A stretch of DNA of 64,000 bases. It comes from Oligoflexales bacterium. GTDB lineage: Bacteria > Bdellovibrionota_B > Oligoflexia > Oligoflexales > RGVZ01. The notes under the pieces were generated by a model. That model was not told where the DNA came from and did no database searches. It worked only from the letters and a program-made list of their open reading frames with translations. A program made the translations under genes and the position numbers. The stretch covers positions 512-64,511 of the forward strand of contig CANILH010000005.1 in assembly GCA_947468665.1 (NCBI GenBank), written 5' to 3'. Below are positions 1 to 64,000 of this stretch, piece by piece; the first letter of the stretch is position 1; each line of letters starts with the position of its first letter.

Positions 1-1555
1 TGTCTTGTTTTGACTTCTGGTCGTCGCTCTTGTCTTTGCCGTCGTCGGGTTTTTTGTCGTCTTTTTTGTCATCCTTCTGAGCGTTGTCAGATTTATTTTC
101 CTGTTTTTTGTCTTGCTGCTGTTTGTCTTTATCGGATTCTTTGCCGTCTTTTTTCTGGTCTTGCTTCTGGGAATCCGACTTTCGTTTTGCCCACGCGAGA
201 TTATCCCGCACCTGCTGATCCTGGCTGTCCATGGCGAGTGCCACTTCATAGTGTTTCACGGCCTCGTCAAGTTTGCCGTCGGCTGCCAGGAGATTACCAA
301 GATTATAGTGTGCCCGTCGGGCGGGCTCCGAATTTCCACCGTCGGCCGTCAGTGCCTCAAATATCTCACGGGCCTTGGCGTTATCACCGGACGCCATGTG
401 TTCCACCCCTTGATTGTAACCGTCAAGCGCGCTCGGCGCGGCCTCGCCGCGTCCTGACGAAAGCGCCAACAACATCAGTAAAACCCCTGCCCCGCGGGCC
501 ACAGTCCGGGTGTCACTGAGGAGCAGCTCCAGCACGAGAAGCACAAATCCCAACGCCGCCGGCCACTGGTACCGTTCAAACCACACCCGTTCTTTTTTGG
601 CCTGAGTCTCACGCACCGTGCCTTTTGCGCGGATAATATCCTGGTATATTTTTGCTACCGATGCCCCGACGTCGCTGCCTTTGAGGTAGGTACCTCCGGT
701 TTTTTCGGCAATGGATTTCAGTGGTGCCTCAGCGAGGCGACTCACAACGACATTGCCGTCTTTGTCTTTAATAAATCCTCCATTGGGATCCATAATCGGC
801 GACCCAGCCTCAGAGGCCATGCCGACGGTGATGACCTTGGCCTTCGTCTTGACCACCTCACTGATGGCCCCGTCAATGTCTCCTTGATGATCCTCGCCGT
901 CAGTGAGAAGTATAATCACCTTGCCAAGACCTTTGTCCTCCTGCTGCTCGCCGCCAGCGTCAAGGGCACGAAGTGATTCCCGCAGAGCTCCCGCGATGTC
1001 GGTACCGCCGACAGGAATCATGTCTGTATTTAGAGAGTCCAGAAACGACCTCACGGCACCGTGATCCACCGTGAGCGGACACTGCACAAAAGCCGCTCCC
1101 GCGAACACCACCAGACCAATCCGGTCACCGGCGGCGACATCAAGTAAATCCACAATCATGCGTCTGGCTTGCTCAAGTCTTGACGGATCAAGATCCTGAG
1201 CCAGCATACTGCGGGACACATCAACGGCCACAACCATATCCATGCCGCTTTGACGACTCTCAGTCCACACCCAACCGATCCTGGGACCAGCACTGGCAAC
1301 GATAAGACTTCCTAAGGCCAGACAAAATATAATCCCTTTGGTCCATGCCATCACCCGCCTGAAAGTCCATTTACCCCGATCCCGGCCCACCGCGGCTAAA
1401 ATCACTTTTAACCTGGCGCGGTATCTTGTGTACGCGAGTCCAATCAGCAATGCCGTTATGGGCACAAGCGTCAGCCAATAAAGCCTCGTGGCGTCAAACC
1501 ACGCCATCTGCGGCAGCAGGCCAGCTAGACCTAATTTTTCGAGAAGAGTGTTCAT
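1..1555 (-). CDS. BatB/BatC-like VWA + TPR fusion protein with Q/K/D-rich tail (3' end runs off window)
   Basis: Not in the ORF track because it is truncated. Manual translation from ATG at 1555 (ATGA overlap with batA stop) gives MNTLLEKLG...GMDMVVAVDVSRSMLAQDLDPSRLEQARR (MIDAS DxSxS), then WFERYQWP + TM, TPR-like AHYNLGNLL...VRDNLAWA and a low-complexity QKQDQKKDGKESDKD tail. Confidence 0.88.
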   Translation of the reverse strand, partial: MNTLLEKLGLAGLLPQMAWFDATRLYWLTLVPITALLIGLAYTRYRARLKVILAAVGRDRGKWTFRRVMAWTKGIIFCLALGSLIVASAGPRIGWVWTESRQSGMDMVVAVDVSRSMLAQDLDPSRLEQARRMIVDLLDVAAGDRIGLVVFAGAAFVQCPLTVDHGAVRSFLDSLNTDMIPVGGTDIAGALRESLRALDAGGEQQEDKGLGKVIILLTDGEDHQGDIDGAISEVVKTKAKVITVGMASEAGSPIMDPNGGFIKDKDGNVVVSRLAEAPLKSIAEKTGGTYLKGSDVGASVAKIYQDIIRAKGTVRETQAKKERVWFERYQWPAALGFVLLVLELLLSDTRTVARGAGVLLMLLALSSGRGEAAPSALDGYNQGVEHMASGDNAKAREIFEALTADGGNSEPARRAHYNLGNLLAADGKLDEAVKHYEVALAMDSQDQQVRDNLAWAKRKSDSQKQDQKKDGKESDKDKQQQDKKQENKSDNAQKDDKKDDKKPDDGKDKSDDQKSKQD

Positions 1556-2583
1556 GCGGGAACTCTCCTGTATTTCGTGCAACGCCAAATAGCCTCAAGC
1601 AATAGCAGTAATGTCGCCATCACTAGCAACGTCGGAAAAACATCGCGGCCGTGGCGCTGGTCTTTTTCCTCACGGCGGGTTTTCTCGAGTTTGTCGATTT
1701 CGCGGTAGACATTGATCAACGCGTCGGTATCCATGGCCCGGCGATAGACTCCGCCCGTCTCATCGGCAATTGCTTTCAAAGTTTTCTCGTCAATGTCGGC
1801 TTTGATGTGGAACACGCGACCATTCTGAACAATGGGAACCACGCCCTCACTGCCCACGCCAATGGTATGGACCCTGATGCCAAGAGCTTTGGCGGCCTGA
1901 GCCGCGGCGATAGGATCAATGCGCCCCGCGTTATTGGCACCGTCCGTTAGTAACACTACAATGTGACTTTTGCCGGGAGTGTCTTTGAGGCGTTTGACCG
2001 CCGTGGCAAGTCCATCGCCGATGGCGGTGCCGTCGCCGGCCATTCCAATCTCGACCTTCTCCAGAAATTTCTGAAGCACGTCATGATCCAAAGTCAGCGG
2101 CGCCTGTGTAAACGCCTCGTTACCGAACACAACCATGCCGATGCGGTCGTCTGGTCGCGATCCAATGAAATCCGCGATCACCGCCTTGATCACCTCAAGA
2201 CGGTCAGGACGCTGTCCCCGCACCTCAAAGTCCCTGGCCCGCATGCTGCCAGAGGTGTCAATGGCAAGCATGATGTCCACGCCCTCGGACGTGCGTTTAC
2301 CCTGACGCTCACCTAGCTGCGGCCTCGCCAACGCGACAATCACGACCAGCATCGTAAGCGATCTGAGCACCCAACCACCGTGACGGAGCATCGGCGGACG
2401 GCGTCGTAATTCACGCGGCACCATAAAGTCCACACTCGCGATGGGAATCGCCCGCAATCTGGAGCGTTGATCCAAAACATATGGCAGCAGCACCACGGGC
2501 AACGCCCAGAACCAATCTGGTGTCACAAACGAAACTGGAATCGACGGCATCAACCAGCCAAAGAAACTATGCATCAAAGACAC
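1552..2583 (-). CDS. batA: BatA-like VWA domain protein
   Basis: N-terminal TM/ALARPQ, DTSGSM MIDAS motif, QAPLTLDH, GTAIGDGL, LLTDG, C-terminal TM. Confidence 0.9.
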   Translation of the reverse strand: MSLMHSFFGWLMPSIPVSFVTPDWFWALPVVLLPYVLDQRSRLRAIPIASVDFMVPRELRRRPPMLRHGGWVLRSLTMLVVIVALARPQLGERQGKRTSEGVDIMLAIDTSGSMRARDFEVRGQRPDRLEVIKAVIADFIGSRPDDRIGMVVFGNEAFTQAPLTLDHDVLQKFLEKVEIGMAGDGTAIGDGLATAVKRLKDTPGKSHIVVLLTDGANNAGRIDPIAAAQAAKALGIRVHTIGVGSEGVVPIVQNGRVFHIKADIDEKTLKAIADETGGVYRRAMDTDALINVYREIDKLEKTRREEKDQRHGRDVFPTLLVMATLLLLLEAIWRCTKYRRVPA

Positions 2584-3265
2584 GCAGTTCTCCTTTCTGA
2601 TTCACAATAGACGCGGCAGGCTGAGACTCAGTCGTCGCCGTCTCTAGCCGTTCACACCAGTGTCTTAGGGCGTCCAGTATCTCATCGGCGTTTGTTTTAC
2701 TGATTCGCGCACCGCCGAACCTGATGGCATCAAGTCTTTGCAGCGTCAAACGCAGCTCAATATCTGACAGCACCGTAAGCTTAAGTCTCTTGGTGGCGAG
2801 TAACGCCAATATTTCTTCTGTGGTACTTTCGGCCAGCGGTAACCCAGAGCGAATCTCGAGCCCGCGCCGAAGACAAAGACTAACCTCACTGCTGAACTGG
2901 TTCCATTCTTTGGTGAGGATCGGATTACTGACGGACCCCTCCGGAAACTCATCAGGAACCGCGATCTTAGCGATTGAATCTCTGAGCCTCGCCCAGGCAG
3001 TTGGGTCAATGGGTATCAAGCCCACTTGGTCTTTCATCCGCTGACGTTCTTTACGCCAACGCATAAAAAACAAAACTCCGGCGGTCACGAGTGCCGCTGC
3101 CAGCAGAACGACCGCACCCGCTAAAAATGGCCCTGGCGTCATCCCATTGGTCGCAACCAATGGCCCTTTCATGCCGTGGGGTGGCGTTTTATCGATAACT
3201 TCAGTTTGTTCTGTAGGCTTATCTGAAATATTTTTATTTTTAATCGCGGTTGCAGACTGACTCAT
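2567..3265 (-). CDS. Membrane-anchored hypothetical protein of the Bat operon (DUF4381-like position)
   Basis: Single TM followed by a basic patch. ESTTEEIL and LDAIRFG resemble Bat-operon accessory proteins. Overlaps both neighbours. Confidence 0.65.
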   Translation of the reverse strand: MSQSATAIKNKNISDKPTEQTEVIDKTPPHGMKGPLVATNGMTPGPFLAGAVVLLAAALVTAGVLFFMRWRKERQRMKDQVGLIPIDPTAWARLRDSIAKIAVPDEFPEGSVSNPILTKEWNQFSSEVSLCLRRGLEIRSGLPLAESTTEEILALLATKRLKLTVLSDIELRLTLQRLDAIRFGGARISKTNADEILDALRHWCERLETATTESQPAASIVNQKGELRVFDA

Positions 3266-4164
3266 TTGCGCCGCCTCCCACCCTCATGCCGGCGCAGATA
3301 CGCGGCAAGAGGATCAACAACGGACGCGCCGGACTTCACGGCGAACATATCAGCGCCGGACTTACGGACGATATCCTCCAATGCCTTCTGACGGGCCTGA
3401 TGAGCCTCGGTAATGAGCTTACGGGCACGGGCATCCGAGGTATCTATCTCAAGCAACTCACCGGTCTCACGATCCACGAACACACTCACGCCGCCATTGA
3501 ATCGACCCCGGCCGGTCTCTAAAATCCCGTCCAAAGGATCTTGAGTCATGTGCACACAGGTCACGTCGTGTTGACGGGACACGCGTCCTAAAGATTTAGA
3601 GACGGGTGTCGTCAAAAAATCCGAGATCAAAAAACAAACGGCACGGCGTTTGACCATTTTTGCGACGTGATCAAGGGCACCGTCAATATTAGTTCCTTTG
3701 GATTGTCCGCTCCATGTAATCACGTCACGGATAATCCGCCAAACGTGGCCCTGGCCTTTACGCGGGGGGACAAACAACTCAACCGTCTCGCCAAAAAGCA
3801 TCAGCCCAACGCAGTCATTACTGCGGATCGCGAGCCATGCGAGGACAGCGGCGAGTTCGGCTGCGGCCTCACGCCGAGAGCGACCGGCACCAGACGCGAG
3901 AGATGCACTCACATCCACCAAAAGCATCAGCGTGAGCTCACGTTCCTCGCGGAAGACTTTAATAAACGGCTGGTCCATTCTCGCTGTGACATTCCAGTCA
4001 ATCCCGCGGACGTCATCCCCCGGCACGTACTCACGCACCTCATGAAACTCCATACCCCGCCCGTGAAACGCGCTGGCGTAGTTTCCACTCATCAGGTCAG
4101 TCGCTACATGCCGACCCCGGAGATTGAGTGATTTTATTCTGGCTATAACCTCAGCAGACAGCAT
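3262..4164 (-). CDS. DUF58 family protein (MoxR partner)
   Basis: GMEFHEVREYVPGDDVRGIDWNVTAR and LLVDVSAS signature. Confidence 0.93.
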   Translation of the reverse strand: MLSAEVIARIKSLNLRGRHVATDLMSGNYASAFHGRGMEFHEVREYVPGDDVRGIDWNVTARMDQPFIKVFREERELTLMLLVDVSASLASGAGRSRREAAAELAAVLAWLAIRSNDCVGLMLFGETVELFVPPRKGQGHVWRIIRDVITWSGQSKGTNIDGALDHVAKMVKRRAVCFLISDFLTTPVSKSLGRVSRQHDVTCVHMTQDPLDGILETGRGRFNGGVSVFVDRETGELLEIDTSDARARKLITEAHQARQKALEDIVRKSGADMFAVKSGASVVDPLAAYLRRHEGGRRRK

Positions 4165-4179
4165 CTATGATACCGAACC

Positions 4180-5163
4180 TCAGGGAACTTCAACCCGGTC
4201 AAGAATTTTCTGAACAACACGGTCGCTGGAAATTTGCTCCGCCTCGGCCGCGTAACTGAGCGTGACACGGTGTCTGAGAATATCCACAGCCACGTCTTTG
4301 ATGTCCTGGGGTGTCACATAATCCCGTCCCATGAGCATCGCGTTTACACGAGACGCCTTCTCAAGGAATAAGCTTGCTCTGGGACTCGCGCCGGTCTCAA
4401 TCCATGGCACAACATCTGTAATTTTGAACCTCGCCGGATCACGGGTCGCGAACACCAGGCTGACAATATACTGATGAATTTTGTCAGATACCCGGACTTT
4501 AGCGGCAAGCTGACGGCCCTCGACAATATCTGAGCGTGACAGCACGGATTTTAGCGGATCAGTCAGACCACCGGAACTCGCGCGACGCAGCATCTCGATC
4601 TCGTCACGTTCCGTACCATAGCTAACTTTGACTTTGAACATGAACCGGTCCACCTGGGCCTCAGGCAATGGATAGGTGCCTTCCTGGTCCACGGGGTTCT
4701 GAGTCGCCATCACAAGAAACGGCTGCTCTAGAGTAAACGTCTCACCACCAATCGTGATCTGGCGTTCTTGCATAGCCTCAAGTAACGCTGACTGGACTTT
4801 TGCCGGAGCGCGGTTGATCTCATCGGCCAAAACGAGATTGGCGAAGAGCGGTCCTTTGCGCACATGAAATGTTCCTTGTTTGGGATCATATACTTGAGTT
4901 CCCGTCACATCCGCGGGGAGAAGATCCGGTGTAAACTGAATCCGTGAGAATTTCAGTCCTGTGAGTTCACTCATGGTTTTGATCGCAGTTGTTTTGGCGA
5001 GGCCTGGCAGACCCTCAAGCAAAACGTGGCCATCGGCGAGCAACGCCATAAGAAGTCTCTGACCAACGTGAGTCTGACCAACAATGCGCGAGGAAAATCC
5101 CGCGAGAACCATCTCAATTCGTGACGCGTACTGTTTAATTTCGGCAGTTACAGCAGAATCCAC
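4180..5163 (-). CDS. moxR: MoxR family AAA+ ATPase
   Basis: LEGLPGLAKT Walker A, RIQFTPDLLPAD, LADEINRAPAKVQSALLEAM, ATQNPVDQEGTYPLPEAQVDRF. Confidence 0.96.
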   Translation of the reverse strand: MDSAVTAEIKQYASRIEMVLAGFSSRIVGQTHVGQRLLMALLADGHVLLEGLPGLAKTTAIKTMSELTGLKFSRIQFTPDLLPADVTGTQVYDPKQGTFHVRKGPLFANLVLADEINRAPAKVQSALLEAMQERQITIGGETFTLEQPFLVMATQNPVDQEGTYPLPEAQVDRFMFKVKVSYGTERDEIEMLRRASSGGLTDPLKSVLSRSDIVEGRQLAAKVRVSDKIHQYIVSLVFATRDPARFKITDVVPWIETGASPRASLFLEKASRVNAMLMGRDYVTPQDIKDVAVDILRHRVTLSYAAEAEQISSDRVVQKILDRVEVP

Positions 5164-5223
5164 AAAAACCTCCCAGATATATACGTGATATCAGGAGATA
5201 GTTTATAAAAGCCGCTGGATTAA

Positions 5224-6483
5224 TCAAGAGGCTATCGGTGGTATCACCCAATAGCAACCCATGCGGTGATTCATCCCGGAAATCCTATCCCGCAATGCCG
5301 CGACGCCATCACTCTCACGCCAGTCAAAATCGGTCAGGTTTAATGTTTCTCTCATGATTTTTATTTTCGGCCAGATCATCCGTGCCCATGCCAAATGTGG
5401 CTCTTCACTGAGCTGCTGAAGAATGAATCGCATGCCGCGCCTCTCCTGGCGCGCCACAATCAGAATATCAATCCACCAGCTGGCAAACCGGATATCGATA
5501 CGGTAGAGCTTATGGGCCTCAAATAGCTTCAGCAGCCGCGGATCCTCAGCCGTTGGGTACGAGTGCCCAAGCAACTCCAGAAAAGACTCCCACTCCTCGG
5601 CGGCTATAAGATCGGTCAGTCTCCGCATGCGCTCATCAGGGGACATGGCTCGTGATTTGACTATACGGCTTAGGGCAGGTTCTCGCAGCGCCGAACCCTG
5701 ACGCGACACTGATGTCTGATTGACCGAGAGCATCGCATGCCTTGACTGTTCTTTGGCCGGTATGGCCTCGGGTATGCCCGCTCCGGGAGCCTCCACAGAG
5801 ACCCGGGCAACCGACCCCTCAGCCAGTGCGCGCTGAACAGGCGCGGGATCCACCGCGACTGGCATCTCTACAGACTTAGGTTTTTCTACCGGTTTTGATT
5901 CCGGCGGCAACAATACGGTCGCTGGTGCCAGATCCAACTTGAAATCAGATACGGAGAACACTTTGACGACAATATTCTCATTTGTCGGAGGGGTCGTCTC
6001 GATATCGAAATGAGCCAATGGCAGGAAGTTGCTCCTGGTTGGCTCACCCACTAGATCACTGACGAACGATCCCGATAATTTTGCAGCCGGCTCCGGCGCC
6101 CCGGAAAGCACCATCGTCACATGCTCCTCAATCGTAATGCGGGAGACGCTTTTGTCATCATTAGACAACTTGCCACTCACGAGCCGCTTCGCCTCAAGAC
6201 GAATACGCTCAGCCTTTTCTTTTTTGCCAAGCCTATCGAGCGCGTCACTAATCAAAACAAGGCTTTCCATATCACGGAGGCCTGATTTATAGACCATCCA
6301 GGAGACCTCAATCGCCCTGCGCGGCGCGGTTTGAATTAGTGCCCCCCCAAGGCGCAGCACAGCATCAACCCGCTCATACTCGGGCGTATCGGCCGCAAGC
6401 ACAAGAAAACGGTCTACCAGTACGGTATCCGTGGGATTTGACTTAATGATATCCAGCAGACGTGCCAGCCCGGGCCCGATCAT
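5224..6483 (-). CDS. Hypothetical protein (helical N- and C-terminal domains, Pro/Ala-rich linker)
   Basis: 419-aa ORF with GGGAGG SD, co-oriented between accC and moxR. No recognised catalytic motif. Confidence 0.75.
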   Translation of the reverse strand: MIGPGLARLLDIIKSNPTDTVLVDRFLVLAADTPEYERVDAVLRLGGALIQTAPRRAIEVSWMVYKSGLRDMESLVLISDALDRLGKKEKAERIRLEAKRLVSGKLSNDDKSVSRITIEEHVTMVLSGAPEPAAKLSGSFVSDLVGEPTRSNFLPLAHFDIETTPPTNENIVVKVFSVSDFKLDLAPATVLLPPESKPVEKPKSVEMPVAVDPAPVQRALAEGSVARVSVEAPGAGIPEAIPAKEQSRHAMLSVNQTSVSRQGSALREPALSRIVKSRAMSPDERMRRLTDLIAAEEWESFLELLGHSYPTAEDPRLLKLFEAHKLYRIDIRFASWWIDILIVARQERRGMRFILQQLSEEPHLAWARMIWPKIKIMRETLNLTDFDWRESDGVAALRDRISGMNHRMGCYWVIPPIAS

Positions 6484-6486
6484 AGG

Positions 6487-6526
6487 AAACCTCCCTTATG
6501 CCCTGTCATCGGCATAAGGGAGGTTT
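6487..6526 (-). terminator. Perfect 16-bp hairpin downstream of accC that also covers the SD of the next gene
   Basis: aaacctcccttatgcc-N8-ggcataagggaggttt. Confidence 0.55.
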
Positions 6527-6587
6527 AGATAACAAGGTAATATTTACCGGGCTCTGATCAAAACCCTAAACAGCCCTAGGCCACGGG

Positions 6588-7922
6588 TTATACGCCCCAC
6601 TCCTGCAGAAACCGGGTTGAAACTTGACCCTCAATGAAGCGTTTATCGTCCAAAACCCGCTGATGAAACGGAATGTTGGTGCGAATTCCGTCCACTTTCA
6701 TTTCGCGCAGCGACCGACGCATACGAGCCAGACACTCTTCACGGTCACGGCCCCAGGTGATGAGCTTAGCGACCATGGAGTCATATAGAGACGGAACCGT
6801 ATATCCCGCATAAAGCATTCCGTCGACGCGAACTCCCGGTCCACCCGGCTCGTGATATCCAGTGACTTTACCTGGCCACGGCGCAAAGGTTGTCGGATCC
6901 TCAGCGTTAATACGACACTCGAGGGCATGACCTCTTAGCTCGATTTTCGCGGGATCAAACGAAAGCTTATGGCCTCTCGCAATATTGATTTGTTCTTTAA
7001 TCAGGTCGACACTGGTGATCATCTCAGTGACGGGATGTTCCACTTGAGCCCTGGTATTGACTTCCATAAAGTAAAAACGCCCGTCCTCATCCATCAGAAA
7101 CTCAACAGTCCCGAGACTTTGATAGCCGACAGCTTTTGCGAGACGAACAGCGGTGTCGCCTATTTCCTTACGGCTGGCAGGCGTCATGATCGGGCATGGC
7201 GCTTCCTCAAGAAGTTTTTGGTGACGGCGCTGAATCGAGCAATCACGCTCACCCAAATGGGTGACATTACCGTGCTCATCAGCGACCAGCTGCACCTCAA
7301 CGTGACGGGGACGCTCACAATAACGCTCAATGAACACCTCTGGATTGCCGAATCCAACCAAGGCCTCACTACGGGCAAGGTCAAACTGCTTTCCGAGCTC
7401 ATCCATCGAACGGACGATTTTCATACCGCGTCCACCACCACCGGCGGAGGCTTTGATAATGAGCGGAAAGCCAATTTCTTTGGCAAGTTTTTCGGCTTCG
7501 GACTGAGTCTGGATAGCACCAGTGCTTCCAGGCAGCATAGGAACGCCTGCCTTCTCAGCGAAAGCCCGGGCCTCGACTTTGTTGCCGAGTGCATGAATAT
7601 GACTCGCCTTCGGACCGATAAATTTCACGCCGTATTTTTCGCAGATCTCAGCGAATTTGGCGTTCTCCGACAAGAATCCGTAACCAGGGTGAATAGCATC
7701 CACACCGGCGATCTCTGCCGCGCTCATAATAGCAGGAATAGAAAGATAGCTTTTGGCGCTTGGGCCAGGACCGATACAGATACTCTCATCAGCGATACGC
7801 GTATGCAGCGCGTCACGGTCCGCCAGACTGTGGACGGCAACTGTCTTAAGACCCAACTCCTGGCAGGCGCGTATTACGCGGACAGCTATTTCTCCGCGAT
7901 TGGCAATCAGAACCTTTTTCAT
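6588..7922 (-). CDS. accC: Acetyl-CoA carboxylase, biotin carboxylase subunit
   Basis: KVLIANRGEIAVR, IHPGYGFLSEN, GGGGRGM, ERDCSIQRRHQK, FMEVNTRAQVEHPVTE. Confidence 0.97.
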   Translation of the reverse strand: MKKVLIANRGEIAVRVIRACQELGLKTVAVHSLADRDALHTRIADESICIGPGPSAKSYLSIPAIMSAAEIAGVDAIHPGYGFLSENAKFAEICEKYGVKFIGPKASHIHALGNKVEARAFAEKAGVPMLPGSTGAIQTQSEAEKLAKEIGFPLIIKASAGGGGRGMKIVRSMDELGKQFDLARSEALVGFGNPEVFIERYCERPRHVEVQLVADEHGNVTHLGERDCSIQRRHQKLLEEAPCPIMTPASRKEIGDTAVRLAKAVGYQSLGTVEFLMDEDGRFYFMEVNTRAQVEHPVTEMITSVDLIKEQINIARGHKLSFDPAKIELRGHALECRINAEDPTTFAPWPGKVTGYHEPGGPGVRVDGMLYAGYTVPSLYDSMVAKLITWGRDREECLARMRRSLREMKVDGIRTNIPFHQRVLDDKRFIEGQVSTRFLQEWGV

Positions 7923-7972
7923 AGGATCACCTTTTCATGGCTCAGATGTTTTCTAGTGATGTCTTAAATGAC

Positions 7973-8422
7973 TTACTCGATAACAAACAAAGCCTGATCA
8001 AACTCGACTGGCTGTCCGTTTTCGACCAGCATTTCACGGACCACACCTTCGCGGTCGGCCTCAATCTCGTTCATGAGTTTCATAGCCTCAACAATGCAAA
8101 GGGTTTGACCCTTGCGCACCCGGGCACCGATCTCAACAAATGGATCAGACCCTGGAGTTGAGGAACGGTAAAATGTCCCGACAAACGGTGACTTCAGGAT
8201 GTGGCCGTTGGCAAAGCCTTTGACGGTCCCCGCGGGCGCGTCAGACATCGGGGCCGCTGGTGCCTGCATTGCCATACCGTGAGTCATCATCGGCATTGCG
8301 CCCATGGAGCTCGCCGCCTGCATGGTGACCTCGATTTTGTGATCTTTTGATTCGATTTTTACGTGATTGAATCCCTGCTTACGCATGAGATCCATCAACT
8401 GCTCTACGCTTTTCAGATCCAT
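7973..8422 (-). CDS. accB: Biotin carboxyl carrier protein
   Basis: [10 protein letters not shown] and EAMKLMNEI biotinylation motif. Confidence 0.97.
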
Positions 8423-8486
8423 ATTTCACCTGTCCATTAATTAAAATCCACGCCACATGGCGCGGATGTCAGATAAACGATTTAAA

Positions 8487-9050
8487 TCAGCTCTGAACTT
8501 TGGAAAGATACTCGTTCGTCCTGGTGTCGATCCGGATTAGATCGCCCTCTTTAATATGAAATGGCACCTGCACGGTAAGGCCAGTCTCAAGCTTGGCTGG
8601 CTTACCGCCGCCGCCGGATGTATCGCCTTTGATATTTGGCTGAGTCTCGGCGACTTTAAGATCCACGTGGTTATCGACCTCAACGGCCACTGCGCGTCCA
8701 CGGAAAAAAGTCACACGGGCATTAGTATTCTCAACGATATAGTTGCGGGCTTCGCTCACCTCATCCTTGGACAAGGTGAACTGCTCGTAGTTGGAAACAT
8801 CCATAAACGACCAACGATCACCGTCATTATATAGATATTGCATTTCGCGCATCTCAACATCCGGCACGTTGACCTTATCACCGGACTTAAATGTGACCTC
8901 GACAACCTGGCCTGACTCGAGATTTTTAAGTCTGGTACGGCAAAACGCGTTGCCTTTACCTGGGCTGACGTGCTGAAAATCGACAATGACCCAAGCCTTA
9001 TTGTTATATTCAATTTTCAAACCTTTGCGGAAATCCTGAGTCGAGTACAT
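8487..9050 (-). CDS. efp: Elongation factor P
   Basis: HVSPGKGNAF loop (Lys type), KPAKLETGLTVQVPFHI, IDTR. Confidence 0.97.
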   Translation of the reverse strand: MYSTQDFRKGLKIEYNNKAWVIVDFQHVSPGKGNAFCRTRLKNLESGQVVEVTFKSGDKVNVPDVEMREMQYLYNDGDRWSFMDVSNYEQFTLSKDEVSEARNYIVENTNARVTFFRGRAVAVEVDNHVDLKVAETQPNIKGDTSGGGGKPAKLETGLTVQVPFHIKEGDLIRIDTRTNEYLSKVQS

Positions 9051-9195
9051 GCTGATTCCTCATACGAAAATAAGCGCCAGGCATCACGGTGCCCTGCAAA
9101 TGTTGGGATAATGTACCTTAATTACTGGCATCTACGCAATACATTGCATGTTTACAGAAAGTCGAAAGGTAATCCTGTCAGCGGTCAAAAGATAG

Positions 9196-9930
9196 TCATG
9201 CTGGTTTTTTGTGCGCTGGTACCGCCAAAAAGCCTCCGCGGATCGTAAAAGATCGTAATTTAGTCACTTTTTCTTCGCCGAGACCCACGAATTCAAGCTC
9301 AGCCTGGTACTTGCCCCAGCTCTGCTTCCTACATTTATTGACGCGGAAAATAATATGATCCTCTTTGTGATCCAGCACCTGTTGAAGCTCATTAATAACA
9401 AGAGAGACCACAGCCCCTTCCAGGAAAAGGACGGAGGAAGTCACGACCACGCCAGTCTCGGAGACGTCGGTTGCCAATAGATCTGGCTGAATCGCCTCGA
9501 TCTTATGCAGCTGCGCTTTAAAGCTGCAGTTTGCGCTGGAGTAGCGTTCTCCGCCAGAGTTGTTGCCCATGAGCTTGGTTATTTTTTCCAGAAGAGTGCC
9601 GGACAACACTGGCTTTACGATATAATCGCCCGCACCCATGGACACCGCGCGTTTCACGGTATCTGAGTCGCGCCGTGATGATACAAAGCAAATCTTTGGG
9701 TTAAATACCGGGTTCTGGGCTTTAACTTTGTCAAGAAACTCAAATGCCGTGACGTCACCAAGCTGGACATCAAGTAGCAGAAGATCAAATGCGAAATCAT
9801 GCTCGATGGCCGCCTCGACGCCTTTTTGCGAGCTGCTTACGCCGATTACTTTATGGCCGGCGCTCCGCAGCACCATGCATAAATAGTGCAGCAGCTCGTT
9901 GTTGTCCTCTATGACCATAATTGAAGTCAT
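9196..9930 (-). CDS. Response regulator with receiver + PilZ-like C-terminal domain
   Basis: IMVIEDN...LLLLDVQL...YIVKP receiver. C-terminal DVSETG resembles the PilZ D/NxSxxG motif. Confidence 0.8.
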   Translation of the reverse strand: MTSIMVIEDNNELLHYLCMVLRSAGHKVIGVSSSQKGVEAAIEHDFAFDLLLLDVQLGDVTAFEFLDKVKAQNPVFNPKICFVSSRRDSDTVKRAVSMGAGDYIVKPVLSGTLLEKITKLMGNNSGGERYSSANCSFKAQLHKIEAIQPDLLATDVSETGVVVTSSVLFLEGAVVSLVINELQQVLDHKEDHIIFRVNKCRKQSWGKYQAELEFVGLGEEKVTKLRSFTIRGGFLAVPAHKKPA

Positions 9931-10004
9931 GATCCATGCTCCATAATCTGTTCATCTGACGAATCAACTCAACCCATCCAGCCGGGGCGATAAACTCAAG
10001 TGAA

Positions 10005-10031
10005 TGATCGACACTTCATGGAAAATCTTGA
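10005..10031 (-). promoter_or_regulatory. Putative sigma-28 (FliA) promoter for the response regulator
   Basis: Minus strand TCAA-N15-GTCGATCA versus consensus TAAA-N15-GCCGATAA. Confidence 0.5.
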
Positions 10032-10146
10032 GGAAAAAGAGCTTCGACTTCAAAGAAATAAGGATTCAGGAGCCAGAACGACCGGCTCTTAAAATAGCAA
10101 TAAATACATATATTTACTTTGTCTCGCCGTTTATTTTCATCCCGAC

Positions 10147-10173
10147 TTTAGTTTAGTCGCAGCCTGCCGATAG
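10147..10173 (+). promoter_or_regulatory. Putative sigma-28 (FliA) promoter for the Hpt gene
   Basis: TTTAGTTT-N11-GCCGATAG versus TAAAGTTT-N11-GCCGATAA. Confidence 0.6.
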
Positions 10174-10185
10174 AGTGCTCTAACC

Positions 10186-10563
10186 ATGAAAACAGCGCAT
10201 TTAAATTTTCATATCGTTGAGTCCGTCTGCCTTCAATTGCCGGACGAGGCGGCGCGCCTGTCGTTTTGGCGCGAGTCGCTTGGACTTTCACTTGAGTCCC
10301 TTGAGAAAAGTATCGTTCGCATTGAAAAGGCCCTGGCCACCAGAGACGCGCCGAAGCTCGCGCAGGTCGCGCACAAAATAAACGGCACAATTAGTTTTCT
10401 TGGCGGAAAAGAGATCAGTGAGCGGATGCTGGAGATTCAGGAAAACTGTTGGCAGGAAACCATCCTCTGGCCATTAAAAGATGAGTCTGCGATCCGCTCT
10501 GTACTGGCTGCGGTAGTCAACGAGATCAAAGAGGCCCGCGAGAAAGATCCCCTTGCCTCCTGA
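10186..10563 (+). CDS. Stand-alone Hpt (histidine phosphotransfer) protein
   Basis: AHKINGTISFLGG matches the Hpt aHxlKGss..lG motif. All-helical, 125 aa. Confidence 0.8.
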   Translation: MKTAHLNFHIVESVCLQLPDEAARLSFWRESLGLSLESLEKSIVRIEKALATRDAPKLAQVAHKINGTISFLGGKEISERMLEIQENCWQETILWPLKDESAIRSVLAAVVNEIKEAREKDPLAS

Positions 10564-10580
10564 CCTTTGACCTCAATTCA

Positions 10581-11294
10581 TTATTCAACCAGTTTTTTCT
10601 CAACAGGGCGCAATTTAAAAGGCGCATTAACGCCGCGCGCGCTCCCTTTGTTGGGGTCAGACTCAGTCACGAATAAATTATCCAATCGAGCGTGGCGAAT
10701 CACCTTTTGCAACTCACCCCGAAACGACGACATTCTGACAAAACGCTCCCTCTGGATTCCCTGTCCCGGCTCTTTGATGTCCTTACCGCCTGTGGCGTGG
10801 ATAATATCGGCTGAGTCTCGGTCATGAACCGCCTCAACAATCACGACATGGCCGCGGTAAACGAGCATGTCACCCGGGATGATATGACCCACAGTCGTCC
10901 CGACCTGTCGCAGGTGATATTTTTTTGCAAGGGCGTCAGGCGCAAGATCAAGCATCTGAGATGTCGTTATGTACGGGAAAGCAAGGCCAGCTTTAGTAAA
11001 AACCATCTGCGTAAAATGAGAGCAATCGAGGCTGCAGGAACCGCACGTGGGGCACTCCAAAAAGCGCTGTTTTGGGGCCGGGCGACGATCCTCAAGACAG
11101 CTATTGCACTGATCGCAGGTTTTCGTGTCGCCAACCTTTGCTCCGCCGTAAACGTAAGAAACCTCCAAAGTCTCCAGCATGTCATCACCAGCGGTACGGA
11201 TTTTGGCCTGAAGTGAAGACAATTCCCCGCCAAAGGCCAAACCTGGTGATAAATAAATCAATAAAAACATGATGTTAAAATATCCGCGTAGCAT
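10581..11294 (-). CDS. NlpC/P60 family peptidoglycan hydrolase with Cys-rich insert
   Basis: Signal peptide, YVYGG, LDCSHFTQMVF (catalytic Cys), PGDMLVY.GHVVIV, IIHA. Start is uncertain (11324, 11294 or 11270). Confidence 0.85.
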   Translation of the reverse strand: MLRGYFNIMFLLIYLSPGLAFGGELSSLQAKIRTAGDDMLETLEVSYVYGGAKVGDTKTCDQCNSCLEDRRPAPKQRFLECPTCGSCSLDCSHFTQMVFTKAGLAFPYITTSQMLDLAPDALAKKYHLRQVGTTVGHIIPGDMLVYRGHVVIVEAVHDRDSADIIHATGGKDIKEPGQGIQRERFVRMSSFRGELQKVIRHARLDNLFVTESDPNKGSARGVNAPFKLRPVEKKLVE

Positions 11295-11308
11295 TTTCCG
11301 TCCCCGAC

Positions 11309-11335
11309 TCAAATATATCTTCAAGCTTCCGATAT
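11309..11335 (+). promoter_or_regulatory. Putative sigma-28 promoter for the VTT-lipase gene
   Basis: TCAA-N15-TCCGATAT. Confidence 0.45.
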
Positions 11336-11340
11336 ATTAG

Positions 11341-13002
11341 ATGAAAAATAGCCAATGGACTAGACTATGCAAGAGTGGGTTCTTTGTACCTGCGGGTGCC
11401 GGCACAACCAAGGAGCACGGCTTGTCTGAGCACGATGATAAATCTCAAGCCCCGCCAAATGAGAGTGCCCAGCCCTCAGGGGACAGCTTTGTGCCAGGTA
11501 CGTCTTCGGATAGGCCTGAACCAGTACGTAGTGATTATGAGTCCAATACGGCGTTTCACAAAGCCAATTTCAAGTTTAATTACTTTCGCGCGGCCCTTGC
11601 TGTTGAGATCTCACTAATTATCGCGGCGATCGTTTTCGCATGGACCTTTTGGCATATATGGTGTCCCGATGGCCTTGAGCAGTGTATGGGCAGTTCGAAA
11701 CTCGCTCCTGCTCACTTCCTGCTGCTGTCGTTTGTCAGACCATTCCTGCTGACACCTCACGTCTTCGGCGCTTATCTGGCGGCACGAAGTTTCAGTGAGG
11801 GTGGCGCCATTTTGCTCTCGGCTCTTGCCAGCACACTCTCGACAATTCCAGTTTATGGAATCTTCTACCTGCTAGGAAAGAGTATCGTAATACCTTGGAT
11901 GAGTCGCAATCTACCCTCAACTCTCCGCCTGATCAGAACTCAGGACTACAAGTTGATTTTCGCAGCGCGACTCATTCCTCTGTTCCCGTTTGATCTGATA
12001 AGCTTCCTGGCCGGTGCGTTTAACCTGCGGCCATGGCGGGTTCTGGCGTTTACGTTTCTGGGGATTCTGCCTGAGTCGATCTTCCTGGTTTATATGTCGT
12101 CTCCCAAAGTGACTCTGCTTGGCTGGACGGTAAATGCCATCGGGTTGACCGCCTGTCTCATTTTGGGACCCTTACTCGTTTTCGAGTGGCAGAGCAGGCA
12201 ACGGGGGCGAAGCCTCTGGAACACTATGATCGCGGCTTACAAAGAAATCATGGCCGAGGCCACCATGAATAATCAAATCGTGCGCCGCAATAAAACCATC
12301 GACCCGAACAAAACCCCTGTGCTGCTTCTTTATGGTTTCTTCTCCTCTCAAAGATCCCTGAATGTCATTGAGCGTCAGCTGGTCGCCGCTGGTTTTGATG
12401 TCCTGAGCTTCAACCTGGGGGGTCTTTTTGGGACTTTTTTCACTCAAGGGGTAATGGAGTCTGCCGCTTTCATTGACTACAAGTTAAAGCGGCAGATGGA
12501 TCGTCATGGATTCAAGAAAGTTCACGTGGTCGCCCACTCAAAAGGCACCCTTGTATCGTTCTGGTGGCTCCTCAAACTGGGCGGCAGCAAATACTGCGAC
12601 AAAGTAATCGCCATGGCGCCGCCTTGCAGCGGGAGCTACTTCACCTATCTGGCTCTGGTGACACCACTGGCGTTTTTCTGGCGGGATGTATGGCAGATGC
12701 GTCCGGGCAGCAGCTTCCTGAAATATCTGAAAGACAGCGTCGTTCCACCAAATCTAAAAATTTACTGTATGTACAGCGACGCCGACATGGTAGCCCGCGG
12801 CAAACTAGGCGTATTTACTCCACGCGGGGGCAGTGAGAATGTCACGAAGATCGCCATGAATGATCTAAGTCACTTTGACTTCCTGCTAAGACGGGAACCC
12901 ATCAAAGAGGTCATAAAAATCCTGAAAGACGACGAGGAGACTAGCCGTCTTCTCGACGCTGAGGATGTAACTCCACTAAACCGCATTGGCGGAGACTATT
13001 GA
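11341..13002 (+). CDS. DedA/VTT (SNARE-associated) membrane domain fused to an alpha/beta-hydrolase (lipase/esterase)
   Basis: RLIPLFPFDLISFLAG VTT motif. The C-terminal domain has PVLLLYGF, VVAHSKG nucleophile elbow, YSDAD and SHFDFL. Start is more likely TTG 11422 after an AAGGAG SD. Confidence 0.85.
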   Translation: MKNSQWTRLCKSGFFVPAGAGTTKEHGLSEHDDKSQAPPNESAQPSGDSFVPGTSSDRPEPVRSDYESNTAFHKANFKFNYFRAALAVEISLIIAAIVFAWTFWHIWCPDGLEQCMGSSKLAPAHFLLLSFVRPFLLTPHVFGAYLAARSFSEGGAILLSALASTLSTIPVYGIFYLLGKSIVIPWMSRNLPSTLRLIRTQDYKLIFAARLIPLFPFDLISFLAGAFNLRPWRVLAFTFLGILPESIFLVYMSSPKVTLLGWTVNAIGLTACLILGPLLVFEWQSRQRGRSLWNTMIAAYKEIMAEATMNNQIVRRNKTIDPNKTPVLLLYGFFSSQRSLNVIERQLVAAGFDVLSFNLGGLFGTFFTQGVMESAAFIDYKLKRQMDRHGFKKVHVVAHSKGTLVSFWWLLKLGGSKYCDKVIAMAPPCSGSYFTYLALVTPLAFFWRDVWQMRPGSSFLKYLKDSVVPPNLKIYCMYSDADMVARGKLGVFTPRGGSENVTKIAMNDLSHFDFLLRREPIKEVIKILKDDEETSRLLDAEDVTPLNRIGGDY

Positions 13003-13005
13003 GAA

Positions 13006-14007
13006 TCAGCGCTTCGGGCGGTTGTCCGGACGATTGCCTTGCGGGCGGTTACCCTGCGGTCCTTTATCCCTGGACCTGGCGTCTCTTTGGCGCTGGTCTT
13101 TTTGCTTTTGTTCACCTTCGCCCATCAAAAGCCCCAGATCGATATCCTCGGCCCATACCTCAGCCTCGCTCTCCATACCGTCCCTCTGAGGAGCGTGGGA
13201 TCTTTCGACAACCTCTATTTCGGTCACTTTCGCCGTAAGCAGACGGCCATCCGCGGTCTCAAAAACCACCATCTGATTGAGGATATCAGTTTTAATCACG
13301 TTTCCGGAGTCACCGTCAGGCAGCATCCTGACCCGGGACTTCATTGCCGGCAACCTGCTACGCAGATCGACGTAGGCGTCATTCTCATAGGTCAGACAGC
13401 ACAGCAGACGTCCGCAACCGCCAGAGACTTTATTTGGGTTAAGGGCGAGGTTCTGATTTTTCGCCATCTTGATGGAAACAGGAACAAAGTCCCTCAAAAA
13501 ACTCGAACAGCAGTATTCACGTCCGCAGATACCAACCCCGCCGACCAGTTTGGCCTCGTCACGGGCACCTACCTGCTTCAATTCAACACGGGCGCGAAGC
13601 GCTCCGGCCATGTCTTTGACAAGATCCCTGAAATCAACGCGACCGGGGGATGAGAAATAGACAGTAATTTTGTTGCCGCCCATCTGCGACTCTATTTTCA
13701 TAATACGCATATCAAGCTTCATGCTTTCAACCCGCGAGCGGGCGATACTCATGGCTTGCTCCTCAGAAAATTGGCCGGTTTCGTCAAGATCCCGATCATT
13801 GGCCATTCTGATAACCGGCTTAAGCTCGGCAGATTCTTTCGCGCCTTCCTGCTGCATATCCATGCGCACTACGCGAGCCAGCGTCGCACCACGCTCGGTA
13901 TCAACGACGACATTATCCCCGACGCGGAGCGAGATATCGCCAGGTAAGAAGTCATAGATTTTTCCAGCGCGTCGAAACTGAACACCAACCACATTTGTAA
14001 ACGTCAT
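13006..14007 (-). CDS. ricT: PSP1 domain protein (RicT/YaaT family)
   Basis: RVDFRDLVKD, GGVGICGREYCCS, KMAKNQNLALNP..SGGCGRLLCCL. ATGA overlap with holB. Confidence 0.92.
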   Translation of the reverse strand: MTFTNVVGVQFRRAGKIYDFLPGDISLRVGDNVVVDTERGATLARVVRMDMQQEGAKESAELKPVIRMANDRDLDETGQFSEEQAMSIARSRVESMKLDMRIMKIESQMGGNKITVYFSSPGRVDFRDLVKDMAGALRARVELKQVGARDEAKLVGGVGICGREYCCSSFLRDFVPVSIKMAKNQNLALNPNKVSGGCGRLLCCLTYENDAYVDLRSRLPAMKSRVRMLPDGDSGNVIKTDILNQMVVFETADGRLLTAKVTEIEVVERSHAPQRDGMESEAEVWAEDIDLGLLMGEGEQKQKDQRQRDARSRDKGPQGNRPQGNRPDNRPKR

Positions 14008-15035
14008 AATACACCCTCTTCCCATTGACAAAGTCCAATGGACTCCGCCACCAATTGCGCGTTTAAAGTTATTTTACCAAAAACAGCGCGCCTGCGAATT
14101 TCTCTTAAAAGACGCCGCCTGTGCCGCGTCGCACGCTCACCATCTGACGATGACAAGCGATCCTCTGATTTAGATAACCGGTCCCGGTTAAGCTTTGACA
14201 ACTCCCACTCAACCGCCCCCAGAAGCTCTGGCACCCTCACCTTCTGAACCCGGGCGAGATCAGAGGCGGCCTGCAGAGCCCGCGAAGGACTGGTCGCGGT
14301 CACAAGACTATGGACACTGTCACGAAGTAAGTGACTATTTTCAGACGAGTCGGTTATTTCACGCCAGATCATTCCAGGACTAAATCCAAGCCGAGTCGCC
14401 CACATCCTGAGGTCATCGTCAGTTCCGGTTTCTTGTCCAGAGGACTCAAGAATCACGCGCATCCATTTGATCACCGTGTCGCGGGGGGGAAGCTTGACCT
14501 TCCAACGTAGGCAACGCCCCCTGACCGTCGCCGGCAGCCCAAGTGGCCTGCTCGTTGTCATAATAATTCTGGCTTGTTCAGGAGGCTCTTCAAGGGTTTT
14601 AAGCATTCTGTTAGACGCCTCAAGCGTCATCTTGTCCGCGTTCATAATAACTCCGACACGAAATCCTCCTGGACTAAGCATATCGAAAAATCCCCGCATC
14701 GTCTCTACGTCCGCGGTTTTTATTGACTCTGTACCCATATCAAGAATCATTACGTCAGGATGAGTACCTGACAGAACCTCAATACAGCTCCCGCATTGCC
14801 CGCATGCTTTTTTGATGGCAGACGCCTCGTTACAAAGCAAGCGCGCCACCATCCACGAGGCTAGATGCCGTTTTCCAAGTCCCTCGCGACCTTCCAGCAT
14901 GACAACAGGATGCATCCGGCCACTATCCATGACCTGAATAAGTTCAGATTTGGTCTGCTCAACACCCATCAATTCGCGCCAGTCGAGTCGACCGGCATCA
15001 GCGCTTTTTTTAGTTTTGGGAGTTACAGCTTCCAA
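14004..15035 (-). CDS. holB: DNA polymerase III subunit delta'
   Basis: CGQCGSC zinc motif, HPD, SNRMLKTLEEPP, TVRGRC. tmk-holB-PSP1 synteny. Confidence 0.9.
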   Translation of the reverse strand: MEAVTPKTKKSADAGRLDWRELMGVEQTKSELIQVMDSGRMHPVVMLEGREGLGKRHLASWMVARLLCNEASAIKKACGQCGSCIEVLSGTHPDVMILDMGTESIKTADVETMRGFFDMLSPGGFRVGVIMNADKMTLEASNRMLKTLEEPPEQARIIMTTSRPLGLPATVRGRCLRWKVKLPPRDTVIKWMRVILESSGQETGTDDDLRMWATRLGFSPGMIWREITDSSENSHLLRDSVHSLVTATSPSRALQAASDLARVQKVRVPELLGAVEWELSKLNRDRLSKSEDRLSSSDGERATRHRRRLLREIRRRAVFGKITLNAQLVAESIGLCQWEEGVL

Positions 15036-15670
15036 CGTCGCTCCAATTCCGCGCAGGCGTCCTGAAGGACTTTTTCCGGCGGCAGCGACGCGTCCAGAAT
15101 ATAAAACCTGGCGGGGTAAAATCCAGCCAGTTTACGAAACGCCTGACGAAGTCTATCCAATACCTGATGTCCGGCCTGATCATATCTGGCGACATCGTCA
15201 CCTTTAGGATCCGCACCGCGGGCTCCAATACGCCCAGCGGTAATAGTTACGTCGCAATCAAGTAAAAATGTCAGGTCCGGCTCTAAGCCCCCCGTCGAAA
15301 ACTTTATTAATCGCTCGACCTCATTGATCCCCACACCGCCAAAAAGGCCCTGATAGACCCGGGTAGAGTCCGCGAAACGGTCACACAAAACCCACTGTCC
15401 TGAGGTCAATGCCGGTTTTATCACTTTTGCGACGTGCTGCGCACGGGCAGCGCAAACCAGCAATGCCTCGGTTTCAGGAGTAATGTCTTCCCCGGCGGGC
15501 GGTGATTTAAAAACGCGCCGGATCTCATCTGCAATTGGAGTCCCACCCGGTTCCCTGGTCTGGAGAATCTGAACTCCACGGGTATCGAGCCATCGGACAA
15601 GCCCACTTGCGAGAGTTGATTTGCCAACCCCCTCGCCGCCTTCAAGTGTTATAAATCGTGCCTGTGTCAT
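15023..15670 (-). CDS. tmk: Thymidylate kinase
   Basis: FITLEGGEGVGKST, TREPGGT, LCDRFADSTRVYQG, PDLTFLLD. Confidence 0.97.
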   Translation of the reverse strand: MTQARFITLEGGEGVGKSTLASGLVRWLDTRGVQILQTREPGGTPIADEIRRVFKSPPAGEDITPETEALLVCAARAQHVAKVIKPALTSGQWVLCDRFADSTRVYQGLFGGVGINEVERLIKFSTGGLEPDLTFLLDCDVTITAGRIGARGADPKGDDVARYDQAGHQVLDRLRQAFRKLAGFYPARFYILDASLPPEKVLQDACAELERRWKL

Positions 15671-15870
15671 ATCTTTGCCTGTCCCATCAGGGACTTTTCA
15701 TATTGTGTAGTGTCTTATAACAACACGAAAACACCCTTGTTACAACATGAAAAACACCCCCCTTTTCTCTTTTATTTCAGGTGATTGCGCTATGTTTTAG
15801 CATTCCATTTTAGGGTGGCAGCCGCATCACTACCTTGATATTTGCCCTATAGCTCCGATAGACGAAGGCG

Positions 15871-17784
15871 GTGTCATCGAATCCAAGCGTCGAAAAACAC
15901 CGCCCTAATTGGAGAAACACCAGAGGCATGTCAGTCAAGTCATACATACTCGGTCAAGTCGTCGCCCGTGGCGGCATGGCGGAAGTCTACCGCGGACTAC
16001 AAGTGGGTCAGGATGGCTTTCGACGCCTCGTTGCCATCAAACGCATTCTGCCACACCATGCCCAAAACGCTGAATACACCGAAATGTTCAAAGATGAGGC
16101 ACACATTGGTCAAAGGCTTCAACATGCAAATATCGTAAAGGTTGAAGGCTTTGACATCATCGATGGATCAGCGTCAATCGTCATGGAGTTTGTCGATGGA
16201 TCAGACCTGAGAGCTCTACTGGCCGCTACTGAAAATAAAAAAGCACCAAGTGGTATTAAAAACTTCGTCCCCGCGGGGCTCTGCGCCTATATCACCGCCG
16301 AGGCGGCACGCGGCCTTCACTATGCGCACACAAGACGTGATGATGTCTCGGGTAAACCACTCAATATAGTCCATCGTGACATGTCGCCCCAGAATCTATT
16401 GATTTCCTGGGAGGGTGAGGTCAAGGTAACTGATTTCGGTATAGCCGCCGCCGACCGCGATTTCAAGCAAACCGAAACCAAGGCCGGTATCGTCAAGGGT
16501 AAATACTCGTATATGAGCCCCGAGCAGATCAGCGGCAAAAAATGCGACTCACGCACTGATGTGTTTGCCCTCTGCGTTGTACTTTGGGAAATGCTCGCGA
16601 TGCGCCGCCTGTTTATCTCAGACAACGAGATAGACGTGATTGAGATGGTACGCCATTGCAAGATTCCATCACGCCTTCGCGAACTGAATCCGTCTGTCAC
16701 AGAGGAGCTTGAGATGATTGTTTTGCGCGGCCTGGCCAAGGATCCGCGCAAACGTTACGAGTCCATGGATGCTCTCGAGAAAGTTCTGCGCGCTTATCTC
16801 ACCAAATCCAAAAGTACAGCCTCCGCCAGTGATCTTGCGGCGTTTGCAAAGGATATTCTCAAGGAACGACGAGAGGCCAGCCAGGAGGAGATGCGAAAAA
16901 TTCTCACGTCCGCCAACCAGCCGGCGGCCAGCCAAAAACAAACACCCCATCAATCCCTGGAACTTGCCCTCGACACGACACCAGCCAATGGGCGGTCACA
17001 CCTTGTTGTTGGTCGAAGCCGCCTCGGCGCGCCAGGGCAGCAAACACCTGATGGCACAGTTAGTCAGACTCCTCATGTGTCACAAAGATTTTCGCGTGGT
17101 CCGGCGCACAATCAAACTAGTGGACCCCGCAGGGCATCGGGATTTTCACAGCTTCACAGGCAGCCAAACCAGGCAACCAATACGCTAACCTGGTTCGCGG
17201 CTCTGCTGACACTCACTGTGATCGGCGGCGCGCTCTTCAAAAAACACAGCAATGCCGCAAAACAGGCTCTCGCGCTCACAATTCGGTCAACACCCCAACC
17301 AGTTCGGATCAAAATCAATGACCGCGACGCGGCTGGGGGGCGATTCCTGGCATCACCGGCCAAAATCCATCTCGATCCCGGACTGAACAGCGTGGAAGTG
17401 TCAAGGCCTGGCTACAAAACAGAAAAGCAATTAATTAATACAGAAGAAGGAATGCCCAAAACCCCTCCGTCATTCAGGCTCAAACCTAGCGCGCAGTTCG
17501 CGCCGGTGAGAGTTGAGTATCGCGGACAGGAGCCGGCCACTATTTCTATTAATGAAGGGTTCATCAGGCAGGCAGTCACGCCCCAACAGCCGATTTTCCA
17601 GATTCCAGATATGACGAGCGGCGTACCCGCCGACCTCATAGTCATCAACTCTGAACGTACAATACTGTTTCGCTGCGGCTTTACTCCGGCTAACTCCACT
17701 GAAAAACGCCCCGTAATCGTTATCGTCGACGCGAAATCCGGAAAATGCGTTGTCTCAGGAACATCCGCGAAAGGAGACCGATGA
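15871..17784 (+). CDS. Hanks-type Ser/Thr protein kinase with TM and extracytoplasmic PEGA-like domain
   Basis: GGMAEVY, VAIK, HRDMSPQN, DFGIA, GKYSYMSPEQ, TM ~aa 441-457, STPQPVRIKIN PEGA-like. Alternative start 15928. Confidence 0.93.
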   Translation: MSSNPSVEKHRPNWRNTRGMSVKSYILGQVVARGGMAEVYRGLQVGQDGFRRLVAIKRILPHHAQNAEYTEMFKDEAHIGQRLQHANIVKVEGFDIIDGSASIVMEFVDGSDLRALLAATENKKAPSGIKNFVPAGLCAYITAEAARGLHYAHTRRDDVSGKPLNIVHRDMSPQNLLISWEGEVKVTDFGIAAADRDFKQTETKAGIVKGKYSYMSPEQISGKKCDSRTDVFALCVVLWEMLAMRRLFISDNEIDVIEMVRHCKIPSRLRELNPSVTEELEMIVLRGLAKDPRKRYESMDALEKVLRAYLTKSKSTASASDLAAFAKDILKERREASQEEMRKILTSANQPAASQKQTPHQSLELALDTTPANGRSHLVVGRSRLGAPGQQTPDGTVSQTPHVSQRFSRGPAHNQTSGPRRASGFSQLHRQPNQATNTLTWFAALLTLTVIGGALFKKHSNAAKQALALTIRSTPQPVRIKINDRDAAGGRFLASPAKIHLDPGLNSVEVSRPGYKTEKQLINTEEGMPKTPPSFRLKPSAQFAPVRVEYRGQEPATISINEGFIRQAVTPQQPIFQIPDMTSGVPADLIVINSERTILFRCGFTPANSTEKRPVIVIVDAKSGKCVVSGTSAKGDR

Positions 17785-18422
17785 TGTCTCCTGCTAACAG
17801 AAACCTGCTGCTGCTGATTTTGAACGCGACCGTATGGAGCCTCAACGCGCTGACCTATAAAGGCAACATCCGACTCAACGCGAGGTCTGGCGTTCCGGTG
17901 ACCATTGATATGGAGCCCGGGCGCGCGCGCCTGACTGTCGATGGAAAGGTGTGGGAGAACTTCGGCATCACCGATGGCTGGATACAGTCTCCGGCTATCG
18001 TCAGGCTTCCTGCGGGTCAACACAAAATGCTGCTTGAGCGCACTGGTTATGCGCCCCATTCATTCAAGGTCCTCGTTTCAGAGGGAGATCATTTGCAACT
18101 CAAAATGGCCATGGAGGCCCTGGAAGGTTCTAACCACGGCGCGGAGATTATCGGCGAAGGTCCAGACAGCGATTCCATCATCGCCAAACTTGACGATGGC
18201 ATGGAGGAGGGTCTACTTCCCATCAGAGCCGATGATCTCACCGCGGGTCATCACTCGCTTGCGCTAAAAATCAGAGGCCTTGAGGGACTCCGGGCAAAGC
18301 CTTACACATGCGTCTTTGACATAACCCAGACCGACATCAGCGTGATCACTAAAATAACGGTCAACAAAACCGGCAAAAAACTAAAAGTCACAGGCTGTAA
18401 ACGCCTCAAAGAAGTCCATTAG
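17781..18422 (+). CDS. PEGA domain-containing exported protein
   Basis: ATGA overlap with the kinase stop. N-terminal hydrophobic stretch, EPGRARLTVDG...LPAGQHKMLLERTGY PEGA pattern. Confidence 0.75.
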   Translation: MMSPANRNLLLLILNATVWSLNALTYKGNIRLNARSGVPVTIDMEPGRARLTVDGKVWENFGITDGWIQSPAIVRLPAGQHKMLLERTGYAPHSFKVLVSEGDHLQLKMAMEALEGSNHGAEIIGEGPDSDSIIAKLDDGMEEGLLPIRADDLTAGHHSLALKIRGLEGLRAKPYTCVFDITQTDISVITKITVNKTGKKLKVTGCKRLKEVH

Positions 18423-18431
18423 ATTCCCGTG

Positions 18432-19124
18432 CTACTCACCGTGAACGTCACCAGAAACGCCTGCCCTGAGAGCCCGCGCCCCAGCTGGAACACCAAGAAA
18501 TCGAGTCGTCGCCAGCCACGCCCCACGAACCTGATCCCAAACCGCGGATAAGCTTGACGACTCCCCTTCAAGAATGCTCGCGTCGGATTTAAGCGCCATC
18601 CGATCCCAGTCGAGAAACGCAAGCCCCTGACGCACATCACCCCGACCACCGTAGGATCGCAGAATCGGGCTGTGCTTATGGAGATTCTCAACAAATGAAA
18701 GCCAGTCCCGGCGTTTCTCCAGAACATCCGTCTCCGAGAGGTTATCGGCCGTTACAACTGTGATCATATCCCGGGCTTTCCCCCGCCACACGTCTCGTTC
18801 GATTGCCTGCAACGAGCGTTCATCCATATCAAAGCTCAAAAAGTCATCTATTGAGACTCTCCGCACTAGAATACCGGACCTCGACAAGACCTTAGCGAGG
18901 AAGCTGAAAATTGTGTCGTCATCAGACACAAGTAATAATATTGTGCCAAACTTTTGGACTTCAAAGTCCACGGTCTCATCACCCATGAAATCCCACATGA
19001 TCGTCGGAACTTCGGCGTTTTTCAAAGAGTCAAAAATATCGTTAACCTTCATAGCGGCATTATCGATCACTTCGCGACCACTTCGCTGCCATGTCTGCTG
19101 ACCAGAATTAGCCTGCTCATTCAT
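18432..19124 (-). CDS. Hypothetical protein translationally coupled to SulP (possible degenerate receiver-like fold)
   Basis: ATGA overlap with the SulP stop. TILLLVSDDD...LAKVLSRSG resembles a receiver N-terminus. Confidence 0.6.
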   Translation of the reverse strand: MNEQANSGQQTWQRSGREVIDNAAMKVNDIFDSLKNAEVPTIMWDFMGDETVDFEVQKFGTILLLVSDDDTIFSFLAKVLSRSGILVRRVSIDDFLSFDMDERSLQAIERDVWRGKARDMITVVTADNLSETDVLEKRRDWLSFVENLHKHSPILRSYGGRGDVRQGLAFLDWDRMALKSDASILEGESSSLSAVWDQVRGAWLATTRFLGVPAGARALRAGVSGDVHGE

Positions 19125-20908
19125 AAGATTACCTTCCCTACATCTGACGCGTCTTCCGCGAGGGGGCCAGCCAATGGTCCACTCGCGACCGTCTGCTCAA
19201 GCGGGTTTGCGGTACTGGCGTTGGACTGGAAGCGTCCGGGTCTCGTGATCACGCGACCGAACGTCGACTTTTTATCGATGAGCGCACTATGAGGATGGCT
19301 GGACCATGCGTGCATATCGTCTAGTCCGGTAATATCCATTGATCTACCAACCAAAGAATCCTTGAACTCAGAGATCGCGCTCATAGACGTATGATCGACG
19401 AATTTTGAATTCGTAAGATCAAGAACAATATGGTTTGCCTTCACTCTCTTCAGGTGATTCATCGTTGACATCAGATTAGTGAACGTCAGCTGCGAGTTCA
19501 CTCCGATGACGGTAACTTCATTTTTTTCTGGATGCGCGTGGGTGGCCTCCGTAGTCTCAATGCGAGGATGGAATGCGTGTTTCAGAGTGCCTGACGCCAG
19601 CAGGTTAAACACGGTTTCACAGGTAAGTCCAACGCCGATACCAACCAGCAGATCCGTCGCGAGAGTCGTGACCAGTGTAATCGCGAAAACAGCAAATTGT
19701 TCTTTGCCAGCAAAAAAAACAGCCTTGCAGCGACTTAACGCCGCCAGACGGGAGCCGGTAAACACCAGGAGACCAGCTAGAGCCGCTAAAGGAATCATAT
19801 TAATGACCCACGGGAACGCCGCCACAAAAACAACCATGAACAAACCGTGAAAGAAGTTAGCCCATCTGGATTTAGCGCCCGCGTTCAAATTAGCCGAGCT
19901 ACGAACAATCTCCGCGATTATTGGCAAAGCTCCGACCAAACCGCAAAGTGTATTGGCGAACCCAACGACCATGAGGTCTTTGCTGCAATCCGAATGGCGT
20001 TTTTCTGGATCAATAGCATCAACGGCTTTAACTGACAGTACAGACTCAAGACTGCCAACAGCACCGATCATAAAGGCCCACTTCCACCAAAGACCACTCC
20101 CTAAGAGGGAGAAATCCGGCGAAATGTAAGCCTCTGTAATTTTACTCGGAACATTAACCAGAAACTTTGGGCCAATCATATGTGTGGCACCAAGCAGCGT
20201 ATACTCATGAGCGTGAGCGAAATCGAACCCCAGCGAGCAGGCCACGGCGACAAAAACCACAACCAGCGGAACCGGGATTTTCGAGAGGAAAGACATACCC
20301 TTAGCGCGGGTAATCATCGGCCACAAAACCATCAGGAGAAGCGACGCGACACCAACCATAGCGACTTGCGGATTACACTCCATGATTGCACGGGGCACTT
20401 CCGCGAGAAGCTTAAGGGGTTCTTTGGAAGAAGGCACATGACCAAGCATGACGTGACTTTGCTTGGAGATAATAATGACACCGATTGCGGCCAGCATGCC
20501 GTTTACAGTTGCCTCCGGGAAAGCTTTTCCGGCTTCAGCAAGACGAAATTTACCAAGAAGAATCTGAATAAGTCCGACAACCACAACGGCCGCCAGCGCG
20601 TAACGGACACCGGCAGCGTTATTCCCGGCGCCAAGCTCCTCAACAGCGCCAAGCATAATGACGATCATACCGGCCGCGGGTCCTTTAATGCTCATTGGAG
20701 AGCCAGCAAATGGAGCGACGATCAAACCACCGATAGCGGCCGCGGCAAGCCCCGACAGCGGAGGAAAACCGCTGGCCATGGCGATGCCTATTGAGAGCGG
20801 CAAAGCCAGCAAAAACACGATAAAACCAGCTAATATATCTTTGGAAACATTGGGCGACGAGAGCCAAGTCTCAGGAACGGGCTTTTCGTTACTTTTTACC
20901 ATAATCAT
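19121..20908 (-). CDS. SulP/SLC26 family anion (sulfate/bicarbonate) transporter with STAS domain
   Basis: DILAGFIVFLLALPLSIGIAMASG, GPAAG, EIVRSSAN, C-terminal LDLTNSKFVDHT STAS. Confidence 0.93.
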   Translation of the reverse strand: MIMVKSNEKPVPETWLSSPNVSKDILAGFIVFLLALPLSIGIAMASGFPPLSGLAAAAIGGLIVAPFAGSPMSIKGPAAGMIVIMLGAVEELGAGNNAAGVRYALAAVVVVGLIQILLGKFRLAEAGKAFPEATVNGMLAAIGVIIISKQSHVMLGHVPSSKEPLKLLAEVPRAIMECNPQVAMVGVASLLLMVLWPMITRAKGMSFLSKIPVPLVVVFVAVACSLGFDFAHAHEYTLLGATHMIGPKFLVNVPSKITEAYISPDFSLLGSGLWWKWAFMIGAVGSLESVLSVKAVDAIDPEKRHSDCSKDLMVVGFANTLCGLVGALPIIAEIVRSSANLNAGAKSRWANFFHGLFMVVFVAAFPWVINMIPLAALAGLLVFTGSRLAALSRCKAVFFAGKEQFAVFAITLVTTLATDLLVGIGVGLTCETVFNLLASGTLKHAFHPRIETTEATHAHPEKNEVTVIGVNSQLTFTNLMSTMNHLKRVKANHIVLDLTNSKFVDHTSMSAISEFKDSLVGRSMDITGLDDMHAWSSHPHSALIDKKSTFGRVITRPGRFQSNASTANPLEQTVASGPLAGPLAEDASDVGKVIL

Positions 20909-20972
20909 GAACTCCTGACGATTTTTCTGAAGAATTTCGCGACCAATGAGCTACAATGGTAGCATTCGGGTC

Positions 20973-21056
20973 GTGACGATTGTGTGTCGTCACAGTGAAG
21001 CTTTTGTGACGGCCGAATGGTGGAATCCTGACGATTGTCTGTCGGAATCGTAATGT
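20973..21056. promoter_or_regulatory. Candidate response-regulator binding sites between divergent SulP and CusRS-like genes
   Basis: Direct repeat tgacgattgt(g/c)tgtcg at 20974 and 21029. Inverted repeats GTGACGA-N7-TCGTCAC and TGACGATT-N9-AATCGTAA. Confidence 0.45.
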
Positions 21057-21096
21057 CAAAAAACGGGCGAAAACCACTAAGAATGCGGATTTTAAA

Positions 21097-21798
21097 ATGA
21101 AAGCACTTGTTGTTGAGGATGACGTAAAAGCCGCTGGCTACATTCAGCGTGGCCTAACAGAAAACGGCTTCAGCGTGGACGTCTGTCATGATGGAGCCGC
21201 CGCTTACGACATGGCGATGGAACGAGACTATGATTTCTACGTCCTTGACGTCATGCTCCCCTACCTTTCCGGATTTGACCTCCTCAAGAAAATACGAACC
21301 GCGGGTAAAACCGGTCACGCGATTTTCCTCACGGCGAAAGACCAGGTACATGACCGCGTCGCGGGCCTGGAGAGCGGAGCTGACGCGTACCTCGTCAAGC
21401 CATTCTCTTTCTCGGAATTGATGGCCGTCATTCACTCGCTGCAGCGCCGCGCCGAGATGAGCCAGCCCTCATCGGCGGTCCATTCTAATACCATTCAGAT
21501 AAATGATCTCAAAATCGACCGGGTCAAACACATCGCTACACGCAACAACCAGACTCTTGAACTGACTCCCATAGAGTTTCGCCTGCTGCTGCTTCTGGCG
21601 AGACACCCAAATCAGGCGCTTTCGCGGACCGTAATCCTGGAGCAAGTTTGGGATATTAATTTCGAGTGCAACACAAACGTTTTAGATGTTCATATCCGCC
21701 GTTTGCGGGCGAAACTGGACGAGCCATTCGGTTCCAATTTAATCCGCACCGTCCGTGGCGTGGGGTACAGCCTGGTCTATGACGAACCAAAAACCTAA
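21097..21798 (+). CDS. OmpR-family (CusR/CzcR-like heavy-metal) response regulator
   Basis: LVVEDD, LDVMLP, GADAYLVKPFSFSEL, VWDINFECNTNVLDVHIRRLRAKLD, IRTVRGVGY. Confidence 0.92.
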   Translation: MKALVVEDDVKAAGYIQRGLTENGFSVDVCHDGAAAYDMAMERDYDFYVLDVMLPYLSGFDLLKKIRTAGKTGHAIFLTAKDQVHDRVAGLESGADAYLVKPFSFSELMAVIHSLQRRAEMSQPSSAVHSNTIQINDLKIDRVKHIATRNNQTLELTPIEFRLLLLLARHPNQALSRTVILEQVWDINFECNTNVLDVHIRRLRAKLDEPFGSNLIRTVRGVGYSLVYDEPKT

Positions 21799-23293
21799 AA
21801 CCACCTCACGCTCACTGTCCCGCCAGATTGCCGCCTACATCGCCGCGATCAGCGGCGCGATGCTGATCATAGCTAGTCTTGTTATTTATCTCGTCATTCT
21901 CAAGTTCATTGCGACCCAGGACCAGAATCTGATCGAAACGAAAGCGTCGTTTGTCACGCCTCACATCGAACGTGGTGACATAGAAGACATCAAGACACTT
22001 CTCTCGACGCGCTATCCGCAGGATCTACCCAAACGTCTTTATGTTGTTGTCTATGACGAAACCACGCAGAGCGTCGCCAGAACATTCAATACCGGCGCGA
22101 TATCCCTTGCGGACATATTCCCTCCTTCCATAGGAGGCATTCCCCCTCTGGACCCTGGGGAAAGCAGACAGGAACCACAGACAAGTGTTGACGGCCGGAC
22201 CTTCAGTGTCTCCACCCGCGCGTACCTGGATCAATATGGCAAACGATGGGTCGTTCGAATCGCGGTGGATCACGACGCTGACGCATACCTGAATACGGCT
22301 ATTGAGATTTCCTTCGCCGCGATTTTATTTGTGGCCTTCATTCTGGTGCCTCTCTCAAGTGCCCTGGTTTCAAGACTAATTACCAAGCCACTTGGCGATG
22401 TCACGCGCCACCTAAGCAAAATGGTCCCCGGGAAGACATACCCGCACATGGATGAGGACACGTTTCCGCGTGAGCTGCGCAGCCTTGTTCAGGCATTCAA
22501 CAATTTAAGTAAAGACGCTGAAATCGCCTTTGAGAGACTCCAAAGCTTCTCGTCGGATATCTCTCACGAACTCAGAAACCCCTTGAGCAGCATGCGTGTA
22601 AATTTAGAGCTTCTTTTGTCACGGGAGCGAACAGTGCCCGAGTACACGGAGTCCATTGGTTCACTTCTTGACGATACCGTACGTCTCACCGGACTTGTCG
22701 AGAGCCTGCTTTTCCTCCTGCGGGGCGAGCGTCAACTGATTATGGCTGAATTGAAGAAAATAGACATCCTCACCCTGCTGACCTCGATCGCCGACATGTA
22801 CCGGCCGGTTATTGAGGATGACGGAGGAACATTTGATGTGGAATGCCCGACTGGGCTGACTATTGTAGGTGAACCACGCCTGCTGCAACGTGCTGTCGTT
22901 AATTTGGTTGAGAACGCGATCAAATATGGCAAGCCGCAGGACGGCACTCCAGCCAAAATCACCCTTTCCGCAGCCGTTTCAATAGATAATCCGGACATCA
23001 AAGAAATACGCGTCCAGGACAATGGACCAGGCGTTCCCGACTCGGAACTCCCATTTGTGTTCGATCGGCTTTTCCGCTCAGATCGCTCACGCAACAGCGG
23101 TGGCTACGGTCTTGGTCTCGCGATTGTACGAATGATTATTGGACTGCACGGTGGGGTTATCAGCGCTCGGAAAACGCCGGGAGACGGCTGCTGTTTTATC
23201 ATCGCTATCCCGAAAAATATTCGTCCGGACAGATTTGTCACGACACGGATACTACCCGATCAACCGCCCGCGGCAGAACCCACCGCACCTTGA
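21779..23293 (+). CDS. Sensor histidine kinase (CusS-like, HAMP)
   Basis: Two TMs, HAMP, SHELRNPL H-box, NLVENAIKY, DNGPG, GYGLGLAIV. Confidence 0.92.
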   Translation: MTNQKPKTTSRSLSRQIAAYIAAISGAMLIIASLVIYLVILKFIATQDQNLIETKASFVTPHIERGDIEDIKTLLSTRYPQDLPKRLYVVVYDETTQSVARTFNTGAISLADIFPPSIGGIPPLDPGESRQEPQTSVDGRTFSVSTRAYLDQYGKRWVVRIAVDHDADAYLNTAIEISFAAILFVAFILVPLSSALVSRLITKPLGDVTRHLSKMVPGKTYPHMDEDTFPRELRSLVQAFNNLSKDAEIAFERLQSFSSDISHELRNPLSSMRVNLELLLSRERTVPEYTESIGSLLDDTVRLTGLVESLLFLLRGERQLIMAELKKIDILTLLTSIADMYRPVIEDDGGTFDVECPTGLTIVGEPRLLQRAVVNLVENAIKYGKPQDGTPAKITLSAAVSIDNPDIKEIRVQDNGPGVPDSELPFVFDRLFRSDRSRNSGGYGLGLAIVRMIIGLHGGVISARKTPGDGCCFIIAIPKNIRPDRFVTTRILPDQPPAAEPTAP

Positions 23294-24447
23294 AGCGCGT
23301 CAATAACAAACTCTGTCTCTCGCTCCGTCATTTGTCCGAACAGAGGTAGGCGTAAGATCGATTTCACGACGCGCTCAGTGACCGGAAGACCCTGATGAGA
23401 GACGCGAGCAAATCTCGCCGCGATGGGCGCTTTATGGAGACACTCATAGTGACTGGTGGCTTGAATACCTTTTTGACTAAGAGCACGGCGCACAGCCTCA
23501 CGGCTCTCCCCGTCTTTCAGCACAATCCAGTAAATATGACCGTTATGAACCACGCCCTCAGGAATAAACGGGCGTTGAATCTGACCTCTGGCCTCAAGGG
23601 GTGCGAGAGCCGCGTGATAGCGGTTCCAGATCACGACGCGGGCGGCATTGATCTCCTCAATATTCTCAAGCTGGCTTGCCAGCAGCGCTGCCTGCAATTC
23701 TCCGGGTAAAAACGAGCTGCCGATGTCCACCCATGTGTAGCGATCCACTTCGCCACGCAGGAATTGTTTACGGTTTGTACCCTTATCGCGCACGACCTCA
23801 CAGCGCTCAAATGCGCGGGCATCATTAACAAGAAGTGCTCCGCCTTCGCCAGCGACAATATTCTTGGTCTCGTGAAAACTCAACGCTCCGAAATCACCGA
23901 TAGCTCCCAGATGCTGGCCGTTCCATGTCGCTCCCATGCCGTGAGCGGCATCCTCGATGATTTTAAGCTGGTGCTCCCGCGCGATCTCCATGATCGCGCC
24001 CATATCACAGGCGACACCCGCATAGTGCACAGGCATGATCGCCTTAGTGCGGGAGCTGATGGCAGCCTTGATCGCTTTTGGGTTAACGTTCAATGTTCTG
24101 GGATCAATATCCACAAACACAGGCACACCGCCACGGAGCACGATGGCGTTGGCGGAACTCACAAATGTGAACGACGGCATGATAACTTCATCACCGGGAC
24201 TGATCCCAGCAAGAATCGCCGCCATCTCAAGAGCGTCCGTACCGCTCGATGTGAGAACGACACGCGGGCTCTTGGTGATTTCAGTCAGCAATTCCTCGGA
24301 TTTTTTGGAGAATGGGCCATCGCCCTGCACACGCCCTGATTCCAAAGCCTGGCTGACATAAGTTGCGGCGTTGCCCGTTGGTCTGAACCTCGAGTATGGA
24401 ATCGTAATCGCTGACGCGGGTGTTTTGATGGTCTGGGAAACGGTCAT
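23260..24447 (-). CDS. wecE: dTDP-4-amino-4,6-dideoxygalactose transaminase (DegT/DnrJ family)
   Basis: GDGPFSKK, PVHYAGVACDM, IEDAAH, SFHETKN (PLP Lys), YTWVDIGSSFLPGE typical of RffA/WecE. Confidence 0.9.
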   Translation of the reverse strand: MTVSQTIKTPASAITIPYSRFRPTGNAATYVSQALESGRVQGDGPFSKKSEELLTEITKSPRVVLTSSGTDALEMAAILAGISPGDEVIMPSFTFVSSANAIVLRGGVPVFVDIDPRTLNVNPKAIKAAISSRTKAIMPVHYAGVACDMGAIMEIAREHQLKIIEDAAHGMGATWNGQHLGAIGDFGALSFHETKNIVAGEGGALLVNDARAFERCEVVRDKGTNRKQFLRGEVDRYTWVDIGSSFLPGELQAALLASQLENIEEINAARVVIWNRYHAALAPLEARGQIQRPFIPEGVVHNGHIYWIVLKDGESREAVRRALSQKGIQATSHYECLHKAPIAARFARVSHQGLPVTERVVKSILRLPLFGQMTERETEFVIDALQGAVGSAAGG

Positions 24448-24509
24448 AAGCTAAAGTCTGATCCTATGGTCAATTTAGGAAAGTACCTGACATTGCCAAG
24501 CGAAAGATG

Positions 24510-26024
24510 TCAGTTCGCACTATTAAACCTCAAAGGTTTTGAACAGTAAACAATTGGATTCACTCTCCTTCGGGCCGGCGAGCGCGGCATCAAGGCCAGG
24601 GCATCAATATACCAGTCCGGAAAGCGATGATAGCCCTCTGTGCCGCATTTTTTCTCAATTATACGGAAATCCTCTGGATCGAGGGCATAAAAAGCGAGCC
24701 ATCCGGACGGCGTCTCCCTACCCTGTTCCACGTCATTCCAGGAAATTTGCTTATAGGCGGGGACAGTCGGAACCTTAGCATAAAACTGCGAGAATCCGGT
24801 CATTGTATTGCCGATGTATGTGAAATTGACAATGGTACCAGCCCTGACATGGCGACCAATTTCCTCATACATCCATGGCGACGAATTCAGGGGAAGAAGT
24901 CCGGCCACCAGGGTCAGGCAGGCGACAAATTTAAGCGTCCGGCGCCAGAATTTTGCGGCGGACGTAACACGCGCGACCAATGGAGACCGCATTTCCCAAA
25001 TCTCAATCCCTTTGAACATACAAAGCTGCAAAAAAGGAATCATAGGCGAGAAATAGCGAGTTTCTTTGTGACCAAGTACAAAATGAGCGATTGTAAATGG
25101 TACGACAACGGTGGCCAATGACGGGACAGCCATGAGACCTGCGGCCAGCGGAATCAGCAAAAGAGGCGAAAGCGGAGGATACCACGCCTCAAAATATTGC
25201 TGGATATAATACCACCACGGAGACGTGCCCCATACGCGCCCGCCATTCTCGTCACCAAGAGCATAATGATAATAATTGATCGCCGGGCGAAATGGCATGC
25301 CTGTCGCCTGATAGTCGACGATAGCAAGAGGAAGAAGTCCAATTAACAATGCCAAAACCGCGGGCAAAATAATTTTTGGCCCCTGCCTCCAAAGCATCCA
25401 GAAACCAAGACAGGCTGCCGCGATACCAACCTGCGGGCGGGCAGACGCGACGAACGCGAGCAACACGGCAAAACCAAACGCGCGGGCATTTGTGAATCCG
25501 TCGTATTCAATGCGCAGGGCCCAATAAAATGCCCAGATCAAAGCTGTTCCCGCGAACGTCTCCTGTGACGTCCGGACCAGGAATAACGGTCCATAAACAC
25601 CAACCATCATCACCATCAGATAAAAAAACCTTCGGGACGACTTCAGACTGAGGCGTCGCATAATATCCCAAAGGGCGATAAACCTGCTGGAGGCAATCAT
25701 TCCCACAATAAAACGCGCTAACGCTGCCTCGCTTAACCCGTCCATGTGAAAATATTTGGTTACCATAAGCAACGGAGAGACCATGACCCCCAGCAGCCAT
25801 GAAACCATAGGGGCCTCAACGGTTAACTCCCAGGGCAAAGACGCATAACCATAAGCGATAAAATGTGCGGGTTCGAGAACGCGGGCATGCTCATCAGGCT
25901 GAAGCCATCCTTCACTATTCCATGCCGTGATTGCGATAATCAGAACCCAAAGCAAAAGGTACGCGGCCTTATGATATTCCTCTGAAAGTGGATAACTATC
26001 GCTAAGAGAAACACCAGAATTCAT
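24510..26024 (-). CDS. GT-C glycosyltransferase, Alg9/PIG-B-like (GT22)
   Basis: Polytopic membrane protein. QPDEHARVLEPAH..YGYASLPWE, SPWWYY and GHKETRYFSP match PIG-B/Gpi10-type motifs. Confidence 0.8.
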   Translation of the reverse strand: MNSGVSLSDSYPLSEEYHKAAYLLLWVLIIAITAWNSEGWLQPDEHARVLEPAHFIAYGYASLPWELTVEAPMVSWLLGVMVSPLLMVTKYFHMDGLSEAALARFIVGMIASSRFIALWDIMRRLSLKSSRRFFYLMVMMVGVYGPLFLVRTSQETFAGTALIWAFYWALRIEYDGFTNARAFGFAVLLAFVASARPQVGIAAACLGFWMLWRQGPKIILPAVLALLIGLLPLAIVDYQATGMPFRPAINYYHYALGDENGGRVWGTSPWWYYIQQYFEAWYPPLSPLLLIPLAAGLMAVPSLATVVVPFTIAHFVLGHKETRYFSPMIPFLQLCMFKGIEIWEMRSPLVARVTSAAKFWRRTLKFVACLTLVAGLLPLNSSPWMYEEIGRHVRAGTIVNFTYIGNTMTGFSQFYAKVPTVPAYKQISWNDVEQGRETPSGWLAFYALDPEDFRIIEKKCGTEGYHRFPDWYIDALALMPRSPARRRVNPIVYCSKPLRFNSAN

Positions 26025-26743
26025 AGGTGATCGCCCAATCGCCGGCGATAGTCCCTGATGGCCTTCAGATAAGCTAAGGTGTCATGCCACAGTCTGACCG
26101 TACTCGCCTTTTTCCGATCCTCAACGAAAACAATCCAGCGCTCGGAGACCTTTAACCCCATGCGCCATGCTCTATGCACGATCTCCGTATCCCAGAACCA
26201 ATGGGCATCCTGGGCAACCTCAAGCACCGGCAGAATTTTCTCGCGGTGAAAAACCTTCAGACCGCACTCAGTATCAGCCACGGGAAGTGGAATAAACGCG
26301 TGCACGATCCAGCGGTAAACATAACTTGAGATAACGCGGATAGGTTTTTCCATGGGATTACCCAAAGCTCTCCGGCCAACCACAACATCCGCCTCCCCCC
26401 GCTGAATCTCGCGAATCATCGGAATGAGTCCATCCATCAGATGCTCAAGATCAATATCGATGTAGCCAACAATATCGCCTGTGGCGACGCGGATTCCGTC
26501 GGTGACGGCACGTCCGCGGCCGGTATTGCGCTCGTGGTAGATAGCCGTGACACTGACTCTCTCGGACTGGAGCCAGCCGACGCATTTTCTGACCTCGTCG
26601 GCCGTATTGTCCGGTGACGCGTCCTCGACAAACACGAATTCATAGCGGATTTTTGTGGTGCTTAGGTAGTCATTCAGGATTTTGACATTTCGTAACAGAT
26701 GCGGAGCATCTTTGTAACAAGCGACAATAAGACTAAAATCCAT
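26021..26743 (-). CDS. GT2 polyprenol-phosphate glycosyltransferase (Dpm1/Alg5-like)
   Basis: FVEDASPDNT, NTGRGRAV, YIDIDL (DxD), DTECGLK, WFWDTEI. ATGA overlap with the GT22 gene. Confidence 0.88.
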   Translation of the reverse strand: MDFSLIVACYKDAPHLLRNVKILNDYLSTTKIRYEFVFVEDASPDNTADEVRKCVGWLQSERVSVTAIYHERNTGRGRAVTDGIRVATGDIVGYIDIDLEHLMDGLIPMIREIQRGEADVVVGRRALGNPMEKPIRVISSYVYRWIVHAFIPLPVADTECGLKVFHREKILPVLEVAQDAHWFWDTEIVHRAWRMGLKVSERWIVFVEDRKKASTVRLWHDTLAYLKAIRDYRRRLGDHL

Positions 26744-26985
26744 ACCAACCCACATCAAAAGTACGCAAACATCAACCACAGCGGTGTGTTAAGGCACGCA
26801 ATTTACCTCGGACTCGATGTTTGTACCACAGAAGTTATTGCCTAATTTAGAATCGGCAGTTTCTTTTATTAAGGCACTTTGACCAAAAATCGGGCCGACC
26901 TTGACAGACCGCTGACCAGAGTGACACGCTGTTCTTAAATACCGTAAAACCCAGGTATCACGAAATGTTAAGAGGAGAATTGACT

Positions 26986-27774
26986 ATGACTTACACAGTA
27001 CGGAACCTTTTTCTAATCAGCTCCATGGCCATATCAAGCATCACTTTCGCTGGCACCTTACCGGGCACGTCAACCGATCTGACTGATGGCCCCATCGTAA
27101 CCCCACCGGGCCATGGTCGACTGACCGTCACCGGCGAAGACGGGGCCGGCCAGACATCAGCACTTGGGATCTGGCGCTGCGAGGCTGATCCAGTCTTCAT
27201 CCTGAAGCAGCAATCCTGCTACGAACTCCAGGGCAACTTTGAGATTAATAAGCAGATAAATTTGCCCGAGGGAATCTATTCCCTTATTTACAATCATACG
27301 ATTGCGCACGCGGTGATCGTTAAGAACGCCCAGGAAACCGCCGTTAATTTGATCCAGATTTCAGTTCCAGCCGATAATCTCACCAGCGGCACAACTGAGT
27401 TTCGGGTTTTCAGGGATTTGACCAGTGATGAACAGATGCGCTCGGAGCTGCTTGCGCAGTGGGCTTCGTATACTGGCGCATGGGAGTCCTGGGCCTGTGG
27501 AAACGTCACCTACCAGGATATCTGCCACGCCATTCACACATCACCAGATGCCATGAAAAATGTAACTCTGAAAAGCGACAGCCAGGGTGACTATGTAGAA
27601 GTCTATATTTACGCCAACGGTCGCCCCCGGTACTGGAAAAACTCGGGACGCAAATGGGTCAATGACAAATCTCTCACCGGAGATTTTATCAGCGTGTTTT
27701 CAGGGATTTACGGAGTGGAGTTCACCGGCGCGAGCGGCGTAAAAACAACCCGCTACGGGATCGTCGCGAACTAA
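26986..27774 (+). CDS. Secreted hypothetical protein
   Basis: AGGAG SD, signal peptide ending TFA, beta-rich mature domain with four Cys. Confidence 0.7.
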   Translation: MTYTVRNLFLISSMAISSITFAGTLPGTSTDLTDGPIVTPPGHGRLTVTGEDGAGQTSALGIWRCEADPVFILKQQSCYELQGNFEINKQINLPEGIYSLIYNHTIAHAVIVKNAQETAVNLIQISVPADNLTSGTTEFRVFRDLTSDEQMRSELLAQWASYTGAWESWACGNVTYQDICHAIHTSPDAMKNVTLKSDSQGDYVEVYIYANGRPRYWKNSGRKWVNDKSLTGDFISVFSGIYGVEFTGASGVKTTRYGIVAN

Positions 27775-27818
27775 GGAGAGGGAAGCGAATAAGTCAAGAC
27801 TCACTTAATCACCTATTT

Positions 27819-28270
27819 CCGTCCCCCTTCCGTGTTCTCCGTCCTTCCGTGCTTCCGTGTAAGTATTTAAACCAGAATTTGAACACGAATTTTTACACGG
27901 AAACACGGAGGGGCGGAGGGCACGGAAAAATTAATTGGATAACACTCCCAATTCCACCTCTCCCCGTCCCCCTTCCGTGTCCTCCGTCCTTCCGTGCTTC
28001 CGTGTAAGTATTTAAACCTGACTTTACACCAGAATTTGAACATGAATTTTTACACGGAAACACGGAGGGGCGGAGGACACGGAAAAATTCAATTAACTAA
28101 ATGCCCCAATCCCACCTCTCCCCGTCCCCCTTCCGTGTCCTCCGTCCTTCCGTGCTTCCGTGTAAGTATTTAAACCCGAATTTACACCAGAATTTGAACA
28201 CGAATTTTTACACGGAAACACGGAGGGGCGGAGGACACGGAAAAATTAATTGGATAACACTCCCAATTCC
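27819..28270. repeat. Three tandem 145-158 bp units, each with a 35-bp imperfect inverted repeat
   Basis: Arms ttccgtgtcctccgtccttccgtgcttccgtgtaa / ttacacggaaacacggaggggcggaggacacggaa at 27828-27927, 27973-28084 and 28131-28242. Confidence 0.95.
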
Positions 28271-28336
28271 ACGCCTCCTCTCCCCTGTCCCCTTCCCTGT
28301 CCCATTTCGTGTTTTCCTTGATGGATTCCAAAAATA

Positions 28337-29251
28337 CTAAACCCTTAATACCACGCATTTCCAGCCGTTTTCACTGGTTACAGACTCCACCTGGAGTCCG
28401 TGTTTTTGTGCTTTCGCCACGAGTGGGCCTTCTTCCTTGTCGACAAACCCGGCTACAATCAGCCTGCCACCGGACGCAAGCAGCGCCACGATCGCAGGCA
28501 TTAAATCATGCAGAACCGGCACGAGAATATTGGCTATGATCAGATCAAATGATTCCGTAAATTCAGGTGTGTCGGCGAGTCGAATGTCAGCTGTTACGCC
28601 CGCGGCGTCGCAGTTGGCCTGTGCCAGTTCCACCAAATCCTCAGAGATCTCAGTACCCGCGAGACGACTGACACCGAGATGATGACAAAGAATCAGGTAA
28701 ATTCCTGTTCCGGTCCCCACATCAAGCACTGACTTTGGAGACCATGATGGAAGTTTTGTTTCCAACATCTCAATGATCGCCCTTGTCGTCGCATGCTGAC
28801 CGGTGCCGAATGCCCCGCCGGCGGCGTCAATCTCCACACGAATTAAGCCGTCCGGTGTTGTCAACGCATCACCAAGTGGTGCGATAAAGAATTTACCGGT
28901 GCGAAACTCGGTGAAAGACTCCCGCCAGCACCGCTGCCACGAGTCATCCGTAATTTCATGAATATTAGCCCGAACCTCAGCGCCAAACTCATTATGAAGC
29001 TCACGCCAAAGCTCTCGGGAGACACCCTCCGACTCATCAAATAACGCCACCGGCGAGGCGGCCAGACGCTCGTCAGTCGTTAGTCCGGTATCGGACTCAA
29101 CGTCTGTTAATTCCGTCTCAACACCGTCTATTACGCCCTCAACAATGTCGGTCCGCCCGATGGACTCAAGCCAGGCCATGACACGCTCTTTGGATCTGAC
29201 GCGGTCGGCCATGTCTGGCGAGACAAATGTAATCAGCAGCTCAAACGCCAT
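28337..29251 (-). CDS. prmA: Ribosomal protein L11 methyltransferase-like
   Basis: W..CW, AFGTGQHATT, VLDVGTGTG, FDLIIANIL. Confidence 0.85.
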   Translation of the reverse strand: MAFELLITFVSPDMADRVRSKERVMAWLESIGRTDIVEGVIDGVETELTDVESDTGLTTDERLAASPVALFDESEGVSRELWRELHNEFGAEVRANIHEITDDSWQRCWRESFTEFRTGKFFIAPLGDALTTPDGLIRVEIDAAGGAFGTGQHATTRAIIEMLETKLPSWSPKSVLDVGTGTGIYLILCHHLGVSRLAGTEISEDLVELAQANCDAAGVTADIRLADTPEFTESFDLIIANILVPVLHDLMPAIVALLASGGRLIVAGFVDKEEGPLVAKAQKHGLQVESVTSENGWKCVVLRV

Positions 29252-29252
29252 G

Positions 29253-30770
29253 TCACGAAAGCCAAACCCGGTATTGCCGTTTACCGTGGGATGCCGTGAA
29301 AAGATCCTGGGGCTCACCACCAGCCGCGATGGCTTTTTGCTTTATGGCGATCAGATCAATGCCGTCAGCCGCGCATTTCTGGGCGACATTCTCAGGAAGT
29401 AGATCCTCAAGATCCTCAATCGCCCGGGCAGGGAGACTGAGATCAACAATTTCCTCACCGCCTTCGGTAACCAATACCCTGAGATGAGTTGCCGTGAGTT
29501 CAATGCCATCGGCGGTTGTTTGGGAGACCGCTACCGGCGCGGGCGATGACCTGCGCATAAACATAGCCATGTTTTTAATCTGCTGTTCCCAAGGCCACCA
29601 GATTTTGGCGAGATTGACGCTCGCGCCAAGAGTCATCATCGCGTGATGCCATCCTTGAATGGTACGCATGTAATACATAAACCAAGGCGGTCCAGCGGTG
29701 CGAAACCACCACTTATCGGCGCCAAGAATACTGTCCATTCCCTCGGCTAGCTTCCAGTCGTCCGCGGACCAATAACTTTCGGTCAAAAGAGGCTTTAACA
29801 GCAACTGGCTGAGCGCTGGAAGCTTAGCTGCGATTGGCGCAAGACGCCGTCCCGAGAATCCGATTGCTTCCAGAGAAGACAAAATCGCCGCCGGGTCACC
29901 ACCGCGGGTCGCCTCAAGCCAGTAATAAAGCAATATGCCCTGGTTTGGCCCGAGAGTGTATGCCGATCCGAAATCGTATAGCACCACCTGAACATTATCA
30001 CCATCGACCCGAAACCCGTAATTACCGGGATTCAGATCAGTATGCACAAGCCCGAGACCAAAAGTACTGTCGACGACAAACGCCGAAAAAATAGCGGCGG
30101 CCTTACAGCACTCTCCGTAGCCAAGACTCCCTTTTACGTCCGCTAGAGGCACGCTGTCTTCCCACGACTGGGTAAGAATCTTTGACGTGGAATACTCGCC
30201 GTAGACTTTCGGGATGACGATCGCTGCGCCTTTATAGCGGCTATAGAAGCGGTTTTGCGTCAACGCCTCTACCCGGTAATCGGTTTCCTCAAGAAGCTTC
30301 TGTCCGATGAATTTCTTGGTGGCACCGACATCAAACTCGTAGTTTCGGGCGGGACTTAAACCGGCTACTCCAAAAATGGCGTCAATCTGAGCCGCGAGTG
30401 ACGCGGCCACATCTGGATATTGAACCTTGATCGCGACCCGCTCGCCCGATCTCAGCACGGCCTGGTGCGTCTGCCCGAGCGAGGCTGTCTTTGACCACTC
30501 ACTGAGACTCTCAATTGCCTCAGCCAGCAGCGGGCTCTCACGGGCGATAATCGCTTTAATATCCTCAATGGGCATGGGCTCCGGTGACGGAATATCAGAT
30601 GCATCCCTCATACCGAGAAGCTGGCCGATTTTTGCTGGTGCTCCTGGCATGCCACTCAGCGTGTTCTGAAGAAATCTCTCGCCGTCATCCCGTCCGAACG
30701 CTTTGCGCATAGCCATCTGAGCCCCGATGGAGGCGAACCTGAGTAACTCTTTGCCAACCCTTAAATTCAA
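29253..30770 (-). CDS. ABC1/UbiB family atypical kinase with C-terminal extension
   Basis: AKIGQ, ASLGQTH, VAIKVQYP, EETDYRVEA, HTDLNPGN, YDFG. Confidence 0.9.
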   Translation of the reverse strand: MNLRVGKELLRFASIGAQMAMRKAFGRDDGERFLQNTLSGMPGAPAKIGQLLGMRDASDIPSPEPMPIEDIKAIIARESPLLAEAIESLSEWSKTASLGQTHQAVLRSGERVAIKVQYPDVAASLAAQIDAIFGVAGLSPARNYEFDVGATKKFIGQKLLEETDYRVEALTQNRFYSRYKGAAIVIPKVYGEYSTSKILTQSWEDSVPLADVKGSLGYGECCKAAAIFSAFVVDSTFGLGLVHTDLNPGNYGFRVDGDNVQVVLYDFGSAYTLGPNQGILLYYWLEATRGGDPAAILSSLEAIGFSGRRLAPIAAKLPALSQLLLKPLLTESYWSADDWKLAEGMDSILGADKWWFRTAGPPWFMYYMRTIQGWHHAMMTLGASVNLAKIWWPWEQQIKNMAMFMRRSSPAPVAVSQTTADGIELTATHLRVLVTEGGEEIVDLSLPARAIEDLEDLLPENVAQKCAADGIDLIAIKQKAIAAGGEPQDLFTASHGKRQYRVWLS

Positions 30771-30781
30771 ACTTTATGACC

Positions 30782-31444
30782 TCAATTATGAATGATTATC
30801 AGATCAGCAGTCGTAACATAGCGTGCCCCGCCACTTACTATCCGGAATTCGACAGATGACACGTTTCCCATAACAGCATCCGCTGCCATTCTCTTGCCAC
30901 CCTGAAAACATTTAGAGAGTTTATAGCCGGAACCAGACACGCTTACATAGTCGCATATCACCGCTCCGTGGTTGATTACGAGACTCGCGCCCTGGCCCTC
31001 ACCAGAGTCACCACCGGGGGCTTCGTCCAGGGCTTCCGGCATCGCGGAAATGGGAATATTGACGACGCCCGGCAGATCCAGACGCGCCGTAAAACGAATC
31101 GGGTCGCGGGATCCCGTTTTTGGCATGACAATGGTCGAGCGAAGCCTGATTGATTTTGCGGTGGCGTCATACTCCGCCCTGATTAGGTCAGGAACATTGC
31201 CACCGTCTTTCGCCACTAGGTAGCCACTGTCAGCATCGCAGCGCACAGCCGTAAACGGGACATTCACCGCCGGCACAGCACCCCCCGAACCCTGGATATC
31301 GACCGTGATATTAAAGCTATCGCAGGGCGGAAGCCCCGGCACCGAATACAGGGCGCTGGACTTGGCAGGTTCCTTCTTACAGCCTGAAACGGCCGCGAAA
31401 CAGCACGCTAAAACAGCCCCAAAAAGGTAAGGCTTCATACTCAT
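30782..31444 (-). CDS. Lipoprotein of unknown function
   Basis: Signal peptide with lipobox VSGC, GGAG SD, several Cys. Confidence 0.75.
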   Translation of the reverse strand: MSMKPYLFGAVLACCFAAVSGCKKEPAKSSALYSVPGLPPCDSFNITVDIQGSGGAVPAVNVPFTAVRCDADSGYLVAKDGGNVPDLIRAEYDATAKSIRLRSTIVMPKTGSRDPIRFTARLDLPGVVNIPISAMPEALDEAPGGDSGEGQGASLVINHGAVICDYVSVSGSGYKLSKCFQGGKRMAADAVMGNVSSVEFRIVSGGARYVTTADLIIIHN

Positions 31445-31633
31445 AAAATCTCCAAATCCTCGAATGATTCTGTGCGGATAATACCATGAAACTACCGGAG
31501 AAATCCTGCATCCTCTGGGGCGCTCTTAAAAGTCTTTAAACTTTAATAGAATTAGTGTACAAACTCGGTACTATTTTATTAAACCGTGCCCCCTGCATCC
31601 AGAACTCATAAGCCACACTGATAGAAGGTTGCC

Positions 31634-32533
31634 ATGACGCTTGAGAAACTCTTACCCTTCGCCGTCGCCTCCCTGGCGCTGCTAAGTAATTGCGGAAACA
31701 AAATCGACACTGGGCGAAACTCTGATCCATCCCAATGGCCTAGCCCCACCGCGACTGGGTCCAATACCGGGGAGGCAAATCCTGAAGGAACAAATGGGAA
31801 CACTACCGGCGAACGCGGTACATTGACGAGTAGATGTTTTGAGCTAAAAAAAACTAAAATCCCGACTGAGATCGCCAAAATCTGCGCCGACAACATCAAA
31901 CCTGTCGCCGAACTCAAAGAACTTTACCCGCTTATTTGTGAGCAGGGATATCTGATCAGCCTCCTGCAAAAACCTGAATGCGGCTGGGATGGCACACCTG
32001 CCACCATGAAACGGCACACTCACCACTACAGCGTTCAAACTGATCCCGCTAAAGATTATGAGGACGTTCACGCGACTATCACCCACGCGCCTGTCTCTGT
32101 CAGCAAATATCTTGTGGCTCCCCGCCTCGCCTACGAGAACTTCGACGAGTTCAAACGTCTGGGGTTTCAGTGGATGGCAGGTACCAAAGAACAGAAAAAC
32201 CTCTCGGGCACAACCTGGGAAAATGGAGTTGTCTATAGCTTCCGCGCTGACAAAGGCGAATATGAGCTCGGCTACAAAGGCACCTCAAAACTCTACCAGC
32301 TCTCCTCAACTCTTTACGCAGTGCTTAATTACGCGAACGGTGACTTCGCCAGGATCGCCGCGTACTCCCAGATTATTTTCTATCAAGAGCAGCCGGACCA
32401 CACGACCATCTCAGTTAGTCTGGCACACCGCCGCATTTCCAGTCCGGGTCTCTATGATATCGCTAAAAAAAGCTGCGCTGAGCAGTTAAAGGACATGTTT
32501 GAAAAAGGATATAAAAATGCGATCAAACCGTAA
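31634..32533 (+). CDS. Lipoprotein of unknown function (possible START/SRPBCC-like C-terminal fold)
   Basis: Lipobox LSNC, G/T/N-rich linker, Cys-rich segment, beta-rich domain ending in a long helix. Confidence 0.72.
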   Translation: MTLEKLLPFAVASLALLSNCGNKIDTGRNSDPSQWPSPTATGSNTGEANPEGTNGNTTGERGTLTSRCFELKKTKIPTEIAKICADNIKPVAELKELYPLICEQGYLISLLQKPECGWDGTPATMKRHTHHYSVQTDPAKDYEDVHATITHAPVSVSKYLVAPRLAYENFDEFKRLGFQWMAGTKEQKNLSGTTWENGVVYSFRADKGEYELGYKGTSKLYQLSSTLYAVLNYANGDFARIAAYSQIIFYQEQPDHTTISVSLAHRRISSPGLYDIAKKSCAEQLKDMFEKGYKNAIKP

Positions 32534-32537
32534 GGAA

Positions 32538-33800
32538 ATGTCTCTGACAAACACTCTCCTCTGGCTCGCGGTATTGTTGGCTACGGCATCTTGCGGTCTC
32601 AACAAAAAACCTCACTACCACGACAAAAACTTCGGACGTAGCAGTGACGACATCTCCGGTACAGACGGCGCCGGACCGACCGGGACGTCACCCGAAACCC
32701 CGTCTACCCCTGATTCCGACACACCAGATGACGCAGAGCCTGAAACACCAAAAGACAAGCTACTCAGCCACTACGGGTTCATGGGCTACTTCAATATGGA
32801 CTCCATTCACCGGATGTTCCGCGGTGGCGATACCATCAATGGACAGATTTCCACTGGCGGCACCCTTGACGACACGATGTCTCAGCTCCTTGGAATCGTC
32901 ATTGGCCAGCACACCCGCGAGTCACTCGTTATGACCATTCGCCAAAATGGCGAGAGACAAAACCTCGTCACCCAGAACGCTAACTCCGTCGGTGGCGACA
33001 ATATTTCCGCCATGAAAGGCGAGGAGTCACAAAGCGGCGCACAGACTATCGACTGGGCGCTTCCTGGAAGCGCGATTTCCGAATCATGTCCGGGACCGTT
33101 TGTCTGCGCTGAGCGAATCGTCTGGATCCCAAAGTCTGGCAACACCATGACATACTGCTACCGCGATCACGCCACAAAAAAGCATATTGTCATACCATAC
33201 GCCCCGAACCCGCACTTTTCGGCAGGCGCCTACAAGGATGCCATCGGCGATGGACTCAGCTCAGCACCTATTGAGGTTGTCACTCATCCAGGCAACGTTG
33301 CATGTGATAATGTCGAGCTTGAGACTCGTGACGTCACTCTCGTCGCCTGGCACATCAGCATGGGCGACACATCCGCGCAGAATAAACCGGGGTTTTTACG
33401 CCGCGCCATTTTTAAGCCTCTCAAAGCTGACGCGGAGGTTCTGGTCGACTACAGCCTTTTCAACGAGGCTCTCAACATGGCGTATCTTCCCAAAACGGGG
33501 CCTTACATTGACCAGCTCGCGCGTCTTAACTCAAGAATGCGCTACTTCGTTAATAGCGCTGAGCACGCGTTCATAAAAATTGACCGCACGGTTCAGTCGC
33601 CTATGAAACTGGAAGGATCTGTCATTACTGATTTCATCCGCGAGACCTATGGGACCATGGCCGCTGATCTCGCGAGCCTTGTTTTCCCTCGGCAAAACGA
33701 CGTCGAGGGCGTACAGCTCGTATATTCCTTTGAGTTCTGCGCCCATCTCGGTGTCGTCACCAACGCGTTTAATCACTGCACGGGACGTCCAGTACCATGA
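32538..33800 (+). CDS. Lipoprotein of unknown function
   Basis: Lipobox TASC, P/T/D-rich linker, AAGGA SD 4 bp after the upstream stop. Confidence 0.72.
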   Translation: MSLTNTLLWLAVLLATASCGLNKKPHYHDKNFGRSSDDISGTDGAGPTGTSPETPSTPDSDTPDDAEPETPKDKLLSHYGFMGYFNMDSIHRMFRGGDTINGQISTGGTLDDTMSQLLGIVIGQHTRESLVMTIRQNGERQNLVTQNANSVGGDNISAMKGEESQSGAQTIDWALPGSAISESCPGPFVCAERIVWIPKSGNTMTYCYRDHATKKHIVIPYAPNPHFSAGAYKDAIGDGLSSAPIEVVTHPGNVACDNVELETRDVTLVAWHISMGDTSAQNKPGFLRRAIFKPLKADAEVLVDYSLFNEALNMAYLPKTGPYIDQLARLNSRMRYFVNSAEHAFIKIDRTVQSPMKLEGSVITDFIRETYGTMAADLASLVFPRQNDVEGVQLVYSFEFCAHLGVVTNAFNHCTGRPVP

Positions 33801-35032
33801 TGAGACATCGTAATTTTATCGCCATGTCGGCGATCTGCACCCTTGTTTTCGGTCTTTCGTCCCGCATCCATGCCAACGTCCTCGGTCTTTTTCCAGGTGG
33901 CGCAGGCTGTAAATCAGCGGCAATGGAGTCCGCCGGTGACTGTACCGACGCGCAAACATTGCTTTATAATCCAGCCGTCATGTCAAATATCGACGCGGGC
34001 CTTTCTGCTGAAGCGGGCCTTGGACGGCTTCAGTATAGCTACGAGCATCCAAACTTTGACCCAGTGAGGGCAGACATCAAAACTCCCGTCGTCTCCGGCG
34101 GATGGATCGGGCGCTTTGCCGAGTCCCGCGGATCATGGGGCATCGCGTTCCTGCCCTCAAGCATGGCTGACCTCAAAATAAAAGGCATGCCACGTCGCGT
34201 TGATGGTAGCCTGGAGTCACTAAACGTCCGCGCGACACGCAAGCAATTTCACCTCGCCGCGGGAGCGAGTTATGCGTTTCCTGAAACAGGAATGAGTCTC
34301 GGCCTGTCGCTTATCGATACTTACGATAACCGCACGCTGAAAGGAGCTCAGGTAACCAATTCCGGCACACCATTGGTTGAGATGAAAGCCAGCGGCAATT
34401 TCATCAGACCAGTTATCGGCACGGCATGGACATCAGACTCCGCGTCCGCTGGTGTGGGTTATATGTTTCCCGTGACCAAACGTTTCAAAGGCAAAACAAA
34501 ACTCGCCTTTAAACCCAAGTCTTTTAATACCGAGCAGGTGGACTACGATCCGGCGATGTTGTTAACGTCCGCGCGGGTCAAAATCCAGGACGCGACGCTG
34601 TCGGCAAACGTCAACCGCGTCTTCGGATCAAAAGGCCGCGGCATCCAGCGCGATGGTCTGAGCCGCCAAACCAAAACCGCGGATCTTAAAGACGCCAACC
34701 ACGTTGGTGTTCGCGGAAGCTATAAAATAAGTGGTTATGGTGAGTTATCATTGGCGGCAGCCTACCTTGATTCTTATTGGGGTGACGGATCCTACTACAC
34801 CGACCAAGATGGCATTCCGCATCAAGAAATCGGTCACATCTTCGGCCAGTTCAACGCGATTCCAGTTCGCAATCAGGCTGTCTCATGGAAGCAGACCGTC
34901 AACGACTGGCAGACCGTCACAACTCTTTACCGCACAGCCGGTGCGACAACAGTAGGCCCCGGAGGGGATAATCCGGGCTACTATCAGATAGAGTTTCTGA
35001 GCCTGACTTGCGGCGTTCAGCGCGTGATGTAA
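33797..35032 (+). CDS. Outer-membrane beta-barrel protein, FadL/OmpP1-like
   Basis: Signal peptide, G.KSAAM...DAQTLLYNPAVM resembles the FadL hatch NPA motif, amphipathic beta strands. ATGA overlap with the upstream gene. Confidence 0.6.
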   Translation: MMRHRNFIAMSAICTLVFGLSSRIHANVLGLFPGGAGCKSAAMESAGDCTDAQTLLYNPAVMSNIDAGLSAEAGLGRLQYSYEHPNFDPVRADIKTPVVSGGWIGRFAESRGSWGIAFLPSSMADLKIKGMPRRVDGSLESLNVRATRKQFHLAAGASYAFPETGMSLGLSLIDTYDNRTLKGAQVTNSGTPLVEMKASGNFIRPVIGTAWTSDSASAGVGYMFPVTKRFKGKTKLAFKPKSFNTEQVDYDPAMLLTSARVKIQDATLSANVNRVFGSKGRGIQRDGLSRQTKTADLKDANHVGVRGSYKISGYGELSLAAAYLDSYWGDGSYYTDQDGIPHQEIGHIFGQFNAIPVRNQAVSWKQTVNDWQTVTTLYRTAGATTVGPGGDNPGYYQIEFLSLTCGVQRVM

Positions 35033-35075
35033 CAGTTTGAATTTATAGTCTAATTAACAAAACCTCATAAATTCC

Positions 35076-35102
35076 TCAATTTTCCCTGGGTAGTGCCGAT
35101 GA
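35076..35102 (+). promoter_or_regulatory. Putative sigma-28 promoter
   Basis: TCAA-N15-GCCGATGA upstream of the 588-aa lipoprotein. Confidence 0.55.
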
Positions 35103-35129
35103 ATCACGCAGCAAAATTGGGGGGTCTTT

Positions 35130-36896
35130 ATGAGCTATCTGATCAAAATATCAGGCCTACTGAAGCCAGATTATCATGTCACGGTCATCATGGCGTTAAC
35201 CGCTATATTAACGACCGCATGTGGAAAAACTCATAAATCCGCGTCAAATAACTCAAGCAGTGGCACGACTGTGGCGAACTCACAATCCCTCGCGGTAAGT
35301 TACCCCGAAGGTATGAGTGTTTCGTCATCCTCGACAACGGCACCTACATCAAGCTCAAATGACCCGACAACTGTCGTCTATGCGTCCGGCGCGTTGTCAA
35401 TACCAGCCACCACTCTCACATCATCACTGACAGCCGCTGATACATACGATCAACAGGCCGTCCCACCCAAGGACCGGATTCTTGACGCGGCCAAACGCCT
35501 GAAAGGCGAGGCCGATGATTGTTTGCCGACTAAAGTCTTCAATCCCCTTCCTCCGAATCCTCCTGGGTGCTATAGCCCCGATGGCGACCTGGTGAGCGTA
35601 AACACAACTTTCACGCCACCTACCCCGTCAGTCCCGAGATTTCCCACCGCCAGTGGCGTCACTCTAAATGGAGAGGCATGTCTCGCGGCGTACTCGCGCG
35701 ATCAGATCGCCCAGGTAGGCGCAATTGTAGATCAGGCGCAAACACTTGTTGAGGGTATGATTTGCGCGGCCTACAAAGCCAACAAATCTCAAAAACTCCC
35801 CAAAACCGGAGAGACTCTGGATCTCGCGGCACATCTGTCCGACATCACCGGGGCGCAAATCGTCCCATCCACTACTGATATGGCATCAGCAACCGGAGCT
35901 CCAACACCCGTAGCTGGCACGGCGCCGCCAAAGGCCAACTTCCGGTTTATGAAAGCCACGATTGAGCGCAAAGACGACACAACCGACCGCGCACAGTTTC
36001 TCTCCCAGATTGTTATGGAAGTGAACGGGATAGTGCGTGAGATCAGACTCATGCACATGCCGTCTCTGACCAGCGGTAACAATGACTATCTAGGACGTCT
36101 CTCAATCCGCACCATACCTGTCCAGAGGCCGGGCATTACTGACAACAATCAAAATTACCTCGACCTGAACTACATGCTGAGTGTTGATACAACAGACGGT
36201 AGCAAACCAAAAACACGCTACCGTCTTCTGCGCGCCATGTTTAACTATGATGCCCTGAAAGCCATGAATCAGGACCCGTTCGCCGGAGTCGGACAGCTGA
36301 ATTTGAACGTAGGCGCTGACTTCTCCGGCACAGAGACGACACCTGGCTATGGACACTTCCCTGGCGACACCGTCAATAGTCTGAACGCGACGATGAGTCG
36401 GGTAAACCAGATAGACTATGAGGGCAACCCGATCACGAGCGAAGGCAAACTCGCGTTCTGGGTGAACCCAGGTGGAAACTACCGCGAACCTGCGCGTGGT
36501 ATGGTTGCCGATAGAAAACGTGAAAGCGCGGACTCCACTAGACTCATCGGCTGCGCGGTGAGCGGCGCGGCACTTGGCGGTGATCTGGGTGGCGCCTACT
36601 CCATCCGCAAGGCCCAAAAGACGTCAACGCTGATGAAGCCAACAGGTTATTATCACCCGGATGGTCAGGACGATAATACAGCTCTCCGTGTCAACCCCCG
36701 TTGCGCGGCCGGTGACTGTAAAATAGCGCCCTACGTCTATAAGCAATGCTACCGCCAAAATGATGCTGGTCTTTATGTGCCAGATAGCAATATCGACACG
36801 GCCAAAAACTATGATGTTATCAACGTGCGCTCGACACCAGGAGTTATTGATGACCGCATGCCTGCGGTCGACGGCAAAATCGGAGCGCCCAAATAA
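35130..36896 (+). CDS. Large lipoprotein of unknown function
   Basis: Lipobox TTAC, S/T-rich linker, Pro-rich segments, paired Cys. Confidence 0.75.
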   Translation: MSYLIKISGLLKPDYHVTVIMALTAILTTACGKTHKSASNNSSSGTTVANSQSLAVSYPEGMSVSSSSTTAPTSSSNDPTTVVYASGALSIPATTLTSSLTAADTYDQQAVPPKDRILDAAKRLKGEADDCLPTKVFNPLPPNPPGCYSPDGDLVSVNTTFTPPTPSVPRFPTASGVTLNGEACLAAYSRDQIAQVGAIVDQAQTLVEGMICAAYKANKSQKLPKTGETLDLAAHLSDITGAQIVPSTTDMASATGAPTPVAGTAPPKANFRFMKATIERKDDTTDRAQFLSQIVMEVNGIVREIRLMHMPSLTSGNNDYLGRLSIRTIPVQRPGITDNNQNYLDLNYMLSVDTTDGSKPKTRYRLLRAMFNYDALKAMNQDPFAGVGQLNLNVGADFSGTETTPGYGHFPGDTVNSLNATMSRVNQIDYEGNPITSEGKLAFWVNPGGNYREPARGMVADRKRESADSTRLIGCAVSGAALGGDLGGAYSIRKAQKTSTLMKPTGYYHPDGQDDNTALRVNPRCAAGDCKIAPYVYKQCYRQNDAGLYVPDSNIDTAKNYDVINVRSTPGVIDDRMPAVDGKIGAPK

Positions 36897-36935
36897 TTAC
36901 GACGTGACTTATGTCCGACGCGAAGCCAACTCTAG

Positions 36936-37148
36936 CAAAACACATTCGGTCCCTGCGCCCCGAGTGGACATGGAACGATTGTCGGGCGACGGTTAATGGT
37001 GACCATTGCCGACACGTCCAAAGCCCCTCGCATCGCGCGACATGCTCATGAATTGGGCTTTGTTCACCCGGTCACCCGGGCGGCACTTCACTGGATCTCG
37101 CCGCTGGCGGCTGATTTAGCCGCGTGGTGGGACAAATTAAAGGTCTGA
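36936..37148 (+). pseudogene. Remnant of the C-terminus of an RluA/RluD pseudouridine synthase
   Basis: One frame reads SGHGTIVGRRL...APRIARHAHELGFVHPVTRAALHWISPLAADL*, matching GHPIVGD..Y and R.ALHA..L.F.HP.T....F.APLP.D. An in-frame stop lies upstream and there is no catalytic HRLD region. Confidence 0.7.
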
Positions 37149-37161
37149 ACCGAAAATTTAT

Positions 37162-37190
37162 CTGACAAGTCGCCGCCATTTGGGTAGATT
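37162..37190 (+). promoter_or_regulatory. Putative sigma-70 promoter for tkt
   Basis: CTGACA-N17-TAGATT. Confidence 0.4.
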
Positions 37191-37238
37191 TTGGTCTTCT
37201 CCAAGATATCGAAATCTCTCTTAGTTAACGGGACTTAC

Positions 37239-39194
37239 ATGAACGATTCACAAACCATCGGCATTCTCAAAGGTCTGGTCATCGACGGCGTCAACAAAGC
37301 CAAGTCTGGCCACCCAGGTGGGGCGATGAGCTCCATGGATTTCGCTTATATTCTCTTCACGGAGTTTTTGAAATTTGATCCAGATGACAGCCTCTGGCTC
37401 GGACGGGACCGTTTCATCCTGAGCGCCGGCCATGAGTCCATGCTGCAATACTCAATGCTGCACATGATGGGCTGGCTTCCGATCGACGAGCTCAAAAAAT
37501 TCCGCCAGCTCCACAGCAAAACTCCCGGCCACCCGGAGAACTTCCACACCAAAGGTGTCGAGTGCACCACGGGCCCACTCGGCCAGGGTGTCGCCATGGC
37601 AGCGGGCTTTGCCATCGCGGCAAAGCATCTTGCGGCGAGTATTGACTCTAAACTATTCGGCCATAAGATCTATTCCCTTATGGGTGACGGCTGTATGCAA
37701 GAAGACGTCACACTCGGTGCGGCGTCTCTCGCTGGTCATTTGAAACTAAGTAACCTCATTTGGTTTTATGACCGCAACCGCCAACAAATCTCAGGCAATA
37801 TCAATCGCGCCACAAGTGACAACGAGGAATTGGTATTTAAAGGCTTCGGCTGGCACGTCGTAACCATCGACGGCCACGATCACACACAAATCCGCAAAGC
37901 CCTCACTGACGCCCAGACTGCCGAGCGTCCCGTGCTCATCATCGGCAACACCATCATGGCCAAAGGCTGCGCCACCCAGGAAGGTAATCACGAGACTCAC
38001 GGCGCGCCGTTGTCAGCTGATGAGCGCACTAAAACAAAACAAAAACTCGGCATCCCGGACGGCGAGGATTTCTATTGTCCAGAAACCGCCGTCAAACATT
38101 TCCAGCGCCGTTTCGGTGATCTCAGAGCTAAAGCCAAAGAATGGAAGTCTACGGTCACAGACCGCCAAAAAGACAACGACTTCAAAACCACCTGGAACAA
38201 ATACTTCGGCAAAGAAGACTGGTCTAAGCTCACGCCAGTGAACTGGCCATCGGGCGGAAGCGTCGCCACCCGCAACGCCTTCGGTGATGTCCTGAAGCAA
38301 TGGGCAACCGACATCCCAAATCTCATGGGCGGGAGTGCTGACCTTGAACCATCAAACATGACCGGCCCGTTTGCCAAGGCCGTTGGAGACTTCCAGGCGG
38401 CGAGCCCCAAGGGCCGCAATCTGGCCTTCGGTGTCCGCGAGTTCCCGATGTCAGCGATTGCCAACGGCATGGCTCTGCACGGCGGCGTGATTCCTTTTGA
38501 CGCGACGTTCTTAAGCTTCGCTGATTATTCGCGCCCGGCACTTCGCCTCGGCGCGATCCAAAAAATCCGCGTGATTCACGAATTCACCCACGATAGTTTT
38601 TATCTAGGTGAGGATGGCCCGACACACCAACCTGTCGAGCATGTGATGAGTCTCAGGCTCATTCCAGATTTTTATCTGATGCGGCCAGCCGATGCCCGCG
38701 AGACAAGATTCATGATGGAGGAGGCCCTCAAAATCTCACAGCCATCGGCCCTCTGTCTTTCACGCCAAAAACTCCCGACCCTGGAATTCACGCCCGCGCA
38801 GGAGGCCGACTGCCGCAAAGGGGCCTGGATTGTGCAGGATCAGGCAAGTCCTGACCTCATCATATTCGCCACCGGCTCAGAGGTTTCGCTCGCGATGGCG
38901 GCGGCAAAAGACCTGCCGAAATTCAAAACCAAAATTGTCAGCATCCCTTGCTGGGAACTAATGCTTAAGCAGGACAAGTCCTTCCAGGACCGGATGATCT
39001 CACCTGACTGCAAGCGCCGGGTCAGCATCGAGGCCGGCAGCACCCTGGGCTGGCAGAAGTTCACGGGCATGAATGGCCTCAATATCGGCCTGGACACTTT
39101 TGGCGCGAGTGCTCCCATGGAGCAGCTGGTGGAAGAGTATGGCTTCACACCGGCGAAAGTGGTAAGCCGTATCTCGTCGCACTTTAAAGATTGA
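37239..39194 (+). CDS. tkt: Transketolase
   Basis: [48 protein letters not shown]. Confidence 0.97.
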   Translation: MNDSQTIGILKGLVIDGVNKAKSGHPGGAMSSMDFAYILFTEFLKFDPDDSLWLGRDRFILSAGHESMLQYSMLHMMGWLPIDELKKFRQLHSKTPGHPENFHTKGVECTTGPLGQGVAMAAGFAIAAKHLAASIDSKLFGHKIYSLMGDGCMQEDVTLGAASLAGHLKLSNLIWFYDRNRQQISGNINRATSDNEELVFKGFGWHVVTIDGHDHTQIRKALTDAQTAERPVLIIGNTIMAKGCATQEGNHETHGAPLSADERTKTKQKLGIPDGEDFYCPETAVKHFQRRFGDLRAKAKEWKSTVTDRQKDNDFKTTWNKYFGKEDWSKLTPVNWPSGGSVATRNAFGDVLKQWATDIPNLMGGSADLEPSNMTGPFAKAVGDFQAASPKGRNLAFGVREFPMSAIANGMALHGGVIPFDATFLSFADYSRPALRLGAIQKIRVIHEFTHDSFYLGEDGPTHQPVEHVMSLRLIPDFYLMRPADARETRFMMEEALKISQPSALCLSRQKLPTLEFTPAQEADCRKGAWIVQDQASPDLIIFATGSEVSLAMAAAKDLPKFKTKIVSIPCWELMLKQDKSFQDRMISPDCKRRVSIEAGSTLGWQKFTGMNGLNIGLDTFGASAPMEQLVEEYGFTPAKVVSRISSHFKD

Positions 39195-39236
39195 TACCAA
39201 AGATTGATAGCAAGGACTGAGATCAGAGACCAACCC

Positions 39237-39491
39237 ATGACCGAGCCGGGCAAACATCAAGACCGGGAAGCCCTTGCGGCAGCCATCAAAGGCCTACCGC
39301 TCGATGAGCACCTGCGCCAGAAATCCACGTCCAACACACGTGACCCGGCCGACGAGTTCGCCGCCTGGCACGAAAGGTTTCGCCATGAGCTCGCCAGCGA
39401 GTTTGGCGAGGTACCCGATGATGACGATGAGGCCTCCATCGACGAATACATCACGGCTATGCGTAAGCAGTTTCGTCTCAGACTACGCTGA
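39237..39491 (+). CDS. Small acidic hypothetical protein
   Basis: 84-aa ORF after tkt with host-like codon usage, acidic patch VPDDDDE and a basic C-terminus. Confidence 0.55.
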   Translation: MTEPGKHQDREALAAAIKGLPLDEHLRQKSTSNTRDPADEFAAWHERFRHELASEFGEVPDDDDEASIDEYITAMRKQFRLRLR

Positions 39492-39495
39492 AGTC

Positions 39496-39554
39496 TCCGT
39501 CATCCTGACCGAAGGGAAGGACCTGTCCGTCATCCTGACCGAAGGGAAGGACCT
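39496..39554 (+). repeat. Two tandem 29-bp CGTC-type REP-like elements
   Basis: tccgtcatcctgaccgaagggaaggacct x2, period 30. Confidence 0.85.
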
Positions 39555-39627
39555 CGAAGCCCCCCGAAGAACCCCAAATAAAATATTCCGACCAAAATCT
39601 GCATAACTATCTTAAATTACTATATTA

Positions 39628-39656
39628 TTGACTTTTTATATAAATTATATTACTCT
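39628..39656 (+). promoter_or_regulatory. Putative sigma-70 promoter in an AT-rich tract
   Basis: TTGACT-N17-TACTCT upstream of the AAA ATPase. Confidence 0.45.
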
Positions 39657-39694
39657 AATAAAAAGCATTCGATGTCGATTTTTGGAGTGATTTA

Positions 39695-40876
39695 ATGCCA
39701 CATTCCCGCCACAGGTACCTTAAGAGCATCCTGCTGGAGAAGCTGAAATTCTCACCTGTCGTGGCTATCCAAGGCGCTCGCCAGACAGGAAAAAGCTTCA
39801 CCGCCCGCGAGCTTCTCAAAACAGACTGCCCCAAATCCGCTTATGTGACTTTGGATCGACCAAGTGATCGCGAGCTCGCTAAAAACGCGCCGGAGTCTTT
39901 TCTCGAAAATTACGCGGACCATGTTCCCATCATTATCGACGAGGCTCAAAAAGTACCGGAGCTATTTGACGCTGTTAAATTCATCGTCGACAAGGACAAG
40001 AGGCCCGGTCAGTTTTTACTTCTCGGCTCGACCGAATTCTCAAAAAAGACACTCATTCGTGAATCTCTGACTGGCCGCATTTCGACCGCTAAAATGATGC
40101 CCTTTACCTGCGCCGAGGCGCTTCAGCTTCCCCTCAAAAAATCAGACTCCTGCTTCAGCGTACTGCCTTTGCCAAGATGCGAGCGCAAAGACCTAATGCG
40201 TCATCTTCAGCGGGGTGGAATGCCTGGAATTTTCAGTATTCACTCCGAGCGGGAGCGGATCGGCAAGCTCAAGGAATGGCTAGAGTTAACTGTTTACCGT
40301 GACCTGACCCTGATCCCGAAGGTGAAAATTGACACCGATCTCGCCATGGCGATTCTTAGGGAAATCGCGCGTTTGGACGAACCAACCGCTGGAAATATCG
40401 CGAAAAAATTAAAACGCGACCTGCGCCGGATTCAGACTCATTTGAATTGCCTAGAACTTCTTTTTGTCATTCACAAGCTATCACCCATTGACGAGAGCAG
40501 CGGCAAGCCGATTTACTTCTTACTCGATGTCGCTTTCGCGCATTATTTCGAGGCGGACTTCGCGCGATGTCTCCATACATGGCTCGTACAGGAGACTTTA
40601 GCCAACAAAGAATGGTCCGAAAACATTCGAGAGACCATCGGATATTATCGCAGCGCGAAGGGCGCCATGACGCACCTCATCATAAAACACTCCCGCACGC
40701 GATGGGACGCGGTAAAAATAATCGCCAACGAGAAATTCAGCGCCAAGGATCTCTGGAGCCTGACCAGGCTACGGGAAAAACTCCCAGCTGAAGTCACGCT
40801 GAGCCTCCTCGCGCTGACCTCAACCTCGGCAGACCTCGAAGGTGTCAAATGCAAACCTTGGGAATCTATTGTCTAG
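39695..40876 (+). CDS. AAA_14 + DUF4143 ATP-binding protein
   Basis: GARQTGKS Walker A, IIIDEAQKVP Walker B, FLLLGS, ESLTGR, RGGMPG. Confidence 0.9.
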   Translation: MPHSRHRYLKSILLEKLKFSPVVAIQGARQTGKSFTARELLKTDCPKSAYVTLDRPSDRELAKNAPESFLENYADHVPIIIDEAQKVPELFDAVKFIVDKDKRPGQFLLLGSTEFSKKTLIRESLTGRISTAKMMPFTCAEALQLPLKKSDSCFSVLPLPRCERKDLMRHLQRGGMPGIFSIHSERERIGKLKEWLELTVYRDLTLIPKVKIDTDLAMAILREIARLDEPTAGNIAKKLKRDLRRIQTHLNCLELLFVIHKLSPIDESSGKPIYFLLDVAFAHYFEADFARCLHTWLVQETLANKEWSENIRETIGYYRSAKGAMTHLIIKHSRTRWDAVKIIANEKFSAKDLWSLTRLREKLPAEVTLSLLALTSTSADLEGVKCKPWESIV

Positions 40877-40894
40877 CCATTCACTAACAGCTCG

Positions 40895-42004
40895 CTCCGT
40901 GACGCCGCTCGCCAACGGAAACTACGTCGTGGCGAGTCCGAACTGGAGTAACGGCGGCACTGCCGCAAACGCAATGGGAGCCGTCACCTTCAGAAAAGGC
41001 GACGGAACTAGCGCCAACGGCGTCGTGTCGGCCGCCAACAGCCTCGTCGGCTCCAACGCGGGAGACAAGGTGGGCTTCTACGGCATCAAGGCTCTTTCGA
41101 AGGGAACTCCCGGCACGAACGGAAACTACGTGGTGCCGAGTCCGAACTGGAAAAACGGGTCCTTCGCGACGGCCGGAGCCGTCACCTGCGGCTCAGGAAC
41201 GTCCGGCGTGTCGGGAACCATGTCGTCCTCAAACAGCCTCGTCGGCTCCTCGGCGGGAGACCTGGTCGGAAGCCTCAACGTCTACGATCCTAACTATACG
41301 GTATCCTCGCTTGTATTCGACCCAAGGTTCAACTCCATCACGGAGCTCGCCAACGAAAACTACGTCGTGTACGCCAGCTCCTTCTTAGACCCAGCCTTAG
41401 GAGTCGGCCCAGGATCCGGCGCCGTGACGTTCAGAAAAGGAGACTGCTCGAACGTCGACGGAGTCGTCTCGTCCGCCAACAGCCTCATGGGCCACCTGGA
41501 CTCAACTACGACCCCGGGCGTGACGGCCCTCACGGGCGGCAACTACGTCGTTCTAGAGCCGGGCTACAGCGACGGGGTCCATTACGTCGGCGCGGCAATT
41601 TTCATGGACGGAACCAGCGGGCGTACGTCCACCTGGTCCTCCGACGGAAACTCGAACGTAATATCGTCCTCAAACAGCCTCGTCGGTAATAGCGACAACG
41701 ACTTCGGCGCCGCGTCGGTCACCGCCCTCTCGAACGGCAACTACGTCGTGGCGTCTCCTAGCTATAACGAAGGGGGTCAGACCCTGGGAATGGCCACATG
41801 GGGATCTGGCACCTCCGGCGTCTCTGGAAACGTGCAACGTCCAACAGTCTGACCGGGACAGCGTCGATGCCTATCGTCGGAATCGACGTCAACGGGAACG
41901 GATTCATCAGGGCGTTGTCCAACGGCAATTACTCCACCTCCGCCAAAGACCCGTTCGCGTTCATCGGCGACGGCTCGCTCATGAGCGCTGGGACGCTGCC
42001 TTAA
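40895..42004 (+). pseudogene. Fragment of an adhesin/filamentous-haemagglutinin-like repeat protein (DUF5650-like repeats), frameshifted
   Basis: Repeated L.NGNYVV.SP.W...GAVT...G.VS..NSLVG units. No signal peptide or credible start. Frameshift near 41835 where repeats continue in another frame (ATSNSLTG...ALSNGNY). Confidence 0.75.
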
Positions 42005-42008
42005 TTAA

Positions 42009-42126
42009 GCGTGATTCACGAGTTCACCCACGATAGTTTTTATCTAGGTGAGGATGGCCCGACACACCAGCCTGTTGAGCACGTAATGAGTCTATGGCTC
42101 ATTACGGATTTTTATCTGATGCGGCC
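42009..42126 (+). repeat. Diverged direct-repeat copy of tkt 38569-38686
   Basis: 118 bp with 9 mismatches counted by eye. Encodes [28 protein letters not shown]. Confidence 0.95.
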
Positions 42127-42230
42127 GGCAATGACCTATAGCGGTTTTAAACATGCGGTGTTAACATTTTGAAGAGATCTCGTAACACGATAGTATCTTA
42201 TTGAAAACCCGCACAAACATTGGGTCGAAA

Positions 42231-42659
42231 ATGGCAGCTGGCAGCAATAGCTTATCAAAAAAGGACCTTTTAGACATCGTAGCTACCGTTCAAGCATGTC
42301 TGCCGTTAGCTCAGGGTGTATATATCTATGGCTCCATGGCTCGCGGCGAAGGCCGGTCCGACAGCGATGTAGATATCGCGGTCGTGCAAATCAATCCGCT
42401 TGAACCGGAGCAGGCTTTGCAACTACGCAGTCAACTCGGTGTGCGCCTTGGTCGAGACATTGACGTTTTAGATCTTCGACGAGCATCAACGGAGATCGCG
42501 TTTCAAGTTGTAGGAGAAGGGCAATGTATTTGGGGAGCGGAGGATGAAAGCGTCGCACTTTATGAAAATAGCATTATGTCGATGTATGCCAATCTTCAAA
42601 ACGAGCGCAGGGAAATTATAGAAGACATTGTTAAACGCGGGAGTGTCTATGGCAAGTGA
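42231..42659 (+). CDS. mntA: MNT (MntA-like) adenylyltransferase antitoxin, type VII TA
   Basis: YGSMARG...DSDVDIAV (GSX10DXD), IDVLDL. Overlaps the HEPN gene. Confidence 0.88.
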   Translation: MAAGSNSLSKKDLLDIVATVQACLPLAQGVYIYGSMARGEGRSDSDVDIAVVQINPLEPEQALQLRSQLGVRLGRDIDVLDLRRASTEIAFQVVGEGQCIWGAEDESVALYENSIMSMYANLQNERREIIEDIVKRGSVYGK

Positions 42660-43062
42660 CCCGATCCTGTTAAGGAAGTCACAAATAATTGAACGATGCG
42701 TTCAAAGAATTACCGAAGAGATGGGTGATGCTTCTGGCATCGAATCCCTCAGTCAGACCAAGCAGGATTCCGTCCTTCTGAACCTTGAGCGAGCTTGCCA
42801 AGCTAGTATCGATGCGGCAATGCGGATAGTACGGCTCAAAAAACTAGGACTACCGGCGGAGTCCCGAGAAGCTTTCAAACTCCTTCTTCAGGGGCATTTC
42901 ATCGATGAGCAGCTTTATAAGCGCATGATCAGCATGGTCGGGTTTCGAAATACCGCAGTCCACGACTATCAGGGTCTTAATCTAAAAATAATCGACGGTA
43001 TCGTTCGAAGTCATTTGACGGATCTGATTTCGTTTGCGCGTGCGGCCATTTTGCTGGCATAG
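42649..43062 (+). CDS. hepT: HEPN (HepT/DUF86) RNase toxin
   Basis: NLERACQASID, GFRNTAVHDY (RX4HXY). Confidence 0.9.
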   Translation: MASDPILLRKSQIIERCVQRITEEMGDASGIESLSQTKQDSVLLNLERACQASIDAAMRIVRLKKLGLPAESREAFKLLLQGHFIDEQLYKRMISMVGFRNTAVHDYQGLNLKIIDGIVRSHLTDLISFARAAILLA

Positions 43063-43100
43063 ATTATGGGTGCCCCACCTGATCCAAAACCACCCCCTAG

Positions 43101-43190
43101 AATTAAGGGGACACCTATATGGACCAGCTCTTTTGAGTCAACCACAATTTGAAACCTTTGAAATATTTCGCGACTAATTAAGGGGACACC
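43101..43190 (+). repeat. 15-bp direct repeat aattaaggggacacc x2, with an opposed gggtgcccc at ~43068
   Basis: Exact copies at 43101-43115 and 43176-43190. Confidence 0.7.
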
Positions 43191-43382
43191 CGACTGGTTT
43201 GTGAATTATTTGGCCAGCATCTCGCCTTAACAGACTGCCCAAAGACTTATGAATAGCCGGTCTCACAGCTCCGGCGTTGGAGTCACTGAGTGACGCTGAA
43301 CAGACACTTTGAGCGGCGATTCCCGGGTAAAAAAGCATCGTAGCGTATTAAAGAATTCTTTCCGGAATTCACCAATGGCAAG

Positions 43383-44579
43383 TCATCCATTTACAAGGGC
43401 CAAAGCGGGGATAATGCTGGAACGTGGGGACAGATGCGCGAAATTTTCGCCCAAGGTCGCGTATATAATTTTCGCTTTGGGATAGGATTTCAAAAAACTC
43501 TGAGCGGCACCGACAGCCTGCGGACCTGGATAATCCTCCAAAATGGGAAGAATACCCAGTTCTCCCGCAGCGAATTTAAAGCAAATAGGAACATTCACGC
43601 CAGCGCGGGTCCGATACTGAAACAGCTCCGCGTTTAACTCTGGGCGATAGTGTGTCTGACACCTCAAGTTAGCGTAAAGAAAACGGGTCAGGTCAAACAG
43701 AGGATCCGTCCGATTACCAATAAGAAATGTCGCCTCCCCTTGATCTTCCATGACATACGCGGGTTTTTTGGCTGAACCCTCACATGGAATCATGCGTATT
43801 AAAAATAGCGCCTCAAAGGCCCGCATAATTTTCACAATTGTTGGTCGCGAAATTCTCGTCGCCCTTGACGCGTCATTCCATTCAAATGGCTCATGCTGAT
43901 GCATCGCGACGTACGTCAAAAGACCCCTTAGAGACTGAAATGAAAGTGAGGTATTCATCAACAGACGCAAGTCTCTTTCGAGAATAGTCTCCAACTGCGT
44001 CGCGATTTTTTGATTAAATAGTGATTTCTCACGCAGCGCGAATAACCCGGGCAGACCACCGCCGCGAAGATACCTCTCGACTACTTTATCGCTGATGGCG
44101 GCTTTTTTGCGCGGTGACCATTTTTGCCATGATTTTGACAATTGAATCAAAGAATCCGGAAGAGCCTCCTGCATAGATTCCGATAGATCCATTGGTAAAA
44201 GCTCAAAATAAATGACACGACCAGTTAATGACTCCTGTATCGCCTTGCGACTGGAAAAACGAACTGATCCCGTTAGAATAAACTGCCCCGGCCGGGGATT
44301 TCGGCGCACTTGCTCTTTAAGGGCTGGAAACAATTCCGGCAAGAGCTGGCTTTCGTCCAGCACCGTTGGGTACTTGTCGATTGACTCCAAAAACCCAGTG
44401 GGGTCATTTAGAACTAAATCCCGTGTAACCCGCAAATCAAGACTATAGTAAGACTTCGATATATATGAGCTCAGGGTGGTTTTGCCCACCTGACGATGAC
44501 CCAACAAGGCCACTAAAGGGCTGAACTTCAACCCTTTTTGCAATTGCGCCAATAAATGTCTCTGTCGGAAATGGGGCAT
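43383..44579 (-). CDS. AAA_14 + DUF4143 ATP-binding protein (second paralogue)
   Basis: GHRQVGKT, VLDESQ, FILTGS, ESLTGR, GGGLPG. Confidence 0.9.
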   Translation of the reverse strand: MPHFRQRHLLAQLQKGLKFSPLVALLGHRQVGKTTLSSYISKSYYSLDLRVTRDLVLNDPTGFLESIDKYPTVLDESQLLPELFPALKEQVRRNPRPGQFILTGSVRFSSRKAIQESLTGRVIYFELLPMDLSESMQEALPDSLIQLSKSWQKWSPRKKAAISDKVVERYLRGGGLPGLFALREKSLFNQKIATQLETILERDLRLLMNTSLSFQSLRGLLTYVAMHQHEPFEWNDASRATRISRPTIVKIMRAFEALFLIRMIPCEGSAKKPAYVMEDQGEATFLIGNRTDPLFDLTRFLYANLRCQTHYRPELNAELFQYRTRAGVNVPICFKFAAGELGILPILEDYPGPQAVGAAQSFLKSYPKAKIIYATLGENFAHLSPRSSIIPALALVNG

Positions 44580-44621
44580 AGATGGAGCTTACATCTGGTC
44601 GGTAAAAATGTAAAGGCCCAA

Positions 44622-45905
44622 TTACATTTTTACATAGGTCGCGGGAGTTCGTGAAGACGGCGAAGTAAAAGCCACTAGCCTTGTGTCGCGACCACCGTGA
44701 GAAAAATGGCATGTGTGGCATGTAAATGATTTTAATTTTGTGAGCAAGGCCCGCCACGAGTCCTCGTCGGGACAAATGACATAGCCTGAAATATTATTGG
44801 ATTTAGATAACCGCGCGAGCGCAAGACCCAGGCGCTCATAGATGGAGACGCTGCCGGTTTGTTTCGCGAGGCGAAGGCCATAGGGCGGATTGAGTGGCAG
44901 AAATAATTCGAACCCGGTAGCGGCAAGAGTGTCGGGACTCGCCAGAAAATCATTTAATGTCATACGGACATCAATATCCACGCCGATACTTTCTTTAAAC
45001 GACGTTACCTGCGAGCTCAGCGCGTCAAATATTTCTGGCGTGTTATCACCAAACACTATTTTGGGCTTGCCCGCGCCCCTTGCTGCCAGAAGGCGCTTGC
45101 GAATGGAGGACATGGTTGCCTCGGGATGAAAGGAGAAGTCTTCGCAAGCGTAATGATCTCTGGTGAGAGCCGGAGTAATGTTGAGCACCCGGCAGACTGC
45201 TTCAAAACCAGTGGTTCCTGTTCCGGCAAATGGCGCCGCAACAGTTACCTCACCGCACGCGATTTTGTTCTTTAGGTCGCCGCCAATCTGTTTGGCACTC
45301 CAGAGGAAGCAAGCCGACGCGTGATGCTCGGGCAGCGGCGCGGTGGCACCACCCACGCGGGCTTTGTAGCCACGTTTATACAGAGGCTCACCCGCGAGGC
45401 TGACCAAGATTCTTGTCCGGTTTTTGCCGCTGTCGATTCTAACACGGTGACTTTTTGACTCCGCTGCCTCTTCGTTTTCATTCTCACCAGCACCAAAACC
45501 CCAAGTCGCGACCGCGATCTCTCGGATGTCTTTAGCGGTGCCGACCACGGGATGACTGACCATTGCCGAGACCTTTGTGTCCGCCGCCACGCCACCCTTA
45601 AATAATTCCCCTACTCCTGACGCCTCAAAAAATCCCTTCCAGTCACCCCGTGATGAGACGCGGCCACTGTGAATCACCCACTCCACATCGTGAGCGGTGG
45701 TGAGTCTTGCCACCAGCTCAAGGGCCTGGCGGTAGTCGCAGTCAGAGACCACCACGATGCCGTCTTCGATGACAGCAGCGGGCTTAAATTTATATTTTTG
45801 GGTTGGGGCGTCCAGCACGGCAGACACGTCTTGTAACGTCAGATCGACCCAACCCGGGGCGGGGCGGACAAGAAAACGCTGGGGCTTGGCGAGATAAGAG
45901 GACAT
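44622..45905 (-). CDS. RlmL-like (THUMP/UPF0020) RNA methyltransferase
   Basis: SLAGEPLYKRGY, APLPEH, PFAGTGT SAM-binding motif, NPPYG. Confidence 0.8.
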   Translation of the reverse strand: MSSYLAKPQRFLVRPAPGWVDLTLQDVSAVLDAPTQKYKFKPAAVIEDGIVVVSDCDYRQALELVARLTTAHDVEWVIHSGRVSSRGDWKGFFEASGVGELFKGGVAADTKVSAMVSHPVVGTAKDIREIAVATWGFGAGENENEEAAESKSHRVRIDSGKNRTRILVSLAGEPLYKRGYKARVGGATAPLPEHHASACFLWSAKQIGGDLKNKIACGEVTVAAPFAGTGTTGFEAVCRVLNITPALTRDHYACEDFSFHPEATMSSIRKRLLAARGAGKPKIVFGDNTPEIFDALSSQVTSFKESIGVDIDVRMTLNDFLASPDTLAATGFELFLPLNPPYGLRLAKQTGSVSIYERLGLALARLSKSNNISGYVICPDEDSWRALLTKLKSFTCHTCHFSHGGRDTRLVAFTSPSSRTPATYVKM

Positions 45906-46150
45906 TGGGATCCCGATCTATTGATAGGCATTGACGGGCACCGGATGCTCCGGCCTGCTTAGGAATTGTGCGTTTGCCGGTATTGCTGGGAATAAGCAAG
46001 CAAAAAGCTCCATGCTGACCCCCGCGGGCGGCATCATTTTTAGACCTCAACCCCCCGTCCTTGTTGCATTTAACGAACAATTTAGTAGTCTCTCTGTTCG
46101 CCGGAATGTGTTCCGGCGGTTATATTGAAATACCTTTGGAGTTTAAGAAC

Positions 46151-46579
46151 ATGACACAACAAACATTCTCGATCATCAAACCAGACGCCGTTGAGCGTAA
46201 CCTCGTCGGCAAAATCATCGGCCGCTTCGAGGAAGAAGGCCTTAACGTGGTCGCTCTCGAGATGCGCCACCTCGCCCGCCACGAAGCTGAGGGATTCTAC
46301 GCGGAGCACAAAGCCCGTCCATTCTTCGGCGAACTTTGCGACTTTATGACACGCAGTCCAGTATGTCTGATGGCTCTTGAGGGACCAGACGCCGTCGCTA
46401 AAAACCGCAAAATCATGGGCGCCACAAACCCAGCTAACGCTGACGCTGGCACCATCCGCAAGCTTTTCGCCAAATCAGTCGGCGAAAACAGCGTTCACGG
46501 TTCTGACAGCCCAGAAGCGGCTGCCCGTGAGATCAGCTATTTCTTCCGCGGCATCAGCGTTTATCCTAAGAAGAAATAA
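46151..46579 (+). CDS. ndk: Nucleoside diphosphate kinase
   Basis: [32 protein letters not shown]. Confidence 0.97.
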
Positions 46580-46613
46580 TTACCTGAATTGAATCAGTTT
46601 TTTCAGACCCCCA

Positions 46614-46646
46614 CCGGGCAGACCACGACGGTCTGCCCCGGGTTTC
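46614..46646 (+). terminator. Probable intrinsic terminator/hairpin after ndk
   Basis: gggcagacc-N5-ggtctgccc followed by cgggtttct. Confidence 0.45.
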
Positions 46647-46688
46647 TGCTGAATAAAGATGACAATAGATAGAAAGGACACTCTCAAA

Positions 46689-49124
46689 ATGCAAAACATG
46701 ATCGACATTCTGAAACAACTCGCCTCCGAGCTTAAACTCCAGGCCCACCAGGTCAACAACACCGTCAAATTACTGGTTGAGGAAGAATGTACGATCCCGT
46801 TCGTTGCCCGTTACCGCAAAGAAATGACCGGATCCATGGACGAAGTCCAGATCCGCGATCTCCGCGACCGCTATAATTACCTAGTCGAGCTTGAAACCAA
46901 CAAAGAAAAATACCTGAAAGTCGTGGAAGAATTCTGTCAGAAGAACGCCGCCTATGCCGGAAAATTCCCCGAACTCCAAAAAAAGTTCCAGGCCTGCAAA
47001 ACCAAACAGGAGCTTGAGGATCTTTACCTTCCATTCAAACCAAAACGCCGCACCAAGGCTCAAATCGCCCGCGAAAAAGGCCTTGAGCCTTTGCTCGAGG
47101 CGATCCTGACCCAGCGCGCCACACTCACTGATCTTATCGCTCTCGCGACGACCTATATCACCGCTCCTGACGCGAATATCGACGTGTCACTCAAAATCCC
47201 GACCGCTGAAGCGGCTCTCCAGGGCGCCGGCGACATTCTCGCTGAGCGCGTGAGTGAGACCGCCGAGCTTCGCGCCATGGTTCGTGTCACATCCGCTGAC
47301 ACCGGCGTCCTTGTCGCCAAAAAATCCGAAAGTTCCGACGCCGCCAAATCTGAGGAGGACATACTCGATAGCAAACTCGCCGGCAGAGGCAAAAAAGGCG
47401 AAGCCCACAAATACGAAAATTACTTCGACTTCCGCGAATCCATCAAAACCTGCCCAAGCCACCGCGTTATGGCGGTTCGCCGCGGCGAGGCTGAGAAGAT
47501 CCTTCGGATCGCCATTGAGGTGGATACCGCGAAAATCGTGGAAGACCTCACCAAGGCCGTGGTCGGCACAACACCCATCACACCGGCCGCCCGCGCCTGG
47601 ATGGCTCAGGTCGCAGATGATTGTTACCGCAGACTCCTCGCACCGTCCATTGAGACCGAAATACGTCTTGAGCTCAAAAACCGCGCCGAGGCCGACTCCA
47701 TCAGAGTCTTCACCAAGAATCTTGAGAATCTTCTGCTACTGCCACCGATTCCGCAAAAAGTCGTTATGGGCGTTGACCCTGGTATTCGCACTGGGTCAAA
47801 ACTCTCCGTCATCAGCGAGACGGGTGCCGTGCTGTTTCATACCACCGTTTACCCAGACTTCAGACAAGACGGCACCATCGACTCACCCAAAACCCGCCAG
47901 ACCAAAGACATCATAGCGAACACACTGCGGACCCACAAAGTCCAGTACATCGCAATCGGCAACGGCACTGGCTCCCGCGAGATCGACCGCATCATCCGTG
48001 ATGTCCTGAAAGAGGGCAGTTTTAACGACGTAAAACGCTTGATCGTCAACGAGTCCGGTGCATCTGTTTATTCCGCCGACGAGATCGCCCGCGAGGAGTT
48101 CCCTGATCTTGACGCGACCATCCGCTCGGCGATCTCCATCGCCCGGAGACTCCAGGATCCTCTCGCTGAACTTGTAAAGATCGACCCCCGCTCCATCGGA
48201 GTTGGTCAGTATCAGCACGACGTCAACGTCACAAAACTGAAACTCTCTCTTGAGGATGTTGTCGAGTCCTGCGTTAACAAGGTCGGAGTCAACATCAACA
48301 CCGCCTCCTATAAACTCCTTGGCTACGTCTCCGGCATCGGCGCTTCGCTCGCTAAAGCGATCGTCACTCACAGGGATAAGAACGGACAATTCACATCCCG
48401 CGCCGAGGTCAACAAAGTCCCGGGCTTCGGACCAAAGGCCTTTGAGCAGGCCGCAGGATTCCTCCGGGTTCCTGAGTCCAAAAACCCACTGGACAACTCA
48501 TCGGTTCACCCTGAGCGTTACTCCATCGTAGAGCAGATCGCCAAGGATCTTGGATCAAGCGTCTCTGATCTCGTGGGTAAACGCACCGCGGTTGACGCGA
48601 TCCCTCTTGAGAAGTACGTCAACGAAGCCGTCGGTCTTCCGACACTGCGTGACATCGCGGCTGAGCTGATCAAACCCGGCCGTGACCCACGCGAAGACGG
48701 CATCCGCCTCACATACTCTGACGATGTCTCCGAGATCGATGATCTTCGTCCGGGGATGGTTCTCCAGGGAACAGTCACCAACGTCACTAACTTCGGAGCG
48801 TTCGTGGACATCGGCGTTCACCAGGACGGCCTAATTCACATCTCAGAGCTCTCAGACCAGTTTGTGACCGACCCCTCGTCTGTCGTGGCCGTGGGAGACG
48901 TCTTGTCTGTGCGGATTCTGGATGCTGACAAAATCAAAAAACGCATCAGTCTCTCGGCCAAGTCACAGTCTCGCGCTGGAGCGGCTGGAGGCTCAGCGAC
49001 GACTCGTCCGGCTCAGCCAGCTATGGCTGCCGCTACCAGAGGGGCACCAGCTAAAGCCGCTCCAAAGGTACCGGAGAAGTCCCACAACATGACTGATCTG
49101 CTGTCGAAGTTTGGGCGTAAATAA
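46689..49124 (+). CDS. tex: Tex transcription accessory protein
   Basis: TIPFVARYRKEMTG, LEDLYLPFKPKRRT, GVDPGIRTG, SIGVGQYQHDV, HhH and S1 (GAFVDIGVHQDGLIHIS). Confidence 0.96.
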   Translation: MQNMIDILKQLASELKLQAHQVNNTVKLLVEEECTIPFVARYRKEMTGSMDEVQIRDLRDRYNYLVELETNKEKYLKVVEEFCQKNAAYAGKFPELQKKFQACKTKQELEDLYLPFKPKRRTKAQIAREKGLEPLLEAILTQRATLTDLIALATTYITAPDANIDVSLKIPTAEAALQGAGDILAERVSETAELRAMVRVTSADTGVLVAKKSESSDAAKSEEDILDSKLAGRGKKGEAHKYENYFDFRESIKTCPSHRVMAVRRGEAEKILRIAIEVDTAKIVEDLTKAVVGTTPITPAARAWMAQVADDCYRRLLAPSIETEIRLELKNRAEADSIRVFTKNLENLLLLPPIPQKVVMGVDPGIRTGSKLSVISETGAVLFHTTVYPDFRQDGTIDSPKTRQTKDIIANTLRTHKVQYIAIGNGTGSREIDRIIRDVLKEGSFNDVKRLIVNESGASVYSADEIAREEFPDLDATIRSAISIARRLQDPLAELVKIDPRSIGVGQYQHDVNVTKLKLSLEDVVESCVNKVGVNINTASYKLLGYVSGIGASLAKAIVTHRDKNGQFTSRAEVNKVPGFGPKAFEQAAGFLRVPESKNPLDNSSVHPERYSIVEQIAKDLGSSVSDLVGKRTAVDAIPLEKYVNEAVGLPTLRDIAAELIKPGRDPREDGIRLTYSDDVSEIDDLRPGMVLQGTVTNVTNFGAFVDIGVHQDGLIHISELSDQFVTDPSSVVAVGDVLSVRILDADKIKKRISLSAKSQSRAGAAGGSATTRPAQPAMAAATRGAPAKAAPKVPEKSHNMTDLLSKFGRK

Positions 49125-49189
49125 AATTAGTGCAAAAAAAAGAGACACATGGTATCTAGCTTCCTCCAATAATTCGGAGGAGTTAGACC

Positions 49190-50086
49190 ATGCAGAACGC
49201 GTCAGCCCAGAACCCATCCAAAAAAACCGTTTTAGGCGTCATCGGCGGCAGCGGCGTCTACAAAATGGACGGCGTGGATTTTGTCCATGAGCACAAACTG
49301 TCGACTCCTTTCGGTGAGCCATCAGACGCGATTTTTGAGGCGAAAATATCCGGACGCACGGTCTATTTTCTCCCGCGACACGGCCGCGGTCACCGCTTCA
49401 CGCCAACTGAGGTCAACTACCGCGCCAACATTCACGCCCTGAAACAACTTGGCGTCACCCACGTCATGGCCGTCAGCGCCGTGGGCATCATGAAAGAATC
49501 CATCAAGCCTGGCGACATGGTTGTTCCTGACCAAATTTTTGACCGCACCCGCGGCAGCAGACAAAATACGTTCTTTGGAGAGGGTGTTGTCGGACATGTG
49601 ATGTTCGGCGATCCGTTCTGCGCGGAGACACGCTCTGTGATCCTCGCTGCTGCGAAGACCGAAAAAGCCACCGTCCACGACGGCGGCACTTATGTTTGTA
49701 TGGAAGGCCCCGCGTTTTCCACCCGGGCTGAGAGCCACTTCTACAAAAAAACGCTCGCGCCAGCCGTGATCGGCATGACGGCCGTTCCTGAGGCCAAACT
49801 CGCACGCGAGGCGGAGATGGGTTACGGCATGCTGGCTCTCGCCACTGATTACGACTGCTGGCATGAAACCGAGGACGATGTCTCGGTTGAGGCTGTATTG
49901 GCGGTCGTCAAAGCCAACGCGACTCTTGCCAACAACATCATCAAGCGTGTCGCCACTATGATGCCTGAATCGTCGTCGTCGGACGTCCTATACGCTGCGA
50001 AATACGCGATCATGACTGACCGCTCTACGATCCCGGCCAAATCCCGTGAAAAGTTTCAGACACTTTGGGGACCTTATCTTGGTTAA
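49190..50086 (+). CDS. mtnP: S-methyl-5'-thioadenosine phosphorylase
   Basis: GVIGGSG, PRHGRGH, VNYRANI, EGPAFSTRAES, MTAVPEAKLARE, TDYDCW. Confidence 0.94.
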   Translation: MQNASAQNPSKKTVLGVIGGSGVYKMDGVDFVHEHKLSTPFGEPSDAIFEAKISGRTVYFLPRHGRGHRFTPTEVNYRANIHALKQLGVTHVMAVSAVGIMKESIKPGDMVVPDQIFDRTRGSRQNTFFGEGVVGHVMFGDPFCAETRSVILAAAKTEKATVHDGGTYVCMEGPAFSTRAESHFYKKTLAPAVIGMTAVPEAKLAREAEMGYGMLALATDYDCWHETEDDVSVEAVLAVVKANATLANNIIKRVATMMPESSSSDVLYAAKYAIMTDRSTIPAKSREKFQTLWGPYLG

Positions 50087-50915
50087 GTCCACCAAAAAAC
50101 AAATTGTGACTTTAGTGTGTTTGACCCTTGCGGGATGGGCGTGGCATGAACACGTCCTCACAACCCAAAACGAACCGGCGCTGTCGAAATCAAACGCCAC
50201 CAGAGCGACCAGCCAACTAAAATCAGCGGACGTCCCAAAAACCAGCGCGTCCGACATGAATAACACTGCAACGTCAGCTGGTTGGACGCAATCAGCATCC
50301 GGCACGATCGCTGATGCTCAAACACTTATTGACCGCGGCAGCATTCAAGAAGGCGCCCATATCTTGGAGGAAATTGCGCGTCAAGACCCAGCAAACACCC
50401 AGGCACTGATGGAACTTGCCATGGTCTGCACTTTGGACTTCAAGGATTCTGCCAAGGCGCGGTCTCTTCTTGAACGCGTGATTGATATCAACCCGAATCA
50501 TAGAGCTGCCCTGAATGAACTTGAACTCGTCTATAAAGAATTGGGCGTGGTTGAGGACGGCCTCGCCTTGTTACAGCTTAAAACGCAGCAACATCCCGAC
50601 TCCCTTGAGCTCAGCTTCGCCTATGGACGCATGCTCGCCGAAAAAGATCCCGCAGCGGCCATCGCGTCTCTTGAGCAGGGAACAAAAATTCCCGATCTCC
50701 GTGAAGAGGCTTATGATCAACTGGCCGTAGCGGCCCTGAAGGCTGGTCAAATTGAACTGGCGATAAAATCATGGACCGAGGCTTTGGCCCTCGCGGAAAA
50801 CGAGCTTGATCAGGCGAAGCTAAAGAATGAGCCTGGTGTGGACTTTTTGGAAGAACGAGTTGCCTCCACCAAAACGGAGCTGGCCAGAGCTCGCGCCCAA
50901 ACCGCTAAGCAGTAA
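50079..50915 (+). CDS. Exported TPR-repeat protein
   Basis: N-terminal hydrophobic segment and several TPR-like helices (QDPANTQAL, INPNHRAAL, HPDSLEL). Start is uncertain. Confidence 0.78.
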   Translation: MVKSTKKQIVTLVCLTLAGWAWHEHVLTTQNEPALSKSNATRATSQLKSADVPKTSASDMNNTATSAGWTQSASGTIADAQTLIDRGSIQEGAHILEEIARQDPANTQALMELAMVCTLDFKDSAKARSLLERVIDINPNHRAALNELELVYKELGVVEDGLALLQLKTQQHPDSLELSFAYGRMLAEKDPAAAIASLEQGTKIPDLREEAYDQLAVAALKAGQIELAIKSWTEALALAENELDQAKLKNEPGVDFLEERVASTKTELARARAQTAKQ

Positions 50916-51287
50916 TCAACCGAGATGCTGCTCCAGCATCACCTGAAGCTGATCAACGTCAAATGGCTTGGTCAAAACGTCCTTAAATCCGTGTTGAAGG
51001 CATCTCTTACGGTCCTCGCTGAACGCGTTGGCGGTCACGGCAAGGATCTTGGTGGTTTTGTTCAAAGCCGAGTTGTTCCAGATCGCGGTGGCAGTATCAA
51101 ATCCATTCATCTCCGGCATCTGCCAATCCATAAGAATAAGATCAAATTTGGTCTTTGAGGCGAAATCCACAGCCTCAGCCCCACTTTTGGCGACAAATGT
51201 TTTATAGCCAAGAATCTTAAGCATGCTGTCCGCGACCAGGCAGTTGACGTCATTATCATCCACCACCAAAATCAGCTCACCTGCCAT
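50916..51287 (-). CDS. Single-domain response regulator (hybrid-kinase-type receiver)
   Basis: LVVDDNDVN, DLILMDWQMPEMNG, AVTANA, LTKP. GGAG SD. Confidence 0.9.
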   Translation of the reverse strand: MAGELILVVDDNDVNCLVADSMLKILGYKTFVAKSGAEAVDFASKTKFDLILMDWQMPEMNGFDTATAIWNNSALNKTTKILAVTANAFSEDRKRCLQHGFKDVLTKPFDVDQLQVMLEQHLG

Positions 51288-51358
51288 ATTCGCTCCATAT
51301 TCCCGGTTTTTTACGAAGACCATCCGCAAAGACCTTTAATTTCAACATACTAAACACC

Positions 51359-51385
51359 TAAAGTAAGTCGCTTTTGTACCGATAG
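51359..51385 (+). promoter_or_regulatory. Putative sigma-28 promoter for the hybrid kinase
   Basis: TAAAG...N15-ACCGATAG. Confidence 0.55.
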
Positions 51386-51433
51386 GTGCTCCGGAGAATT
51401 GTATCCACATTTTAGCGACTTTTAGAGATCAGA

Positions 51434-53740
51434 ATGGCCGAAGACACCCAAAATAACCGAATTCCCCGCTCAATCGAGACATCGTTTCGACGCGTTAGTG
51501 CCATCGCAGGTACGGTTTTGGCTATTTTCTTCACTATTTTGCAGACTGCATATGAGTATCGCACAGATTTAACCCGGCCTGAAGATCGGATTCGCGAGAT
51601 CGAGCGTTCCTTAAAAGTCCCTCTCTCAATTGCCATAGCTCCTGTCGACCAGGATCGCCTCAAACTTATCGCCGACCAGGCTCTTCTGGCGGATGATATA
51701 CAGACCATCGCCATCCTGAACTCCAAAAATCAGCTGCTCTACGAGAATATGAAGGTCAACGCCAAGCTGCTGGATGACACCTTCCTGCTAAAGCGGATTA
51801 TCACTTTAACAGACCGCGAAGATGATAAAACAGAACTCGGCGTCGCCATGATCAAAATCACTCCGGGTCAGGCCATAGCGAGTCTTGGACACGCGGCTCT
51901 GAATGCTTTGGTGCTGAATGCGGTAAAAATAACGGCGATTATTCTTATAATTTCCTGGTTCCTGAGGCGCAAAGTTATAAGCCCCCTTAATAGGCTCGCC
52001 AAACAAATCAAAAAATCCATTCCGGGTGAGGTTATTGTCGTCCAGGTAGACACCGGCATAACGGATAAACAGGGAGAGAATAACGAAATCGAGCGGGTCG
52101 CCAGGTTTATCTCTGAGCGCGAAGGTAAACTTCAGCAACTAATTGACGACCTTAAAACCCGCGAGGAAACACTTCGCAACAGCGAAGCCCATCAAAGGGA
52201 TTTGGCTCAGCGCCTTGATTTTATCATGCGCGCCAACAAACTAGGGTCATGGGAAATTAATCTTCACTCGGGTGAAGCAAAATATAATGACCGCTTCAGC
52301 GAGATGATTGGCGTATCCCCAAAACTAACTCATTTCTGGACGGCGCGGGTCCATCATGACGATCGACAAAGCTTTGAGAATGACTTCGACTTGCACACCC
52401 GTGGCTGGTCTGAATCCATCAACAATATTCACAGGATACGCCACGAGAATGGCCCATGGGTTTGGGTCCTTTGCACAGGCTCGGCGGTCCAGCGGGACAT
52501 GGAACAACGCGCGACCAGAATCGTAGGAACCAACCTTGATATCACTGATTTGGTCGATGCCCGCGAGTCCGCGCTCGCGGCCAACGTCTCCAAATCTGCG
52601 TTTCTCGCCAACATGAGCCATGAGATCCGCACCCCTCTCAACGGCGTCCTCGGCATGACCTCACTGCTAAAGCGAACCAGCCTGGACCCCATGCAGACGG
52701 AGTTTATCAAGACCATTGAGATCTCTGGTAAGCAGCTCCTAGGCGTCATATCTGACATTCTTGACCTATCAAAAGTCGAAGCGGGTAAATTTGACCTGTC
52801 ACCCGTCAAAATGAGCGTCCGCACCATAGTGGACAACGTCATCAGGATTATCGGTCCGAGCGCGGACATCAAAGGCCTTTCGCTCGTCAAAAACATCACT
52901 CCAGAGGTTCCTGAATCTGTATATTGCGATGACACAAGGCTTCAGCAGGTCTTGGTAAACCTTGCCAGCAATGCGGTAAAGTTCACTGCGCACGGACAAG
53001 TTTTTATCCACGTTGACTGCCGCCAGTCCGCTAAATACAAGGACAGGGTTGAGATCGAATTTCATATTGTTGACGAGGGAATCGGCATCCCGCCTGATCA
53101 GCTGAAAAACCTGTTCCAGGCGTTCAGCCAGGCAGACGCGACCATCACCCGCAGATATGGAGGCACAGGACTGGGACTGGCCATTTCTAAACAAATCGTG
53201 GGTCTGATGAGCGGTAAAATCGGAGTAACCAGCGAGGTAAACCGCGGCTCTGACTTTACCTTCACGATCAACGTACCGACGGTCGCCGCGATTGAAATCA
53301 CCGCTCCGACCGCCGAGGTCGTCAACCCTCAGAACATTAGCTCTCTGCTGGTAAAGGCCAATATCGTAACCCAGAAAGTCATCTTCAAAATGCTCAAAAC
53401 GCTTGGCATATCACCCGCGGTGGCGACCAATGGCGTCGAGGCCACACACCTTGCGACCAGTAACCAATATGACATCATATTCATGGATCTCGTCATGCCG
53501 GAAATGGATGGTCACGAGGCCACACGACGGATCATCGCCCATGCGAAATCGAAGAATCTGCCCGTACCCGCAATCATAGCTATTACATCAACGGTCAACG
53601 AAGGCCTAAAGGAAAGACTCCTGGAAACTGGTTTCGCGGACGTCCTTGAAAAACCAATAACAATGATTCAACTCAGCACGGCCCTGCATCATGTACAACG
53701 CCAAAGCGCTCCCGTCAAAAAAGACAAGAGCGCCTCGTAA
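51434..53740 (+). CDS. Membrane hybrid sensor kinase (2 TM, HAMP-like, PAS, HisKA, HATPase, atypical receiver)
   Basis: PAS VHHDDR/HRIRHENG, FLANMSHEIRTPLNG, NAVKFT, GGTGLGLAI, C-terminal IFMDLVMPEMDG. Confidence 0.93.
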   Translation: MAEDTQNNRIPRSIETSFRRVSAIAGTVLAIFFTILQTAYEYRTDLTRPEDRIREIERSLKVPLSIAIAPVDQDRLKLIADQALLADDIQTIAILNSKNQLLYENMKVNAKLLDDTFLLKRIITLTDREDDKTELGVAMIKITPGQAIASLGHAALNALVLNAVKITAIILIISWFLRRKVISPLNRLAKQIKKSIPGEVIVVQVDTGITDKQGENNEIERVARFISEREGKLQQLIDDLKTREETLRNSEAHQRDLAQRLDFIMRANKLGSWEINLHSGEAKYNDRFSEMIGVSPKLTHFWTARVHHDDRQSFENDFDLHTRGWSESINNIHRIRHENGPWVWVLCTGSAVQRDMEQRATRIVGTNLDITDLVDARESALAANVSKSAFLANMSHEIRTPLNGVLGMTSLLKRTSLDPMQTEFIKTIEISGKQLLGVISDILDLSKVEAGKFDLSPVKMSVRTIVDNVIRIIGPSADIKGLSLVKNITPEVPESVYCDDTRLQQVLVNLASNAVKFTAHGQVFIHVDCRQSAKYKDRVEIEFHIVDEGIGIPPDQLKNLFQAFSQADATITRRYGGTGLGLAISKQIVGLMSGKIGVTSEVNRGSDFTFTINVPTVAAIEITAPTAEVVNPQNISSLLVKANIVTQKVIFKMLKTLGISPAVATNGVEATHLATSNQYDIIFMDLVMPEMDGHEATRRIIAHAKSKNLPVPAIIAITSTVNEGLKERLLETGFADVLEKPITMIQLSTALHHVQRQSAPVKKDKSAS

Positions 53741-53759
53741 GACTCGATTATCAGAATTC

Positions 53760-55862
53760 TCAGGACTTAGGTTTCGCCGATTTTTTCTCTTGTGCCTGAC
53801 GGTTCTTCTCGGTTTTGACAACCTCAGGAATAGTCAGTTTGGCCAAGTTTTTGCTGCCCTTAAGCGCTACATAGTCCGCGGTGATTCGGATAGCCTCCTG
53901 CATCTGAAAGTCGTCGGCGAGTGCCAGCTCAGTATCGTCATCACCGGCGTCATCACCAGCCTTGGATTTTTTCTTGCTGCTTCGTTTCTCGATTTTTTCT
54001 TTTTCGGCCGCCTTCTCTTTCGCGGATTTTTCTTTGAGGGAGATTCTTGACCGCTCCAGCTCGCCTGTTTTGTAAGTTTTAATATCCTCAGCCACAATCT
54101 TGAACCCGGGGTCGGTTAGCAGACGTGAGGCACTCGCCTCCTTAAGGCGTTTCACATAAGGCGCAGCCAACCCAAGAGCCTTGTAATCAGACTCTTTGAT
54201 TTTCTCCCAGGGAAGAGCGTAATCGTAGAACTTTTCCCCCATCTCGAGCTCATCCATGATATCCGGAAGCACCACGTCAGACTCAACACCGCGAAGCTGG
54301 GTACTGGAGCCGGATGGGCGATAAAACTTTGAGATTGTCACTTTAACAGCGCCTAGTTTATCGCTGACGTCGTTAAGGTTCTGAACGGTACCCTTACCAA
54401 ACGTATGGGTATCACCCACGATAAGCCCACGTTGGTAATCCTGGATCGCGCCTGCGAAAATCTCACTGGCGGAGGCAGACTGCCTGTTGATTACAACCGT
54501 AAGAGGCCCATCCCAGGCCACGCTTGGATCCTTGTCCTCTTGCACGTAACTATTGCCGTCACTATTCCTGATCTGAACGATGGGACCTGACTTGATGAAA
54601 AGTCCTGAGATAGTGATCGCCTCGTCAAGAGAACCGCCTCCGTTATTACGCAGGTCGACTACGATCGCCTCGGCCCCTTGTTTTTTGAGGGACTCCAACT
54701 CACGAAGCATGTCCACAGATGAGCTCTTGAAGTCTTTTTGCTTATTCTGACGGCCCTCAAAATCCATATAAAAAGACGGCAAAGTCACGACACCGACTTT
54801 TACGTCTTTTGCCTCAGCTCCCTCGCCCATCTGAACGATTTTAAGCGAAGACTTCGCCGCGCGGTCTGTCAGCTGCACTTTCTGACGCTTCAATACCACC
54901 TGCAACTGGACGTTTTTGCCCTTCTCCTCGCGTACGAGAGTCAGCTTCACATCTGTCCCCTGCTTACCGCGGATCAGCTTCACTACGTCCCGAAGATCCA
55001 TGTCAATCACGTCGACAGGAGAATCTTTTGTCTGAGCAACCGCGACGATCTTATCCTCAACCTTGACCTTGCCGCTTTGCGCAGCCGCGCCACCGGGAAC
55101 CATTGACTGAATTGTCGTGAAGCCATCCTCGCTGCGAAGCACCGCACCGATTCCCTCCAGCGAGAGTCGCGTGTTAATTCGGAAATCCTCGAGTTCGTCA
55201 GGCCCCATGTAATCACTGTGAGGGTCGAGCGCGCTGGCGAACGCGTTCAAAAATATTCCCATAACCTGGTCGCTGTTGGTTTCTTTGTGGCGTCTGCGGG
55301 TCAACTCCATGCGTTTGGTCATTTTCTCCCGGATTTTAGCCGCGTCAGTAATCGTCTCGCGCAACTGAATAATCTGAAACTTCACCCGCTTACGCCATCG
55401 GTCCGCAAGCTCGTCGCCGGTCTTGGCCCATGGAAGTTTTTTGCGGTCAACCTCCATATACTCATCAGCGGTAAAATCGTGAGTGGCAGCGATCGCCTCG
55501 TCAATAGGCTTCTGACGTTCCCCGAATCGCTTGCCATACGTTTCCACGATGTCATCAATAAAAGAGCAGTCTGCTTTGTTGATCGCCTCGTCGACTTGGG
55601 TCGAGTATTGCTTCTCAAAGCGATCAACATCACTCTGGAGAAAATAAAGCTTGCCGGGATCCCAAGCACGCACAAATAGATCCAGCGAGCGTTTGCTCAA
55701 CTCATCCGTAAACTCAGTATAGGTAAAGTGCATCTTGAAATAATACTGAGTCAGGAGTCGAACCTGCTTGCAGTCCAACGCCGCAGCTGCGGTGGAGTAT
55801 AAAGTCACACACGCCAAAACCGCGAAGACACGACAGGTACGATAGAAAATGCGAATAGTCAT
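53760..55862 (-). CDS. prc: Tail-specific (C-terminal processing) protease, S41A
   Basis: Signal peptide, DPHSDYM, LSLEGIGAVL PDZ, DLRNNGGGSL, SASASEIFAG, GKGTVQ. Confidence 0.94.
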   Translation of the reverse strand: MTIRIFYRTCRVFAVLACVTLYSTAAAALDCKQVRLLTQYYFKMHFTYTEFTDELSKRSLDLFVRAWDPGKLYFLQSDVDRFEKQYSTQVDEAINKADCSFIDDIVETYGKRFGERQKPIDEAIAATHDFTADEYMEVDRKKLPWAKTGDELADRWRKRVKFQIIQLRETITDAAKIREKMTKRMELTRRRHKETNSDQVMGIFLNAFASALDPHSDYMGPDELEDFRINTRLSLEGIGAVLRSEDGFTTIQSMVPGGAAAQSGKVKVEDKIVAVAQTKDSPVDVIDMDLRDVVKLIRGKQGTDVKLTLVREEKGKNVQLQVVLKRQKVQLTDRAAKSSLKIVQMGEGAEAKDVKVGVVTLPSFYMDFEGRQNKQKDFKSSSVDMLRELESLKKQGAEAIVVDLRNNGGGSLDEAITISGLFIKSGPIVQIRNSDGNSYVQEDKDPSVAWDGPLTVVINRQSASASEIFAGAIQDYQRGLIVGDTHTFGKGTVQNLNDVSDKLGAVKVTISKFYRPSGSSTQLRGVESDVVLPDIMDELEMGEKFYDYALPWEKIKESDYKALGLAAPYVKRLKEASASRLLTDPGFKIVAEDIKTYKTGELERSRISLKEKSAKEKAAEKEKIEKRSSKKKSKAGDDAGDDDTELALADDFQMQEAIRITADYVALKGSKNLAKLTIPEVVKTEKNRQAQEKKSAKPKS

Positions 55863-56008
55863 AATGGGTTCCCCTTAACTCATTGATCTATATATATTAT
55901 CACAGCCCAGCCAAAAACCCATGCCTTCCCCCATGCCGAAAATAAGAAAAAACAATGAATTTACACCCGAATCATCATGATTTTAGCATTTTGACAACAC
56001 CCTACAGC

Positions 56009-56035
56009 TCAAGGCCGCGACTGAAAGTCCGAAAC
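56009..56035 (+). promoter_or_regulatory. Putative sigma-28 promoter
   Basis: TCAAG...N15-TCCGAAAC. Confidence 0.35.
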
Positions 56036-56075
56036 CCACACAGACTTTTTAATTGATTTACCCGGAGTCATCACT

Positions 56076-58049
56076 ATGGCCTCTAAAGGGAAACGAACCT
56101 TCTGGGTATCAGGAGCGCTGACACCACTCCATCTTGAGCGATGTCAGCTGCTTGCTCAGAATGGCTTCGATATTCAGATGATGAGCAGCACAAACGAGGT
56201 TATCAAGGCGTTGGCTGCCTCCAGACCTGTGGCGATCGTTATTGACACCCCAATCATGGATAACGTGTCTGGGGATCAGACGATTCAGACACTCTCAACA
56301 ATGCCGGAAATGAACGGCGTCCGCTTCATCTTGTCCGTTACCGCACCCTCTCCCGAGGCCTCGCGCGTCGCCATGTCCGAGAACTTCCGTGATATTATTC
56401 CCATGAATATACACTCATCGGACTGGCTGCAGAGAATTCAATTTGCAACCGGAGCCAAACCAACTGGATTCCCCTCCCCTCTATGTGAAATCAGCATGAA
56501 TCAGATGGCCGTGGCACTCGCGCCTGGCCGGATCATTTGGATCAATGATACCCACATACGTATCGAGTGTCGGGGGGGACAGCGGGTTGGAAGCTCGATG
56601 CAGATTACGGGCGCCCTCGCAAAAACATTTGGTGTGCCGCATATCAGTCTGACCGTTGAGAGCATCCACAAAACTCAATTGCTGTTCCGCTTCAGCCAGG
56701 CATTAGTATGCCGATGGCGGATCGCGCAAGCCCAGGCCGAAAACGCTGCATCAATTATCCGGCTTATGGGGCAGCAAAATAACGACGCGAGGATTCGCGC
56801 GTTTGTCGCGGTATCTCGCGCTGATATCCGCAAGGCTATTGTAGGAGCCATTAACCCGGAGCGCTTTGCCGTCAAAGTCGCCTTGCAGAAGAGCACCCTT
56901 GCCCAGGAGTTATCCTATTACTCTCCTGACCTCGTGTTCATCGACGCTCGCATGATCGCTGGTCCTGACGCTGCCAGCATGCAAACAATATTCGCGACAC
57001 TGCCGGGCGACGTTCCGGTTATTATTTACGGATCATCTATAGACCAGAGCTTGCTAAAGAAAACTTTTGGTAGCCGGCCGGTATTCGTTGAGACGTCCGT
57101 GAATCTCCCTGACATCAATAACGCGGCACACCGCTACAGAGTTGTTCATCACGCAGCCGGCATAGACGATACGGCTCGCGTTAATCCGGTCTCTCCAGAT
57201 AATCCCTGGAGCAAAACGGACATCATGGTTCCGGCACGCCTGACATCGCTCAATCCATCATCTGGTGAGATTTCGCTTCCATATTCTCTGGGAGCGTTCG
57301 CCATGGCAAGGCTCGAGGCGCCGATTCTTCGAAGGGCGCTTGGCCGTGATCCCTACATTAAAATCACAGACATGGTAGAGCGAACATCTTCGCTTCAGGC
57401 GAGCCAGTTTACTCACCATGCGCACTTTTACCTCGCCGATGTTGAGAGTCGCGAGCAGGTCACCCTGTGCAATGTTCTTGTCACGATGCTCAGTGACTAT
57501 TACCAAAAGCAATTTGTCGCTGCCAAAAAAGCGATTGCCATCGCCAACGTGTCGCTGGTTCAAGCTTCTGCAGCGACGGTCATCCGTCTGAACGCTGTCG
57601 GGTCGACGGCCGTCAGCACGTCAGCTCCGCTCACAGCCGGCAATCTCGCATTGAAAGAGCCTCAAAATCCGCCACCTCCGCCGGCACCTCGCCCCGAGGT
57701 CGTCAAGCAGGGACAAATCAAGGATCAAGAGGTGTCGCTCACGCCTGAGACTCTCAACACAAAACTGCGGCGGGGTGTTTTCCAGCACGAGATTGAGTTT
57801 GATTTCTCGTTTAACTGGCGAAAACATGTCGACATGACGGTCCTGAAGGCAGTCGGTGCCTTTTTCATTGCGGCGGGTATCATGGCATTTATCATCAGTC
57901 TTGCGATGAATATTGACGAGTCCTATTACAAAGAGCATGGCCGCGAATACTCGGATTTCTTCATCCGCATGACTGATCCTGAGTTCCGCAAAAAACATCC
58001 AGCTCCGGGAATGCCACAACTCGACAGGAACAATAAGAACGGCAACTAG
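56076..58049 (+). CDS. Hypothetical protein with tandem degenerate receiver-like + beta (PilZ-like) modules and a C-terminal TM
   Basis: RPVAIVID and SPDLVFID receiver-like strands, each followed by a beta-rich segment. Pro-rich linker and TM ~aa 590-611. Confidence 0.65.
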   Translation: MASKGKRTFWVSGALTPLHLERCQLLAQNGFDIQMMSSTNEVIKALAASRPVAIVIDTPIMDNVSGDQTIQTLSTMPEMNGVRFILSVTAPSPEASRVAMSENFRDIIPMNIHSSDWLQRIQFATGAKPTGFPSPLCEISMNQMAVALAPGRIIWINDTHIRIECRGGQRVGSSMQITGALAKTFGVPHISLTVESIHKTQLLFRFSQALVCRWRIAQAQAENAASIIRLMGQQNNDARIRAFVAVSRADIRKAIVGAINPERFAVKVALQKSTLAQELSYYSPDLVFIDARMIAGPDAASMQTIFATLPGDVPVIIYGSSIDQSLLKKTFGSRPVFVETSVNLPDINNAAHRYRVVHHAAGIDDTARVNPVSPDNPWSKTDIMVPARLTSLNPSSGEISLPYSLGAFAMARLEAPILRRALGRDPYIKITDMVERTSSLQASQFTHHAHFYLADVESREQVTLCNVLVTMLSDYYQKQFVAAKKAIAIANVSLVQASAATVIRLNAVGSTAVSTSAPLTAGNLALKEPQNPPPPPAPRPEVVKQGQIKDQEVSLTPETLNTKLRRGVFQHEIEFDFSFNWRKHVDMTVLKAVGAFFIAAGIMAFIISLAMNIDESYYKEHGREYSDFFIRMTDPEFRKKHPAPGMPQLDRNNKNGN

Positions 58050-58066
58050 CAGGAAAAAGTAATCCG

Positions 58067-59719
58067 ATGAAAAAAGCGCCCATCCCAGCCAACGAAGCGG
58101 CAAGACTAGCGGATCTCGAGGGTTATAGCATCTTGGATTCCCTGCCTGAGCTGGCGTTCGATGACATCACTGAACTGGCAAGCTTTATCAGTGGCAAACC
58201 CATCGCTCTCGTCAGCCTCATTGACTCCAACCGCCAGTGGTTTAAGTCAAAGGTCGGACTCGGAGCAAGCGAGACGCCCAGGGATGTGTCGTTTTGCGGC
58301 CACGCGATTCACGGCGACAAGATATTCGTTGTAAACGATGCAACGAAAGACGAACGCTTCTTTGACAATCCTTTAGTGACCGGAGCGCCAAACGTGACAT
58401 TTTACGCGGGTGTACCCCTCGAATCACCCCAGGGCTATAAACTCGGGACTCTGTGTGTTATCGACAGTAAGGCTGGCGCGCTCACGAATGAACAGACTGA
58501 GATGCTCACCCGCCTCAGCCGGCAGGTTGTGGCCCAGATGGAGCTTCGCAAGCACCTCGCGGAATTTAAGGCCATCAACAAATCTCTGGCTCTCGAGACT
58601 ATCGCCAAGACAGGATTCATCGCCAACATGAGTCACGAGATCAGGACACCGCTTAATGCGATCTTCGGAACACTCCAGATTTTGAAGGAGCAAAAGCTCA
58701 CGCCCGCCGACCAGGAACTTCTGGCGATGGCAAAAACAGCGTCTGAGACCGTGTTGCAGCTTGTGAACGATGTCCTCGACATGTCAAAAATCGAGGCCGG
58801 CCGCATGCTTATCAATCTCGAGCCTACGGATGTCGCGAATATTACGGACGACATCACAAAAATGTTTGCGGGCAGAGCGTCGCTTTCTCATGTCACTGTC
58901 AGGTCGACTATTCACGACAGCGTTAAGTCACCGCTCTTGACTGACGAACTGCGTCTCAAACAAATCCTTATTAACCTGATTGGCAACGCGCTCAAATTCA
59001 CCGCCGAGCGCGGCAGTGTCACGGTTGATTTGAGTGTCACGCCGAACGGTAAGGATGCCATCGCGAAATGGGTGATCAAAGACACTGGCATCGGCATGGC
59101 AAAGGCTACGCTTGACAAACTTGGCCAGCCATTTGAGCAGGGCGATACCAACATCACAAAAAAATTCGGAGGCACCGGCCTTGGCCTGGCCCTCGTCAAA
59201 CGCCTGATGACCCTTATGCAGGGAAGCTTGGAGATTGAGTCCACGCTAGGCAAGGGAAGTACCTTCACGATATCAATTCCCATGCAAAAACACGCGGCCT
59301 ACGCCGCTATAGCCAGTGACACCAGCGATGACGCCGCGCCCCTGCCATGTTCCACACTCATTGTCGACGACACCAAAACTAACCGAATCGTGCTAAACCG
59401 CATGCTTGAACCCTGGGGATTTGACAGAAAAGAGACGGACTCTGGTCTTGAGGCCCTCAAAATATTCCGAAGCGATCATCCGGCCCTGATATTGCTGGAT
59501 CTTCAGATGCCCGACATGGACGGATTTGAGGTAATACGAAACATCCGTGACTTTGAGGCATCGTCTCCAGACATAAAACGCTCCTATGTAGTTGCCGTAA
59601 CAGGCCAGGTTTTTGATGACGACGTAAAACGCTGTTTTGACAGCGGGTTTGACGCGCACATTGCCAAACCCGTATCAAAAGAGGCACTGCGGAAAGTTCT
59701 CAATAAACGCCCTAAGTGA
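58067..59719 (+). CDS. Soluble GAF hybrid histidine kinase
   Basis: PANEAARL, RQWFKS, SFCGHAI, FYAGVPL, GTLCVID GAF. NMSHEIRTPL H-box. Receiver LIVDD/LLDLQMP/KP. Confidence 0.94.
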   Translation: MKKAPIPANEAARLADLEGYSILDSLPELAFDDITELASFISGKPIALVSLIDSNRQWFKSKVGLGASETPRDVSFCGHAIHGDKIFVVNDATKDERFFDNPLVTGAPNVTFYAGVPLESPQGYKLGTLCVIDSKAGALTNEQTEMLTRLSRQVVAQMELRKHLAEFKAINKSLALETIAKTGFIANMSHEIRTPLNAIFGTLQILKEQKLTPADQELLAMAKTASETVLQLVNDVLDMSKIEAGRMLINLEPTDVANITDDITKMFAGRASLSHVTVRSTIHDSVKSPLLTDELRLKQILINLIGNALKFTAERGSVTVDLSVTPNGKDAIAKWVIKDTGIGMAKATLDKLGQPFEQGDTNITKKFGGTGLGLALVKRLMTLMQGSLEIESTLGKGSTFTISIPMQKHAAYAAIASDTSDDAAPLPCSTLIVDDTKTNRIVLNRMLEPWGFDRKETDSGLEALKIFRSDHPALILLDLQMPDMDGFEVIRNIRDFEASSPDIKRSYVVAVTGQVFDDDVKRCFDSGFDAHIAKPVSKEALRKVLNKRPK

Positions 59720-60191
59720 GAATTTTTTTGCGGCCGTCACAAGCTTCTTTGTCGAGACAACGCCCAAAAAGATCCAATCGGTGAGTTTTGAGCTCCATAC
59801 CGTATTTTTCGGCGATCGCTTCCTGAAGCGCCTCAATCTCATGGTCCTCAAATTCCACAACATTCCGGCACTCAACACAGATCAAGTGGTCGTGGTGGCT
59901 ATCGGGATGAGCAACCTCAAAGACAGAGCGCCCGTCCTGAAAAGACTTCTGCTCTATCAGACCAGCTTCCGTCAAAAGATTCAGCGTCCGGTAAATGGTG
60001 GCGAGACCCACGTCATGACCTTCGGCATTGACCTGTCGATGCAGCTCGTCAGCATCCACATGAGAGTCGATTGAGAGAAAATGGTGGACAATCACCCGTC
60101 GTTGCTGGGTTTGCTTAAGCCCCATGCGTTCAAGGTACTGGTCGAGACCTTCCCAAAACCACGCGAACCCTGGTGTTTCATTTTTAGGCAT
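59712..60191 (-). CDS. fur: Fur family transcriptional regulator
   Basis: TQQRR, HVDADEL, GLATIYRTL, HHDHLICVEC, EFED. Confidence 0.9.
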   Translation of the reverse strand: MPKNETPGFAWFWEGLDQYLERMGLKQTQQRRVIVHHFLSIDSHVDADELHRQVNAEGHDVGLATIYRTLNLLTEAGLIEQKSFQDGRSVFEVAHPDSHHDHLICVECRNVVEFEDHEIEALQEAIAEKYGMELKTHRLDLFGRCLDKEACDGRKKILT

Positions 60192-60344
60192 AACATCTCT
60201 GTTCAAAACTTTGGATAATTACCGGAAATTTAAGGCCAATTCAGAGTATAGACAACTCCGACAAGGCTCAGCAAGGCTAAATCCCCAAAACAGACCTCCG
60301 AACCGCAAAAGACATTTGGAAGAACGTGGGATTTCCATTACATT

Positions 60345-60376
60345 TCTGAGACTTAAATTTAAAGTCTGAGACTTAA
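60345..60376. promoter_or_regulatory. 12-bp direct repeat with embedded palindrome between divergent fur and lpdA
   Basis: tctgagacttaa x2 (period 20). agactt-N7-aagtct. Confidence 0.4.
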
Positions 60377-60418
60377 GCTCTCGACCGTTGTTGAATTTTT
60401 ATAGGAGCCATCCGCACT

Positions 60419-61813
60419 ATGTCTACCCAATCCTTTGATCTTGTCGTTATCGGCTCCGGACCCGGCGGTTATGTTGGTGCGATTCGCGCTGCTCAACTCG
60501 GACTTAAAGTCGCTCTTATCGAGAAGTTTCCTCATCTTGGCGGGACCTGCCTCAACGTCGGCTGTATCCCCACCAAGGCACTGCTTGAGAGCGCTAAGAC
60601 GTGGGACAAACTACAACACCTGAAAGAACTCGGATTTGACGCCGGAAGCCCCAAATTCCAGTGGGACAAGATCATGGGTCGCAAAGACAAGATCGTCGAC
60701 GACCAGCGCAAGGGTCTTCGTTTCCTCATGAAGAAAAACAAAATCGAGACCTTCGAGGGCCATGGTCGCATCGCGGGTAAAGGCAAAGTCAACGTGACCT
60801 TAAACGACGGCAAGGCCGCTACCCTTGAGACCCGCAACATCATGGTCGCCACCGGAAGCCGCGTGCGCCAGCTGCCATTCGCCAAAACCAACGGCAAGGG
60901 CATCATGAACTCTGACGACGTGTTGTTCATCACTGAAGTCCCTAAGTCCATGGCCATTATCGGCGGTGGCGTCGTCGGCATCGAGTTCGCTAGTCTTTTT
61001 TCTCGCTTCGGCACCCAAGTCACCGTATTGGAAGCTGCCCCACAGATCCTGCCATTTGAGGACGAAGAAACTGTTAAGGAACTTGTACGCTGCGTCAAAA
61101 AACAAGGCGTCGCCATCGAGACCGGCGCGAAAATCACGGCCATTGAGGACAAAGGCAAAGCAGGCGTTGTTCTGACCACCGCGGAAGGCAGCCGGACATT
61201 TGAGAAGGTCCTGGTATCGATCGGCCGCGAGCCCGTCACCGATGACATTGGACTTAATACCGTCGGCATAACCACAGACCGTGGCGTTATTAAAGTCGAT
61301 CTCGCGACCTATAAGACGTCAGCCGACGGCATTTATGCCATCGGTGATGTCATCCCGACTCCGATGCTTGCTCACACGGCGAGTGCCGAGGCGTGCCACT
61401 GCGCTGAGGTCATCGGCGGCAAGAACCCGCACAAAGTACACTACGAGTCCAACCCAAGCGCCGTCTACACTTACCCTGAGATCGCCTCTATCGGCATGAC
61501 TGAGAAGACTCTCAAAGAAAAAAACATCGAGTACAAAGTCGGAAAATTCCCGTTCAGCCCCATGGCCCGCGCCAAAATCGAGGATTCCACCGATGGCTTC
61601 GTGAAGATATTGTTCGAGCCAAAATACCGCGAGCTCCTGGGCGTTCATATTGTCCACGCCCGCGCCACCGAGATGATCGCTGAATTCTCCCTTGGGAAAC
61701 TTCTTGAAACCACAGTTGATGAAATTGCCCACACCATTCACCCTCACCCCACACTGAGTGAGACGATCATGGAAGCCGCTCATGCTGCTCTGGGCTCCGC
61801 CATTCACATGTAA
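60419..61813 (+). CDS. lpdA: Dihydrolipoamide dehydrogenase (E3)
   Basis: GSGPGGY, GGTCLNVGCIPTK, GGGVVGIE, HPHPTLSE. Confidence 0.97.
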   Translation: MSTQSFDLVVIGSGPGGYVGAIRAAQLGLKVALIEKFPHLGGTCLNVGCIPTKALLESAKTWDKLQHLKELGFDAGSPKFQWDKIMGRKDKIVDDQRKGLRFLMKKNKIETFEGHGRIAGKGKVNVTLNDGKAATLETRNIMVATGSRVRQLPFAKTNGKGIMNSDDVLFITEVPKSMAIIGGGVVGIEFASLFSRFGTQVTVLEAAPQILPFEDEETVKELVRCVKKQGVAIETGAKITAIEDKGKAGVVLTTAEGSRTFEKVLVSIGREPVTDDIGLNTVGITTDRGVIKVDLATYKTSADGIYAIGDVIPTPMLAHTASAEACHCAEVIGGKNPHKVHYESNPSAVYTYPEIASIGMTEKTLKEKNIEYKVGKFPFSPMARAKIEDSTDGFVKILFEPKYRELLGVHIVHARATEMIAEFSLGKLLETTVDEIAHTIHPHPTLSETIMEAAHAALGSAIHM

Positions 61814-61871
61814 CGCTGGCGATAGAGTGAATTCGAGTGATATTCGTGAATCGAACCGAAGCGGGAAAGAT

Positions 61872-63215
61872 ATGACGACACAAGCCACAAGCAACGTAAC
61901 TGAGGTTATTTTACCATCCATGGGTGAGGGCATCGCCGAGGCTACGGTCGTTAAATGGCTCAAAAAACCGGGCGATTCCGTCGCCAAAGACGAGCCTCTT
62001 CTTGAAGTCTCCACAGACAAAGTCGACACTGAGATACCCGCGCCAGCGTCTGGCACTCTTCTCATGACAACGGCCCTTGCGGGCGCCACCATTGAGGTCA
62101 ACTCCACCATCGGCTGGATTGGCCCCAAGGGTGCTGAGATCCCGGCTGGATCATCAACAAAAAAAACGGGAGCGTCGGCAAAGCCTGCCGCCAGACCACA
62201 AGCCGGCGCCGCCAGCCATCAGGCTCAACCAGCGGCTCACGGCGCGTCGGTCGCTCAGGGATATTTCCACGACGGCTCCGTCACCATGCGTTCGTCACCT
62301 CTTGTCCGCAAGATGGCCAAAGACCAGAATATTGATCTCAGGCGAGTCCCCGGCACAGGCCTGAGTGGCCGTATCACAAAAGATGATCTTGTCACGTGGC
62401 TCGCCAGCCCCGCAGCGTTCGCTCCCCTTGGTGTTTCGGCGACTGCTGAAAAGCCGCTTCTGGCGAAGGTGAAAACCGCCAACAACAATGGCGTTGAGAC
62501 CCTTGAGGGAGTCGCCGTACGCCGCGAAAAAATGTCCAAGATGCGCCGCCTGATTGCGGAGCATATGGTTGAAAGTGTCCGCACGTCTCCACACGTCACC
62601 ACCACCTTTGAGATCGACCTCCACAAGGTCGTCGCCATGCGCGAGACGCACAAAAAATCATTCGCCGCCAAAGAAGGCTTTAACCTTACATTTACGCCTA
62701 TTTTGATCCGCGCGGCTGTTGAGGCCATCAAAAAATTCCCGGTCGTCAACGTCTCCGTCGATGGCGATGAGGTGCTTTGGAAAGACAGCATCAATATCGG
62801 CTGCGCGGTCGCTCTCGGATCTGCGGGCGGGGGCGGACTGATTGTCCCAGTCATCAAAAACGCCGAGAAGAAAAATCTCTCCGACATCTGCCGCAGTCTC
62901 AATGATCTCGCGACCCGCGCCCGCTCCAAGAAACTCCAAGCTGACGAGGTAATCGGCGGCACGTTCTCAGTCACCAACCCCGGCGGCTGGGGATCCATCA
63001 CCTCCAATCCGATCATCAATCAGCCACAGGTCGCGATGCTTGGCATCGGGGCGATCGTTAAGCGTCCGGTTGTGATCGAGAATGACCAGATCGTCATCCG
63101 TCCCATGATGATGGCGTCACTGACATTTGATCACCGGGTGATTGATGGTGAGGGAGGAGCCATGTGGCTCGCCGAGTACAAGAAAATACTAGAAAATTGG
63201 TCTGAAGAGCCCTGA
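61872..63215 (+). CDS. 2-oxo-acid dehydrogenase E2 dihydrolipoamide acyltransferase (SucB/branched-chain type)
   Basis: Lipoyl domain EVSTDKVDTE, E3-binding SPLVRKMA..GTG..GRITK, catalytic DHRVIDG. Confidence 0.93.
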   Translation: MTTQATSNVTEVILPSMGEGIAEATVVKWLKKPGDSVAKDEPLLEVSTDKVDTEIPAPASGTLLMTTALAGATIEVNSTIGWIGPKGAEIPAGSSTKKTGASAKPAARPQAGAASHQAQPAAHGASVAQGYFHDGSVTMRSSPLVRKMAKDQNIDLRRVPGTGLSGRITKDDLVTWLASPAAFAPLGVSATAEKPLLAKVKTANNNGVETLEGVAVRREKMSKMRRLIAEHMVESVRTSPHVTTTFEIDLHKVVAMRETHKKSFAAKEGFNLTFTPILIRAAVEAIKKFPVVNVSVDGDEVLWKDSINIGCAVALGSAGGGGLIVPVIKNAEKKNLSDICRSLNDLATRARSKKLQADEVIGGTFSVTNPGGWGSITSNPIINQPQVAMLGIGAIVKRPVVIENDQIVIRPMMMASLTFDHRVIDGEGGAMWLAEYKKILENWSEEP

Positions 63216-63268
63216 CAGCCCACTCCGCCGTCGAAGGTAACGCTCAAAAAAATGGCGTTACATGCGAC

Positions 63269-63345
63269 GAGATGGTTCGCTTCGCTCACCATGACGGATG
63301 CTCACCATGACGGATGCTCACCATGACGGATGCTCACCATGACGG
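63269..63345 (-). repeat. CGTC-type REP-like element plus four tandem 16-bp partial copies
   Basis: gagatggttcgcttcgctcaccatgacgg, then (gctcaccatgacggat) x4 from 63284. The last copy is partial. Confidence 0.85.
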
Positions 63346-63349
63346 GCAC

Positions 63350-63895
63350 TCACGCCGCCCGCTTCGCGAAGCGGTGGCCATATTTTGCCATGAAGGCGTC
63401 GTATTCACGCTGTGCCTTATCATGCTTATCCTCGTCGTAGACGCTATACTCAACACCTAGTTCCAGATGTCGCCTTTTGAGCTCATAAGGGAATCGCTCA
63501 CCAAGTCGAACGAATCTATCTTTCGCGCTTTTGCTAATCTCACCCGGCGCGATAATACGGGAGGAAACCGGCCCTGGCTCAAATGGCGTTATGATCTCAT
63601 AGAGACAATCCTTGTGCGTCCAATACTCATCCCAGGTAAAGTCACCCCACTCAAAAGCCTCACGCATTGGACACTCGGCGGGCGCCTCGATGGCATAGAG
63701 TCTGATTAGTCCTGAATTCTCATCAAAATGATCTTGGTAAACTAAAAATTCCGTAGACCGATCTGGCGCATCGATCTCAAAAAGTGTGCAACCAGCAAAT
63801 ACATCATATGGCTCAGGGGACCTAAAATTCTTGAAGGTCTCGCGGGTCCATTTAAATACACGATCATGACTCTCTAACTTTTTATTCACACGCAC
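63350..63895 (-). CDS. Hypothetical protein
   Basis: 181-aa ORF, AAGGAGG SD before GTG, ends in KRAA. Confidence 0.7.
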   Translation of the reverse strand: MRVNKKLESHDRVFKWTRETFKNFRSPEPYDVFAGCTLFEIDAPDRSTEFLVYQDHFDENSGLIRLYAIEAPAECPMREAFEWGDFTWDEYWTHKDCLYEIITPFEPGPVSSRIIAPGEISKSAKDRFVRLGERFPYELKRRHLELGVEYSVYDEDKHDKAQREYDAFMAKYGHRFAKRAA

Positions 63896-64000
63896 CTCCT
63901 TGAATGAAGCGGCAACTCGGCGCTGCCTTGAGGAATATTAGACAATCTTGAACCGACCCAATTAACAATTCACAAAGCAAAGAATGAATTCTCAATATTC

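Follow-up and report, generated by a model that had tools for sequence, protein, structure and literature searches.

A 122-nt piece of the transketolase gene (tkt), which lies a few kilobases downstream of the intact gene in an uncultured freshwater Oligoflexales-type bacterium, is best read as the dead relic of a second tkt allele that had long been functional in a sister lineage. We see an even chance that this relic is the scar of one-sided homologous recombination combined with illegitimate recombination, at a hotspot without mobile-element genes. Gene turnover at such recombinase-free hotspots is generally ascribed to host recombination in the neighbouring core genes, and direct footprints of the process have rarely been pointed out. 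If this reading is right, the relic records the past entry of sister-lineage DNA, including part of tkt, into a slot beside tkt, and a small defence and toxin–antitoxin cluster can be assembled from fragments without mobile-element genes. Current views would not be overturned; the locus would be a tidy example of a process rather than a new kind of element. Throughout, the window refers to the whole 64,000-nt stretch of DNA that was analysed, and tkt codons are numbered from the TTG at 37191.

Features of the tkt locus in the window
Feature	Coordinates	Strand	Description
tkt, intact transketolase	37239..39194	+	651 aa from ATG at 37239
Resident repeat copy	38569..38690	+	tkt codons 461–500; self-BLASTN, repeat search
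Small ORF	39237..39491	+	84 aa from ATG at 39237; conserved neighbour of tkt
Tandem duplication	39496..39554	+	two 30-nt units; TRF: 2.0 copies, 100% identity
ATPase 1, AAA_14	39695..40876	+	Pfam AAA_14 E 2.2e-26; PADLOC candidate defence gene PDC-S01
DUF5650-repeat pseudogene fragment	40842..42004	+	five DUF5650 repeats, E 2.5e-63
tkt relic	42009..42130	+	122 nt homologous to codons 461–500; flanks on both sides unrelated to tkt
Terminator-like element	42082..42116	+	11-bp stem, 3-nt loop, then GATTTTTATC; terminator scan
MntA	42231..42659	+	nucleotidyltransferase antitoxin, type VII TA; NF047752 91.8 bits vs cut-off 60; Pfam Polbeta
HepT	42649..43062	+	HEPN RNase toxin; NF047751 125.4 bits vs cut-off 60; Pfam HepT-like
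ATPase 2, AAA_14 / PDC-S01	43383..44579	-	sub-threshold DUF4143 match
RlmK/L-like (rRNA-methyltransferase-like) gene	44622..45905	-	right-hand limit of slot; weak UPF0020 and PRK11783 matches

The resident tkt stretch and its downstream copy

The resident stretch and the relic are identical at 111 of 122 bases, and their similarity ends abruptly at both edges. Specifically, self-BLASTN aligns 118 nt (38569–38686 with 42009–42126) at 92.4% identity (E 4.9e-42), and a repeat search on the window returned 121 nt at 92%. Within the 118 nt there are nine mismatches (38582, 38630, 38636, 38642, 38645, 38654, 38655, 38664 and 38666), seven at third codon positions and two at first, in agreement with the first-pass annotation of this DNA; its remark that the next two codons differ only synonymously is likewise borne out, by third-position differences at 38687 and 38690. 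The in-frame match thus comprises 40 codons (38571–38690) with nine synonymous and two nonsynonymous differences. The latter place a Trp and a Thr in the relic where an Arg and a Pro are invariant in 16 of 16 relatives. With respect to mutation type, the differences are mixed (four A>G, three C>A and one each of C>T, T>C, G>A and A>T) and not confined to adenines, and no reverse-transcriptase domain was found in the scanned ORFs, on which grounds a diversity-generating retroelement was rejected.

The excess of synonymous differences bears most directly on the history of the copy. Between relic and resident, dS is 0.47 and dN is 0.022 (omega 0.046). In simulations, the probability of two or fewer amino-acid changes was 0–0.0008 when both copies evolved neutrally, 0.0006–0.006 under a local duplication with a decaying copy and a resident under selection, and 0.69–0.82 when both copies were under selection. 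When the codons of the hairpin described below were left out, all five remaining differences were synonymous (P 0.003–0.012 under the decaying-copy null). The synonymous excess thus rejects a decayed local duplication and indicates that most of the copy's divergence took place within a functional tkt, that of a sister lineage, and the original proposal that the bias reflects divergence within a functional tkt survives even the fairer, decaying-copy null. The relic matches the resident at 109 of 120 nt (90.8%), compared with at most 102 of 120 (85%) for any of the 16 relatives; because copy and resident are mutually nearest, a sister lineage is the probable donor. The changes at the two invariant residues are as expected for decay after function had been lost.

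The differences are unevenly distributed: the first 59 nt carry a single one and the final 61 nt the other 10. This hints at later gene conversion, although the permutation P is only 0.065 to 0.11. A perfect 47-nt match between the copies lies at 38583–38629. In an alignment-wide comparison of 17 tkt genes, the resident copy was the second most conserved at the nucleotide level of 628 windows of 40 codons, which upholds its initial description as the most conserved stretch of tkt. The relic coincides almost exactly with this most nucleotide-conserved part of the gene, and random breakpoints leave the choice of stretch unexplained. A TBLASTN search with the whole tkt protein found no further tkt piece in the 64 kb (next matches at E of at least 2.7), and the relic is absent as a predicted protein from the searched collection.

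A variable slot between conserved neighbours

The resident tkt is an intact gene. Its longest ORF opens with the TTG and encodes 667 aa, and the protein exceeds the TIGR00232 cut-off (684 bits vs 682), carries three Pfam transketolase domains and is 76–85% identical to tkt of ten related loci (L001–L009 and L021); the exact 651-aa form occurs on 12 contigs. Directly 3′ of tkt, the small ORF is shared by 9 of the 36 fetched loci (L001–L009; 60–72% identity by TBLASTN). It has no Pfam, NCBIfam or PADLOC match, and its exact protein occurs on 19 contigs. In L001, L004, L007 and L009, tkt and the small ORF are followed by a homologue of the methyltransferase-like gene (50–60% identity), and the backbone there runs in the order tkt, small ORF, slot, methyltransferase, ndk and tex. 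The small ORF and the tkt 3′ end are backbone and not cargo. Consequently, the small ORF does not belong to the island in which the first-pass annotation had counted it, nor do the two copies bracket that island: the tkt 3′ end and small ORF are backbone in nine relatives, and the right-hand copy sits in the middle of the slot. A suggested comparison of tkt trees 5′ and 3′ of 38690 gave congruent halves, with the window grouping with L004 and L009 in both, and hence no positive sign of a mosaic resident tkt; the comparison has little power overall, and none against a donor only about 9% diverged. Indirect evidence of a second allele comes from the relic itself.

The variable slot itself spans about 39495–44620 (about 5.1 kb), between the small ORF and the methyltransferase-like gene, and the insertion relative to L004 and L009 has these same limits. 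On the left, similarity to relatives ends near the tandem duplication, and BLASTN alignments stop by 39453. What had been taken for REP-like repeats is this one local duplication of a 30-nt unit, which recurs nowhere else in the window even when three mismatches are allowed. The relic lies in mid-slot, between the broken DUF5650 fragment and MntA–HepT, and the slot reaches 2.5 kb beyond it. Compared across 36 loci, and between species only, the slot holds yjdM in L004 and L009, genes for DUF1275, SulP and carbonic anhydrase proteins in L001, three unknown ORFs in L007, and two PDC-S01-type ATPases, MntA–HepT and the DUF5650 fragment in the window. Syntenic flanking genes, and different accessory genes at one spot in different genomes, are two features of a transfer hotspot without mobile-element genes, and the locus shows both in this between-species comparison. 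The slot is also a compositional mosaic, in which GC3 runs from 0.59 to 0.74–0.80 and then to 0.46–0.50, against 0.56–0.66 in the backbone.

The genes within the slot follow this pattern. ATPase 1 has backbone-like GC3 (0.59), matches PDC-S01 with E 1.4e-58 over profile positions 10–395 of 422, and occurs as an exact protein on 15 contigs. ATPase 2 (GC3 0.49; exact protein on 12 contigs) is oppositely oriented and 31–32% identical to ATPase 1. An AAA-DUF4143 gene had been reported between the copies; the AAA ATPase assignment stands (AAA_14, PDC-S01), and DUF4143 pertains only to the second ATPase, where the match is below threshold. Validation is still pending for most PDC-type candidates (PMC12988326). 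Similarly, the supposed adhesin fragment is indeed a fragment, more precisely one of truncated and frameshifted DUF5650 repeats (GC3 0.74–0.80). It lacks its N-terminal part, is frameshifted between 41768 and 41852, continues in a second frame (41768–42004) and is cut off at 42004; its homologues, among the 120 best listed, are surface-type proteins of 709–1974 aa with 38–50% identity. Beyond the relic, the MNT-HEPN pair seen at first pass is confirmed, as MntA (142 aa, GC3 0.46, exact protein on 19 contigs) and HepT (137 aa, GC3 0.50, exact protein on 16 contigs) are both above NCBIfam cut-offs and are encoded by adjacent genes with an 11-nt overlap. The absence of a nearby recombinase was confirmed as well, in that no integrase or transposase family was matched by any of 55 window ORFs (11 + 44; at least 110 aa, plus the locus ORFs). 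No tRNA gene was predicted in the window by ARAGORN, and Rfam gave no match.

A terminator-like hairpin in the relic

The last part of the relic contains a hairpin followed by a run of T, which on sequence criteria corresponds to the structure of a predicted intrinsic (Rho-independent) terminator. The element lies 115 nt upstream of the MntA ATG. Five of its 11 stem pairs are G-C, and a 2-nt gap separates the stem from the T run, which has five T within 8 nt. The predicted minimum free energy (MFE) is −14.7 kcal/mol in the relic vs −8.8 in the resident, whose weaker hairpin (38645–38663) also precedes a run of T; the values for the 16 relatives lie between −0.9 and −7.2. All four differences located in the stem aid pairing (T-A to C-G on both sides, T×C to T-A, and G·U to A-U), and the T×C to T-A change is also the Pro to Thr substitution. 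An MFE this low or lower had a probability of 0.003–0.014 under three substitution nulls and of 0.00015 among random synonymous recodings. The 56-nt stretch around the hairpin (42070–42125) has a z of −2.2, and 4 of 200 shuffled versions reach an equally stable fold. The hairpin was noticed post hoc, in a consensus scan that returned 11 sites against an average of 7.1 in shuffled sequence.

Since 4 of the 11 differences strengthen the hairpin, part of the pattern may reflect selection on structure rather than history. It is conceivable, if rather doubtful, that the relic was kept because its hairpin and T run act as an intrinsic terminator, with several differences selected for the stem, a possibility that would add to the recombination scar rather than replace it. 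Such an element would shield the MntA–HepT operon from read-through out of ATPase 1 and the DUF5650 fragment. The 11-bp stem and T run on the + strand upstream of MntA, the lowest MFE being that of the relic, the uniformly strengthening stem differences, and the low probabilities under substitution nulls and shuffles are consistent with this idea. Against it stand the post hoc nature of the scan with its background of sites, the modest G-C content of the stem and the displaced T run, and the fact that about 40 nt suffice for a terminator, which leaves the 73 nt kept upstream unexplained. If the hairpin is a working terminator, the locus would offer a modest case of coding sequence put to regulatory use.

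Proposed origin of the relic and known parallels

Both edges of the relic are abrupt non-homologous joints. The left joint, to the DUF5650 fragment, is clearly non-homologous; at the right joint an ATG occurs in each sequence within one base of the break, weak evidence for microhomology. As the DUF5650 neighbour is likewise truncated and frameshifted, several illegitimate joints appear to have formed at this spot. The relic is moreover internal to tkt (codons 461–500 of 667) and does not reach the 3′ end. A second tkt piece within 10 kb was present in none of the 36 fetched tkt loci, among them those of the 10 closest relatives; in this species-level comparison no intermediate form, such as a longer displaced tkt 3′ end, was seen either, and there was no plasmid or phage match.

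These joints are consistent with a scar of one-sided homologous and illegitimate recombination. We propose that host recombination may have brought in DNA of a relative, one end being joined through homology in either tkt or the methyltransferase gene and the other end illegitimately. Such homology-facilitated illegitimate recombination would have left a partial extra copy of tkt. A second event of this kind, or a deletion, would then have brought in or left MntA–HepT and ATPase 2 and trimmed the copy to 122 nt.

Alternatively, a replacement tkt 3′ end might have arrived together with cargo on circular or linear DNA that inserted at the conserved motif in Campbell fashion, as e14 does in icd, the two copies being the ends of a swappable island. 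This model, which is essentially that of the first-pass annotation, would explain the foreign-allele signature and needs no recombinase. It would also account for the relic being the most conserved stretch, where crossover of diverged alleles is most feasible, as the 47-nt perfect match illustrates. Nonetheless, we regard it as unlikely. Since a Campbell-type insertion should leave the displaced 3′ end whole, a relic that is not continued to the tkt stop requires an additional deletion or another event. The slot runs 2.5 kb past the relic, and the arrangement is found in none of 36 other tkt loci. The left edge joins unrelated DNA of the DUF5650 fragment and offers no homologous crossover point. 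Finally, the coordinates dictate that a crossover between the copies would truncate tkt at codon 500, so that the cell would be unlikely to tolerate excision of a circle. The notion of excisable, swappable cargo anchored at tkt is improbable for these reasons, and the relic is not an attachment site, there being no harmless excision through it.

The selection signature would be the same if the relic derived from a second tkt of the same genome, an old paralogue that was long functional and then destroyed by indels, and the several gene fragments at this spot would fit such erosion. The lack of a second tkt piece within 10 kb in all 36 loci, and of any other tkt remnant within the 64-kb window, makes this quite unlikely. 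A local duplication of the resident segment (tandem or templated repair) with subsequent decay of the copy would account for the mutual closeness of copy and resident, for the single difference in the first 59 nt and for two amino-acid changes that look like decay. We consider it very unlikely, given the simulated rarity of so few amino-acid changes, both over the full 40 codons and with the hairpin codons left out, and a dS of 0.47 that needs a long time, with the resident alone supplying about half of the changes.

It is highly improbable that the relic is an assembly chimera, in which a piece from a co-occurring strain was stitched in during metagenome assembly. In favour of a chimera, the close relatives are without exception metagenome-assembled genomes, related genomes share no tkt stretch better than the one found in the relic, and the exact slot proteins are often on short contigs in other assemblies. 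However, a join via a shared stretch gives one tkt-flanked copy, not 122 nt with two non-tkt flanks. Furthermore, the exact ORF ending 4 nt before the relic is found on 17 contigs and exact MntA, 101 nt after it, on 19. The exact ATPase 1, MntA and HepT proteins each occur on contigs of up to 73,720 nt, and for ATPase 2 and the methyltransferase the longest contig has only 64,708 nt; the 73,720-nt value on both sides of the relic fits, indirectly, a second and different contig carrying both. Equally remote is the prospect of the relic as a portable homology anchor, a copy of 120 highly conserved nt from a universal housekeeping gene, that travels with low-GC3 MntA–HepT and PDC-S01 cargo, lets host RecA capture this cargo beside tkt in diverged hosts and insulates it by using its hairpin as a terminator: its conservation rank, foreign-allele signature, adjacent foreign cargo and the lack of recombinases would suit a cassette that moves by borrowed conserved host sequence, but no such piece occurs in 36 other tkt loci, there is no plasmid or phage match, and an essential gene would normally be disrupted by a crossover within it.

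Among known systems, the e14 prophage is excised from icd by site-specific recombination, and its icdC is a C-terminal fragment such that excision rebuilds icd (PMC13626634, citing Hill et al. 1989). As in that account, a housekeeping gene is intact here, with a partial second copy a few kilobases downstream that differs mainly by conservative or synonymous changes. Unlike e14, the present locus has no recombinase, its relic is internal, and crossover between the copies truncates tkt. A site-specific island or prophage with att repeats was rejected on these grounds: the scanned ORFs contain no integrase, the repeats fail to mark insertion ends (the left lies inside backbone tkt, the right in mid-slot), and the displaced copy stops at codon 500, so that excision would not restore the gene. 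The PDC-S01 and MntA–HepT families match the cargo genes, with PDC-S01 a candidate only, and do not describe the repeat.

The slot resembles more closely the hotspots without mobile-element genes whose diversity is described as arising through recombination in the core genes on either side (Oliveira et al. 2017, PMC5635113). Shared features are a slot between core genes, species-specific content (here from a species-level comparison of 36 loci), no integrase or transposase, and defence-type cargo. A clean double crossover of the type described there is scarless, but the present slot encloses an internal piece of its core-gene neighbour.

[quoted passage not shown] 2017, PMC5361080). The relic differs from these, as they are presented there, in being a single internal 40-codon piece short of the gene 3′ end, with no array, and in that the MntA–HepT/ATPase module has no functional link to tkt. 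What the two share is a different-allele partial copy of a conserved upstream gene placed before a downstream module, with one non-homologous joint and no integrase.

Divergence and origin of the tkt relic

The window contains an intact, resident transketolase gene (tkt; codons numbered from the TTG at 37191, 667 aa) and, farther downstream, a 122-nt tkt-like copy, which we term the relic, that matches positions 38569-38690 of the resident (codons 461-500). The direct repeat reported in the first-pass annotation was borne out: self-BLASTN aligned 38569-38686 with 42009-42126 (118 nt, 92.4% identity, E 4.9e-42), a repeat search extended the match to 121 nt, and in the tkt frame 40 codons correspond (38571-38690 and 42011-42130). 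These codons hold 11 differences, nine synonymous at third positions and two at first positions, and the amino-acid-changing differences, read from resident to relic, are AGG to TGG (R to W) and CCA to ACG (P to T). Homology to tkt is lost abruptly at both the left and the right edge, and TBLASTN with the entire tkt protein found no further tkt pieces in the 64 kb (other matches had E >= 2.7). The differences are unevenly spread, with one in the first 59 nt versus 10 in the last 61; a mosaic relic was considered and set aside, as the max-chi-square permutation P, corrected for breakpoint choice, was not significant (0.065 for all sites, 0.11 for third positions). As a predicted protein, the relic ORF was absent from the searched protein collection by exact look-up, and a word-based protein search returned eight short tkt-like ORFs of 55-73% identity that did not include it. 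BLASTN of 41850-43250 against plasmid and phage collections gave no matches.

With respect to selection, a Nei-Gojobori comparison of relic and resident (25.8 synonymous and 94.2 non-synonymous sites) gave dS 0.47, dN 0.022 and an omega of 0.046. The earlier null of decay following duplication was too simple, since the resident copy would itself go on changing synonymously, and we therefore simulated three models, each conditioned on 11 differences, with the probability of at most two amino-acid changes as the statistic. This probability was 0-0.0008 when both copies were neutral, 0.0006-0.006 when a locally duplicated copy evolved neutrally beside a resident under selection, and 0.69-0.82 when both copies were selected. 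When the nine codons overlapping a hairpin in the relic were left out, all five remaining differences were synonymous (P 0.003-0.012 under the local-duplication model). The argument that the synonymous bias reflects divergence inside a functional tkt thus holds, both over the whole copy and outside the hairpin. The R and the P that the relic replaces with W and T do not vary in any of the 16 aligned relatives, and these two changes are as would be expected for decay once function had been lost.

The closest sequence to the relic is the resident itself (109/120 nt); the best relative of the relic, locus L007, reaches 100/120, and the best match of the resident among relatives is 102/120. At positions 38582, 38630 and 38642 the relic shares the state of eight to nine of 10 close relatives, so changes occurred in the resident lineage too. 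Taken together, these comparisons give good support to divergence of the copy while it belonged to a functional tkt in a sister lineage. A long-lived second tkt copy in the same lineage would leave an identical selection signature, but no second tkt piece was found within 10 kb of tkt in any of 36 loci.

The retained segment is also unusual in its position. Among 40-codon windows across 17 tkt genes, it ranks 2 of 628 for nucleotide conservation, and the top window begins one codon later. Random breakpoints would rarely yield such a rank, which suggests that homology or function shaped the segment that was kept.

The variable slot downstream of tkt

Searching species-representative genomes with the tkt protein yielded 36 loci; the ten nearest (L001-L009 and L021; 76-85% identity) come from freshwater metagenome-assembled genomes mostly labelled Oligoflexales or Bdellovibrio. 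TBLASTN with window ORFs showed that L004 and L009 keep the order of the 33797-35032 gene, tkt, a small ORF, a short gap, the methyltransferase gene, ndk, tex and a phosphorylase gene, and that L001 and L007 keep the tkt-to-methyltransferase part with larger gaps. The small ORF (84 aa, ATG at 39237) lies 3′ of tkt in nine of the 36 loci (L001-L009), and so belongs to the backbone, not to the cargo. In separate trees built from the tkt segments 5′ and 3′ of the repeat, the window groups with L004 and L009 each time; this comparison, made with species-level relatives, would not reveal an exchange with a donor that differs by about 9%. The tkt proteins of other strains are 88-99% identical to that of the window.

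Several further observations concern tkt and its surroundings. A 588-aa ORF at 35130-36896, between the 33797 gene and tkt, has a homologue only in L007 and no Pfam, NCBIfam or PADLOC matches; the 33797 gene and tkt are adjacent in L004 and L009, so a second variable slot exists upstream of tkt. A 13-nt unit, AAAGATTGATACC, is repeated 2.2 times at 39186-39213, spanning the tkt stop codon and the beginning of the longest frame of the small ORF. On a 2,156-nt contig, a 595-aa tkt variant (P0035), 92% identical to the window tkt, is no longer similar beyond about residue 558 and has an unrelated end, a pattern that resembles a frameshift or a junction within the 3′ part of another strain's tkt. 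In L013 (Bdellovibrionota), tkt at 10001-11960 was matched in two overlapping segments (residues 17-523 and 506-665), suggestive of a frameshift or a split gene.

Coordinates of features at the tkt locus (window positions)
Feature	Position	Strand	Basis
Resident tkt	37239-39194	plus	
ATPase 1	39695-40876		PDC-S01, E 1.4e-58 (PADLOC)
tkt relic	42009-42130		
Terminator-like element in relic	42082-42116	plus	terminator scan
ATPase 2	43383-44579	minus	PDC-S01, E 1.6e-53 (PADLOC)
Methyltransferase gene	44622-45905	minus	TBLASTN synteny in L004, L009, L001 and L007

L004 and L009 have about 0.45-0.5 kb between the small ORF and the methyltransferase gene, L007 has 1.9 kb, L001 3.2 kb and the window 5.1 kb. 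The content of this interval differs as well: yjdM in L004 and L009; DUF1275, a SulP transporter and carbonic anhydrase in L001; three ORFs without family in L007; and, in the window, two AAA_14 ATPases matching the PADLOC candidate defence family PDC-S01, a DUF5650 fragment, the relic and the type VII antitoxin/toxin pair MntA-HepT. Because the gap genes differ by genome, the true slot is placed at about 39495-44620, with the relic in its middle. The slot of the window showed no trace of the genes that occupy it in relatives (yjdM, DUF1275, SulP, carbonic anhydrase, the L007 ORFs), the sole SulP match being the window's own gene at 19-21 kb.

The two ATPases share just 31-32% identity, and MntA and HepT both score above NCBIfam cut-offs. 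The DUF5650 ORF carries five repeats, lacks its N-terminal part, has a frameshift somewhere between 41768 and 41852 and terminates at 42004, four bases 5′ of the relic. The best 120 of 3784 DUF5650 homologues are surface-type proteins of 709-1974 aa, and no near-identical parent gene was among them, the top match of the 3784 being 50% identical. Backbone genes have GC3 values of 0.56-0.66, and ATPase 1 falls within this range at 0.59; values are higher in the DUF5650 fragment (0.74-0.80) and lower in MntA, HepT and ATPase 2 (0.46-0.50). By composition, the slot is thus a patchwork drawn from three or more sources.

In terms of mobility functions, the reported absence of a recombinase was confirmed, with no integrase or transposase family matched among the 55 window ORFs scanned. 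An integration site linked to a tRNA, tmRNA or ncRNA was likewise rejected (no tRNA genes, no Rfam matches), as was a diversity-generating retroelement (no reverse transcriptase; mismatches not adenine-specific). The inverted repeat CCTTAATTAAG... (41999-42014 and 43168-43183; 16 nt, 81% complementary), examined as possible cassette ends, is partly self-palindromic and one of 27 comparable pairs found over 9.4 kb, and was taken as chance. Directly 3′ of the HepT stop, AATTAAGGGGACACC occurs in two exact 15-nt copies 75 nt apart (43101 and 43176), and a terminator-like minus-strand hairpin (43113-43091) overlaps the first; allowing three mismatches, AATTAAGGGGACACC gave three matches, not above chance (16 of 100 shuffles reach three).

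Elsewhere in the window, an intergenic tandem array at 27810-28302 (158-nt period, 2.6 copies, 90% identity), with inner 35-nt inverted segments and CTTCCGTG micro-repeats, sits between the 26965-27774 ORF and a prmA-like gene and has no Rfam matches. Close to the window end, at 63284-63345, the 16-nt unit GCTCACCATGACGGAT forms a perfect tandem repeat of 3.9 copies.

A putative terminator within the relic

The terminator-like element of the relic, a post hoc find, comprises an 11-bp stem and a 3-nt loop followed by GATTTTTATC, and lies 115 nt 5′ of the MntA ATG. Its resident counterpart is a weaker 8-bp hairpin; the 35-nt stretch folds with a minimum free energy of -14.7 kcal/mol in the relic, compared with -8.8 for the resident sequence and a range of -0.9 to -7.2 among 16 relatives. 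The stem holds four of the 11 differences, and all four strengthen it: T-A becomes C-G (one change per side), the P to T substitution turns a T x C mismatch into T-A, and G.U becomes A-U. The loop carries a further two differences, one of them the R to W substitution. The probability of reaching -14.7 was 0.003-0.014 under three substitution nulls, and for the 56-nt stretch 42070-42125, which contains the hairpin, z was -2.2, with 4 of 200 shuffles folding equally well. These values suggest that the relic may have been reused as a putative terminator before the toxin-antitoxin operon.

Integrity and history of the locus

An unlikely alternative, a chimeric assembly joined through a shared stretch, would be expected to bring tkt flanks, but the relic has none. 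Exact proteins encoded left of the relic recur on 15 (ATPase 1), 19 (small ORF) and 12 (tkt) contigs, that of the 68-aa ORF ending 4 nt 5′ of the relic on 17, and those to its right on 19 (MntA), 16 (HepT), 12 (ATPase 2) and 14 (methyltransferase). For each of tkt, the small ORF, ATPase 1, MntA and HepT, the largest contig with the exact protein is 73,720 nt, and for ATPase 2 and the methyltransferase it is 64,708 nt. As indirect evidence, these occurrences fit the presence of genes from both sides of the relic on at least one contig other than the source of the window. Exact look-up of the DUF5650 ORF (from its first ATG) and of two backbone proteins found none in the collection.

Parts of the earlier interpretation were not supported. 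Campbell-type entry with a replacement tkt 3′ end should have left the displaced 3′ end complete, whereas only codons 461-500 remain. Nor does an island end at the two copies: the left edge of the relic is joined to the DUF5650 fragment, and variable DNA runs 2.5 kb past it. Recombination between the copies would join tkt codon 500 to the DNA 5′ of MntA, destroying tkt. The feature is a gene relic lying inside a variable slot that lacks mobile-element genes; it does not mark the edge of a swappable island.

Its structure fits host recombination with one homologous side and one illegitimate joint. In a tkt-anchored event, the old tkt from codon 461 onward would have come to lie behind incoming DNA that comprised a new 3′ part of tkt, the small ORF, ATPase 1 and the DUF5650 fragment. 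MntA-HepT and ATPase 2 would have been introduced by another event, anchored in the methyltransferase gene, or left in place by a deletion, and either step would have removed the old copy beyond codon 500. One-sided homologous plus illegitimate recombination is proposed in PMC5361080 as the source of displaced partial gene copies at Rhs/CDI/T6SS loci. The slot itself agrees with the general picture of hotspots without mobile-element genes, for which PMC5635113 describes turnover through recombination in flanking core genes. On this reading the locus adds one more case of a known kind of process, and the conservation rank of the relic and its strengthened hairpin are two minor peculiarities.
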